Shown here piece by piece: positions 1 to 64,000 of a stretch of 64,000 nucleotides of DNA (position 1 is the first letter of the stretch; the number at the start of each line of letters is the position of its first letter). The position numbers and the translations under genes are program-made. The notes below the pieces were generated by a model. It was not told the origin of the DNA, searched no databases, and saw only the letters and a program-made list of their open reading frames with translations. This DNA comes from Pseudovirgaria hyperparasitica (taxonomy: Eukaryota), in assembly GCA_010093815.1 (NCBI GenBank), contig ML996571.1, one strand, 5' to 3'.

Positions 1-1712
1 CACGGTACGTACTCTTCTCTGTACCCCTGGTGATATACCTGGGCCAGAGGTTGTGCGATCCTGTGGCGATATCCGTCCAACCAATCGCACGCTCGAAGAA
101 CTCCAACGCCGCGAGAGGTTGATAGAACGGCACCCCATGCCCTGCTTCGTAGATCCGAACGAACGAGAATATGCCCGCTTGCCTGACCTGGCCATGCGTG
201 ATACCGTCGGACGTTTGTATATCGACGAAACCGGCCGCGGAGTAGCCTGGCGCGTTGACCTTGTCTGCGACAACTTGGCCGCCGAGCCAATTACACACGT
301 AGTCAGCATCACCAAAATAAAGTGACACCTGCACGCCTTGCCAAAGTAGGCTCTGGATGCCATGAATAGTGTCGGACTCGCGGCCATTATCACCAGTAGT
401 ACCGAATGCTTCAGCCACAGTTTCAGAGCCTTCTGAAAAGTTCTGGAATGCCCCGATAGCAGACTGGACATGAGGTGTGTTGAGGTAGTCAATGTAATAC
501 TCGTACGGGAATGGATCTGGAGTGAGGTAACGGATGTCGTATCCGTCACGGTCGGCGTAATCGTCGAGCATATTCTCCACATTTATGTAGCAATACTCGT
601 CGGCATCGATGCAGTCTTCATCTGCACCGGACGCGTAGCACGTCTTCTCCTTTTCGACACAGTTTCCAGGTCCGTAGGTGTTGTCATGCATTAAAGCCTC
701 GATCGATACGTCGAATGGGAAATGATCGTACGTGTTGCCAGGGAAGACCGTCATGTTAAACTGCGCAGGGTATTGTACAATGGGATCGAACCATCCATTG
801 CCAATGAGCACAGACTTCAGGTCAATACGTTTAGTACCAGCCTTCGCCTCTCTGTTCTTCTTGAGGATATAGTCTGGAGCAGTTAGTTTGACTGCGAATA
901 TGATACATGAGGACTCACCATTGAAGATCGGGCCGTAATGACCACCATAGCTCTCGGAAGCGAAGTGTATGTCATTTCCAGAGTATTGTGGGAATGCACC
1001 CATGAAGCCTTGTAGTGTTAAGTAGAAGTTCGGTGCAGCACTTGCAGTTGAAGTCGCGGTTAAGGCTCGATCCGGCAGCGAATATGTGCCACAGGTTGTG
1101 ATGCCTTCTGGACACACTGTACTGTCTAAGACAATGAATCTATCAGTATTAGGGTTAAGATACCCTGGAACTGGTATGGAGTAAGAGAAGCCAGTCTGAG
1201 TGGGCTGATCAATATACAACTATGGACTCTGTCAGTCTGACATAGTCTACGGGTGCGGAGATGTCAATGCTACCATATTAGAGACATTCGACCAAGAGTA
1301 AGGATTGTCCACCACAGCACCAGATTGGTCAATACCACAAGGTCCATTTTCCTGGAAAAGGCCGATCATAGAACTCGAACCAGGGCCTACAATAGATTGT
1401 GAGTTCCGGAAGTTCGGAAATACGTTGATATGTACCTCCGTTGATCCAAATGGTCAAGGGTGCCTCTTCCGGGTCAATGTTGCGTGCCTCGAAGAACCAA
1501 AAGAATATATGTTGGTCTTTGGCAACATCTGCATAACCGGCATAGCTCTTGACATACGATCTTGTTTCGCAGATACCGACAGGTACCTCTTTGTAGCGAA
1601 CGCTGACCCCAGCGTATCCCTGTTTAGTGGTGAGATCTGTCGGGGCCGGTACGAATTGTCCGACAGCTCCAATTGAAAGCACAAGAGCGACAAGGGATAT
1701 GACCATCATCAT
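1..1712 (-). CDS. Secreted serine carboxypeptidase (peptidase S10), multi-exon, 3' end beyond window
   Basis: Signal peptide [19 protein letters not shown]10 motifs [20 protein letters not shown] (split by an intron), [13 protein letters not shown] and catalytic-Ser motif [10 protein letters not shown] (~940-965, minus strand). Confidence 0.93.
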
Positions 1713-3123
1713 GAATGGTGACCAAAAATCGAGTAGTCTTTGCGAAACGCGCTACTCAAACACTTGGAGTATTTGAAAGACGATGTGGAAAGAAGAATAT
1801 CCAGAATCAGACTTCGGCATGTACAATCCTAATGCATACAAGCTCAATCTGGGCCGAAATTTTAATGGAGAAAATAGGCTTAATCTACCCCTCGAAAAGA
1901 TTACCAGGATATCAAGATTATAACCTAAGTTTAGACATAATTGAGACTTATATCTCGGCCGTAGGCCAAATTTCGATTTTGGCTATATACCTCAATTTAT
2001 CGCATAATCCTTTACTATAATTAGAGCCTAAGCTTGGTCCGTGCTTTTAGGGTGACTGAACATATAAACCTCATCTAGACCCTAGTCTTGTATCGGATTG
2101 TATATGCTGAAGTCTAAAATTCTAGATCTCGAGGGGACATCTAGATAAAGTCAAGCGGTATGACGGCATCAGTCGTCGAACGTGGAGCATCTCTGCCCGC
2201 CGATCACGAATCCGAGTTGATGGTCGAAAGCGCCACTCGACTATGGGTCAAGCTTCTCGTCGTCTTGGAATGAGCTTCAGAGGAAAGCTTGAGTACAATG
2301 ACGCGTTTGCAGATGCTAACTAGCCTTATTGCCAGCCATAGTTGGGCCAGTCTAAAGACTTGTCGGCCGGTGGATCGGGTCATTCGCAGGCCTGACGTCC
2401 GTTAATGAAGACTTTGTAGCTTTGACCACGTGGAGCTTTCCATGGGTTTGATGGTAGGGTAGTATGAATGAGTCTTTGCTCATTCGAGAGAGAGTCGTTG
2501 GATAGACAACGGCGACGCTGTAGTGTTGGTCGAAATAAGAGTTAACGAAAGCAGTCAATCGCCTAATAAAGGACCGACAGTCTTTGTGCCTGTGCCAATG
2601 GATGAAGAGCAAGGACAAGGGCCAAGGTAGACACACCCTTCAACTGCCTTGGTGCTTTCTTTGCAGAGCCTAATTCACTGCAACACATTCGCATAGAATC
2701 AATAATATTTCTGAGTGGGATAGTTTATAGGCATATGTTAACGCAGATCGAGCGCCGCATGCTAGGTGCGGACTAGTTTGATTACCTAAGCGACCTGACG
2801 GCCTTGAACTTCAGCCTCCCATACCAAACTCACCGTTCTACACCTACATTCGACCCCAGGAGCGCAACGGCTCCAGCACCTGTACCTCCCAACAACCGCT
2901 CGGAACCTTTTCTGCCGGTTCATTATATATGATAGCAATCGAATAAAGTCCTTGCCGCCGACGCTGCTGCGTCCTTGCGATCGCCCTGGCCTGACCCTTT
3001 CACCTCCAATTTCATCCTCCAGTGACACCCATCACGACGCAACGCGACAGGCAGCAACGCGCAGGACTCCCAGTATATCGATCAGTGAAATACCATTTCA
3101 TACACCAATAAATCTGTGGCATC

Positions 3124-4814
3124 ATGTCGAACGGCATTGTTGTTAGTGGTCCCCAAGCTGCGTGCAGCGACAAGAGCCATTCACGGCCACATTGCTACGA
3201 TAAGGGCCATGCTGATAGTATCACTTCATGTAGGGCGCAACTTATCAGGCCATCATCGCAAAGGTGATTGAGGCATCCGAGAATGATTTCCTCGAGAATG
3301 GTGTCGACCAGTCGTTACTGCACGAGATGAGAGAGGTAAGCCGAAATCCTACGTCGACGCACCACCTTTGTCGTCAAGCTGCGACATCATGTCTTCTGTT
3401 GTTATAGTCTCTGCCTGCAATCAAATATAGAAAGAGACGGGCGCAACTGTCATTTTGTCACTGCACTTCGCATCGAGATGGCGGCGTGGAGTTGAGTTTG
3501 GGTTGCGTTGCGTAGTGAGCGATGGCAAAAGCGGGGGTTGGACCGTTGGGCGAACATGGGACGAAGGTCGGGGGCGCTGCCGTGTATTTGGGGCATTTCT
3601 TATACCCAGAGTCATCGCTGACCCCGCCCCGCTTGTCCCTGTTTTGGACTAGCCTCTTACATCTTCCCTCTTCGCTTACTCACGTGATATGGGTCACCTG
3701 TTACTCCCTCTCAAGAGTATCGCCGCTAACTGGACTATGTCTCTAGGGATGGCAAAAACGCCTCACTGATTTGAAGGGTGCCAACTATCCATGGGATCCC
3801 ACACCTCCTCAGCCGATAAATCCACCCACTGTACCCTCGAATGGCCCGAAACCCGAGCAATCAACTACGTCAATGAACGGACAACAACCTGGCCAGCGTA
3901 GCAACTACACAGGGCCCCAGATCAAGCAGGAGATGAAGCAGGAAGATGGACTAAGCAACCTTCCTTCACAAGAATATCCGCCCCCCGTGCCGACTTATCG
4001 GTCTGGTCTTGACAGGAACGTAGCCCAGCAACGCGCTGCAGACCTTCTTCAGAGAGACTTTGGATCCCAGGCTGCTCAGTCCATAGCCGCTATTCCAACC
4101 CAAGCCAATGGACAACAGCGGCCACAGCACATCCAAATGCCCCCGCAGAATCAGCAACAGCAGATGCAGCGAATGCAGCAACACTTGCAACAGCAGGCAC
4201 AGCAACAGCGCCAGCAGCAGTTACAGCAGTTGCAGGCTCAGAACCAGCAGCGACAGCAACAACAGTCGAATGTGTATCAGGCACAACATGATGGTGCCGG
4301 TGATGAGCCCATGGAGTGGACTGCCCATCTTGCAGCAATGCACTCCCAGGGTGAAAGTAGTCGAATGGCTGCTGACGCTTTTCTCCAATCTCAAATCGAC
4401 TCACTCTCTGCGAGTATGGATAGTGGACTCCTTGTGCCTCTCGATGAGATCCCTGCGTCTAGGCGATCCAAGCTTAAGAAGGCTGTGAAGCGTCGAGCTG
4501 CTTGGGTGCCATCCCAAGCATCCTCAAGCGAGCCTCGCGTGCCCCAGCTTGATGGCATTGACGATGACGACGATGATGATGACGAGAAAAAGATACCCGA
4601 TGACGAAGCCATAAACTCGGACCTAGATGATTCAGAAGATGAGCTCAACGAAGCAGACGATGACAGCCAGGACATTGGCGACATCATGCTGTGCACTTAT
4701 GACAAAGTGCAGCGCGTCAAGAACAAATGGAAGTGCACCCTTAAGGATGGTATTCTCACCACTAATGGGAAAGACTACCTCTTCCATAAGGCTACTGGTG
4801 AATTCGAGTGGTGA
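3124..4814 (+). CDS. TOA1: Transcription initiation factor TFIIA large (alpha/beta) subunit
   Basis: Exons 3124-3141, 3234-3335, 3747-4814. N-terminal helix Y..II.KVIEASENDF..NGVD..LL.EMRE.WQ, Q-rich middle, QLDG cleavage motif, acidic tract, C-terminal MLCTYDKVQRVKNKWKCTLKDG...ATGEFEW. Confidence 0.96.
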
Positions 4815-6571
4815 GCGAACGCTACCACGTCTGCCGGTGGAACACTTACCACTGGCCTATAACATGATCTCATTTTATCTGCTGGTACCCCATGATGCAT
4901 CACTATGGCGTCTATGCTTGGGTTCTCTTTTTCAGTATGTTGCGCATCAGACAGAGGTGACTAATTTTGGATATATATATATATCCGGCATCACTCTGAC
5001 TAGGGGCGCTAAGGGACGGTCTCTTTTCCTGCAAGCACTAGTGTCGTGAACGACGTCTCGAGGATTGAGATGAGACAATACAGACTTTATCTCTGATGAG
5101 ATGAATCTAAGCAGAAGAGATATAGTATATAACTGAAAAAATTGGAGGGGGTTGACGAATCCTGTGCAATGTCCCCGGCCAATACTTGTTGTTGTGCACT
5201 ATTTGGTATCTGTTCAGTCAACACCAATTCGAGGACCTTGGGACACTCCCAGTCATATGCAGTAATGATGCACGTTCGCCGCTTTCAGCTTGGCGATGTC
5301 GGCGGAGTGAATCTAGGTGTCCGTGCGTCAGCATTCTTTCAAACAAAACACCAGCCCCCCAAAACCTTCTTGCCTCTCTCTTAACTCTGATTTCAGCCCC
5401 TTGGTTAGCTTTGACCAAACACAGCAAAGGGCTGAATGAGAATTGGATATCACCCGTTCCATGCCAACGTCCGACGTCGGCCATCTCTAGGAACCGCGAT
5501 GTTTAGTCACCCATAACAAGCTCTCCGGTGCCTCCCTTACGTCACTAAGAACAACTGAGCTCTGATTCGCGAGCCACGTAAGAAATAAGGCAGAAAATGA
5601 GTGATATTGTGTGTGTTAGATATCATGCCCGACGTCGGCGCCTTCATGCTCGAGCTTCTGTCATTTGGAAATTGGATGGAGTCTGCGTCTGCTTCCACCA
5701 AACAGCGGTACATACTTCCACTTTGATCGATTTGTGACTGATTGGGCGATTAGTTGCCAGTGTGAGAAAATCATGACATTAGTGACTTCGGTTTCTTCAT
5801 CCCAGAATGTGCGATTACGTGTCTTTTTTTTCCTTTCTTTATGATGAGTGAATGACTAGCAGTGTCCTTCAAACTGCGACGACGCTCTATCCTTATTGGT
5901 TAGCCGTATATGCATTGTAAATAAGCACAAGCGTTGAACATCATGACCGCAATCGGTGTGTTTCTATATAGATCTGTGAAACGCGGGCATGGTTGTGTGG
6001 GAGAATAGTGAATGGTAACGGCAGTGAACTAGTACAGTACAGAGCATCGATTGGCTACAACCACATCAAAAACGGGATAAACTGTCAAGGCGTTGGATGT
6101 CATGGCCGATGTCGGATTTTGCTGATGTGATACGGTGTCTGAGTGAATATTGTTCACTTGAGAAGGGGACTAGGTCGAGGCTTTTTTTGTGGGTGTTTCA
6201 TGGGTTGGGGATACAGAATCGTTGCTGGTGAGCGATGTTCGGCATGTTCGCTTTGTGCAATGCTTCGATTGGCTGTGTGAATGCTGGAACGGATAGTATT
6301 TCTTTCATGTGGAATGTCTTGGGCGATGTCGGCGGGAAAACTATTCATGATGAGTGGTACGCTTAAGCACCGTTGGCAGACAGGCTGGAACATTGTCCAA
6401 GGCAGACAAAGGAAGATAGGGGCGAAGATTTCACGGAGTCCTTCAGTGTCCAACCATAGATGACTAACAAAGAGTACATACTTTAGGAAGGAGCTGTCAG
6501 ACCGTCCAAAACGGGTGATTGTTTATAATTACAACCGGGCAGGTCACGCTTGAGGTCTCCATCGACGAGTG

Positions 6572-7694
6572 TTATTCCTCATCGTCATCGGTATTCACTA
6601 CGCCCCCATCTGCATTATTCCTGCCGTCTCCCACGTCATCTTCTTCTTCATCCTCTGTGCCTTCTTCATCACCGTCTTCGGCAAGTGGCACGAACACGAA
6701 GTCGATAAAACTGATCTTCTCTTTTTCCGTGTCTACCTCGATCATGAATTGAAGGTTCAACACGCCCTGATGATCCCCACGAATACTAACCTTGGTTGCC
6801 GCAGCCATGGCTCGTTGCGCAGCTTTGATAAGGCTGAACTTATAGCTGTTGACGACCTTGCCTCTCTTCCCACTTATGGCTGGCGAAACCATGAATGTTT
6901 CCAATAGTCCTTGCTCGCGAGACGAGAACTCAACTGTCGCACTACCAAGCGGGCCAGCGGCTGAAAGTGCAAAGTATGGCGCCACTGGACTTGCTGTTAG
7001 GGTCAATGTCTCGGGATTTGTTGCACTGAGTTCTAACAGAGCATCGTACAACCAGCTAGCACGCATGACAATCTTCAGCATTAGCGCGTCTCGTGCGAAT
7101 GGAATGTCCTCTGTGACAGTAGGCTCGTATGTGACGAGATCACAGGTCGTCGTGATGCCGCTCTCCTCAAGCACAATGCTGAGCGGTGCACCAGGTCGAG
7201 CGTAGCGTAGTTTACAGATGCCAGTAAGGCCTAGAACGCGATTATCGAAAGCTTGATTTATGTCTGGGGCGCGCGACCAGGGGTTGGTGCGTGTGCTCGT
7301 CAGGTCGGCAAGGCCAAAAATTTGGAGAGTCTCGAGGAGCGAAGGAAGGGATATCTCGAAGATTGGAGAAGTAGGCTCGTCGAGTTGGTCGTTATCGTCG
7401 CTTTTGAGTGTATTCGAATGTTGCGATGGTGGAGGAGCATTGTACTGGTAGGTCGTAAAGAGATCTTTTCCGAGGAACGCATGACCTGAACACTCTGAGC
7501 TGAGTGGTCCCTGTAATGGCCTCCCACATACCTTCCATGACACTACTGTCTTCTACACCAAAGCGCATACCAGCTTCAGATAGTCGGACCTGGGCTTTGC
7601 TTGCGAATGAAATACATCTTAGTAGTTGATAAAGTGTTCTTGCCGTGCTAGACACAGCACTGAACGTAGGTTGGTTATCGGTATCGTTCTCCAT
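6572..7694 (-). CDS. rad1: 9-1-1 checkpoint clamp subunit, Rad1/Rec1 (S. cerevisiae Rad17) family
   Basis: Two exons (intron 7486-7531). FSAVSSTARTLYQLLRCISF, GHAFLGKDLFTTY, LLETLQIFG, TTCDLVTYEP, KVSIRGDHQGVLNLQFMI, FIDFVFVP; acidic tail. Confidence 0.92.
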
Positions 7695-8497
7695 GGTCAC
7701 TGAGGGGGGAAACGGCCGATAGTAGAAGTAAATCAGGACCTTGATTCTTGTATTCAGCTATTGCCCGCGCCTGATACCACACCAGTATGATACAATAGAG
7801 TTCCTTGAACGCCGCGCTTTTGTGTTATGGGATCGAGGGAATAAGAGATTTAGACGTTGACGCCGACAGCACAGATCATATACACAGCGCCGAACCTAAG
7901 CGTACGTCAAAATGTTTCGTAGGTCATAGTAGAGTAGTTCACGAACCCGAAAGCTAGAGAAGCTGGAACGCCCAATAATGGAATGCTGATCATGGACCGG
8001 TCTTATATAAAGTTAATGTGTTTCTTCCATTGGGTATAGAGATGACATACTGAGACCAAAGATTCCTGTCAGAATGAGGCCTACAGAAGTCAGCCATGTG
8101 TATATCCCATTCACAGTCATGAGTGCCTACCGGTAAGCAGCAAGGCGAAGCCCACGGTGAATTGGCTGTCTTTGCCAACAGCAGGCTGATATGGGTTCGC
8201 AGCAGCGGCGTCCCAAATTTGCTTCAGAGGTGAAGACATTTATGATTGAACCGGAATTCTGCGTCTGAGTTAAAGGCAATCAATCAATGCAGAAGTGAGC
8301 TATTCGCGTGGCCTCAACTGCCCACGATGCGCCGTAGTTAGTCAATGCTTACTTGTCTCCAACAGGCGGTGTGAGCAGGCAAAATAACGCCACTTCCAGC
8401 GACGCGCTCCCACTAGTACTCCGCACCACTTGAGCAGTCGTTGGCTCGTCCTCCATCACCGAATACTCACGTCGCGCCTTCTGGAGAGACTACGATC

Positions 8498-10071
8498 ATG
8501 ACAGTGGCGAAAGAAGAAGGTATGTCTTACCATTCAACAAGCTGCAATTTTGAATTCATCGCGCTGGAGCCCGAGGCCAACTTGATCGAGATGCTCATTC
8601 ATGCGCCATCGGTCGCAAAGCACACTGGTCTAAATGCCTCGAAAAAAGACTGGGCCAGTCTCGGACTATATGGGAAGTCGTGCGGCATCGCTTCCGGCAA
8701 GCCGCAATCGATACCATGGCCTCGGGCTTCATCTCACAAGAGGTGCTACACGCGCACAGAGTATCGCGACTGACAGGCCTGTAGTCAAGCGGAAGGCTGA
8801 AGATGGCCTCAACGATGCAAGCCCCCTAAAGCGGACCAAGAAAGAGGACTCAGTGAGCTCAGTGGAAGATACCAAACCTCCAGCACCCCGAGCTGTGCCG
8901 TTCCCGGAGAAGGTATGCTGGACGATAGCCTTGACAAATTCCATGGCTAACGTTATTCTCAGCCAGCAGTGATTGAAGAGCGAAATGGCGAGATCGAGTT
9001 CAGGGTAGTAAATAACGACAACGAACGAGAGAGCTCAATTATCCTCACGGGCCTCAAGTGTATCTTTCAGAAACAGCTACCGAAAATGCCGAAGGACTAT
9101 ATCGCGCGATTAGTCTACGATAGAACCCATCTATCAATAGCCATCGTAAAGAAACCGCTCGAGGTAGTCGGAGGAATTACGTATAGACCGTTCAAGGGAA
9201 GACAGTTTGCAGAAATTGTATTTTGTGCTATCTCTTCGGACCAGCAAGTCAAGGGCTATGGGGCACATCTCATGTCGCATCTGAAAGACTACGTCAAGGG
9301 AACGTCGGACGTTATGCACTTCCTGACATATGCGGACAATTACGCTATCGGCTACTTTAAGAAACAAGGTTTCACGAAAGAAATAACGTTGGAAAGACCG
9401 CGGTGGATGGGTTATATCAAAGATTATGAGGGAGGTACAATCATGCAGTGTAGTATGGTTCCGAAAATACGGTATCTTGAGTCTGGTCGGATGCTCCTGA
9501 AACAGAAAGAAGCAGCCAAAGCCAAGATCAAGTCCGTCTCCCAATCTTGGGTATCTCATGATCCCCCAAAGGAGTGGAAAGACGGCATATGCAAAATCGA
9601 TCCACTGTCCATCCCCGCTATCAAAGCATCTGGCTGGTCTCCAGATATGGATGAACTCGCTCGTGCTCCACGCCACGGGCCTAATTATAACCAGCTGCTA
9701 CACCTCTTGAACGATATGCAAAACAACAGCAATGCATGGCCATTCCAGCAACCTGTCAACAAGGATGAAGTGGCCGACTATTATGACGTCATCAAGGAGC
9801 CTATGGATCTTGCAACGATGGAAGAGAGACATGAGAAAGACATGTACCCCACTCCTGAAGACTTTATCCGCGACGCCAAGCTCATATTCGACAACTGTCG
9901 GAAATACAATAATGAGACCACACCATACGCCAAGGCTGCAAACAGGCTAGAGAAATTTATGTGGCAGAAACTCAAGGAAGTGCCGGAGTGGACAGTAAGC
10001 CACTCGTTACAGTGACGATGTTTATGACTAACTGGCCCCAGCATCTCGAGTCAGAATTTACTGGCAAATGA
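8498..10071 (+). CDS. GCN5: Histone acetyltransferase GCN5 (GNAT domain + bromodomain)
   Basis: [48 protein letters not shown]; bromodomain AWPF..PV...[20 protein letters not shown]. Introns 8520-8784, ~8913-8962, ~9995-10041. Confidence 0.98.
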
Positions 10072-10866
10072 AGCACTATTTTGGTTCCATACTGTCAAGT
10101 GAAGCATTATCGGGTTATACTGGCGTTTGGCTGGCGTCGAAGATACCCTCGACAAGGACGTCGTTACTTGCTGTTTGATCGCATGGCTACGGTGGTTTTG
10201 GCGTTGAATCTACCCTTCTGGTTGACGTAATGAGAGCCGTCAACCACTTATATCACGTGTTACACATGGAAACGGTGGCAATTCTTCTGAATCTAAGTCA
10301 ATCTGGCCGTGAATAGGGGGCTCGCTATCAAGTAACACTCTTGAAGGTCATGTGCAATGTCAGTCGAAAACAAGGTTGCGTACTGGCGAATAGTTGATTA
10401 CTGTGGTGACCGGTCACAAATGACAAAGGATTGAGGGAACCCATTTCGTGAATGACTAGAACGAGTGTCTGTTTGTGATATAGATGGTGTTTGGTGATGG
10501 CAATTCAACGAATGATCTGGAGAGAGGGGATTTATGTAGGACCAGCACAGACTGAGCCGTCATGCATGATGCGGAATGTCGTTTTCTATTCATCCAGCTG
10601 AATCGCACTACTGTGTGGAACTCGGGTGAGGTTCAACAAGTAAATTTCCGCAGAACAATGACAACGCTTGATTCAAGGAGTAGCTACGTGCTATATGATT
10701 TAGATCTTCCAGGGGCAATTTGATGAATCCACAGTCAAAGAGGCTACCTAGTCGGGAAAACTCCTGAGACTCGCCAATCTCATTGGGATGTGGTTTTTAT
10801 CACATGTAAGTCGCCATGCACACCATCTCATTTACATCGTGAGTGTCAATGACATACCTAAACATA

Positions 10867-12707
10867 CTACGGTGCGTAAATGGATGTAAGTGGCTTGAGA
10901 AGTATTTCCAAAAGCTAGTGAATCAATGTTAGCGAAGACTTCTTATTCTTCTGCCTCTTTGGAAACCTACCCATGTCTCCAGATTTCGAGCATTCTCTTG
11001 TAGATCATCGAACTTGTCGTCGAGACGCTCTGAGTCAGATTAGATAAATACTCAGACCTCGTTGATTATGAGACCTACCAGCTGTGAGATAGAGCACCTG
11101 GCTTAGTTTAGACTCTTTCTCTAGTGCTCCCATGAACCATGTTGCATCAGGATGACTTCCAATTTGGTTAAGACAGAAAATTACAGCTGTGAACGTATTA
11201 GCAATAGACACTAAAGGTATGCAGATACACGTACTATCCCGGCGGTAGTTGTGCTCCTTGAGGAAATCCATGCATTCGACAATATTGTCCCGGAAAAACC
11301 CATACTCGATTGATATCTTGTCCTCGATACCATCTTTCGCGTCTTCTTGACACCAAGGACATCCATCGGTAGTCATCAAGATAAGTAATGGTCGTTCTAA
11401 TTCTTTACCGCTACTCACAACGTCGTAGACCAAGGGTTGTAGCACATTCTTCTTGAGCCCAGAGCCAATGGGCGTCCAGTTATTTTCGGATGGTTCGGCT
11501 GTCAGAATTGTGTCTACCTCATCACCCATCATTCCCGCACCTGCCATTGGATTGTTCTGGAAACGAAGAAATATTCCTCTTTTGTTTGGCACGGCCCGGT
11601 TTGTGATTTCTGTGATGCGCTTAACAAGACCACGCTGACGCGGCCACCGATTTTCGCCGTTACTGGGGAAGTCATCGCGCATAGAGGCACTGTCATCTAG
11701 ATAGATCTTTCAGTATGGCGCCTTTCAGGTCAAGCTCATACGAAGAGAATACATACCACAATATATGACAGGCTGGTACAGGGCTAGATTCGCGAGGCCT
11801 TGTAACTCTGGGGGTTCTTGCAAGGGGTTGCTAGGATCATTCTTAAGGTCGAAAACTTGTTTCGCTACGTCGTCCAAGTAGGTGTCACCAGGTTTATCGT
11901 AGAATCTCCCGAGGCCATTCTCGTTGATGGCATCTTGGAGATTATTCTTGAAGTCTTCTACAGTCTTAGGCTCATCGACTGTCTGTACCTACACGTCAGC
12001 CGATAGCTTATCGGTGACTTTAGATCTCTTACCTCTCCATCCGGTAATTCGGGGATCTTTGATCCCGCCACTTTGTAGAACACGTTCGAAGCAGCAGCTA
12101 GAATGCTACCGAGTGGCGTCCATCTGTTGAAGAATTTGAGGACATATACCGCCCAATTGGAGAAATACGTCAAGACACCTCCGCGATCCCTGTCCGGAAC
12201 AGTCTTGAGAGCGTCCTGAATCTTCTTTCTGGTGTCTGGATCTTGAATTTCTGCAGCCAAGTCTGCAGCAGTCTTGCCATCAGAGTTCTTCTTCTGTAGC
12301 GAAGCACCATTGCGTACGAGTAACTTGACAACCTCGGGATCTCGTCCAACAGCAACCGCCCTCATAAGCGGAGTTTCTTTCTTCGTGGAGGTTGGCTCAT
12401 CGAAGTTTCTGGCGCGCTTCGATAGGAGTTGCTGAACGATTCTTGCCCCGTTTTTGGTCAAAGATGCAGCGAAGTACATAGGAGTCTCGCCAGACCCATC
12501 TCCAACAGGTTTCTCAGGATCGGCTTTGTTGCTCAATAGCAGCTCGACATTTCTGAAGCGCATGCTATTGATGGCGTATACCAATGGCGTATACTGTAAC
12601 TTCTGGTCCGGCTCGTTGACAATGTCTTCGCCGCGCTCTTGAATATGATTAAGCAGCTTCTCCTTCGTGAAGCTTGCAGATCTTGCATCTTGCCATATGT
12701 CCGCCAT
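10867..12707 (-). CDS. Ankyrin-repeat protein with C-terminal vWA-like (MIDAS) domain, multi-exon
   Basis: Exon 1 has ankyrin repeats (YTPLVYAI, ETPMYFAA, ETPLMRAV, GKTAADLA). Splicing 12032-11989 and 11756-11698 gives LALYQPVIYC-DDSASM (DxSxS MIDAS), followed by WTPIG and LILMTTDGCP. Further introns at ~11.2, ~11.05 and ~10.95 kb; last exon LLEILLKPLTSIYAP*. Confidence 0.82.
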
Positions 12708-13212
12708 CGTTACGCAGATCAGTCACTGCACAAGACAAATCAATCGGCAAAGGATTAGAAAACGAAGAATTGTCTGCGGGCATTCAGATAGGTATATACT
12801 TGGTTTGGAGGTACTGATACATAGACCCACCAATGATCTGTAATACTCAACAGTTCACGGACCTAATCGGTCCCGCAGTACATGTGAATATCGAATTTTA
12901 CCACTTTCAGAACGATGTCTGAGATAAGGAGCATGTCAAATGTGGCATTTTTCTCCTTGAGCTGAATTGCATGGGGTTGGACCAATTAAATTCCGAATGT
13001 CAGCACCACTTCGACGTGGATCATGAGCGAATATGGTTAGGCTTCCCCATGCAACATGCGTTTCCGCGACGCCATACCCTTAATTATCAGAGCTGATGCG
13101 TGTGCAAGAAATCCTTGGAGATTGTGTACATTGATAGGAACTGAAGCCCCATGCAACTGTACACATCAGTTCTTTGCACCTCAGCTCTTTCTTGATACAA
13201 TACAAACCCAAT

Positions 13213-14214
13213 ATGTCCGACAACCGAGCTGCATTTCGTGACGCTGCTGACCGAAGGTTCATCATCCGAGACGCAGAGGACCAATTCGCGGAGGATAACG
13301 AGATAGTGATCAGAAACGCTGCTATATCACTCAACCCAGTCGACAAATATACCTTGTATGACAGATTTCCTCAGATTCCAGGTGCTGATGTTGCTGGAGA
13401 AGTCATAGAAGTCGGACTTGATGTGACAGCATTCCAAGAGGGCGATCGAGTCCTGGGTCATGCTTTGGCAATCGGAACAAAGGAGAACAGACACGGCGCA
13501 TTCCAACGATATACTGCCATACCAGACAATATGGCAGCCCGTATTCCACGCCACATATCATATCAAAGCGCTGCTGCTCTTCCCCTCGGTGTCTCAACCG
13601 CAGCAGCGGCTTTGTTCCAGAAGGATTTCCTGGCGCTTTCCAATCCCACTGTTCCTCCGGCAACTTTGTCAGAGCCTAGAGCGGTGGTCATAATCGGCGC
13701 GTCAGGCAACGTTGGAAGTAACGCGGTGCAATTAGCAAAAGCAGCTGGCTACACTGTTATCGGGACAGCATCCACCAGTAGCGCCAAGCTGGTCAAAGAC
13801 CTTGGCGCCCAAGAGGTGGTGGATGATCGAGTGAACGATAAGAACGTCGTAGTCGAGAACGTCAAGAAGGCGTTGAATGGGATGGACATTTGTGGAGTTT
13901 TTGATGCTGCTGGGATGCCAGGAACGCATAAACTCGCCAGAGATATCGTAATTGCTGTGTCTGGTCGCAAGATCGCAGTAACTACTCAGAGCTATGAGGG
14001 TGAAGGCCTTGAATTCGAAGGCGTAACGTTGATGGATGTTATGGCTGTTGCTATCCAGAATAACGAGGTCGGTAAGATGGTCTACGGATTCCTACAAAAG
14101 GCCCTCCAGATGAAGTCATATCAGGTGCCGGATACAGTAGTAGTCGGCAAACAACTGGGAGATATCTATGGCAATCTAGACGGGCGCGGGAAGAAGATCA
14201 TTCTAATGGAGTAG
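13213..14214 (+). CDS. MDR-superfamily NAD(P)H oxidoreductase (enoyl-reductase/zeta-crystallin-like)
   Basis: Single ORF; AISLNPVD, PGADVAGEV, GDRVLG, HGAFQRY, AAALPLGVSTAA, Rossmann IIGASGNVGSNAVQLA. Confidence 0.9.
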   Translation: MSDNRAAFRDAADRRFIIRDAEDQFAEDNEIVIRNAAISLNPVDKYTLYDRFPQIPGADVAGEVIEVGLDVTAFQEGDRVLGHALAIGTKENRHGAFQRYTAIPDNMAARIPRHISYQSAAALPLGVSTAAAALFQKDFLALSNPTVPPATLSEPRAVVIIGASGNVGSNAVQLAKAAGYTVIGTASTSSAKLVKDLGAQEVVDDRVNDKNVVVENVKKALNGMDICGVFDAAGMPGTHKLARDIVIAVSGRKIAVTTQSYEGEGLEFEGVTLMDVMAVAIQNNEVGKMVYGFLQKALQMKSYQVPDTVVVGKQLGDIYGNLDGRGKKIILME

Positions 14215-14812
14215 GCATTAGAAGGCGGTTGTGTATGAATTTGCACGGAACAAGATTCCGAAATGAAGGCACGTGACTCATGTATATGTCTTGGCAATCC
14301 CTAAATTCGCGCTTCGGCGACTCTCTCATCATCCCATTTCATTCTTCTTAATCGGACCTGACGCACATAAAATGGATATTCTATTCGCTTGCTCGATCAA
14401 GAAGTGAGATCAGCAAAATCTATGCAATTCCACAAGCCAGCATAACGTCACCGACATCCATGCCTGCTCCTTATCCTCCCGAACAACAACACATTTATGC
14501 ATGCAGTAAGCCTCCACATAGATGCATGATCTCAGCCAGCCACTGCATATGCATGCATAGTCACATTTGAACGCAATATCTGTTTCGATCTAACTCCGAT
14601 GTATCTTATCGCTGTAAATATCCCATACGAGCGTAGTGATCGAGATGTGACAGCAGAATCGTGGTTTTATGGAGCGCGGCCGAAAGTGCTTGATGATTGG
14701 ATATATCCTGATCAGCTTTGAGCGCAAAACATGGCGAATGCCAGGTATAGATATCTCCATAATCTGCCTATACAGGCGAAAAGCATTCCCCTAAGAAGCG
14801 CATCATTTTGAC

Positions 14813-17656
14813 ATGGCTCGCAAGACCTATCCCATTCGTGGTATCGCAGCAGGAATCGGTGGCAATGGCGAGGTACCAGTAAGAAGAGAGTTTAGTGAGT
14901 GGACGACCAGTAGCGATCCTCAAGACGCAAGACAAGTCATTCTATTCTTTTTAGCTCTTGATCGTTTCCAAAAGGTCCATCCGTCCGATAGAGACTCGTA
15001 CTTTCAAATTGCAGGTTTGTCAGGCATCTTCTGTCATGACACGCTGTCATGGAGTAACTCACACCAGCTAGGGATTCATGGCTATCCGTATGAATCATGG
15101 GATGAAGATAATCTTACCGAGACCGAGATCCAAGGCGCAGGTAACACTCGAAGAGGGTATTGTATGCATGCAAATGCCTTGTTTCCAGTCTGGCATCGAC
15201 CATATCTTCTTCTGTATGAGGTAAGAGTTCAAAATAGTTTTTCTGGATCGGCAGCTCTTCACTGAAATTGAAAGCAACGAATCTATGAGTCTATGCTCGA
15301 AATCATCGAAGAGCGACCGAATGACAGCAAAGATGAGTGGAAGAAAGCGGCAAATACCTGGCGATTGCCGTTTTGGGACTGGGCCAAGAATCCCATACCA
15401 AAGTTTCTAAGCTATCCTACGCTGAATATCAAGATAGATGGCAAGTCAGTGCATCTTGAAAACCCCATGTACAAATTCAAGATGCCCAATGACGAGCCGA
15501 TGAGCCAATATGGGGTGGGGAGCTTACGGAATCTTGACACAGGTATAAACCTAAAGGTGAGAATTCATGAAGACCTGGTCAGAAATCTCTGGTCCTCGAA
15601 ATAGATTATTAATATTGGCTTATTTTATAGTACGGCGATTGCCATGCGACAAGCCGTGGTCTTGACCGTGACAAGTGGCCCACCGAAAAGCAGTGGATTG
15701 AAGGATTTGTCGATGACGATCAAGCCAATGTGATGTTGAAAGGGCATGGGTCTATAACTGGCTTTGATTATGGTGCTGCTTCTGAGCTTGTGTATCGGCT
15801 CTTGACGTATCCCCTAGATTGGGGTTCCTTTGCAACCCTCGCTCGAGATCTAGATGAGACATCAGTCACAGCAAGTACGACGAAGGTCATGAAAGATATC
15901 AATCTGGAATTTATTCACAACAACATTCACTACTGGGTTGGCGGAGGTAAGAATCTTCGGTCTGTGGCTGTTACCTTAATACTACTGACTGTATGACTAG
16001 ATGGGGGACATATGTCGCAAATTCCTGTAGCTACATTTGACCCGGTGTTTTGGCTTCACCACTGGTACATGTCCGGATTTCATTCTATATCATCATCTGA
16101 CTCCCTATAGTAACATTGATCGCTTGTTTGCTGTATGGCAGACCCTGAATCAAGACATAAAGCAAGATTCTACAGGCGTGGGTGGTGACAAGGAAAAGTG
16201 GTTTGATGTGGATCAACAGAGGTATTTTGACCAAAAAATCGTTGGGTTGGGGGATGCAATCACGAACAAAACTCCTTTGCGTCCATTCCATAAAGATGAA
16301 CATGGCACGATGTGGACGCCGCAAGACGCAATCAACTGGTACAGTCTCGGGTACACTTATCCAGAACTTCAGCCTTGGAAGAGCAAGGATCATACCATTT
16401 ACAAGGAACAACTCTTCGCAAACATGAACGAAGCATATGGTCAAGTCAGAAGAGAAGCTCTCGGAGGAGTTGCCGGGAAAACCGAGATCATCGATAAGAA
16501 TAAGGATGGGACGGTAGACTTGAACGACTATGCCATTAGCGTATCTTTCAAGAAGTGAGTTGCTCAAGCTACGCCGAAATGACTCTGACTCAATCACAAA
16601 GGTTTGCTTTCAATGGGGAGCCTTTCAATCTAGAAGTCTTCCTTCGCCCTGACGATGCACCGAGAGATCGAAAGTCGTTCGCCAAGGACGAATTTGTTAC
16701 GAATGTTTACAATTTCAGTCAACCAGCCGAACGTGACGGACAAGAAGTGTGCTCCAACTGTGCCGATCGACAAGCAGACGACGTCATGATTCAGTCCTAT
16801 ATCCCACTAACATCTTATCTGATAAAGATGATACAGCAAGGGCGCTTGGACAATCTCAAACCAGTAACTGTAGAGAAATTCCTCCAAGGCTTATACTATC
16901 GCGTCAAGATGAATGGAGAGGTGGTGGATGAAGCGAAATGGCTCAGCAAACCCGAATTCGGACTAAAAGTTGACGTGTTCCAGATGAAGATGACATTCTC
17001 AGAAGATCCATCGGTTGTGCCTGGGCGCACAGAGCCAGTGATCATTCCTACACTGGGCGTTGGCCCCGACCGCGATAATGCTTCCTCGACGTGAGTAAGA
17101 TGAATACTTCGTTTGGCCCAGGCAGCTGATCTGCAACAGAACCGGTGTGACTGATCTTATCACTGTAAACAAGATTAATCCTCTTGCACAGCCCATCTCC
17201 GACGGTGGGTCGATCGTCTTCAGATGTCCTAGCAGTGTCTCCACGAAATCAAATCGCGAAAGCAAAGACACTCTCTCTCTGCTCTCATACCCGGATGGCA
17301 GTACTAGAGACCCCTTTGACGAAGACAGCTACGATTTCGTCCTCAGTATTTTCCTCCGCAGCAAAGCCCAGACGCTAGAGTTCGATAGTCGAGAGGCGGG
17401 TAAACCTTATGTCAATGCCAAAAGCTTAGACACCAATGCTTGGATTCAGCAAGGCGATGCAAAGATCCAGATTGATCTCAAGCCGGACCAGTTTGACATT
17501 TGGGTCGACGGCAACAGTGTTGGCTCGATTGATAGGACGGTGAAAGGGAGAACGATCACACATGTGAGAAACTGGGTTATGTCTGGAAAGCAGCCAGTTC
17601 TTGGCAAAGATATTGAGGCGACAACATATAAGTCATCGGGTCATGTACAAGGTTAA
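14813..17656 (+). CDS. Tyrosinase (type-3 copper) with C-terminal shielding domain and a probable spliced galectin-like terminal domain
   Basis: CuA: AGIHGYP, YCMHANALFPVWHRPY; WRLPFWDWA; CuB: EFIHNNIHYWVGG, ATFDPVFWLHH(C)NIDR; LGYTYPE; C-domain with CSNC. Several short introns; intron 17091-17139 joins ORF 16555-17094 in frame to ORF 17147-17656. Tyrosinase call is firm; the fusion is predicted. Confidence 0.9.
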
Positions 17657-17799
17657 GACACGAGTGTAGAGTTTGCAGATCCATGTTCGCACTGCATCTG
17701 TTTTCCCATTTCCTGTTCTGAGATGTTTACATTCGAAAGTCTCCTCTTTCTCCCATCAAGACCATACATCTCTGATGGTTCGGCTAGATCCCTGATCGG

Positions 17800-18564
17800 T
17801 CACTCCTTGATCTCTCTTAACCTCTTCTCTTTCTCCACAATATCTCTCTCCAACACATCTTCCCTCCCCATCATTTCTTCCAACCTCCTTTCGTCCTTCT
17901 TCAACCACTCTCTACCATCCCTCGCCTTTCCAAACCGTCCATACCCACGCAAACTTTCTTCATTACCAACACGATTGGCCATCTGAGAGTGCAGGACTCG
18001 TGCTCTCAACAGGTCAGCCTTTAGCTTCAGCAGGGCCAGCCTAGCATTCCGGATCTCGGTGATTAAACGGTCTCGCTCCTTTTCGCGTAAAACCAGGGTA
18101 TCAACCTCATCCAAAGCTTGATTATCATCTCGCGTCTCTGTACCTGGGCAATCCTGTTTTGCCTCCCGAAGACCTAAAGGATCGGCAACGTAGAGCCCGA
18201 ATGACACAACGATGAACGACGCCGTGGTAGTAAGGGCGAATGAGAGGGCCTCGCAAGAGTATTTTCTAAAGTTAGAGAGCACAGGTGGCCCTGGAGAAGT
18301 GTGTTTGATATGTCCCTTCTTCTGGCTGTGCATTAGGGGTTCGGGCAGGCGTACGGCTTTAGCCCGAAGTGTAGGTTTGGTACTGCTAGCTGCAGGCCTC
18401 TTAGAGGCGTTCTTGGCTAGCCAGACGTTTGTGGTGGTTATCGAACGTTGCTGTGTATTCATAGCAGTCTGAATAAGGTTTCTCTGGGGAGCGAAGTTCC
18501 TCAAGTTTGGACGCGTTGTTGCCAACGGTCGTGCGATGGAGTGAGATATTCTGAAGATATTCAT
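17800..18564 (-). CDS. Hypothetical protein, possibly mitochondrial, single TM + coiled coil
   Basis: 254-aa ORF; R/S/T-rich acid-free N-terminus resembling a presequence, hydrophobic segment ALSFALTTTASFIVVSFGLYV, charged coiled-coil C-terminus. Confidence 0.6.
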   Translation of the reverse strand: MNIFRISHSIARPLATTRPNLRNFAPQRNLIQTAMNTQQRSITTTNVWLAKNASKRPAASSTKPTLRAKAVRLPEPLMHSQKKGHIKHTSPGPPVLSNFRKYSCEALSFALTTTASFIVVSFGLYVADPLGLREAKQDCPGTETRDDNQALDEVDTLVLREKERDRLITEIRNARLALLKLKADLLRARVLHSQMANRVGNEESLRGYGRFGKARDGREWLKKDERRLEEMMGREDVLERDIVEKEKRLREIKE

Positions 18565-19513
18565 GGTGGTGGAGAAAATAGCAATAATGACTGGGATTTT
18601 ATGACGGTGTAATATTCGAAGAAAGACGTGTGTGGGAAGCTCTTGTGGACGAATAGTGTCTTATGATGGTAAGATATATGTCCTATCAACAGTCTTGGAC
18701 ATTTCTGATAGATGGCTCACAGCTGCAAACATCGTGGGTTTGCTTGAGAGAACAAATGTCTCTAGGAAGAAACCAAAGGTAGAAAGAATGAAAGGAATAG
18801 GTCGCACGAACTTTTCGACACAAAGACAAAGAAATCAACAAACGATGGGGAAATGTTGCACGGATTCTCATACAATGTTTCATGCAAAGTATACGTATAT
18901 GGGCATCGAAGGCTTAAGGAATAATTTCAAAGGAAGTGCTATGGGCATCGCAATGACAAGATCCGGGTACAAAGCAAAGCAAGTGCTTGAATCATCTCAT
19001 TCACCACAGCTGCTCTATAATAATCATCACCTTGTTATGAGTTTCAGCTATCAGTTCCATTCATCGAATGACGTCCTGTAACAACTTTGAACAGAGTGGA
19101 GAAGATAATATAGCACGATGAGACCCTGATCTCAATGTTCAATCTTCGCGCGACGATAGAGCGACCCATTTCGAAGAGTGAGAAAGTCTTGTTTCGCCGA
19201 CCAAGAGAACCAAAGCTACCATAGATCTACTTTCGCAAAGATATCTGTGCTGTAGGTTGCGGCATATCTGATTGTGTCGAGTGGAGAGACACATACATGG
19301 ATGAATTAAGTAGGCCACATCGATTCCTCGGGATATCTGCCAAGTGAGTATCAAGGAAGCAGTCTGGATTCGCAACAATCCGCTGCTTCCTGCTCTGGTA
19401 GTAAAAGGCAACAATGCGCTGCACATCATGCTGTAAGTAGATAGACATGCTCCGAGGCTATGTAGAGTCAATGATTCCACTGGCCAAACGAAGAAGACTA
19501 CAACATTATTCCT

Positions 19514-21059
19514 CTATAGCTTTATCGATATGTTAAATCTGTCCAAGACGAGCGCCACTGTTGCGACGCCTGCAAGATAGTTGATAAGAATAGCCATAGA
19601 CTCAGATCTCTCCATGTCAAGCGTATTCATCGTCATGTTGATCGCACCAGTGAAAAGGTTTGCAATTAAGAAGATCGCAAGCCCATTCCTGTTAAAGGCG
19701 CGCAGCACCGAGCTGGTCGCGAATTCCGCGCGCGCCTTTTCAGTCTCCCTATCTGGAGAAGTGTATAGATCAGGAAAGCAAATTGTCTCTATAGCACAGT
19801 ACAACGCCATTTGGGACGTGTTGAATGCGGAAACCCAGAGAAAATATGGCATATTTGCCAAGCGCCTCGAGACACGGAGATTGAACCGGTTATAGGAGAC
19901 TGAGACATAGTACAACGACCACCATACAACAGCCCAAGCAACCAGTCGGGCTACGGTCGATGATCTCAGTTTCTGAAACAATGTGGCAGTCTTTGGTAAA
20001 ATCACTTGACGCGGAAGTGCGTAGGTCCCTGTAGCCTGACCTGAGAGAAAGATGGCCAGGTACCCGATGAAAGAAAAGATGCCTTCGCGATTTGCCGAGA
20101 ACAGGTCCGTGCGAGGTGCGAGAAACACGAATTCCTTGATATTGGTGTTGTTTTCATCCAAAGCAACTTCATAAGCAAAACTTAGGATGAATGCAAGAGC
20201 AGCATATGATGGCACAAGCGCAAACAAGGACTGGAAAATAGCCATAAAGGGCGGCAGAAGTCCAAGAGTAAAGAAGAAGTTCCAGTGCACGCCATATTCA
20301 CTGACATGCTCGGCGTAATCCAGACCTTTGACACTATAGAGACGTATCAAGCCGAGAACTAGAAGAGGTAGAGAATGCCTTAAAGATGCAGCAAATCGCC
20401 GCAGAAAAGGCTGCATCTTACCGCTGGCACTTTCTTTGAGGCTTGAGCGCACAGATACGGTACCTGCCGTAAAAACGAAGGATCCAACGCCCATATCCAT
20501 GAGTGAAGTCCCCCAATTTTCCACCTTGGCGAATCGTCGCGGGAATACTTTAAAGTCAACCGCAAGAATTGCCACACATGTTATTATTATCATTCCCCCA
20601 CGGTAACTTGTGATAAAAGGCTTGATCGGGAACTGGTCAAGCTTGGTTGCGTCGGCTTTCGTCGCGTGCTTTGGTTGCTGTGTAGGTTTGATTTTCGCAG
20701 GACGCAGCGCTGAGTTCGAAGTGAAGTACGTGACAATGGCAGGCAGTATAATAAAGAAGTTGAGCAAAAGTGGCGCAGGGGAGTACAGCGTTGTTGCGAA
20801 CAGAATAGCTCCACATTGAAGTAGGAAGTCTACGAGGCACGCGCCAGGGGTATACGGCGTGAAGAACAGAGATCTTGACTGGAGGACGGACCATAGGAGT
20901 ACTGCGGCCTAATCGCTAGATTAGCAACTGATTATGAGCTGTAGGTTACAGTCTGATCCTCACCGGCGCAACAAGTGTGACCAGATTGACCTCCCACGCG
21001 CTGCCTCCAGTCAGATTCGAGACATGGTCCACTTTACGTTGCTTGTAAGAGAGCGTCAT
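19514..21059 (-). CDS. GWT1: GPI inositol acyltransferase GWT1/PIG-W
   Basis: MTLSYKQRK..HVSNLTGGS exon, intron 20909-20963; AILAVDFKVFPRRFAKVENWGTSLMDMGVGSFVF, EHVSEYGVHWNFFFTL, NREGIFSFIGY, VSRRLAN, FNRNGLAIFLIAN. Confidence 0.97.
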
Positions 21060-22275
21060 GCTGGGAAGAGAACGCTGAGAAAGGCACGGTAATTGAAACA
21101 AGAGTATGTATCTTTTGGTGCGCCTACAGCGCGCACATATGATCTGCGAAGCTCCTTGCAGTGACAAGGTAATAAGCTATAATATGCAAGAGTCGAGATA
21201 ATCCAAACGCCAAGAGTTTGGCAGAGATGCGTGGTCACGTGCGGATCGATATCTTTGGGCAGCTGGTAAGTTATGTCTTCTCTATGATCATCAGCACTTT
21301 TTAATAGTACTCCTTGATGTTCACCAGCGCTACATTCACTTTAATTACTGCTATTAATTCTGAAGCTCACAAACACCCTAAACTTGGTGTTCAGCCAAAT
21401 TCGGGAATGGGCTTTATTGAATACGTTGACCCCTTGCTGTGGAGACGTATTCGCTTTGTTGGTGGAGAGCCACGCGGTCTTTGACCTTGCCAATGCGTAC
21501 TGGTGTTACGACTCATGCAAGTCTTCTCAGCGACCGGCGGCTCATGCGGAAAATAAGACTGTGAAGAATTCAGATATCTCTGACTGGTATGGAACTGATA
21601 CAGGGGCTGCTTCGTATCAAAATCACCTGCAGGAAGCGCCCGGCTGGAATGACGGCGGTTTGAGACTGCTCATACGAAACCGCGAAGCTTATCTGCCTGA
21701 GCTGATATATTGGCAACAACGAGCAGTGTAGAACAGAGACAATCGGACGCTGTTTAAGTACGTGTCCGTGTTGTAGCGTACCTAGTCAAGAATTTGGATT
21801 AATCATATTAGACCGAAACGGAACGGCCCACGCATGGTTTTCGCGGTCCCCGCCTAGCCAGGCAGGGCAAGTCAGGGTCCCATCGGGGAAAGAACAGCGC
21901 TTTCAGCTGCGACAAACTTAGCGACCTTAGGCAGCTTATAAGGTAGGCGCTGGCGCTGGTCACCGGCCCCGGGCTGCCGGTCCCACTCCATCTCTCACTC
22001 GACGCCACTGCCACCTCGATTACTCAGATACTCTCTATCGTCGCATCTTCTCACCACACCTCCCTCGGCGCTGCCCTCACCCCTCCGCGAAGCTGGCCTT
22101 CCAGATCCGCTGATATCACCTGAAGTCTACATCTTTGTTCCTCTGCACTCTTCCCTACTTTCCGTAGGATCATAGCGATGTTAATATGACACTCTGAATA
22201 TCTCCGGTCCTCCATATTCCTTTGCGACAATCTCCGATACCTCACGCCAACCTACTTGGACCGCCATCACTCACA

Positions 22276-25200
22276 ATGTCGGGTTCCTCCCAACCCGCGT
22301 CTCTTTTGGATGCCGATCGAGCCCTTCCCACACCCCGAATTCCGACACTGGCGATGACCGCGACAGCAATGACAACAACAACGTTGAAAGTAGAGGGCAT
22401 GACTTGCGGAGCTTGCACCTCTGCAATCGAGAGCGCCTTTGAAGGCATTGAAGGAGTAGGAACGGTGAGCGTGAGCTTAGTAATGGAAAGAGCTGTTATC
22501 GTCCACGATTCTGCGAAGCTGTCCCCCGATCAAGCAAAGGAAATGATTGAGGACCGCGGATTTGATGCCGAAGTACTGTCGTCCGACCTTCCGACTGCGC
22601 GAGCCGTCGACAACATCATTGAAGAAGCCAACATATCCCTGATGACCACCACTGTCGCAATCAGCGGTATGACGTGCGGTGCATGTACGTCGGCTGTGGA
22701 AGGAAGTTTCAAGAATGTCGCAGGCATCAAATCATTCAGTATTTCTCTGCTTTCCGAACGAGCAATTATTGAGCACGACCCTAGCATAATAGCACCAGAG
22801 CAAATTGTAGAGGTCATCGATGACACTGGATTTGACGCAACCATCATGGAATCGCAAGCATCACAGCTTCATAAAATCGACACCCGGAAAACAAAGATTC
22901 TAACCACGACCGTCGGCATAGAAGGTATGACATGCGGTGCATGCACGAAAGCAGTCACGGACGGATTTGATGGGGTAGATGGCATCCTACAATTCAATAT
23001 TAGCCTCTTGGCAGAAAGAGCTATCGTGGTTCACGATCCTAGTAAGATCACTGAAGACCGAATAGCCGAGATAATAGATGATTGTGGCTTCGATGCGAAG
23101 ATCATATCGTCTTTCGAAGGCGGATCTCAGAGCTCAAAAAGTTCGTCTTCAGTGTCTCTCAAAATCTATGGCATGTCGAAAGCGGAGCATGCATCCGATC
23201 TTGGGGATAAAATCTCAGCTGTGACTGGAATCACGTCCGTATCGATCAATCTCAGGACCACCCGTGCTGTCATAAACTATAAACCCACAATAGTTGGTCT
23301 TCGAACAATCGTAGATACTATCGAAGCAGCAGGATTCAATGCACTGATGGCCGACGCTGACGATAACAACGCCCAACTCGAGTCACTCGCGAAAACAAAA
23401 GAGATCCAGGAATGGCGTCGCGCTTTCAGAACATCTCTGATGTTTGCTGTCCCGGTACTCTTGACGAGCATGATACTGCCCATGTGCATACCGGTCTTGG
23501 ACTACGGCAGTTGGGAGATCACCACTGGCCTGTGGTTCGGTGACCTTGTTTGCTTAGCTCTTACAGTCCCAGTCCAGTTTGGTATTGGAAACCGGTTTTA
23601 TGTCTCCGCTTATAAGTCTATGAAGCATGGCTCACCCACCATGGACGTTCTTGTTGTATTGGGCACATCGGCCGCATTCTTCTTCAGCCTTGCTGCGATG
23701 ATCGTGTCCATAGTGGTCCCACCTAACACCCGCCCAGCGACTGTATTCGACACAAGTACAATGCTTATTACTTTTATTACCCTAGGACGCTATATGGAGA
23801 ACAGAGCTAAAGGCCAAACTTCGAAAGCTCTCTCTAGACTGATGTCGCTGGCACCATCGATGACAACAATTTACGCAGATCCCATTGCCGCAGCCAAGAT
23901 CGCGGAGGGATGGGAATTACCAGAGAAATACTCAAAGCCCACAGAGGCTGCATCTGGCTCCTCCGATGAGAAAGTGATCCCGACAGAACTTCTCGAATTG
24001 GGGGATATCGTGATTATCAAGCCAGGCGACAAGGTTCCTGCCGATGGTCTCGTCATTCGTGGCGAGAGCTATGTGGATGAGAGCATGGTGACTGGCGAAG
24101 CTATGCCCATCCAGAAGAAGAAAGGCAGTTTCCTCATGGCTGGTACTATTAACGGTGCTGGTAAGATGGACTTTAGGGTCACTCGAGCAGGCCGTGACAC
24201 TCAACTCAGCCAAATCGTTCGTATGGTGCAAGAAGCGCAAACTAGCCGTGCGCCGATTCAGCGTATCGCTGATAAAGTCGCTGGATACTTTGTGCCAATA
24301 ATAATCACCCTTGGTCTATCTACATTCCTTGTCTGGATGGTGCTTAGCCATGTCCTTCGAAGACCACCAAGGATCTTCCTCGACGATGAAAGCGGCGGCA
24401 AGGTCATGGTTTGCGTTAAGCTTTGTATCTCTGTCATTGTTTTCGCCTGCCCATGCGCACTTGGTCTGAGTACACCTACCGCAATCATGGTGGGCACTGG
24501 CGTCGGCGCAGAGAACGGCATTTTAGTCAAAGGAGGAGCTGCATTAGAAACCGCTACCAAAGTCAATCATGTTGTTCTAGATAAAACTGGGACTCTGACT
24601 GTTGGTAAGATGGCTGTATCCAACTCAGACATTCTTGGGCTATGGAAGGATGACACTCAGAAGCAGCGACTGTTCTGGACCTTAATCGGGTTGGCTGAGA
24701 TGAATAGCGAGCATCCTATTGCCAAAGCCATTGTAATTGCTGCGAAAGACTATTTGAACATTGGACCAGAGTCTGCTCTCGACGGTAGTGTTGGTGACTT
24801 TGAAGTTGTTCCAGGGGAAGGAATCTCGGCCTTCGTTGAGGCCGCTATCTCCCCCGAACGCAAACGTCACCGAGTCCTTGTTGGAAACGCGCCGTACCTC
24901 AAGTCTCAAGGCATCAAACTCCCGGACGGTGCAGATGATGAAGAAGACCCTCGCACAACCCTCGACTCTATTCGTTCTGTAGAGGACCGTAATCCATCCT
25001 CTAAATCTGACGACCTGCGCTACGCTGGGACTACCACCATATACACCGCTATCGCAAATGAATACACCGGCACAATATCTCTGGCAGATTCGCTCAAGCC
25101 AGCCGCGAGATCTACAATTCTGGCCCTCGCCCGTCTCGGCATCTCGTCGTCTATCGTCACCGGCGACACACTTCCATCTGCTCTCGTCGTGGCATCCCAA

Positions 25201-25827
25201 GTGGGCATCGCACCCCAAAATGTTCACGCTTCTGCAACACCAGCTGACAAACAGCGTATCATAGCTGAGATGGGCGAGAGCGGTCGCGTCGTTGCTATGG
25301 TCGGTGACGGTATCAATGATAGCCCAGCTCTCGCATCGGCAGCTGTCGGGATCGCTCTTGCTTCTGGCACAGACGTCGCCATGGAAGCTGCAGGTATTGT
25401 TCTCATGAACGCAAATGATCTCCTGGCTATACCAGCATCTCTATATTTGTCTAGCAGCATTTTCCGTCGCATCAAAATGAATTTACTCTGGGCTTGCGGA
25501 TACAACATTATCGGTTTACCATTCGCAATGGGTTTCTTCCTACCCTGGGGTTATCACCTTCATCCAATGGCAGCTGGTGCAGCCATGGCTTGCAGTTCAG
25601 TGTCTGTCGTTGCAAGTAGTCTCGCGTTGAAGTGGTGGCGAAGGCCAAAGTGGATGTCTGTAGAGCAATTGGATCCTGCAGCAGCAGAATTGATGGATAG
25701 GGACAATGCTGGTGAGATTAGGCCAGAGCGCAAACTCAGCCTCTGGCAACGTGTTCGAGGGACATGGTCGCGGAAGCAACGGGAAGAGGAAGGCTATGTC
25801 CCTTTGCAGAATATGAGTGAAGTTTAG
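22276..25827 (+). CDS. CCC2: P1B-type copper-transporting ATPase (CCC2/ATP7-like)
   Basis: Three HMA domains with GMTCGAC plus a fourth degenerate one, TGEA, CPC, DKTGT, SEHP, GDGINDSPA, YN and MACSS transmembrane motifs. Start ATG uncertain. Confidence 0.96.
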   Translation: MSGSSQPASLLDADRALPTPRIPTLAMTATAMTTTTLKVEGMTCGACTSAIESAFEGIEGVGTVSVSLVMERAVIVHDSAKLSPDQAKEMIEDRGFDAEVLSSDLPTARAVDNIIEEANISLMTTTVAISGMTCGACTSAVEGSFKNVAGIKSFSISLLSERAIIEHDPSIIAPEQIVEVIDDTGFDATIMESQASQLHKIDTRKTKILTTTVGIEGMTCGACTKAVTDGFDGVDGILQFNISLLAERAIVVHDPSKITEDRIAEIIDDCGFDAKIISSFEGGSQSSKSSSSVSLKIYGMSKAEHASDLGDKISAVTGITSVSINLRTTRAVINYKPTIVGLRTIVDTIEAAGFNALMADADDNNAQLESLAKTKEIQEWRRAFRTSLMFAVPVLLTSMILPMCIPVLDYGSWEITTGLWFGDLVCLALTVPVQFGIGNRFYVSAYKSMKHGSPTMDVLVVLGTSAAFFFSLAAMIVSIVVPPNTRPATVFDTSTMLITFITLGRYMENRAKGQTSKALSRLMSLAPSMTTIYADPIAAAKIAEGWELPEKYSKPTEAASGSSDEKVIPTELLELGDIVIIKPGDKVPADGLVIRGESYVDESMVTGEAMPIQKKKGSFLMAGTINGAGKMDFRVTRAGRDTQLSQIVRMVQEAQTSRAPIQRIADKVAGYFVPIIITLGLSTFLVWMVLSHVLRRPPRIFLDDESGGKVMVCVKLCISVIVFACPCALGLSTPTAIMVGTGVGAENGILVKGGAALETATKVNHVVLDKTGTLTVGKMAVSNSDILGLWKDDTQKQRLFWTLIGLAEMNSEHPIAKAIVIAAKDYLNIGPESALDGSVGDFEVVPGEGISAFVEAAISPERKRHRVLVGNAPYLKSQGIKLPDGADDEEDPRTTLDSIRSVEDRNPSSKSDDLRYAGTTTIYTAIANEYTGTISLADSLKPAARSTILALARLGISSSIVTGDTLPSALVVASQVGIAPQNVHASATPADKQRIIAEMGESGRVVAMVGDGINDSPALASAAVGIALASGTDVAMEAAGIVLMNANDLLAIPASLYLSSSIFRRIKMNLLWACGYNIIGLPFAMGFFLPWGYHLHPMAAGAAMACSSVSVVASSLALKWWRRPKWMSVEQLDPAAAELMDRDNAGEIRPERKLSLWQRVRGTWSRKQREEEGYVPLQNMSEV

Positions 25828-26230
25828 ATTTGTACAATTATGCTCAGGGTTTTAGAGTATGTCTCTCCTTACATGGCATTTTCTGCGTGCTTTCCCTATG
25901 TTGAGTCGGGACGTTCGAGATCGGAGCGTAGTGGCATGACGACTTCATGGGAACGTCTTACTTATGTTAATCACTATACCACTTGAAAAAGTCATCCTCA
26001 GCACAGTGCGAAAGCTGGCAGAGTTACTAAATTTGAAGCTATTATTTCCAAACAAATGTGAAAGCTTGACGTCACAGCACAATGTATCGCGCTAGCACGT
26101 ATCCGAACTGGCGTGTCGCGAGGCATACCTGATTAACTGCGGTGGATAATTACTGGCATCTCGAATACTGCCAAACTATCATTTCGCAAGCATCTGCATT
26201 TATGCTTAGCCCGTTTCTTTTGTTTCCGTC

Positions 26231-28132
26231 ATGTCTTTTCCAGCGTGGGTTTCTGGTAACTCGAATAAGCAAGGTCGGTCCAATACTGGACTCGGTCGGG
26301 GCAGCGTACCAACAGCCAAGAAACCAAAGTCGCGTCCTCCAAGAAGCTTGAGAGATAACATTGGCTTTTTACAGCGCACATTACCGAAATATGCTGGTCC
26401 ATACAGTGTGAGTCAAGGCGTCGATTTCACTCCTTGGTAGTATATCCGTTGATGCCGAATATAGGTCGGATGCATGGACATCGAAGTCCCCGTCCGCGAC
26501 CCGCGCCATATCTCAGACATCACTCGCGGTGGCGTGCGCATTTTAAAGCTCGACACCATCTTGATGACAGTCTACTACCCGTCAATCATCGGTACTGGCT
26601 CTGGACCAGATCCCTCAGGACGAAAGCACTGGTCACGTGCGACCTGGCTGTCGCGGCCGCGAGTGCGTATGGCGAAAGGGTACGGTGATTTCGCTGGATT
26701 GGGTACGGCTGCCGTGCCCTTCTTTACGGCGACTACCATGTACACCAAACTTCCGGCCTTCAGAAATCCACCGTTGGCAAAGCACTGGACACCGCATTCT
26801 AATGCGCGGCATGAGGGTTGGAAGGTGAAAAACGAAGTTAGCGAGCCGCCAGAAGGATATCCCCATGAACCGGTCTTTCCGTTGATGATGTTTAGCCATG
26901 GGCTTGGAGGCACCAGAACGTGTTACTCAAGTGTATGTGGCGAGTTCGCCAGCCATGGATTCGTTGTGTGTGCTATCGAGCATAGGGACGGTTCGGCGCC
27001 CAGAACCTTTGTGAATAGGACCAAGGAATCGCGTGACCAGGAGAAGAACGGCAAATCTGAGCCCAACGGCATGGCGCATCGTGCGGGCACAGGTGTAAAT
27101 CGAGCGGAGCTTAAGAAGGAGAAAGTAGGATACGACATGATAGACTATATCTGGCCTAAAGGCAACCCGTACGATACAAGTCCATCGAACGACCAAGGCG
27201 TGGACACGCAATTGCGACAGGACCAGATCAAATTCCGCATGGCTGAGATCGAGGAGGCCTACTGGGTATTGAGCGAACTAGAGAAAGGCGACGGCGAAAT
27301 GATTGCACAAAGAAATCTTCGGCGGAAAGGAAACGTGGGATCAAGCTCCCGTGGTTTAGAGGGTATCAACTGGAATGAATGGAAAGGGCGTTTCGATATC
27401 AAGGATGTCACCATGGTGGGTCATTCCTTCGGTGCTGCCACCACAATCGAAATTCTGCGCAACAGAACCAAGATGAACTGGGTTTCACAAGGCATTATCT
27501 TGGATATTTGGGGCGCGCCACTAGGGCCATCCGCGGAAGACCCGGAACATCGGATCAATGCTCCTTTATTAGGGGTCAACAGTGAGGCATTTATGTACTG
27601 GCAGCAGAACTTCGATACTGTTCAGAAGTTATGCCAAGAAGCCAAAGACCAGGATGCACCGACGTGGCTCTTGACTGTCCGTGGAACAGTCCATATCTCA
27701 CAGTCTGACTTTGCCATCTTGTTTCCACACATCCTTGCCGTGCTTCTCAAGATGACAGTCAATCCCCGGCGGGCTCTCGACTTGAACATCAACGCCAGCC
27801 TCGAATTCTTGTGTCAGGTAATGCCACGCCGCCACGTTGAAGTCGTTAGTCGTGCCTTTGAAGACGAGAAAGTGCTGGCCATCGAACCGATTGATAAATT
27901 ACCAGAAGAGCGCAAACCAAAAGACGAGAGGTATTTAGCTGCACGGCTTGAGGCCAAGCCACGTGAGATTCGCGCGAGGCTTCTACCGAAGTTTGAAAGG
28001 AAGAAGAAAAGGATTCAAAAGGAGTTTGGAACGTCTGATTACAGTGAGATCTGGATGCATAATTCTTCCAGCCAGGGGTGTTTGCAGATATATAAAGAGA
28101 AACAGGGAAAGGGATGGTGTGACGGTCCTTGA
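26231..28132 (+). CDS. Platelet-activating-factor acetylhydrolase family alpha/beta hydrolase
   Basis: Exon 1 ...LPKYAGPYS, intron 26408-26464, then VGCMDIEVP; FSHGLGG, EFASHGFVVCAIEHRDGS, nucleophile GHSFGAAT, LDIW, HISQSDF. Confidence 0.92.
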
Positions 28133-28332
28133 GAGTTTATCAGAGCGTGATCACTTCTATGAAAAAGATACCGAACAGAGCAAAATTAATAACTTCAAGA
28201 TCGATTCCACTGCTCTAGGCCTTCTCTGGACCAAGGTATCAGCCTCGAAGCTAGCACATCCTGGACTCCAGCCGTCAAAACAAATGCTGTTCTCATTCAC
28301 TCCGCACCGTGCACCGCTCGAACAAACTCCTA

Positions 28333-29735
28333 TCAGTATTTCGTCAAGACCGGAGAGCCAGCACATGGCGGTTGGGAGAATTTGGTTTGCACAAACACCT
28401 TCTGCATGCCATCCTCCTTCTTCTCGAATTTGTAATAGACCTGATCCATCTGCGAGATGTCTACCCGGTGAGACACCATCTTGAGCGGATCGATACTGCC
28501 ATCCTGGATCATCTTAAGAAGTTTCTCCCAGTACAGATGGACTGGAGCCTGTCCATTGCCGATAAGTCGAATACCACGCTCCATCAAACTGCCGATATTG
28601 AAATGGTTGGTCTTCAGTCCAGTATCAGCTGTCGAATGAAGATTTGAAAGTTGGGCAGAACACTTACATAACCAGCATAAACTCCTGTAATACCACACCG
28701 CCCGTAATTCTTCACACTTTCAATCATCTCATTCACTATCTCGCTCGTATCCGTCTCCAGCCCCATTTGCATCTCGAACCAGTGCGCCCATCCCTTTGTA
28801 TACTCGCCCGCTACACATTCCAGCGCCACGTCTGGGCCTCGCCCATCACACATCTCTTTCAATCTCCGCACCACACTAGTGCCCTTAGGCAGATTCTTGA
28901 AATCGATGAGCTCAGTCTTCGGATGCCTCTCTTTGATATAATCAAGTCGCCAATTGCTATCAATGACAATGACTCGCTTTGCTCCGTTCATAAAACTGAA
29001 ATCGACGCACATTTGCCCGATTGGGCCCGCGCCCCATATGGCAACAGTGTCCCCCTCTTTGACACCTGTATCAACAACGCAATTCCAGCTTGTCGCAATC
29101 ACATCGCTCAGATAAAGACCTTTCTCGTCTGGCACATCATCCGGCAATTTGAGCAGGTTTACATCACCGCAGGGCACGCGCACATACTCAGCTTGTCCGC
29201 CAGCGAACCCTCCCGTGAAATGTGAATACCCAAACATACCTGCTGTACGCCCGCCGTACATGGCATCCTCGAGGGTATTCGCATTCGTTTTCTCGCACTG
29301 ACTGCTCAGCTTCTGTTTACAGTAATAACAATCGCCACACGCGATCTGGAAGCTCGCCACCACGCGGTCGCCCTTATTCAGACCAGTACGGCCGGCGTCG
29401 GCACCCATGCTGTCAATAACACCACAGAACTCATGACCCAGGATATCGCCTTTCTTCATCTCGACAATGGCTCCGTGCAGCAGGTGCAGGTCGGAGCCGC
29501 ATACTGTGCTACCAGTAACTTTCAGAATCACGTCTCGCGGCTCGATGACGACGGGTTTTTTGGCAGTCACCATCTTGACGCTGTTCTTGCCAGCCCATAC
29601 GAGCGCTTGCATTGTCTCCGTATCGTCGCCGGCGCCGGGTGTGAGAGATGGGTTTGTGACATCTTGCGCGGTGATCGCGGAGCCGGAGTGCCCGAGGGCG
29701 GATTCAAGAGCGTAAGCGGCTTGAGACAGAGCCAT
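28333..29735 (-). CDS. Zinc-dependent MDR dehydrogenase, formaldehyde-dehydrogenase-like (YbdR/AdhB-type)
   Basis: CGSDLH, GHEFCG, structural Zn CGDCYYC..C, GGFAGGQAEYVRVP, GAGPIG; intron ~28613-28668; last exon TNHFNIGSLMERG...GQAPVH. Confidence 0.93.
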
Positions 29736-30514
29736 TCTGAACAGGAGGATTTGGATGCAGTTTGAGAAGACGGAAAGAGAACAGGAGCTTGGGCAGGAGG
29801 TAAATGTATAAGGTAGCTAGGTAACACTTAACCTGACTGGGGAATCGGGACGCAAATGCTGTCTAGAGAGGGCAATGACACTACAATGACATCGCTCGCT
29901 TGTGTCTTTCAAGGGGGCGACAAGGCGTAAACATTATAGGGCGACGTGCCTGCCGGTCAAGTCCCATCCCTAGTATACTCTCGTCATGTAGCTTTATTCA
30001 AATCCTGCACGTCATGATCTTGCGGCGCCTTATCATATATGCGCATCCCTGGCATAAAGTATGAAATCCACATGTGCCATCTAGTAATCAAATACTAATG
30101 GTGTGGATATGGGATTTCGTCAGAATCCCATGGTCAGAACACCAGATCTCGATGGTGGGGTCATGCGGAATCCTGATGGCAATTTGACGTCATACGCACG
30201 TTTTGGCGGGGGCGGGACGGACCACAGGGGTCGCGCAATAGTGGATCGCATTAAAACATGTTCATTCATGGCTCGGCTCCTGCTTATGCCATAGCGATTG
30301 TGGATGGCAAAGTCTTCCGGACATGGAGCACAGTCACATCATAGAACAGTTGTTTTCATGAATATTATAAACTCGTGGATGGCCTTGAAAGAACAAATGT
30401 ATGAAGGGTCAATTATATGTACGAACGGATGATCTGTCAGGCGTCCGGCACACGCTGAAAGAAACGCTGAACAAGTCTGACCACCCAGAAGAAACTCCAT
30501 ACCTATTATATCAT

Positions 30515-31489
30515 CTACTCCTCGCCGACATACATGAAAGATACTCCCATGATGTCGTCGTATTTCCCATCGTGTTTCAACGCTTTAGCCGAATCATACG
30601 TTACAGAGTATTGCAATTTATCGCCAACTTTGATGATACCGAGATCCTTGCACTGAGAACCTCCTGAGACGTGGGCAAGCCCATCAGAACTAACAAAATT
30701 CGCATTCGCCCCGTACGATTGCTCTGAAATGCAGATGTGCTGGTCATTGAGACTCAAGGTAGAGTTAAGTCCACCATCATGAACGTGGGACTTGGCCACT
30801 AACAAGCGTCCTGCTACAGTGGATGTCCATGAGTCCGAATCATATGTGGAGATGCCAGGGACCAAAGTAACATCGCCATCTCCGCATGGTGCTCCTATGT
30901 TCGTCCAAAGTAGCTGCGCCTTGTGATACTTGATGCCTTCTGGACTATTCTTTGGAATCCATTCGTAGTGCACGGAGATCTGGACTTCTTTGTCTTCGCC
31001 CGATTCGTTCATTATCTCGACAACGTTGGTCCACTCTGCGTCTTTGCTGACATAGTAGCCCCAGGGGCCATGCTCGTCCAGCCGCCACTCAGGACGCTCA
31101 TTGCCGGAAGTGAAGAATAGATCTCCAGCCATATTACCACAGACCGCATCTACCTCTTTGTTGTTGAACTGCATGAAATGGTGTAGCCAGACACCAGAAT
31201 CCCAATTTGCGGGAGTACCATCAAGATAGGTGAGGTCGGCTTGCATGGCGACGATGTAGCAGTCTGTGCATGGCTTTGAAGCGTCTGTCTCTGGTGGAAA
31301 GGATGACATGGAATGGCGAGCTAATTGATACGTTGAAACATCCTTTCGAGTCTGCAGATCCTCGATCATCGAGCCAGCACCATACGTTATAGTGGTCTTT
31401 CGAAGCGGCGATGTCGATTTGGGTCCATGTGCAGCACTAAACGGCGCCTGCGTCAGAAGAAGACTCAAGAATAGAAGAAAGTACGCCAT
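30515..31489 (-). CDS. Secreted protein with PHM/DBH-like copper-monooxygenase motifs
   Basis: Signal peptide MAYFLLFLSLLLTQAPFSAA; PCTDC, WLHHFM, SGNER, SHVHDGG, DIMG; paired Cys. The ORF is solid; the function is inferred. Confidence 0.75.
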   Translation of the reverse strand: MAYFLLFLSLLLTQAPFSAAHGPKSTSPLRKTTITYGAGSMIEDLQTRKDVSTYQLARHSMSSFPPETDASKPCTDCYIVAMQADLTYLDGTPANWDSGVWLHHFMQFNNKEVDAVCGNMAGDLFFTSGNERPEWRLDEHGPWGYYVSKDAEWTNVVEIMNESGEDKEVQISVHYEWIPKNSPEGIKYHKAQLLWTNIGAPCGDGDVTLVPGISTYDSDSWTSTVAGRLLVAKSHVHDGGLNSTLSLNDQHICISEQSYGANANFVSSDGLAHVSGGSQCKDLGIIKVGDKLQYSVTYDSAKALKHDGKYDDIMGVSFMYVGEE

Positions 31490-32212
31490 GTTGGTGTCTA
31501 AAGAAATTGGGAGATATTTTGAAGAGTGATATGGCTGGATATTGTGATGACCATCTGCAAGTACGAAGAACGGCATCTTTATATGATTATAATCTATTTG
31601 ATCAAGCAGTAGTACGTGCCTCAACTGCGTCTGTATCTCAGCACTATGTTTCAGCCATACTTCCGGATATTGGCTGAATGGCTGAACTGCAGCAACGCTT
31701 TATCAGCTGCAGAGTTTACTAAAATATTGACAAGCTATGAATAGTTGCACTGAGATGTTGAAAATATTACAGAACATTAGAAAAACGTACTTTGTTTTTT
31801 CCACTTACTCAATACAGAAATGGTACGATGCAAGAGTTCGCTTATGCAGCAAGCCACAAATCTATTCTGGGATACGTCGCGTGGCAGCCTTGTAGACCTC
31901 GTGCCAACGCTGCGAGACTCTTGAGCTAATGATGTCTCATTGGTGGATAAATTGAATGCGCTTCATGATCATGTCCACTTTTTGGTTTGTTGTGTGTAAA
32001 GGTAGGGGCTGATGCCTTTACCCCTGACAACTGACGGGGGTTAAGTCGAGGCTGACAATTCAGTGCAGAAGCTTGAAGAAATGCCCAAATCAATACACTA
32101 TATAAACAACACCACGATTCTCAAATGTATCGATTTCAGTGTCGACCAACTTCGGGCTATTCGCAGTCATACTCTTCACTCTATTCCAACAAGTGACCCT
32201 ACAAGCATCAAC

Positions 32213-32540
32213 ATGAAGTCCACAACTCTTCTTACATCTACTCTCATGCTCGTCATGGCCAAACCTATTCTGACAGCGCCTATCACAGTCGAAGACAATC
32301 AATCTGCCTCTATCCAGGAGCGTGAAGCCACCGACCTTACAACAGAGGCGACAGGTCCAAACGGATCACAGGACTGGCTTACGCCAAGGTCCGATCATAG
32401 TGCAGATACTGAGAATCCCCAAAGGTGAGGGTCAGATAATGCTGCACGTGGCTGCTACATACTGTTAATGCCTAAACAGAGAACCACTCGAAGAAAGGGA
32501 TCAAACATCGAAAGGATGGTACTATTGCTGCGTTATGTAG
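32213..32540 (+). CDS. Small secreted prepro-peptide ending in CAAX-like WYYCCVM
   Basis: TATA-like TATATAAA at ~32099; ATG 32213 with signal peptide MKSTTLLTSTLMLVMAKPILTAP; intron 32425-32479 (GTGAGG...AAACAG); exon 2 EPLEERDQTSKGWYYCCVM*. Confidence 0.62.
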
Positions 32541-35500
32541 AGATATCGAAGAGACGGTGGCACATAAATATACTCTGAACAACTCCACTACATCCAAGTG
32601 CCAGATACCCGTGACAGCCATACGTGAATAGCAACATAAGCCCTCGACAAAAGGTCTACTACCCTCATCTAGCTACTTAGCGACTCCCAAAGCGCAAGCC
32701 CCCCGACCGCCCGAGGAAACAGCATCCGCGCAGCCATCAACGAACGCATTGGACTCCTCCAACACATCCACAACCCTAGCTCCATCAGGCCTCGTAGTAT
32801 CCATAATCACACCCTCCCTCTCCAACAGCGCCAGAATCTTATTGCTCGGTTCCAGTATCAGTGTCCACATCCAGATCCATTCAACAGGCATGATGCCTAC
32901 TGCAGTGGGCCATAGCTTCCATGGTAGTGCGCAGGGCGACTCTTTGTGTTCGATATAGGCCACGTCGCTGCATATCAAGACGGTAGCGAAGTCACTCAAG
33001 GGCACAGGGCGTGAAAGTTTCCAGCAGACTAGGTTCATTTATTAGTGGCGACGTGATCGGACCCGAGGATGGTAGCGTACATTAAAGGAAGGGGTCGGTA
33101 GGCGGTAGTCATGGACTTGTCTTTGAAGAAGGGGCTGGTCATGGCAATGCCTCGGAGGATTGGAGGGCAGTGGGGTGGCATGAATACGTCGCCGAGAAAC
33201 GCTGATCAGTGTTAGTGGTTTAAAAAATAAGTTAAGGGTGGTGGTTTGAGATCGATGGTGTGACGAACTCCTGGTCTAGTATTCTCGCGATTCAAGAGAG
33301 ATAACGGGTTCTATGATCTATCAAACCTGATTGATGGTACAGTTAGTATGGCGATAGTGAAAGGGCATGAACTAGAGCGTAAATATGCTATATATGCTTG
33401 GAAGTGCCTAGATAGGACTCGAAGGACCGTATCAGCCCGGCTTCCAGAGGATACCCCCGGTGCGATAGTACCAACCACAAGGACCTAGTCATCTTGGAGG
33501 TAGCTTTGCGGCTATCGTATGTGCCTCTGGAAATAAAACGTACGACAAGAAGATTCCAGACGGAGTCGAACAGGTCGTTAACGATGTTAACGATACAAAC
33601 GGCGTGAAATGGATGAGTTGGGCGGATGGGGTGAAAAGGGCGAAAGGGGCGAACAGAGCTACCCCTAAGCCTCCACCTATCGGATCCAGAGTCCGCTTAG
33701 AACGAAAGCCGTCGAACAGGACCTACATATACGACTGGCTGTGGCGTGTCTTACTTCTTACTGAATATACGAGACTAGTTTTTTTTACAACGGGGTGCAA
33801 CTAGTTTGCTCAGTTTCATTGTATTGTCAGATGACAATAACTTTGTCGGTCGGAATGTATATGAGTCAACGCCGTGTCATGCGCAAGGCCACATGTTTAT
33901 TGCAACGTGAACACGTCAATTCCCTCTGAAAACAGTGGCATTAATAGCCTTCGTGTGCTGCTATGTGACATGGCTTGCGTAACTGACCACTTTTCACAAG
34001 TCCTCACTACCCTGATACATGCTGATAACGACCTCTATTGTCTCTTTGTGTAGAATCAGTGAATAGGCTGCTCACGCGGCTTACCTACCCTGCAAAGCTG
34101 ATCGTCTCCTTGATCCATGAGCTCCGGTATTTTGCTGCCGACCCTACCTTTCAGCAACAGCTCTCGCGCCTGATCCATCACGATGATGATCTTGTTCATT
34201 ACGAAATACATGTGCAAAGAAGTCCTCTATCAACTTGATTTGTCAAATCTATCCCCAGCAGTGCACAAGGTTTGCAAGTTTGATGCGATGTTTTGTGCTC
34301 GTCCATTGTCAGCGCGGCGTTGACCTTCCTGAGGTATCTACGGTGATGTTCGTCATCAACACCAATCCGCAATGTGTGTCATCATCGCTTACGCAGCAAT
34401 TTTTTGCATATGAAGTTCGATTGGCAGCCCTTTCTCCTAATCGGTAAAGCCAGATTGAAGAGAGAAGCCATCAGTCCTTTGAAGATGCTGGACCACCAGT
34501 CAATCGAGATGTAAGATATCTGTGTAGTAGAGTCTCTAAAGCAAAGAGAATATGCTATATATACCTATCGGCCCCCTATCGAGTAGTGGGACTGGAGAGC
34601 TACCCGGCAGTCTACCATCCACTGGTGGTGAATGGGAGGCCGTGCTTAATGTATCATGTCTATTAATCGGGCTAGAGACTTGCATTAGTATCCTGCCCGG
34701 CAAAGTACACTTCACCATATGGATTGTTTGGTATCCTAGGTAGGTATAAAGTCAGCCTCGATTGCATCAAAAACAGAGACAGAAAAATGGACGTCTTCAT
34801 ATCCCTTCTCTAAGCGAATTGCCACCGGAATGGTCAGCAGAGGAGTGATGCGCGAACATCTCCTTTCCGTTGAATGCTTGTTGAAAACGGTAATCGAGCT
34901 CATCATCAAGGTTGCTGTTTCCCCTATTTTCTGTCAGTGCCCCCAATGGTGAATATCACGAAAACTATCCCGTGATTTCCTAATTGACATTCTGTTACAT
35001 CACAATCATATCAATATCGCCGACAAATAAGGTAGTAAAGGCGAGCAATGTTTGGCCTAATTCAATACCACGTAGCATATATGACGGGTTTGGACTTCGG
35101 AGGCATACACAATCGATCCTAGAAGTGAGCTCAACAAGCTCTGCACAATATCAGTATAGGTACTGTCACCAACTAGGGCTACTAACCATCATCACCGTGC
35201 ACAGCAGTACACAACTATTACGCCACAATTTTCTCTGTCCGGGGGCGACACCATACATAATGTTCCGAACAAATTCCAGTTGCACATAATTTTTCCAGAT
35301 AAACCTTATCAGCGCAGAAGGTGCTGCAGAATGTAAAACCAAAAGAGCACGGACGTACCTATACTGATGGTATATATACAAACCAGCCGCTTCAAAAGCT
35401 ATAAACCTCGCACCACAAGTTGGTTAAGTACCCGGTAGGCTCATTCACAACCCAAATCCCGCGTTTAGTTATCTACTGAGTCTGCAACGGTATGTATACA

Positions 35501-37441
35501 TTATCATCTCCCGAAGATGCTGATCATCATTAGCAAAGCGCATACTCATGGAATGGTTCTCCTGTCCATTATCGCCTAACAGAGATTCATGAAATCTAAG
35601 GCGCCCTTGACTCGTTGTTAATCTCCTGGGCAAACAGACATTGTAAGGCATTCCATAGTTCTGAGTACCGCGAGAAAGGCGAGGATGAATGAATATCGCA
35701 GCAGGATGAACACGGTATAATACATGCCCATCTGTCAACGTGTCCTTACCCGTCACTCCCATTCACTCACTTGCTACACAACCTTGTGGTCTTATTTGTG
35801 GCTGTGACTGCCAGTCCTCATGGCGCATATATAACGCCCCAGCGCCAAAATTGACATTAACCATCGCCGCTGCACAAACCCCTAGATAGCATCTCAGAGA
35901 AGACAACAGCATTACTGGAACGATCAACCAGGAGGTCCATGTTGTTACACCCTCGTGTGCCCGTTCTTTGCATTCTCATCCACAAACCACCTCGCTTCTG
36001 CCAACTTTACCATCACGCGCACAGTGCATTCATCTATGCATGACACCCATTTACGCTCATCGTCAGTCCAGGATCATACTGCTCATCATCACCACGACGC
36101 CTAAGTCCGAGCGCACTGATCACCAAAGAAAGTGTAAAAGGGCAAGCATTCATACAGACCTTTGCTTGGGATAGAGGGACATGTCGCCTGCTAAATGCTA
36201 TTGGTAACGAACATTAGTGGTAAGCGAACATGAGTGGTAACGAACATAAACTGGTCACTGTTGTCCTGAGCTCAAGATCTAGAGTGAGAGGTACGTTTGT
36301 GAGGAAGGCACGAAACGCACGAATGTATGAGGAGAGATGAGAGTATATATACACTTCCAAAGTCATCTCGCCACTTGCCCGGCATATTACAGATCTCTCG
36401 TCTAATCTGCTTCACTTCCATTCAATGTTGGATTTTTTCCAGGTGTATGGTGGGGTCATGGCGTTTTTATTGATGTTTACTATCACTCGAACATACGGCT
36501 ACTCATTCACTATGCTTGAAACACATATCGCCGGCCGACGCGGACATATATATATATTTATATAGATTCCCGCGCATTATACTCAGGAAATTGTTCGCCC
36601 ACAGACTGTTCCTCCACCTTAGGAAGCAAGATTACACCCACCAGTACCATGACAAAAAGGGGAGAAGAAATCAGTTTCCTCGCTGGTATGTTACAGAAGC
36701 ATGACACTGTATACACCTACCCACCCAACAGTCCCCACAACGTACGACTAGAATGCATACCGGCGGAGAAAAGTAAGAGATCAGTCATCGAATCTTCGAG
36801 CTGCCAGGGAAAAGCACTAGTTCAATCGAGCCAGTAAGAGTGGCATCTCTGGCTGCCACAAGCGCCATGTCTGAATGATCATGTCAAGAGAGATTGCGGC
36901 AACCAGAAAGGCCTATTATCAACAGCAAGAACGAAGGGAGATGACTGAGTCGGCTTCCCGATCGTAATGAGCACAATAGTCTCAACAGGTGTAGCGGAAG
37001 CAATCTGCTGGGTAGCAGCCGATCCAAACTTCTCGGGAGAACATGAGATGGCCGATGAAGTGAGAGGACGGCATTCGTCCGAAGGCCACGGTGGGAGATC
37101 GATGTCTCCTACTGTAACTGCGAGTCTAACACCTGCGCTTGAATTTCCACTGCCCAGCGTCCAATTCAGAAATCTAGACTTCCTGGATCCCCTACTTTCC
37201 AGAGCTGGGGTGAACATTAGTCAACAAGACTCATACATACTGCAATATAGCCAACCGGCCATGGGGAGTGAATTTATTTTTCCCTTTCAATGGGCAGTAA
37301 TTACTGAGTACCTGGTTAGCCCGATTGATTGATCTTAACCTCAGCGAGTAATGGCCTAGCCCACTGATGTACTTTCTCGAACCAGATCTGTTGCGCATGT
37401 CGATGTCCAGATTTGAATACCAATGATAAGTGAAAGGTAGA

Positions 37442-37726
37442 GGTTAGAAGGTCCGGGTTAGAAGGTCCGGGTTAGAAGGTCCGGGTTAGAAGGTCCGGGT
37501 TAGAAGGTCCGGGTTAGAAGGTCCGGGTTAGAAGGTNNNNNNNNNNNNNNNNNNNNNNNNNNNNNNNNNNNNNNNNNNNNNNNNNNNNNNNNNNNNNNNN
37601 NNNNNNNNNNNNNNNNNNNNNNNNNNNNNNNGTTAGAAGGTCCGGGTTAGAAGGTCCGGGTTAGAAGGTCCGGGTTAGAAGGTCCGGGTTAGAAGGTCCG
37701 GGTTAGAAGGTCCGGGTTAGAAGGTC
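37442..37726. repeat. 14-bp minisatellite (GGTTAGAAGGTCCG)n spanning an assembly gap (N 37537-37631)
   Basis: About 7 perfect units on each side of the gap. Confidence 0.97.
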
Positions 37727-38538
37727 GCAGCAGCAACAACAACGGCGACGGCGACGGATCGGCGTAGTCAGTTGGAGTTGAGATGGCGGCCGTCAAATGA
37801 GCGAGCAACGGGCACGGGTGTTGGTACCTGCCAAGACGGCAATGTATGGGGCCATAGTCATTGAACGACGAGACCAATATTGGAGTTCGCACATAGTGCA
37901 TCTATGTTGTGTTAGCAAAGAGTGCTGGCCCTGAACCATTCAGATAGAGCTCTACAGAATATGGCGAGAGCCGAAGCACCATTACAACAAGTCACGACAA
38001 GTGGCAGACAGTGATAATGCACGAAGATGATATTAATTTTTCTCATTTGTCTATCCAGTGCAGTCCGGTCCAGTAGACCAGTCCCACAAGCCGATCACTA
38101 TGAATCAAGATAATAACGCATAAATACACAGCAGGTATTCATGCAGGACTGAGATGAGGGGTTGCAGTGCCCAGGACCTAGGATCAAAAGACCATAATCA
38201 GTCCATCTTCCACAATGAGTTCACCATGATCCATTCCATTGTGGAAGATCCCAGTCCGTGTATATAAACAAAGCAGTAAAACCAACGCCTTTTTGATGCC
38301 GCTGCAAGAACCGTGAGCTCTTCATGAGCTCTTCATGAGCGGGCCAGAGCACCAAAGCCGTAGTAGCGCCGGGTTCCATGCAGATTTTGTAGAGGTATAA
38401 ACGCAGAAGGAGGACCAAGCGTGACCTATCCGAGCATGTGGATAAGTAGACGCGATATATACTGTGCTAAAATCGACGTGTTGTCGATGAGTGGGCCTGA
38501 TGGACCACGTCGTGGCTGTGTACGTGTATAAGACGACA

Positions 38539-40652
38539 CTAGACTGGCACAGCGTGCTTTGCAGCTCCAACCCGGATTTCCTCCTTCATGTTCGCAAGAG
38601 CATTATGCATGCGAAGCAGCTCATTCCTCTGAGCGCTAGTCGGAGGTTCGGGGGAAGTGCTGAGCTCGTTGTGTAGCTTGAAGTATTTGCCGTAGTACTG
38701 CTCAAACTTCTTTGAGAGCTCGATGGTCTGACGGTACGACAAGGATAGGGGCGATGTTGGTGATGTGTCGGAAGGCGAATCGGAAGAGGTGGACAACGTG
38801 TGTGTCTGCTGCGAGGCGGTACTAAGCCTGGGTCGCTTGGTTGGGGAAGAGGTCGAAGAGTGGGCGTCCGAACCAACAGTAGCGATCTTACGTTTCGCAG
38901 AGCTGGAGGCAGAGCCCGAGGGCGTGTTGTTGTGGCTGCCAGACTTGAAGCCATTGACAGGCGTGCGAGAAGGGGCAGCATCAGCATGCAACTTGCGTTG
39001 TTTTGATATGGAGTGGTTGTGTATGTTGTTGTCGAGATCATTCGCGCGGCGCTTAAGTGAGCGGTCAGAGTTGGATGCAGAGACACTAGACTTCGCGGAC
39101 AGTGCATTGTGTACTGGGTGGTCGTCTTCAAAGTCGGAAGCGTTGACTGGCGGCGAAACTGACAGCGGAGACGGGTTCTTTGGCCTGTTTGGAGCTCTGA
39201 CAGGTGCACCAGTCGCTTTCTTGACAGGCCTAGGCTTGTTGGAGGTCTTCAGTACTCCTGGTAAGGGCTTCTCTTCCTCGAGATCTTCCTTGGGAACAAC
39301 AGCTGCAGACTTGATGACTTTTTTCTTTCGGGTCACGGTGTCCTGAGATTCAGCCTTGCCTCGCTTGACCGGCTCTTTCCCAAGAGGCTTTTTCATTGCC
39401 TTCTTCTGCGTCTCTTCACCGGCTGATTTCTTCGTATCGATCTTCTTAGCGGTGGTTTCTTTCTTGTCAGCAGCAGGTTTCTTGTCAGCCGCGGGCTTCT
39501 TATCGGCCGTAAATCTCTTTGGGAGCTTTGGTGTAGAAGAGGATGCTTGTAGTTGAGTTGGAGCTTGTATGACGAGCTTGGAAAGAACCTTGCCTTTGCC
39601 GCGCTCTTCCTTGGGAAGGAGCTTTTGCCAAAGCTTGTCGTCCTTAGGAAGTCGCTGGCGGTCGAAGGCCCTTATAGCGTTATCAACTGCTGTTTGGCGT
39701 TCCTCGCCAGACTTATAAGGGAAGTCAAACACATCAAGCTCCTTGTAGCTCTTCAAGGTCAACTCGTACATTGAGTTCTGCAGGGTTGCCACTTTATCGA
39801 GTACCTGCTTCGCTTCCTCAGCTTTACACCTCAGTAGCGTTGTGATTTCATTCGCAGTGCGCGACTTCACAGCAAGAAGGTGGAGAATAGGCTTGCGAAT
39901 TGCCTTGAGTTTCGCGGCGTTATCTTGAGCAGGTGCAGAGGTCGGTGCCACTCGAGGGGAGGCACTGAAACCTGGACTCGAAGGTTGAGAGCGTCCAGAG
40001 GTATTCAGATGTTGCGTTGATTTTAGCAAAGCCCTTTGCGAGAGGTTACGATTATGTTTGGTTGCATGCAGTGGAGAGGAGTCAAATTGAGTTCTGCAGT
40101 TGAGGGTCAGTATAGTCTTCGCCAAAGGAATGACATGAACGCCGAGCTGCAATCGGCTTGACATACTTTAGAGCATCTTTCTGTTCTTGGATCGAAGCCA
40201 TTCTGTTCTTCAAGCGTTCTGAAGCAACGTCGACCTTCTGCACCGCTTCTGCAGCTGCCTTCATGGACAGGGTGTGACTGATCAAGCCAGCAAAGGCAAG
40301 GTTCTCTTCGTTTTCGTCGGAGTAAAGTTCGTGTTGCATGCGTTCGGTAGAGGTCTGTAATATCTTCTGGGTCTTGCCGTAGCGAAGTGTCTATGTTGAA
40401 TGTCAGCCAAGACCGGTGACAGAGACCGAGACCACCACGGCTGAACATGTCCATAGTATGGGAGGGAAAGCTTACAGGAATCTTGCCGAAGAGGATGTCT
40501 GGCTTGGAACCTTGTTCCACAGCTCTGAGAAGATCCTGGAGCTCTTCATCGCTGAGCTCGATCTGCATAACCTGAGTGGTATTGGTCTTCGTTTCTGGAG
40601 ATCCTGTGGTAGCATCCGGTGCTCCACGCAAGAATAATTCGGAAGACGCCAT
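38539..40652 (-). CDS. RNA polymerase II elongation factor ELL-like protein
   Basis: Exons 40652-40476, 40390-40167, 40093-38539. Central AIRKPILHLLAVK...YELTLKSYKELDVFDFPY (ELL winged-helix-like), K/S-rich linker, C-terminal LSKKFEQYYGKYFKLHNEL...LLRMHNALANMKEEI (occludin/ELL-like). Confidence 0.78.
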
Positions 40653-43374
40653 TGCGTCTTAGTATATAGTAGAAGCAGTTTAGGAAGCTGAACAGGAAAG
40701 TAAGAGAAGAATCGAGAGTTTTGTTGCAGTAGCACAGGGGATTAGGAGGTCGAAGGGTGTTATGGTAGGCGGAGAGCGAGCATTGCGGAAGTTAATGGGA
40801 GATCGACAGTGTGACAATTGCGCGTTGCCAGCGGAGAATAGCCGGCTAGCGGATTGCTATTGTCATACGGCGAAGAGCAGAAAGGTGGGGTAAGTGAACA
40901 GAGAGCGGTGGCAGGTAGTGAGGCGAAGAGAAGATGATTGTGTTGAAAGGTGAAGTGAACTGGAGGGAAGCGAGAGGGTAACAGCGAGGATGGCCGGGTG
41001 GAGCGCACGGTAGTGCTAAGTGTACTATGTAGTGTACAATGGAATAGTGAGTGTCGCGGGCAAGGATGTGCAGTCGAGAGTCTAAGCAACCCACTAATAA
41101 ACTACTGTCCGGGCGGCGAGTCTATGGAACCTCGCGCGAAGAGATGTCTGACGATAGCTGGCTGGGCATGACATGGCAGGGCAGGGCAGAAACAGGACAG
41201 GACAGGGCACTGATTACTTGCCGTACTAATAATTACTTGCTGCCAGCTGCCCATGCGGTGGTGGTGGTATTAGTGGTGTGTGGTGGTGGTGGTAGGATTA
41301 ATTAGTGCTGGGGGGGTCCATTGTCTTTCGAGTTGGGGCTTAGGCGGGACCAGGGACGGTGAGACCCACCTTTCTGCCTCCCCCTCCACTTCCGCCAGCT
41401 CCCTCCAGCTTCCGGCTCAGTTACTTTGTTTGGTGAGAGTTGGATCATGTCTGCGCCTTACTAACTAACTGTTTGTCTTCACCGCAATCACGCTTTTGAT
41501 CCGCTGAGGATGCTGCTTGTCATTGGCCTCAGCTATCACGGCGTACGGTCACTGCTCCAACAGGTACAGTCAGGTTGACTTCTTCAATCATGCCTCATTC
41601 GCGCTTGAATTTGCGCTGGCGCCGCTGCCACGACATTCGCCTTGTGGCACCTAGGCGTTCATGGGAATAATGCCTATACACACAGTAATACCGCTTAGGC
41701 ACATGGATGTCCACCTACTTTCTGTCGCTACTGCACGCCTTTCATCACTGCCCATTTTCTTGGGAACAGCGAGGCGGTGCCGCGGTTCAATGTGAGTACC
41801 TATTCAGGACATATCGGGACCAGGTAACGTTCGCTGCGTTCACAGTGCCGATGCAGAGAGTCTGTAGAAGCTACTTAGCATGCATGTCCATGCTCTCTTT
41901 TTTGTTGTGCGTGTGGCTGCTGATTGATCACTGATTTATCGCATGCCTGTCTAACGAACACTCGTGATCAGCCGCCGCCTTTATTTGAGGGAAGGATACA
42001 GAATATCGAGCAGTAATTATCTAAATTACAGGAACAATCCGGAAGGGCACTCGCAATGCACACCAGCGTCTGCCAAGCTGCTTTGTTTCGAAAATACCCA
42101 TGGACAATGAACGTGGATCACAAAGCGCGAGTACCGGTTGATCGAATCGACACACCTACGCCGGCCACTTTAGGAGCCTGCCTCTTCATTAAGGTCATAC
42201 AGTCAAGCGTCATGCGGCATATACCTGGACAGGACATGAGGAGGGGCGAATTGCTTTGCACCCACGTTAGCCAAACTGATGCAACCTATCCATCCATCTC
42301 TGAACAAACGTCGGCGGGAAGCCCGGCCAGACCTGAATAGTCGTGACAAACCATGCCACGCTACAGCGAAAGTCTTGGCTTCTGGCGACATCCAGGTTCT
42401 CTTCCTTCCTAGACCCTGCTCAGCCGGGGGAATGCTCAGGTACAATAATCTCTATGCACTCATCAACGGCGCCTCGTCTTTTTGCAGGACACCAGCGCGC
42501 TTCTGTATTATCGACGTTCGAGCAGTCGCGGTATCCGACAAGAACCAGCTCGATGTCACTTTGCTCCGACGCATCTGACGGTAGGATTTAAATCGTACTG
42601 TTGGCATACCAAGACACTGGTCTCTGATTCGCCGCTGGTGACGTCGCAGAGCCCGTGTGCCAGCTTACTACACTACTGAAGGATAGTCGTGGCAATCAGC
42701 GCCGGTTTGTAACGTTGTAACACCTTTAGACCTCATGAATCTCATTCAGACTGGTCGTCTGCCTCAACACTTTACCTGAGGCGCCATATGATGGTTGGCG
42801 TACCAAGCGACTGGATGCATTGCTTCCATACTTTCATCCCACCTGATATCGAGAGAAGTAGTCCAGTCGCAGCGAGGAAGCCAGTGGTGGTGCGTCAGCC
42901 TAACCAACCATAAACGTGGAGTACCTGTTTCGGACCCTCGTGCAGGCTAGTTAGACGATCAGCCGTCGCATCATTAACAGGCCTTGATCAGCAGCGCAGA
43001 TGTATTTTTTATGATGTCTAGTGCAAGCACGGCAGTCATGTCCATACCTACAGACAAGAGCTCCACAGGTGTGCGTGTGAGCCTTGTCTACACTGTAGCT
43101 ATCTTTACGCAGGGAGGTGGAGGCCTCCACTGGCTACTGAGCGCCATGTAAGGACGCCCCTACTACTGCCAAAGCGGATGACGCCGAGCTACCCGCTGTA
43201 GTCAACAGCCACCACGGTGCGGGTGTCCTCTTTGTGTCTACTTAGGTCATCAGATGATCCGATGAGCAAGTCATTTGAACTATCATTCATATCGATCGCA
43301 GATGCATCGCCATAGAAACGTTTGCCCTCGCCATATTCGAGTAGAAGCATAGATAAGGGTCGTACTCAGTGACA

Positions 43375-43625
43375 GAGAGCGCAAGCAGGGGCATAGATGG
43401 GCCCACGAGGCAGCCGGGGGCTTAACCCTGAAGATGGAGCAATAATGGCAGCATGCAGCGAAGCTCCCGTTGCCCGGGCGGATCTGGCGACCCCTCGGGC
43501 GGTTCGATTCTGGCCCCGAGCTTTAATACCTGGTTTGGTCCCGGTCCACTCGCGAAAAATTACCCCTCGCCTCTTCTCTCCACGGAATAATAGTGCCTCC
43601 GTGGTATCTCCCATAGCAGCCTTTT
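43375..43625 (+). ncRNA. Candidate structured RNA with Pol III A/B-box-like motifs (unassigned)
   Basis: GGTTCGATTC at 43501 caps a nested hairpin (CTCGGG/CCCGAG; CCGGG/CCCGG); A-box-like TGGCAGCATGC at ~43446; hairpin CCACGGA/TCCGTGG at 43580-43604; TTTT at 43622. Confidence 0.3.
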
Positions 43626-46600
43626 ATTATTACTTATATGCCTCAACATGTCCGAGTCGTTAAACCGCCAATCATAGTCATCAAGCTTTCAAAATGTTTA
43701 TAGGGTATGGGACCCTACCGTGATACTATCTACGACGCAATTACGACACTAAAACCTAAGGTACGACGAAGCTGCCCCACCTCGCTATCGGCATTTGCCT
43801 TGGCACAGTGATAGAGGAGCCTGGAATCCTGAAGGGATAGCGAGACGTTCTACTGACTACTTCATAACCTTCCAGAATGGGTCGACACGACACGTAGGAA
43901 TGAATCAAGTGACTCGACACTTATACACAGTACTACTACAACACCGTCTCGAGTTTGTATATATCCATGAAAGACATACTGGTCCTACTACCTACGATGC
44001 CTCAGCGGCAACATGTGTCTCGTCTTGGCGTGCCCTGCGTGGAAGCTCGCTAGAAGACACCACTATTTCGCTTGGATGCAGCAATCTTTCCCCAGCCGTG
44101 ATTACGTGCATTTGTGCATTATCACTCTCCAGGGGCGAGTCTTCCGTGTCCGACTCCGAATGTGCAAGAGCCCACGCAGAAGTGTTACAAATCCTCGTCG
44201 CCACCATTCTGGACTCAGATGCACACATTGAGTAAGTGTGGTGTGTACCAGTCAAGTTTATAGCCTTACGCGCGACTTGAACCGCATTGGATTGCAGAGA
44301 GTGGCGCCCCGTTCAACTCAACTTCGCCAAAAACTACGAATACCTTCGTGTTCCGCCTTCGTGATTCCGTGGCTAGCAGCTGACCATCAAAGAGTAAATG
44401 TGGGCGTTCTCCGTCAGGACCGGCTCGCAGACCGCTGTCCCTGTGGCTTTTTGCGGGGTCACCTGTAGACCACCATCATTCTTGGTCGTATTAATCTGGA
44501 TAATCACGCCCGAGCAAGGCCTGTCCCTGATAATCTGGAAAGCTGCCCGTGCAATATCATCATAATCAAGCGGCTGTACCTGCGTTCGCCGTCTCGCCGT
44601 CTATGCTCGCCGTCTCGCAGCCTGCGCTCGCCGTCTCGTTGCCAGTCGACGCTGCGTTTCGAGATTGCTATGCAGCCACGGTGGGGATAACAAGGATGAC
44701 CTGACTAAAGCAGATTTAGGGTCCTGCAACAATGGAGCTCGTGATAGGCATATTGTACGCATCAGACTCCTCGGAGATCAGACCTGGCCGTCAAAATTGA
44801 ACCAGGGCGAACGCTACTGCTATGTACGACCTGTTCTTTGACGGGTACTTTGGCCGCATTCGTCGAACGATCAACAGGTGTGCATCGTAGTGCCGCGTGA
44901 ACTACCACTGCGAGGATGAAGCAATTCGTCTGCATTCATTCGTTGAACTCTTGAGAAATAGCATGACCGCATCAATACAGATTGCGTCTTCTGCTGAGGC
45001 TCTGGTCGTGATAGCTTTTGCGATGCTGACAATTGAATACTTTGACTCTCCAGTACAAAAGCACATAAAGAAAAGCAAGGCTTCTATCCTCCTATCCTCT
45101 AGCATCCGACCAGGACGGCCCTCCACGGGTATAAAACGATAGGCACAGCTCTGGAAGTGAAAATGCGTCCACATTGTATGACCATGCGCCGAACCCGTGC
45201 TCTAAAAGTGGATTTGTGCCACCATATGACTTGACAACGAGGACAGCTGCCGCGGACAGCGCCTTTACTTGCGCCAACGACCTGGTTATTGGAGCTATCC
45301 GGATGGGACGTTGTACAGCGCCATTGTTTCGCCATGAAAGGCGTGTACATTACTAAATTGTGGCCGCGTTCTGCCTAATATACTGGAGTGTGGCGGCCTG
45401 CTTCTACCGCATTTACTCATGTGTAATCGAATGCTAGAAAAGCCAAGATCGCTCATATTTGGCGTATCGGTCCGTGTGACTAGGTGAGTCGGCGTACGAG
45501 GTGTTTATCGGTTATTAGCACCAATACATTCAGAGCCTCGCGGAAGCATCACCACAATGGCGAGGATAAGTCGCAGCTTATAATGATGGTGCTGGCGTCC
45601 AATCAATGTATCCGCTTTATGCATTAATCTTATCAGGAAAATGTATAAAATGTATAACATAGCATCATTATCTAATGGGAAATGATGGTAATTACCTACA
45701 ACATCTAGCAAGAACCTTTTCGAGACGAACTGAGAAGTACGCCTATCAGACTGAAACCTGCCCTAGTTGACGATCAAGTACCATGTTCACGTAACATCCT
45801 TATGGATAACATACAATCCTCGTGCTACTTTTATTTGGCTGCCACCTACACTCTAATACCTCATAGCTAACTCTCATCCACTACTATGTGCCTTCTCAGG
45901 CTACGCACCGCCGCCCTCAAAAGACCACGAAGACAAGCACATACCAGACAAGAAATACTACGAATGGCGCTCCTTCACATCTCAAGTCATCGGACCATAG
46001 ACAACGGCTGACCTCCCCTTCTCCATCAATCCTGACAGACCAAGGTGTACACCTACAAGCAGGCTATACTCGTCAGATCGAACTGTAGTCTCAGCAGGGT
46101 ACACCCGAACGAACTGGGCGCATCCGGTTAGCTTTGCAGTGCAGATTATGTGACTACAGGGAAGAATCTGGTGGACGAGCTCGTCCTGAGTCTTACGACT
46201 GTTACACACACGCATGGACGAGGATGCTGTTACTCTCGAATCCCCCGAGCCATTAAACGCAAGTGCTTGACACTATATGTGCAAGGCATGATGTAGAGAT
46301 CGTGAGGCTGCATGTGAGGAGTAAGAGTAAGGAAACAACCTGTAGACGTGAACACGCAAAAATCATTATGGAAATATCTGCGAGCGAGCAGCTCTGGGTG
46401 TTTGAGAAAGTGCGAATGTATATGACGAATATATGGGTGCTGCGTGTTCTAGACGTACTGCATAGCGTGGCTACGCGGTCGCTATGGCGATATAGGAAAG
46501 CTTATTACAACGAGGATGCGACATATCACATTGTCGACTACAGATGTGAATACATCGAAGCCTAGTTGGTTTTTTGAAGAGAGAACTGGATATGAATGAT

Positions 46601-47758
46601 ATGTTGTTCACAAACCCGGTGATATATAATTGAGAGCATACGTGGTTGTCTTAGTATCTTAGGTGATATTCTCGTTTTTCAGAAAAGTCTTGATATTCTT
46701 ATGCGTATGTATGATGATATCATGTGGAAGAGCAACAGACATATTACTTACCTCGTTCCAGCACTTAGCTACGGACTGATGATACTTACACAATTGAGCC
46801 TGAACAATGGCCATTGTTCCACAATAATCAATCAGATGTACGCGTGCATTCAATGCTATGCAGAACACAACGGGGCACAAATAGCTTCGAGATGTCCGAG
46901 CAGCTGCGAAGGACAAAGGGGTTCTGTCTGAAAGGCATACAGGGGTGGCTAGTCATGATTACACAGGGTATCCAAGTAGGCATTCATCATATCACTTTAA
47001 TGCTTCTCCTCTCAATTAGGATCCTTCGATCATGATCTTCCCCTGTACCATACATTTTGCTCCACACACACATCACACGATCGCAACGATCGAACAGCCA
47101 AGCCCAGATATGGCCCACTGTACATTTTTCTCCGAGATACGCAACTGCATGCAGCTGCGGTCGATCTGCGAACGGGAGCGTCCTGCACGTATCCGTGCGG
47201 CATTCGCAATGTCCGCACGGGGTGTACATTCAGTGGTGCAAGGCGAATCGCTGTTTCGGATGCTGGACCTTGAAGCGTCGGTTGGACAATCAGGCGATTC
47301 ATGTAACTCGAAGTTTGTTTCAGAGAACGCGTGAGAGTCGCGAATCGATTGGAGAACGCGATGGTCTATAATTAAGTCTGACTAGGTTAGCGCGGGACTA
47401 TGGGGATGACAGGCTATAACGTGACGCGGCTGCACTTCGGGAAGCAGTTGCTCGGGAACGGTAGACTTGTCAACAGCACTAGTATCGACTAGGATAAACG
47501 TAAAGATGAAAGTATCGCGACACTTTCCTTTCACGCAACCAACATCTTACTTACTCTCACCCTCATCTCTCCTGTACACCTTCAGTCCCACTATTGTGCT
47601 CATATATCAACATCCGATTCTCTGTTTCACACTACCATCAACAGCTCGCTATATATAGATCTATCTCGGATCCCACTCCTATCACTTTGCGACTCACGCA
47701 GACGGGTCACACCTACCTTGACTCTCAGACTCTTCCACTGTTCTAGTCAAATCTCATC

Positions 47759-48448
47759 ATGGACTCCTACGCCGAGAACCCTCCCTCCACCATGCCAGAC
47801 GCCAAAGTCTCTCCTCCAACGCGCTCGTCTGGCAGCACACAGAACACCACCAAGCGGTAAGTGTCCTACTTGCGTCGATCTCCTCAGGGCATACAACTAA
47901 TATGACCCAGCCTCCAAACCGAACTTATGAACCTCATGCTCTCGAACACGCCCGGCATCTCCGCCTTCCCGTCTGACGCCACCTCTCTCCTGCACTGGAC
48001 AGCCACCATTGACGGCCCTGCCGACACGCCGTACGCCAATTTGACCTTTAAGCTCACGTTCGAGTTTCCCAGCTCGTACCCGCTGCAGGCGCCGACAGTA
48101 CTGTTCAAAACACCGATCTATCACCCCAATATCGACTTCTCAGGGAGAATTTGCTTAGACATCCTTAAGGAGAAGTGGAGCGCGATCTACAATGTGCAGA
48201 GTGTATTGTTGAGCCTGCAGAGTCTGTTAGGGGAGCCTAATAAGTGAGTCCCCCTATTCTATGTTTCCATATCTCCTAACGGACCCGCAATGTGCGTTTC
48301 AAAGGAGACTCCGTACTGACTTATTACGAACAGTGCAAGTCCACTCAACGGCAAGGCTGCAGAGCTCTGGGACTCTGACCCGGAAGAGTTCCAGCGACAA
48401 GTGCTCGCTCGACACCGCGACTTGACTGACGAGGAGATGGAGATCTGA
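47759..48448 (+). CDS. Ubiquitin-conjugating enzyme E2-C (UbcH10/Ubc11 type)
   Basis: Three exons (introns 47857-47911, 48245-48333); TKRLQTELMNLM, GISAFP, YHPNID..GRICLDILKEKWS, SLLGEPN, SPLNGKAAELWD. Confidence 0.95.
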
Positions 48449-49442
48449 GGGCACTCAGCATTCGTATATACACAAGAGAAGACGAACAAGACACGAAACA
48501 ACGCATACTCTTCCCAAGGAGGTGCATAGTAGCATGAACGGGAGGCATGATTCGGGCAAACATAGCGGCTTTTTGGTTGCTTACAGACATGGAGTCTATA
48601 TCTTTCATCATCACCATCGCGTTAGCATTTCATGAACTTTTTTGCTTGCCCTACTCGACCCGTCTCGGCGTGCGTCGTCGTTTACAGTCTAGCATTGCAT
48701 GGACAGGGTGCTTTGGGGGCGCTTGGGTTAGGCAGCAAATGTATTGGATTCTTCATATATCTATCGTGCTGCTTGCGTCTACCATTTTCGTAATGACTTA
48801 GCTGGCAACTCTTCGCTCCGTTCGGAGAGCTTGCTACTAAACCATTTGTTATTTCGAACAGTAGACAGATACCCGGTATACACTACTCAACATCACATTC
48901 GGACATCCGTCCGTCCCCATCAATAACACACGGTATCTAGAGCCAAGCGGGAAAAGCAGCACCACGGACGTACTCAGGAGACCATCACATCTCTCACATG
49001 ACCTTTCCCCCTTAATAACAACACACAGTATATCTGAGCTCTACATAGAGTGCCATAGTCCTCAATCTCAAATAAACGGGCCATCTTTTGCATACCCACC
49101 CTCCCACCGGACCAGATCTCTTATGCAACTCGGTATCCCAAGTATCCGAAGATTCCTACATCCTGACCTCTTATCGCGTGGTTGGCTCATTCATTCGGAT
49201 AAAATCTTGTCTGGAAAGTTGCTTGTCGTGGTTGGGTGTGTGGTTTATCGGATGATTTGATATGTATTGCGGCATGTATTGTGTTGATGGGAGGTAAGGA
49301 GGTGAGAGGGACTTTGAGTAGGCGTAGTAAGGATATGGTGGATTCATACAGCAGTTAAATGGCCCGGAGATCCTAGCGAAGGTTGTGAATGGGAGGAATT
49401 GTTTTCCCGGCTGTGGCTCTAGGGTGTAGGATTTGATCGATC

Positions 49443-50032
49443 GGATATGGGATATGGGATATGGGATATGGGATATGGGATATGGGATATGGGATATGGG
49501 ATATGGGATATGNNNNNNNNNNNNNNNNNNNNNNNNNNNNNNNNNNNNNNNNNNNNNNNNNNNNNNNNNNNNNNNNNNNNNNNNNNNNNNNNNNNNNNNN
49601 NNNNNNNNNNNNNNNNNNNNNNNNNNNNNNNNNNNNNNNNNNNNNNNNNNNNNNNNNNNNNNNNNNNNNNNNNNNNNNNNNNNNNNNNNNNNNNNNNNNN
49701 NNNNNNNNNNNNNNNNNNNNNNNNNNNNNNNNNNNNNNNNNNNNNNNNNNNNNNNNNNNNNNNNNNNNNNNNNNNNNNNNNNNNNNNNNNNNNNNNNNNN
49801 NNNNNNNNNNNNNNNNNNNNNNNNNNNNNNNNNNNNNNNNNNNNNNNNNNNNNNNNNNNNNNNNNNNNNNNNNNNNNNNNNNNNNNNNNNNNNNNNNNNN
49901 NNNNNNNNNNNNNNNNNNNNNNNNNNNNNNNNNNNNNAGGATATGAGCTACAGGATATGAGCTACAGGATATGAGCTACAAGGCCCGAGCCACAGGATAT
50001 GAGCTACAAGGCCCGAGCCACAGGATATGAAC
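49443..50032. repeat. Compound satellite flanking an assembly gap: (GGATATG)n left, (AGGATATGAGCTAC)n with AAGGCCCGAGCCAC variants right (N 49513-49937)
   Basis: Directly visible tandem units on both sides of the gap. Confidence 0.95.
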
Positions 50033-52878
50033 TATGGATCATGCTGCAAGTAATATTTATATATGCATTCCTTTCAATGTAATGTGGAAGTCCACATTAG
50101 AGCTAAGGAGAAGCGCTGATGAAACTATGTTGTGTATTACAAGACTTACCCCCTTTACCACTGGCGGTATTGGGGATTACATCTAGCCTTTTGAGTATGG
50201 AGTTGCGTTTGATTGGTATAGTGGCTGCCTGGGTATGTAGGTTCTTGCTAGTGTTTGTGGGAGTAGATTCTGGCTAGGAGAGGGAGAGGCTGGAAATCAG
50301 GTTATCCTGGTGATTGGTTATAGCTTAATTTTGAGGGGTAGGTTTATAGGGTGTATTGGATATGGAGAAGGTTGGGAGCTGTATGTTGCTATAGGCTTTG
50401 AGGGTAGTTCTTGTGGTGGTTGAATTTGTCGTTGGAGGCAGTGTACGGGATGTCGGTCTTGGAGGATACATGTCGTATTCCCTCTGCTAAATCTTGGGGT
50501 ACAGGTATGATGTGCCTGGTGCTATGCTGATATAGTATCTGGCACAAGCCCCGCTTGGTTGATGATGAGTTGAGTTTAGATGGAGCATTAGGGCTTTTCA
50601 TGAGATCTATTACAGGATTTAGGATAGCCAATACGGCAAGCTGGTGGCTGGGCAGTTCTTATGGTGTTTTAACCAAGACCTTATACGACTTCACGACTCA
50701 CCATACATGACGTGTTCTGTGCCTTGTTTCGTTTGCTACATTAAACGAAAGCGGGCTATGGACGAATTTGAATTGCAATGTCCGATGATGTCATGTATGG
50801 GAAAGAACCTGATATATATATATATCTTCATATAGGTGACACACGTAATGCATGTTAAGTAAAAGAAAATTTAATTATAGTTGATGACAGCCAACTGTGC
50901 TGTGGATTTTGGTAGGCACTGAGTACTTCATATTATTTGACTCCATCGCTGTGTGCTAGATATGATAAAGACGCAAAGTAGCGCACATATTGATGATCCA
51001 CTGTCGTATAACATGGCAAACTTCCTGTTATTCTCTCAGGCGGTATACTCATTTGAGTCTATTCAGAACATCTGCTTAAGGGTGCTTGACGGCTAATCAG
51101 GGATATCAATCGCCGACTTTGAAAGTACAGACCTGCTATTGCATTTACATGAGCACTTCTGTACCCTCTGTCTTTTTCCCTCTAAAAGAGGGAGAGCTTG
51201 TGACGAAATTGCCAGCAACGAAGTATGAAGCATAAACCCTAATAGTACGTCGCGGCGAATGGAGCCATTTCTTTGTGATTGGCGATGTACGATATCAAAT
51301 GCTTCGTGTAAAAACGTGTGGTTCGATGGATGTGAGATCGATCCGTGATGAACTGTTGGATGGATGGGGTGGAGGTCTGTGTTTACGAATGACGACTGGT
51401 TTGATGTGAATCGGATGTAGTAGGTGAGTTGGATAGTGTTGCACAGCTGAAACCATCGAACAAGAGAACTTCAGTCGATGCGATTGTAGTGGTCCTACCT
51501 GACTTTCTTGCTTCGCTTTCTTCTCATGTCGAAACCCGTTCATCAATCAGGTTCGACAGCTTCCTAGCCAGCTGGATGTTCTCTAACTCTTTGCGGCGCG
51601 AAGTAGACCGAGAGATACCGATCTCCCGAAGTCTAGTGGGTTAGAATGATATCTAGCATACCTTACAGGCGTTTTTTAAAACGCCACTTTCAGTCTGTCG
51701 AGAGGCCGCGTAGCAGTAGCGCTAACTAGCACCAGCTACAGCAGAAGAGGAAGGCCGAATAGACTGGCCCACAGGACAAAAACTGATAGCCACAGTCGTT
51801 GACAACTGCATTATGACGTGCACGAGTGAGACAAAGGACGAGGCGAGGGATGTAATTAGGATCGGACTTCTAGCGATGAGCACCATGATGGTAAAGTGGT
51901 AAACATAAAGGAGCGCGCAAGCCCATGAAATAATTATGCTCAAGAACAAAAGACTATTAGCGGATTCCTCGCCGAGCACGTGCCTTACCTTGCGACTACG
52001 TGCACGTGACGACTCGCTCCATGCAGAACATCCCTAGCGTTCGGCTCAAAGGCAACATGGCATCGGAAACCGGCTGATTCGACAAATATGGTATCCCCTG
52101 CCACTCCGCCCAGGGATGGCACTATGATTGGTCATATAACCGATCGCAGAGAATTCTAGGGTGAATTCGCGACCTGACAAAACAACGTGGTAGTGGTTTC
52201 AGACCGCGCTGTTCCAAGCCCGCCGCCGCCTCCTCAGCATTTTGCGCCTATCGCGACGCTGCAACTATGCCGAGGGTCACGCAAGCTGACCCTTGGTTGC
52301 CCCAAAGTCACTCCCGTGTGGCCGGGCAAGCAGAGGCAGGCAGTGGCCACCCCAGAATCGCCTTCATTTCGCTCATCGCTCGTCCCTCATTTCCCACTTC
52401 TCTTACTCTTTCTTCTCTCATCCATCTCCGAATCATATACCCCGTTCCTGGTCCTGTTGGTTGAAGAACGTTTTCGTGTTGGGAAGGTTGCGCCGTGTCG
52501 GGAAGGAGATTCTCAGTAAGTCCTCGGCCCAATTCACTTTGCGCGGATATGTCGACCATTGCTCACGCTTAATTCTACGTGCGCCGTGGAGGGGTCGCAC
52601 GCCTTTCACTTCGGACTGGATCGCTAACACTGTTATATTACAGGTGAAAAGAGCTTGTTCAATAGGTACGATCGATCCTCATGTCTCACTTTCGTGAACA
52701 CCAATAGCTTGCGACAACAGTCTGACCGCCTGGTTACTGTACCATCTCTACACCTACCCTCAATCTCCCTCGCTCTGCCACAAATCCGTCATATCACGAC
52801 CATCTATCCGGCAATCGATACTACAGTACTCATACTAACATCACTGGCGTCGCTCAGCTGCACGAAGAAGTAAACAGA

Positions 52879-53575
52879 ATGTCTTCACTTTCTAGAAGGG
52901 CTTGCTACAAGTGTGGCAATGTCGGCCACTACGCCGAGGTATGCTCCTCGTCTGAGCGCCTCTGTTACAATTGCAAACAGCCTGGCCACGAAAGCAGCAG
53001 CTGCCCTCACCCACGCACGACTGAGAGTAAGGCTTTTTACGTTCACTGGACAGAGAGAAATGGCTGACGAAGCTGCAGCGAAGCAGTGTTATCACTGCCA
53101 GGGTCTTGGCCACGTTCAAGCCGACTGCCCTACCCTCCGCTTAAGCGGTGCCGGCACTTCCGGACGCTGTTATGCCTGCGGTCAGCCCGGTCACCTTGCT
53201 CGCTCCTGCCCTAATGCTGGTGGTGTTCCGGCTGGGCGCGGCGCTGGAGGTTTTGGAGGTTTCCGTGGGGGTTATGGCGGTGGAGCCCGCACTGCTACCT
53301 GCTACAAGTGTGGTGGACCAAATCACTACGCCCGAGATTGCCAGGCTCAAGCCGTCAAGTGTTATGGCTGTGGCAAGCTTGGCCATATTAGTCGCGAATG
53401 CACTGCCCCTAATGGAGGACCATTGAGCACCGCAGGAAAGACGTGTTACCGCTGTGGAGGCCCCGGCCATATTGCACGGGAGTGTCCTCAAGCCGAAGTC
53501 GACGTGAACGGAGACGGTCTACCACCCGTCATTCCTCAAGCTGCAGTACAACAGCCTGCTCCGGCCATCGCCTAG
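52879..53575 (+). CDS. GIS2: CCHC zinc-knuckle RNA-binding protein (GIS2/CNBP/Byr3 family)
   Basis: Seven CX2CX4HX4C knuckles, RGG-like linker; coding intron ~53028-53078; probable 5'UTR intron 52516-52643. Confidence 0.94.
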
Positions 53576-54499
53576 ACGCCATGCCCAAGGAATTTAAAAG
53601 TCTTTGTACACTGATTGGAATTGTATGCATTGATATTGATCATTCTTACACTCTTTAAGTTACGAACATATTCTATTTCACATGCCTGCCTTTTCATTCC
53701 TATCTCATGGCACCCGGCATACGAAGGACGAAACCCGGAATAATTTCTTTATGTGATCCCGATACCCATGATTTTATATCAACATCTTTTTACACCTCAC
53801 TCTCGGAAGCGAAGCGGCCGAGTCAATCGGCGCGACTATGAGCTTTCATGTCCACTTGTTGGATATGAGAACCAGAACGGAAGCACGGCGGTCGATGAAC
53901 AAGACGGAGAGGCGGAACCTTGGCGAGCGTATGCAAGGGCATGATGAAAGTAGAAGCATTGTGGAAGGCGGGACTAGATGGGCGGAAGCGAGTGTCGGAT
54001 GCAGTGAGGCAGAATAAATGGGCAGACTCTTTGGCAATAGCCGATAACATTACTGGAACAAGTGGTTTGATCATCGTGATCACTGGTAGTTCAAAAAGAA
54101 GTCTGTTTTGATTTAACAAGATCAACATCCTTGTGTAGTTCGCGTGTGTGGTTAACTTGGATGTGCATGTAGTCGAGTATCAACACTGAGGACGAGACTT
54201 ATGCGTTCGCCTCTAGCAACGATGTCTCTCTATTTTAGTCAAGTCTAGCAAAAGCTTCACAGATGTCGTAGGTAAATGGAAGGAGCGATCCGACGCTCGT
54301 CCGGTCACCTCAATTTTGGCAGGAAGTGTCAGCCCGTTGGAAATCGCAATTCATGAACTGCTTCTCCAACTCTCCCGTCTCATCTGATCGTACTCAATGC
54401 TGACTCAAACGCTATTGCACTCTTGACTCGCCGTTCTTTCCATGTACCGTGCCCTTGCGTGCCCTCTCTTTCTCAGCAATTACATAGTCCTATGCCATC

Positions 54500-56285
54500 A
54501 TGCCTGGCTCAACTGCCTCAGACGACTTCGACGATGTGAGCGTCACCCACGGATCCTTCACTGACAGGTAGTCTCATAGACTGAAAGATCATTGATAAGT
54601 ATTTTAGGAAGGTTTCATTGTGGACATTGATGCTATCCAAGCTCACGGTAAGTCTGCTTAATAGGAGCTTGTGCAGTTCAAGTAGCTAGCTCAATCCCAC
54701 TTTGCTCATCTCACTTGAATCTTATTTTCAGTGACGTGTTTTCACACACTGTTCCTAACTAGGCATTATTTCTAGGCATCGGAGCAGTAGATATCTCCAA
54801 GCTTAAGAGCAATGGATACTATACCATCGCCGTACGTAAACTTGTCCTTACACAGGTGATCTGAACTGACGTTCCACTTAGTCTGTTCATGCAGCGACAC
54901 GTAGAACCCTGCTCAGGATCAAAGGTTTTAGCGAGATCAAAGTTGAGAAGGTCAAAGAAGCTATCCAGAAATGCCAGGTAGTCAATATCTGCTTCTGGAG
55001 GTCGCCAGTGGGTCCTGACGACACAGTGACTGACGTATATCAGCCATCGACGTCCGGCTTCATGACTGCACAGGAGCTCGGGCAACAACGCCGTCGGGTT
55101 GTCAAGATTTCTACCGGTAGTAAACAGTGGGATGCTATACTGAATGGGTCCAGTCAAGCTTTCATCTTGAACGTGTCGTCACTGACACGAGGCAGCGGCT
55201 TCCAGAGCATGAGCATTAGCGAAGTCTTTGGAGAGTTCCGTACGTATGCACGATCTGGACAAGTGTCTTACTGATGTAGTCAAGGTTGTGGAAAGACTCA
55301 GCTATCGCACACTATGTCTGTCATCGCTCAAGTGCGTATGTTTGCCTCCGTGCAAGATATGCTCTGACCATCTGCAGTTGCCAAAGGAACTAGGTGGAGC
55401 TGAAGGCAAAGTCGCATATATTGGTAAGCTTATATACACCTTGCTTCATGTAGAATAGCACTAAAGGAGCGTTGTGATAGATACCGAAGGCACCTTCCGT
55501 CCAGAGCGGTTTGTATGGCCATACGACCATGAACGACATCGTCCTGACAATCGTACAACAGTATTGCTCAGATTGCGGAAAGGTTCGGAGGCAAGCTTTA
55601 TCACCCTTATTGGATACCTTCCAATGACTGACTTACTCAGTGGACCCCGAGCAGGCACAGGAGAACATAACATATGCAAGAGCTCAAAACAGCGAGGCAA
55701 GTCCAACACTGTTGGGCCTAAACTAAGTTGACGTGTCTAGCATCAACACGAATTGCTCAACATACTTTCGTCAAGTTTCGCAACGAACGAATACCGACTT
55801 CTCATTATCGACAGCATCATGGCTCTTTTCCGTGTTGATTACCATGGGAGAGGTGAATTGAATGAGCGTCAGCAGAAGCTAAATCAATTTCTAAGCAAGT
55901 TGACACATATGGCTGAAGAGTTCAACGTTTGCGTTCTCATGGTAAGCACCGCCGGCTAACATTGATTATCCAACATATGGCTAAAGGTCCTTATCAGACA
56001 AATCAAGTCCAATCCGATCCTGGTGCTTCGGCCCTCTTCGCTGGTGCTGATGGTCGTAAGCCAGTGGGCGGACATATACTAGCTCACGCCTCGACGACTC
56101 GCATCCTATTGCGCAAAGGTCGTGGTGAGGAACGCGTAGCGAAAATACAAGACTCTCCTGGTACGTCTTGATTTGAAATAAACCTCAGGTCATGGGCTGA
56201 CCGATCATCCGTCACAGACTGCCCAGAACGGGAGGCTACGTATATCATCACGAATGGAGGCATCAATGATCCCGAGAAGGTGTAA
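54500..56285 (+). CDS. DMC1: Meiotic recombinase DMC1, 14 exons
   Basis: Assembled exons give [39 protein letters not shown], Walker [91 protein letters not shown]. Confidence 0.97.
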
Positions 56286-57144
56286 AGCTTCATGTGAGGC
56301 TGATTGATACATATGATCGTGTTTGTACCAGCTGACTATTTAGCAGATCCATACCGTTCGACACGTCAATTCGGATACCGTTGATTCATCTTCAGCCCAA
56401 TCGTCAATCAAACATTATCCCTCCACAGGGACATTATAAGATCTATGCTGTCATCTCCAACCTAATCCGTCAAAATACCGCACACTACGCTTTCCGTATG
56501 TACCTGACCCTAACGCATACCATTTACTTCTTCGGGTAAATGTACGTCGTCTACGCTCGGCAAGTCTTTCGACATGGTGTATATCATCTCTGTATTTAGC
56601 AATCTTACATGCGAGTTCGCACCGGAGTTCGTGGGGTCGCGGCCGTTGTTAACGTTTAATGGTTGTTAGTGTGCCTAACTGCGCGAACATGTGAGTTGTG
56701 CCGCGGCTCGTTGACGCAACGTCACTTAACCAAGAAAGTATCTGCAGGGCACTAAAGCGATCGACCTGCAACGCGAAGATCTGAAGAGTATGTAATTTTG
56801 AAAGCTCGATTCAGTATGATATAATATACAGTGACAGCGGTTGGGAAAGTCTAGTGCCAACGTAGGCTAAACGAGCTGTTAGCTCTGTGAAGGTGATTAA
56901 GACTGCAGGATACATGACTGCGCAGAGTCAGTAAAAAAACGTTAGAGAATGATGCAATAAGTAGACGTACCGTAACCTCTGAACTCCTACTGTAAATCTC
57001 GAACAGCAAAAAACCTCCCACATCATGAGTTCAAAGAGGCCATACCGAGAACAAGAACAGCCAGCTAACCAGCAGCTGCATTTTACTTCCTCGTTGCATC
57101 ACATTACACCACATCACATTCCATTATATCCGAGTTAATAGCTT

Positions 57145-57513
57145 TTACTCAACTTTCCCTTCAGCAGCCTGATCCTCCGCCTCCATCTCGGCCCTCAACA
57201 CATCCTGCTCCTCACACCTCCGCATTCCCTCCTTCACCTTCTCGTCTAACTCCCACTTACTCACATCAACTCCCATGCGCTTCGCATTAGCTAGCATCTG
57301 ATAGCGATAATTGATCTGGTCGCGCATATACTTGATAGTACGCTCGAGCACTAGGGCCTCGCTGCGGCCCATGCCCTCGGTACCCGGGACCAGGGCGGCA
57401 AGTTTGTCGTATTCCTTGCGGATTGCTTCGCGGCGCTTTTGCTCTGAGGCAATGTGGTTGGCCTTTTTCTGGAGCGTTGTCAGGCGTGGGCGTGGGGGTT
57501 GGGGTTGGGGCAT
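57145..57513 (-). CDS. Small bHLH transcription factor (INO4/Mlx-like)
   Basis: KKANHIASEQKRREAIRKEYDKLAALVPG...SEALVLERTIKYMR. An upstream exon cannot be excluded. Confidence 0.88.
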   Translation of the reverse strand: MPQPQPPRPRLTTLQKKANHIASEQKRREAIRKEYDKLAALVPGTEGMGRSEALVLERTIKYMRDQINYRYQMLANAKRMGVDVSKWELDEKVKEGMRRCEEQDVLRAEMEAEDQAAEGKVE

Positions 57514-59080
57514 TTTTGCGATGTTGGTGGAGGTTTATTGGTTTATTAGATGGGATGATAATCATTGATTCCTTGATGCCTGTGTTAGGTTTGAAATTTG
57601 CGGGTTTGCGATGATTGAATTGAGAAATGGGAATCGCGGATTGGGAGTGTCGGGCGTGTGTATACCGTCGGGGTGTTTTCGGTTGGGCTCCCGTTAAAAG
57701 GTAGACTGTGCCTCGGTCAAGCGCTGCCGTGTGCTTGTTTCAGGTCGATGGTGGGTGAATTATTGAAGTTGGCTTAGGTGAGCTTGAGGATATTGATGGT
57801 CGGTAAGGACAGGAGGCGTAACGAAAGCTTTGTAAAGTGACGAGTAGGTGGTGAGTCCAGATGTTGTGATATTTCCCGATTAGGTAACTACGTGCGTCAG
57901 AGTGATTCGGCCCGATCAACTCGATGCCGTTTTGGGGTGTATGTCGTTAACTCAATCTGGATTGATGGATCTTCTTCATGAACTTGGGATTGCGACGGAC
58001 GAGGGTCTTGATGAACGCGCTGAAGCTGTTGTGTACAAGATATGCAATGGGTTCGTTCGTTGTTCAGCGATGATAGCGATGGACGGTAAACAGACACCAG
58101 CACACCCTGTGAGGCTAGCCCATACAACCAGGAAACGGTAGATGGCCTGGATAGAACTCGACGAGATGAAGTTGCAAAGAGCGATCTTGCTGACCGAGTT
58201 TGCGAAGCGGGGCTGGCCGGAGCTATAAGCAGTGCCTAGCTAGCTGTCTCAACCATGGTACGAAGGGGAGGCATGGACGAGGGGAAACACGTAACAAACT
58301 GTAAATGTATGAATGCTCTTTCAGTCGTTGGTACAGGGCGCGTGTTAAGTAAAACAGACCCGCCAAACGTGATCCTGGACATGGGCATGTCGCTGCCGGC
58401 ATGTGATTCAGCCGAGAGCGAGGTACCGCCTGTCAACCACGGGCGGTGAGCCAGACGTCACAAAAGCTTCTGATCGAGCCTGTGTACCGCATCTGAAGTA
58501 TTTCATCCATTGTCTACTGACCAGGGTCAAATTGTGAAGATGCATGAGTTGTCTCCGGACGCGTCTCCGAAGAGCGGAGAATGACGAAGTTTTTGTCCCC
58601 ATGAGTTTTGGCCCGAACGTCGATGAGCGCCTCCCGCAACTTGAGCGTTCCCACTTAAGCCCAAAATAGAAGTGGACGGCCGGGGCAGTGACGATGATGC
58701 CAAGTCCCACCTCCGAGCCTGCTCGCACTGACACTGATGACCTGGACATTAGTGTTTTATCGCTGTTGTTATTGTTGTTGTCGTGTGAATAGCTTCATGT
58801 CTTGCAGCACATTGTCCGTGTCCTCGTCACTGACACCAATCTGCTGAAGTGACCACCCTCCACTCACTCAAAACATCCTATTTCCAGCTCTCTGACGCCC
58901 TAATAAGGTCCGCGCTCGTAAACCGTAAACCTGCAAGCGCCCCTTGCCCCACATCTACTTTCCGGACACAGCACATAACACTGCATTCTCATCAACATTG
59001 GGAGATCGTGTCGTCGAATGCTGCGCGCAAAGATTTTTCTATACTCGCCGCCCACAGGTTTCGCACACGCATTCTAGGCT

Positions 59081-62000
59081 ATGTCGAGCGGCTCGAGAAG
59101 TGGCCGCCCTACGATCCGTCAAGTCGAGAGCGTTCGCAACGATGATGCTCCACCCCAGCCTCACCGCACCAGCTCCTACACCAGCCGCAAACGTGTCGTC
59201 GAAAAGAACGATGCGTACCTCTACGCTCTGCGCGTTGCATACCTGACTTATCTCCTTAAGCCGCGTCAGAAACGGATCCAACATGTCGCGCAACCGAAGG
59301 CCGCTCAGCGTTCATCGACTTCAGTCACGGATCTGGTCAAGGATATATCCCTGATAAAGGACAGCAAAAGCACGAAATTCCCGCACAAGTTTATGGGCGA
59401 GTTGGACAAGCGGATAGAAGGTGTTCTGATCGGAAAAGAGAAGATGCCGGAATATGCAGATGCCTCGGTGAAGAGAACATTTGCGGTGTTTTTGAACGAG
59501 TTCAAAAAGCCACAGTTCCGAAAGTCTATGGATAAAGATCGACGTGTTGAAGATCTGCTGCTAATTTTCTTCTCGAGCGCCACGAAAGAGCTACAAAAAG
59601 GGAAAGAGCCCGGAGACGATCAGTGGAAGCTTATGGTGGACCGTCATGTTGCGCTATTCATAAGGCTTGTCAGCTCGACGTTAAAGCATAATGATTGGAC
59701 AAGAGAGCGACCAGAACTAACGAGCAGACTCGCGAATATGGAGAAGAAACTTCTTATGCACGATCAAGATCTGTCCTCGCAAGGAACAGGACCATCCACA
59801 ATCGAGGTCGAGGTGCCACGGTCGTACCAGATCAAGGACATGGATATGGTGCGAAGAGTTGCGAATGTATTCGATATTCCGCCCTCGCAAGTACAGGCTG
59901 ATATCGACAATCACAAAACGCTATGGACAGAAAAGGCGGCCTTACAGGACTTGAAATTGTACCAGACGAATTTGAGCCTTCACAGCAAGAAGACGCTGAA
60001 CTCTGACGATTTTGATCTGGAAGACGCCTACCAAGTATGGAAGAAAGCTGAAATACCGGATATCTCACAGATGATGCTCGCACTCATGCAATCTGATCCT
60101 ACCTTAGCGAAGAGCACGCCAGGCGGAACTGTGTCTCAAATTAAACCGTCAGGAGTATCCGGCGATCCCAACTGGTCAGACGCTTCCCGGAAGATGTCTG
60201 ATAACACAGATGCTTCCTATGTGTTCGACCAGCCTGTCGATATGAGCGCTCTCAATCTACAAGAGAATGGAGATGGCAATGACGAAGGTGCATATACATT
60301 CATCCCCCCCGACCCACGAGCATATTACCGAGTCTGTGTCAGGGAGGCACTGACATATGATCTTTTGAATGCGGACTCTGAAGCCGATGGTGAAACGATG
60401 AAACTGCTTTCTAAGGAGTCCGCGGAGCTGTTGAATGAGATCGCCGTCCGGTGGAGAATACCACATTTCTCCAGAATAGTGCTATTCCTCGACGTTGTGA
60501 AAGACAAATACATCAGTCACGAATGCAGGGCTGACACCTTAGACGTGGCCTTCAATTATGTGAAGGAGCCCCCTGTCGAGAATAAGAAAAACAATCGGTC
60601 AAGTCAGATCGTATCGTCCGCTTTTTTCGATCGGAACAGATGGACTGTGACGGATTTCGCACTCATGCGACGGATTCTCTCAAGCATCTACGATAATCTA
60701 TTGAGGGACCTTTTCGAAGAAATGTTGAAGTCCTTCGACAAAACTGCCTCTGTTGAACTGGGACAGATTCTTTATGTGATAGACAATCACATTTACGAAG
60801 ATTCCCTATTCCACAAGGCAAAAGATGATATGGAAGGGTTCTCTAGGCAGCTGCACGAGGCTATACGTGGTCGAGCTGCTGAGACGTATAGCGAGCTTTT
60901 ATCGAAAGCGATCCCTAACAGCAAAGATGAGTGGGAGTTCTATCATGTCATCGAGCTCGGCAAAGCTGTTGTCAAACTGCTACAGAAAATTCTGAAGCGT
61001 TGGAGAAGACGGAGAGTGATTATGGGCGTAGATCCAGCTCAAATCCTAGTAGAAGAAATGCTACCGTCATTTGCAGGCGACGCGCGAGACCTTGTTGCTC
61101 GCATAATGGAAGTAGCACAGCAGAACGGCAAGGAGGTTCATATACAAGATGGCTTTGATCTATACAAAGAGTTGGTTGAGGTGCGCAGAGTTCATGCGGA
61201 AGTTCTGCCAGGTCGGCAATTTGATTTTCACATTGAAGGTATACTGCAAGATTTTGTCTGGCGGTGGATTGACAATACGGATGGCCAGCTTGTAGGCTGG
61301 GTGGAGAATGCTGTCAAAAACGACAACTTCCAGATACAGTCAAATGACCCCGACAACACGCCAGCCGACGAGCGACACAGCGTATCAGCCGTCGATATCT
61401 ACAGATCTTTCAATGCAAGTATCCAACAGATTATCAATCTCAATTGGGATGATGATCTGCAGTACGCAAAGTTTATGACAGCAGTGTCTAAATCAATAGG
61501 TAATGGCGTGCATAGGTATTGCGAAATGCTGGAGCAGATGTTTGGGAGAGAGATGGACCGTTTGACACCAGAACAAGAAGCGGCAGCAACACAAACGCGG
61601 CAAGAAAAGTGGCTGCAACTGGCCAAAGACACCTGGGCACAAAAGGAGAAGATTGAGCCCTTCCATTTCTTTCCAGAGGTAAGCTTGCTGCTCATTTCTG
61701 CAATCTATGACTGACGTGCTTCCAGTCTTTGGTCAAGCTGAACAACATTGAATATGCGACTCTTCAACTAGACAGGCTTGAACACGAAGTCAATGTCGAC
61801 GCATGTGCCAGTGTCATACAGAAATTCGCACCACCTGTGCAGCAGAGAATGCCACAGTCGAATAAGTACGTATTCACTATCAAGATCATCGAAGCCGAAG
61901 ATCTCAAGGCTTGCGACATGAACGGACTCAGCGACCCGTACGTGGTACTAGGAGACGAATACCAGAAGCGCCTAGCGAAGACTCGCATTATGTACGGCAA

Positions 62001-63257
62001 TCTAAATCCTAGATGGGACGAGACAATTGACATTACGACGACTGGACCTCTCAACCTCATAGCAACGATTTGGGATTGGGATACGATGGGCGACCACGAT
62101 TGTGTTGGTCGGACGTCGCTAAAGCTCGACCCTTCGCATTTCCGAGATTTCATGCCGCGGGAGTATTGGCTCGATCTGGACACTCAGGGGCGCTTGCTTC
62201 TACGTGTCAGTATGGAAGGCGAACGAGATGATATACAATTCTATTTTGGCAAAGCGTTCCGTACGTTGAAGCGTACAGAACGTGACATGACGCGAAAGAT
62301 CACCGATAAGCTATCGCCTTATGTGAGCTACTGTCTGTCAAGAAGAGCCTTACGAGCGCTTCTGTCACGAGGTTTGACAATGTCCGGTGTGGCCAGTTAC
62401 TTCCAACGAAACCGTCCTCAGTCAGTTGCTACCGGTCCTACCCATGCTGAGGTTGAGAGCGCACTCAAGCCCCTCTTCGACTACTTTGACGACAATTTCG
62501 GCATCATGAAAAATACACTTACAGACTCGGCCATGGTAATGGTGATGACTCGTCTCTGGAAGGAAGTCCTGGCCACTATCGAATCGCTCTTGGTCCCTCC
62601 ACTATCCGATAAACTCTCCGTGCAAAGGCCTCTTTCGCAGCAAGAACTTGACATCGTCTACAAGTGGTTACAGGTAAGTGCAGCAAGCCTAACTCTCATA
62701 CAGAGCAAGAAACTGATACCTCACAGTTCATCTTCGAGTTCTTCAACGCAGTTGATGAGGAGACAGGCATATCTCAAGGTGTTCCTGTTGATATTCTCAA
62801 ATCGCCAAAATACCACGAGCTACAAACGCTCAACTTCTTCTACTTCGAATCCACGGCAAACCTTATTCGCACTTCTGAGGGCATGGCATCTGCCACCGCC
62901 GCTCGTCAACAAGCCGAGGCTGCACGGGCTGCACGGCTCTCCGCCCCTGCGCACCTTGGCCACAGTTTTGGAGGTGGTGTCGGTCTGATGGGCATGCCCA
63001 CCCGGAAGCACAAGACGGTCATGCTAAGTAAGAATCTAGGGACCATGAGGAAGGCCAAGGAGGAGAAGCGGAAAGAGGCTCAAGCTGACCCGAATGACGA
63101 CATGATCTTGCGCATTCTTCGAATGCGTCCCGAAGCGGAGCGCTACTTGAAGGATCGCAGCAGACAAAAAGAACGGTTGGCTGCTGCCGCCGCGGCAGAG
63201 ATGATTGTGCGCCAAAGTTTGGTTCAGGGAAGTGGCAGGATCCGGGGGACGACATAG
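59081..63257 (+). CDS. Munc13-homology (MHD1/MHD2) and C2 domain protein (YOR296W/Git1-like)
   Basis: Three exons (introns 61679-61726, 62674-62726); HSVSAVDIYRSFN, VKLNNIE, C2 domain FTIKIIEAEDLKACDMNGLSDPYVVL..NLNPRWDE..IWDWD, PLFDYFDDNF, ILRILRMR. Confidence 0.92.
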
Positions 63258-64000
63258 GGCATGAACCAGAGCGTGCTGCAACGAGAGTGGAAAACCACGT
63301 GCATATATATTTGTGTTGAGGGATTTCCTGTCTCAACGTCCTTTTGGGGACCATGCATTTGATGAGCAGCGCGTGGTGTTACGGAGAAATCATATATCGG
63401 CTTTTGTTTTGTCGACGGCATGGCTTGCGGGATCTGCGATTGGTGTTTCTTGCTATGGACCGTGTTGTGTATCTCATAATGATGAAGATGATGTGTAGTG
63501 TATACCTGGGTGAGGTATGATGAAGGCAGAAAGTGTGAATGAGCTAGACAGAGACCTAATGATACCATTTCCTTTCACTCCAATAACGGGTCCTGTATCT
63601 TGCCGTACAGCCGCCATTTGCACGTGCTTGAGATGCGGACTTGAGCACTTGAGTCCATCATACTCTGTGTACTTTCATACTCCTTCCATTCATCTAATTA
63701 TTACAATACCCCTGTGCTAGCCATCGGGAGAGGCGTCCATGGATGAGTCCAATCTGCGACTCCGTCGATAGAATCATGAATGACTACATGTTCGACACGT
63801 CGAACTTACGTATCATGCGAAGTTTGTATAGATATAGATCTCATGCGGGATTAGGCTAGTTGTCATTGAGGAAAAGGCTTAAGAAGTATACTGTTTTACA
63901 TGTTCAATATGATCTTTATGCTGTGCCCGGCGTCTACATGTTTGTTCGATATATTCATGCCTCAGCCTTGCCGTGTATTAGACTCTCTGTCGAAACATGT

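Follow-up and report, generated by a model that had tools for sequence, protein, structure and literature searches.

A linked tyrosinase-galectin, ankyrin-vWA and reductase gene trio suggests an undescribed phenol-oxidase module in filamentous ascomycetes

Tyrosinases oxidize phenols to o-quinones, which cross-link and melanize, and fungal pro-tyrosinases of the MelB/PPO4 type stay latent until the C-terminal domain that shields them is moved aside or cleaved. To our knowledge, little is established about how the cytosolic enzymes are activated and directed within the cell. The closest described systems, MelB of Aspergillus oryzae (3W6Q/3W6W) and PPO4 of Agaricus bisporus (5M6B), share their fold and latent architecture with a tyrosinase encoded in the window, the 64-kb stretch of Pseudovirgaria hyperparasitica DNA analyzed here: a type-3 copper core, a Cys-His thioether and a shielding domain with a CxxC motif (phmmer, E value = 4e-59; Foldseek, E value = 1e-33, 26% identity). 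Unlike MelB and PPO4, the window tyrosinase adds a C-terminal galectin-fold domain, and its gene is linked to one for an ankyrin-vWA protein. Together with a neighboring MDR reductase gene, this pair suggests an undescribed working unit; judged from sequence, its role is probably triggered browning or defense.

The original prediction had placed three genes as an accessory island between GCN5 and the GWT1 region, and all three are intact there in the open reading frames and gene models. The ankyrin-vWA gene (12707..10867, minus strand) has six coding exons (12707-12033, 11982-11758, 11697-11235, 11186-11079, 11029-10971 and 10914-10867), encodes 525 residues and is identical to the public record P0121; a 5'-UTR intron (12774..12830, minus strand) was joined in run X3 only. 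It diverges from the reductase gene, as had been proposed, across 505 bp between start codons (12708..13212), a region that holds three non-overlapping CATGCA/TGCATG words (a weak lead). The reductase gene (13213-14214, plus strand) is a single exon of 333 codons. The tyrosinase-galectin gene (14813-17656, plus strand; 8 exons, 820 residues) is identical to P0001; exons 1 to 7 (14813..17090, residues 1-649) hold the pro-tyrosinase part, defined by Pfam and copper ligands, and exon 8 (17140..17656) holds the galectin-fold domain. The Pfam domains at the locus were ankyrin, ADH_N/ADH_zinc_N, Tyrosinase and Tyrosinase_C. The proposed packing up to GWT1 holds for the three genes, but one further minus-strand open reading frame (17800-18561) intervenes after the tyrosinase. 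A Cu-ATPase gene lies 4.5 kb downstream.

All 12 coding introns of the ankyrin-vWA and tyrosinase genes were backed by spliced contigs from X3 and X4, two runs of one sample that we took as RNA because their contigs skip introns and those of the DNA run X1 skip none. The seven tyrosinase introns were joined in both runs, including intron 17091-17139, the removal of which fuses the galectin exon; four of the five ankyrin-vWA introns were joined in both and one in X4 only. An island in the compositional sense was not borne out: GC3 was 0.49 to 0.52 in the three genes versus 0.50 to 0.60 in nine other open reading frames of the window, and no long flanking repeats were found around them. Horizontal acquisition into this genome is likewise not supported.

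The tyrosinase copper ligands are H70, H100, H109, H307, H311 and H337, with Cys98 as the thioether cysteine, and each of the seven was kept in 49 to 51 of 51 aligned homologues. The shielding domain (PF18132, E value = 3e-18) carries C536-x-x-C539, and CxxC was present in all 51. MelB was the top structural match (Foldseek), and an N-terminal hydrophobic signal stretch was absent. We classify the protein as a latent fungal pro-tyrosinase of the MelB/PPO type, with predicted mono-/diphenol oxidase activity after activation. The galectin fold of residues 650 to 820 was recognized by profile (CGL3, E value = 5e-16) and by Foldseek (CGL3, rmsd 1.9 Å over 166 columns), and the closest solved relatives are the mushroom galectins CGL3, AAL and CGL2, a group with an anti-nematode role. 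With the site placed by alignment to CGL3, the canonical sugar site H,N,R,N,W,E,R reads S,F,R,D,Y,A,S in the window, so that one of seven residues is kept. Among the residues tallied in 49 close homologues, the His was found in one, and the Glu and the last Arg in none; in a sister subfamily of tyrosinases (Penicillium, Paracoccidioides and others), R/N/W/E/R are retained in 37, 36, 32, 37 and 32 of 38. Galactoside binding by the domain at this locus appears unlikely. An acidic loop (residues 706-714; 17309..17335, plus strand) is typical of the linked subfamily, its motif occurring in 40 of the 49 close homologues versus 1 of the 38 distant ones. In the linked subfamily, loss of the galectin sugar site thus goes with gain of the acidic loop, which is a candidate ligand for the MIDAS of the partner protein. 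The tyrosinase-galectin fusion occurs in 87 of the 120 homologues listed, and we propose that the family splits into a glycan-binding branch and a putative protein-docking branch, a division that our literature search did not find described.

The ankyrin-vWA protein consists of ankyrin repeats (about residues 1-170), a hydrophobic/amphipathic helical linker (about 175-215), a helical subdomain and a vWA domain with a complete MIDAS (D301-x-S303-x-S305, T375, D411). The MIDAS was kept in all eight full-length vWA proteins and also on L029, a Xylariales-like metagenome contig. The Pfam search gave no match in the vWA region; the predicted model is poor there, and the PDB searches spanned the ankyrin part. 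The vWA call comes from the MIDAS residues, from Atlas features (0.93 to 0.95 to VWA/vWA-TerF-like clusters) and from structure comparison (TM 0.65 and 0.57 to rows in which the aligned part is named PF00092). No NACHT or NB-ARC domain was found by Pfam, the matches of P0121 and P0122 being ankyrin only, which speaks against a fungal NLR. The reductase has ADH_N and ADH_zinc_N domains without the catalytic-zinc ligand pattern and, aligned with LovC, a glycine-rich NAD(P)H-binding loop. LovC was its best PDB match (E value = 2e-24, compared with 2e-16 for human QOR, 1YB5), the top matches being LovC, strawberry enone reductase and QORs. By this ranking, the zinc-free MDR is nearer to LovC/CipB-type enoyl/quinone reductases than to zeta-crystallin, the likeness raised in the earlier description. 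We infer orthology to CipB from family and position rather than from alignment.

Homologues, which the original prediction expected to be linked elsewhere, lie together on L029 and in Blastomyces and its relatives, with two of the three together in Aspergillus cavernicola. On L029, all three lie in a span of about 10 kb, and the reductase and ankyrin-vWA genes are divergent as in the window. The window's reductase was the best of 16 G000 matches to that of L029 (E value = 8e-69 versus 2e-17) and the window's ankyrin gene the best of 7 matches to its ankyrin exon (2e-34 versus 1e-6); the L029 tyrosinase is 62 to 66% identical to Xylariales proteins. Two further genes were recognized on this contig: one for an AMP-binding (NRPS-like) protein, upstream of the tyrosinase, and an Aminotran_3-like one within the cluster. 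In A. cavernicola, the tyrosinase-galectin and ankyrin-vWA proteins have consecutive accessions (KAL2825952.1 and KAL2825953.1; contig of equal listed size), with no MDR between them. The Blastomyces rows available from PMC4595289 (supplement file 21) run BDFG_04928 (MDR), 04929 and 04930 (both ankyrin, the latter with one predicted TM helix) and 04931 (tyrosinase, P0041), and the orthologues of B. silverae and Histoplasma hold this spacing in the available parts of PMC5852033 (file 6) and PMC12505909 (file 3). The ankyrin neighbor in Onygenales presumably has a vWA domain. Linkage thus spans Dothideomycetes, Xylariales, Eurotiales and Onygenales, on the basis of a few of the 49 close homologues, with the Onygenales cases counted as one inherited event, and the flanks differ: GCN5/GWT1 in the window, neither on L029, and ATG2/nitrilase in Blastomyces. 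The sole long locus of the sugar-site-retaining subfamily (L048, n = 1) has no ankyrin, vWA or MDR gene in 20.6 kb. As originally supposed, the trio does not correspond to a described cluster that our literature search could find.

The two larger proteins are further tied by reciprocal domain swaps, as read from predicted proteins. Seven Aspergillus species have a tyrosinase-vWA fusion (six full length; one model stops at the vWA start), and A. pseudoustus has a single predicted ankyrin-galectin fusion. The halves trace to one pair with a tree support of 1.0: tyrosinase 71% to P0028 and vWA 75% to P0122 in the one product, ankyrin 56% to P0122 and galectin 57% to P0028 in the other. The swapped forms keep the catalytic His, the MIDAS and the acidic loop, the last being retained in the ankyrin-galectin product. 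A single inversion between divergent genes would yield such an exchange; the two products were not found together in any one genome, and the swap can also be a tolerated accident between neighbors. Conserved linkage and reciprocal swaps together make the claim of one unit well supported for the tyrosinase-galectin/ankyrin-vWA pair and moderately supported for the reductase. The reductase link is looser because its orthogroup also occurs without the linked ankyrin orthogroup and because it is near-silent in Blastomyces. In the available part of PMC5852033 (file 6), the orthogroup of the Blastomyces cluster MDR, which groups it with Afu4g00700 and AN7895, spans 22 genomes including A. fumigatus, A. 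nidulans, A. flavus and Coccidioides, and the linked ankyrin orthogroup row has no member for these four. FPKM values in the available rows of PMC4595289 (supplement file 21) were 0 to 0.11 for the MDR, 1.7 to 13 for the tyrosinase and 0.1 to 1.3 for the ankyrin gene, and 04929 to 04932 all peaked in the mold phase; this rise may be regional, because nearby ATG2 and BDFG_04926 rise too. Histoplasma TYR5 and its ankyrin neighbor agreed in three contrasts and differed in the other four (e.g., 0.35 versus 1.38 and 0.11 versus 1.08). Co-expression of the members, which had also been anticipated, is therefore weak, with a mold-phase peak shared in part of the locus.

We tentatively favor, at somewhat less than an even chance, a cytosolic phenol-oxidase module with the tyrosinase-galectin and ankyrin-vWA proteins as its two subunits and the MDR as a usual but non-obligatory third member; its binding, trigger and substrate are inferred. 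The galectin domain would now serve for protein docking, its acidic loop completing the MIDAS metal site of the vWA domain. This contact would tether the ankyrin repeats to the tyrosinase, and a tail swap would leave the chain Tyr-[Gal::vWA]-Ank intact. Through its ankyrin repeats and hydrophobic linker, the complex may be positioned at a membrane or other target; damage, or an attack by another organism, would then activate the tyrosinase on the spot to produce quinone or melanin; the NAD(P)H-dependent MDR may then reduce escaped quinones or enones and so limit self-damage. A broader and more doubtful proposal is that filamentous ascomycetes possess a prophenoloxidase-like module for immunity or wounding that works inside the cell, with an ankyrin-vWA sensor, a metal-bridged vWA-galectin clasp and a protective reductase. 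The sensor would release or activate the latent tyrosinase where a hypha is breached or invaded, the clasp would be modular enough for its halves to change places between genes, and in the sister subfamily a sugar-binding galectin would aim the same enzyme at glycans.

Other explanations were weighed against the two-subunit module. The tyrosinase and a LovC-like trans-acting reductase could tailor a metabolite or pigment, with the ankyrin-vWA protein as scaffold or regulator, which we consider unlikely. LovC is the nearest solved relative of the MDR, L029 carries its AMP-binding and Aminotran_3-like genes, and the available part of PMC6316066 assigns A. nidulans AN7895/cipB, from the Blastomyces MDR orthogroup, to the dba cluster. 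However, the extra enzymes of L029 are absent from the window, no PKS/NRPS-type frame was found among its 34 open reading frames of at least 170 aa (intron-rich genes with short exons could be missed), none of the available Blastomyces rows 04921 to 04933 is annotated as a backbone enzyme, and the galectin/vWA swap is left unexplained. Among these loci, a backbone enzyme (PKS/NRPS/NRPS-like) occurs only beside the L029 cluster, which speaks against a secondary-metabolite cluster. Slightly less probable is that the genes are neighbors merely co-regulated or co-inherited, without a physical link, and the swap a harmless inversion: transcript levels vary greatly across the Blastomyces locus, the genes are not constant in order or orientation, other genes lie among them and the MDR family is also found apart from them, but linkage is kept across four groups despite differing flanks and the swapped forms keep their functional residues.

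Like the vWA adaptors of metalloenzymes, the vWA protein might instead be a dedicated assembly or copper-loading factor for the tyrosinase, with the MDR answering copper stress. The direct tyrosinase-vWA fusion, the nearby Cu-ATPase gene and three ACE-like words upstream of the tyrosinase in both the window and L029 fit this improbable reading; the ACE-like words give weak, after-the-fact counts, which 10/300 and 6/300 shuffles reach, respectively. According to the available part of PMC8425704, A. fumigatus cipB is copper-induced, its deletion grows normally on copper, and menadione sensitivity is reported only for ccsA; these deletion results weigh against the favored module. Against copper loading, a CxxC shielding domain is already part of the tyrosinase itself, the Cys beside the MIDAS Asp is not kept on L029, and no MoxR-type or other AAA+ partner was found among the open reading frames scanned in the window or L029. 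Least probable is an allorecognition or guard pair, in which the lectin fold would read the neighbor's allele and any mismatch would set off the tyrosinase, giving a pigmented barrage and cell death. An effector with a lectin fold and an adjacent partner parallels het-B (PMC10890737, available part), and galectin (32%) and ankyrin (42%) are more divergent than tyrosinase (52%) and vWA (47%) between the window and A. cavernicola. A PNP_UDP gene flanks the tyrosinase in Blastomyces and Histoplasma, and the available part of PMC12881547 connects this class of domain with immune cell death in fungi; L029 has a P-loop fragment, without a Pfam match, that may resemble NB-ARC. The het-B precedent and the PNP_UDP neighbor also fit the favored module. 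However, the vWA domain is well conserved (71 to 75% within Aspergillus), unlike a balanced het allele, and S2, one further sample of the two listed for the organism, has no listed letter differences from the window.

Several described systems resemble parts of the proposed two-subunit module. PPO3 of A. bisporus (2Y9W, by its entry title) is likewise a tyrosinase physically tied to a lectin-fold protein, which is of the beta-trefoil type; that lectin is a separate subunit, whereas the window galectin is fused, has a degenerate sugar site and has a putative vWA partner. CGL2, CGL3 and AAL/ACG share the galectin beta-sandwich but are free sugar-binding lectins, and the window domain has an inserted acidic loop. 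LovC, CipB and yeast YCR102C, YNL134C and YLR460C are zinc-free MDRs like the window reductase, which, unlike LovC, has no PKS partner in the window. Arthropod prophenoloxidase, in which a latent phenol oxidase and recognition proteins lead to local melanization, is extracellular and driven by a protease cascade; the likeness is a working analogy, with no homology of regulatory parts shown. Podospora het-B (Bh/Bp) consists of two adjacent genes, and recognition of the neighbor's product depends on a lectin fold at the C terminus, but it has a HET-domain effector, an FB-lectin type lectin and a PII-like partner, and the available part of PMC10890737 does not mention tyrosinase, ankyrin or vWA. 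The present locus offers a candidate regulator, a candidate interface, in which the MIDAS would meet the acidic loop of a galectin that has lost its sugar site, and naturally occurring swap variants as controls, so that the question is directly testable with four small domains. If the defense reading is true, the module would give innate immunity in fungi an enzymatic, melanizing arm in addition to NLRs, gasdermins and HET domains.

The three genes lie within the window, which is fungal (G000:C7:1300186-1364185 in the genome that contains it), and have intact open frames. Ank-vWA, encoding ankyrin repeats and a vWA domain with a MIDAS, is a minus-strand gene (12707..10867; 525 aa from six coding exons spliced by coordinates); the MDR reductase gene occupies 13213-14214 (single exon, 333 aa), and Tyr-Gal, encoding a tyrosinase with a galectin-fold tail, 14813-17656 (eight exons, 820 aa). 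The Ank-vWA and Tyr-Gal models were identical to public records P0121 (KAF2758741.1) and P0001 (KAF2758743.1), both labeled Pseudovirgaria hyperparasitica, whose accessions leave one number free between them for the MDR. Sequencing runs X3 and X4 represent one sample of unrecorded kind and, like the other runs, are not recorded as RNA. Their contigs skipped all seven tyrosinase introns in both runs and all five coding introns of Ank-vWA, one of the five in X4 only, whereas those of DNA run X1 skipped none. These results indicate that the genes are transcribed and that the tyrosinase and the galectin exon are genuinely spliced together. The trio was confirmed at the predicted site. In both X3 and X4, one contig linked GCN5 with Ank-vWA, the two genes being convergent (window 10042-10914), suggesting overlapping 3' ends; another X3 contig spanned the Ank-MDR and MDR-tyrosinase gaps. 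Such contigs do not show single transcripts.

The original prediction described an accessory island between GCN5 and GWT1, a description that held for gene content only. GC3 of the trio (0.52, 0.50, and 0.49) fell at the low end of nine other ORFs (0.50 to 0.60), neither a RIP signal nor long flanking repeats were found around the genes, and an island defined by composition or RIP was rejected for the window. Among the matches listed for the genome, at least one was to the galectin exon and at least one to the vWA exon (one listed for each), and the tyrosinase family had at least 19 at the exon level. Elsewhere in the window, a Ccc2-type Cu-transporting P-type ATPase with four HMA domains (22198-25827) lies 4.5 kb downstream of the tyrosinase. 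A minus-strand ORF at 17800-18561, with no Pfam match, encodes a basic N terminus, a run of hydrophobic residues, and, at the C terminus, a charged helical region; it has a spliced upstream intron near 18668-18721, and no homologue was found in L029, a Xylariales-like metagenome locus. An apparently secreted His/Met-rich protein of ~325 aa (30515-31699, minus) matched SURNod19 weakly (E = 1e-4, below the cutoff), and an assembly gap at about 49400-49950 (a run of N) has a short tandem repeat at its flanks.

The tyrosinase part had all six copper His residues, the thioether Cys, and a shielding C-terminal domain with CxxC; its predicted model (mean pLDDT, 82.5) best matched the Aspergillus oryzae MelB pro-tyrosinase. 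No N-terminal hydrophobic stretch was found (top 19-residue hydropathy, 0.73), and the enzyme is therefore probably cytosolic and latent, as judged from sequence. The galectin fold makes up the final 171 residues: a 16-sequence profile matched CGL3 (E = 5e-16), then AAL/ACG and CGL2, and Foldseek superposed the domain on CGL3 with an rmsd of 1.9 Å. The same domain was present in 87 of the 120 tyrosinase homologues listed (260 found), with a vWA domain in its place in 3 of the 120; among 80 metagenome tyrosinase loci (13 of them at least 15 kb), galectin occurred in 3 and vWA in 1. Large repeat proteins (P0142, P0144-P0146, and similar; ~1300 to 4300 aa) repeatedly matched a 40- to 50-residue beta-hairpin of the galectin domain, which is probably generic similarity. 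A 204-aa fragment labeled Phytophthora cactorum (P0179) clustered with Daldinia tyrosinases at 90%, likely through contamination of the assembly.

Dividing the 87 Tyr-Gal proteins by search rank into 49 close and 38 distant homologues (P0059, ranked distant, looks close-type) separated two subfamilies. By galectin sugar-site numbering, the canonical site was mostly conserved in the distant group (R, N, W, E, and R kept in 37, 36, 32, 37, and 32 of 38) and lost in the close group (among the residues tallied, His in 1 of 49, Glu and the last Arg in 0 of 49); the window's own domain retained one of seven sugar-site residues. Conversely, an acidic loop ending in [DE]x[YF][DE] was found in 40 of 49 close but only 1 of 38 distant proteins. 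The distant subfamily (P0055-P0092 and metagenome loci L048:9662-11125 and L022; Penicillium, Aspergillus, Paracoccidioides, and the Histoplasma "photo-regulated tyrosinase") may be a glycan-targeted phenol oxidase.

Ank-vWA consists of ankyrin repeats (Z of ~20 to DARPins and natural ankyrins), a hydrophobic helical linker, and a vWA domain that Pfam missed and that was placed by Atlas features and structure. The MIDAS was complete in all eight full-length relatives, and a 126-member Ascomycota ankyrin cluster in the Atlas fitted the vWA part at a TM of 0.87. The vWA exon had no significant match among PDB sequences, and the Ank-vWA model found only ankyrins in structure searches. Protein searches of the "longer" type gave one and two matches only, which is weak evidence on family size. 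The MDR protein lacked the zinc-ligand pattern, and LovC was its nearest solved structure.

We then looked into whether the genes stay together in other fungi. The locus L029, a close-subfamily tyrosinase locus with long flanks and one of the 80 from metagenomes, contained Tyr-Gal, an aminotransferase-like stretch, MDR, and Ank-vWA, the last two divergent as in the window; neither GCN5 nor GWT1 was found in its flanks. Its MDR and ankyrin exon had the window genes as their best matches in the genome (E = 8e-69 versus 2e-17 among 16 matches; 2e-34 versus 1e-6 among 7), and its tyrosinase was 62 to 66% identical to Xylariales proteins. L029 also carries an NRPS-like adenylation gene (6807-9285, minus) in divergent orientation to the tyrosinase, an Aminotran_3-like gene within the cluster (13390-14906, minus), and a P-loop fragment resembling a degenerate NB-ARC, with no Pfam match (4362-5006, plus). 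In Aspergillus cavernicola, the Tyr-Gal and Ank-vWA accessions were consecutive, with no MDR between them. A Blastomyces ATCC 26199 table (PMC4595289) lists a gene with ADH_N plus ADH_zinc_N (BDFG_04928), two ankyrin genes (04929 and, with a single TM helix, 04930), a tyrosinase gene (04931, matched to P0041 through its locus tag), and a PNP_UDP gene (04932). The accessible orthogroup rows of PMC5852033 retain this spacing in Blastomyces silverae (EMPG_09647, which is P0010, 09648, and 09650) and in Histoplasma, and the portion of PMC12505909 available gives a "pfs" protein, TYR5 (identified from its G217B neighborhood), and an "ankyrin repeat protein" as consecutive in Histoplasma G217B. The locus number of AI79_09291, an MDR orthologue, differs by two from that of P0053 (AJ79_09293), provided that the prefixes share numbering. 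We count these Onygenales cases as one inherited event, and it is the ankyrin part of their ankyrin gene that was observed, the vWA part being presumed. In Blastomyces, a PNP_UDP protein with an unannotated C-terminal domain (P0132, P0135, and P0136) directly adjoins the tyrosinase, and one 1405-aa model fuses the two, probably an annotation merge. The predicted synteny thus recurred, with all three genes in L029 and reductase, ankyrin, and tyrosinase genes in Blastomyces; an early guess that the MDR was a mere passenger was dropped given L029 and the Blastomyces table. L048, the single long locus of the sugar-binding subfamily, lacked Ank, vWA, and MDR genes across 20.6 kb.

A fourth line of linkage came from proteins in which the domains were exchanged. 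In seven Aspergillus species, a tyrosinase with Tyrosinase_C is combined with the same vWA module; six of these proteins are full length, and one model stops where the vWA begins. A. pseudoustus P0155 has the same ankyrin N terminus fused to the galectin domain. Besides self, the best matches of P0037 were the A. cavernicola proteins, Tyr-Gal P0028 for its tyrosinase (71%) and Ank-vWA P0122 for its vWA (75%), as were those of P0155 (Ank 56% to P0122, Gal 57% to P0028); in a tree, the Tyr-vWA proteins grouped with P0028 (support, 1.0). The four swapped halves trace to one locus, and one inversion breaking within two genes of opposite orientation, the arrangement found in the window, would give exactly Tyr-vWA and Ank-Gal. 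The two products were seen in separate genomes, Ank-Gal as a single protein and all as gene predictions. The swapped proteins retained the MIDAS, the acidic loop, and the catalytic His residues, except that some gene models miss four residues at CuB. An invertible switch in the window genome was rejected, as the domain junctions lacked long inverted repeats, the longest arms measuring 24 nt at 75 to 79%. Together with L029, A. cavernicola, and the Onygenales, the swap establishes that the linkage is real.

Tyr-Gal and Ank-vWA are thus very probably a functional unit of some kind. The original prediction joined a sensor, a quinone-making tyrosinase, and a detoxifying reductase. Mutual docking of galectin and vWA would mean that the swap preserves the chain Tyr-[Gal::vWA]-Ank. 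A MIDAS becomes complete when its ligand supplies an acidic side chain, and it is in the Ank-vWA-linked subfamily that the sugar site has disappeared and the acidic loop has arisen. The preserved chain, the loop, and the lack of Ank, vWA, and MDR genes in L048 lead us to favor a tethered, regulated pro-tyrosinase, a tentative mechanism that we rate somewhat below even: Ank-vWA would position or restrain the enzyme, activation would yield o-quinones with local cross-linking and melanization, and the MDR would clear reactive by-products. An Ank-Tyr contact would equally survive the swap, so these data do not fix the interface. A predicted complex of Ank-vWA, Mg, and the galectin domain scored 0.00 in two single-sequence runs made without alignments, which speaks neither for nor against docking. 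The domain's nearest solved relatives are mushroom galectins, which have a role in defense. This kinship, a PNP_UDP gene flanking the Onygenales locus, whose domain class PMC12881547 connects with immune cell death, and het-B, where a lectin fold reads the product of an adjacent gene according to the accessible text of PMC10890737, suggest a defense or wound role only indirectly.

Expression fits this tethered-enzyme mechanism less well, and the predicted co-expression was unconvincing. In the available Blastomyces data, BDFG_04929-04932 peaked in the mold phase, at levels about 2- to 6-fold above those of yeast cultured in the same medium, but nearby ATG2 and BDFG_04926 peaked there as well, and the MDR stayed at an FPKM of 0 to 0.11 (PMC4595289). 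In the Histoplasma contrasts available, TYR5 and its ankyrin neighbor behaved alike in three, with little change from yeast to hyphae, similar values under one dbcAMP comparison, and a fall with butyrate, but were unlike in the other four (PMC12505909). The MDR is also more widespread: its orthogroup row covers 22 genomes, with A. fumigatus (cipB) and A. nidulans (AN7895) among them, versus 13 for the linked ankyrin, whose row has no member in either species (PMC5852033). According to the accessible parts of the sources, cipB is copper induced and dispensable on copper, menadione sensitivity being reported for ccsA only (PMC8425704), and PMC6316066 mentions AN7895 together with the dba cluster. 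Weak co-expression, the wider MDR orthogroup, and these cipB and AN7895 facts keep alive four other readings of the linkage, namely, a small-molecule role, copper maturation, allorecognition, and loose linkage.

The tree of 38 tyrosinase domains was not species-like. Forcing the two Dothideomycete copies together was not rejected (AU = 0.37; 20 sequences and 2000 replicates, fewer than the program advises), so the suggested horizontal transfer into this genome is unsupported and vertical descent within the Dothideomycetes stands unrejected. Joining the Xylariales and Sordariales copies was the sole constraint rejected (AU = 1e-8); either transfer or hidden paralogy could account for this. An 11-mer common to both promoters was rejected (~0.15 expected by chance, by our estimate). 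CATGCA was enriched (8 versus 2.2), leaving 3 + 3 once overlaps were removed, counts reached by 8 and 27 of 300 shuffles, and 7 of 32 control loci had 3 or more per 550 bp; the enrichment in the cluster promoters is a weak lead. CATGCA/TGCATG words and words of the ACE-like pattern were mildly overrepresented in window 12708-13212 and 14215-14812 and in L029:16927-18190 and 9286-9982, a weak, post hoc observation.

A full-text literature search covering few subscription papers and a part of the supplements returned no account of a tyrosinase-galectin fusion, of its link to an ankyrin-vWA gene, or of the swap. Each domain is already known, and the module is real, conserved, and apparently undescribed. 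The precedent for an association between a tyrosinase and a lectin is Agaricus PPO3 (title of PDB 2Y9W).
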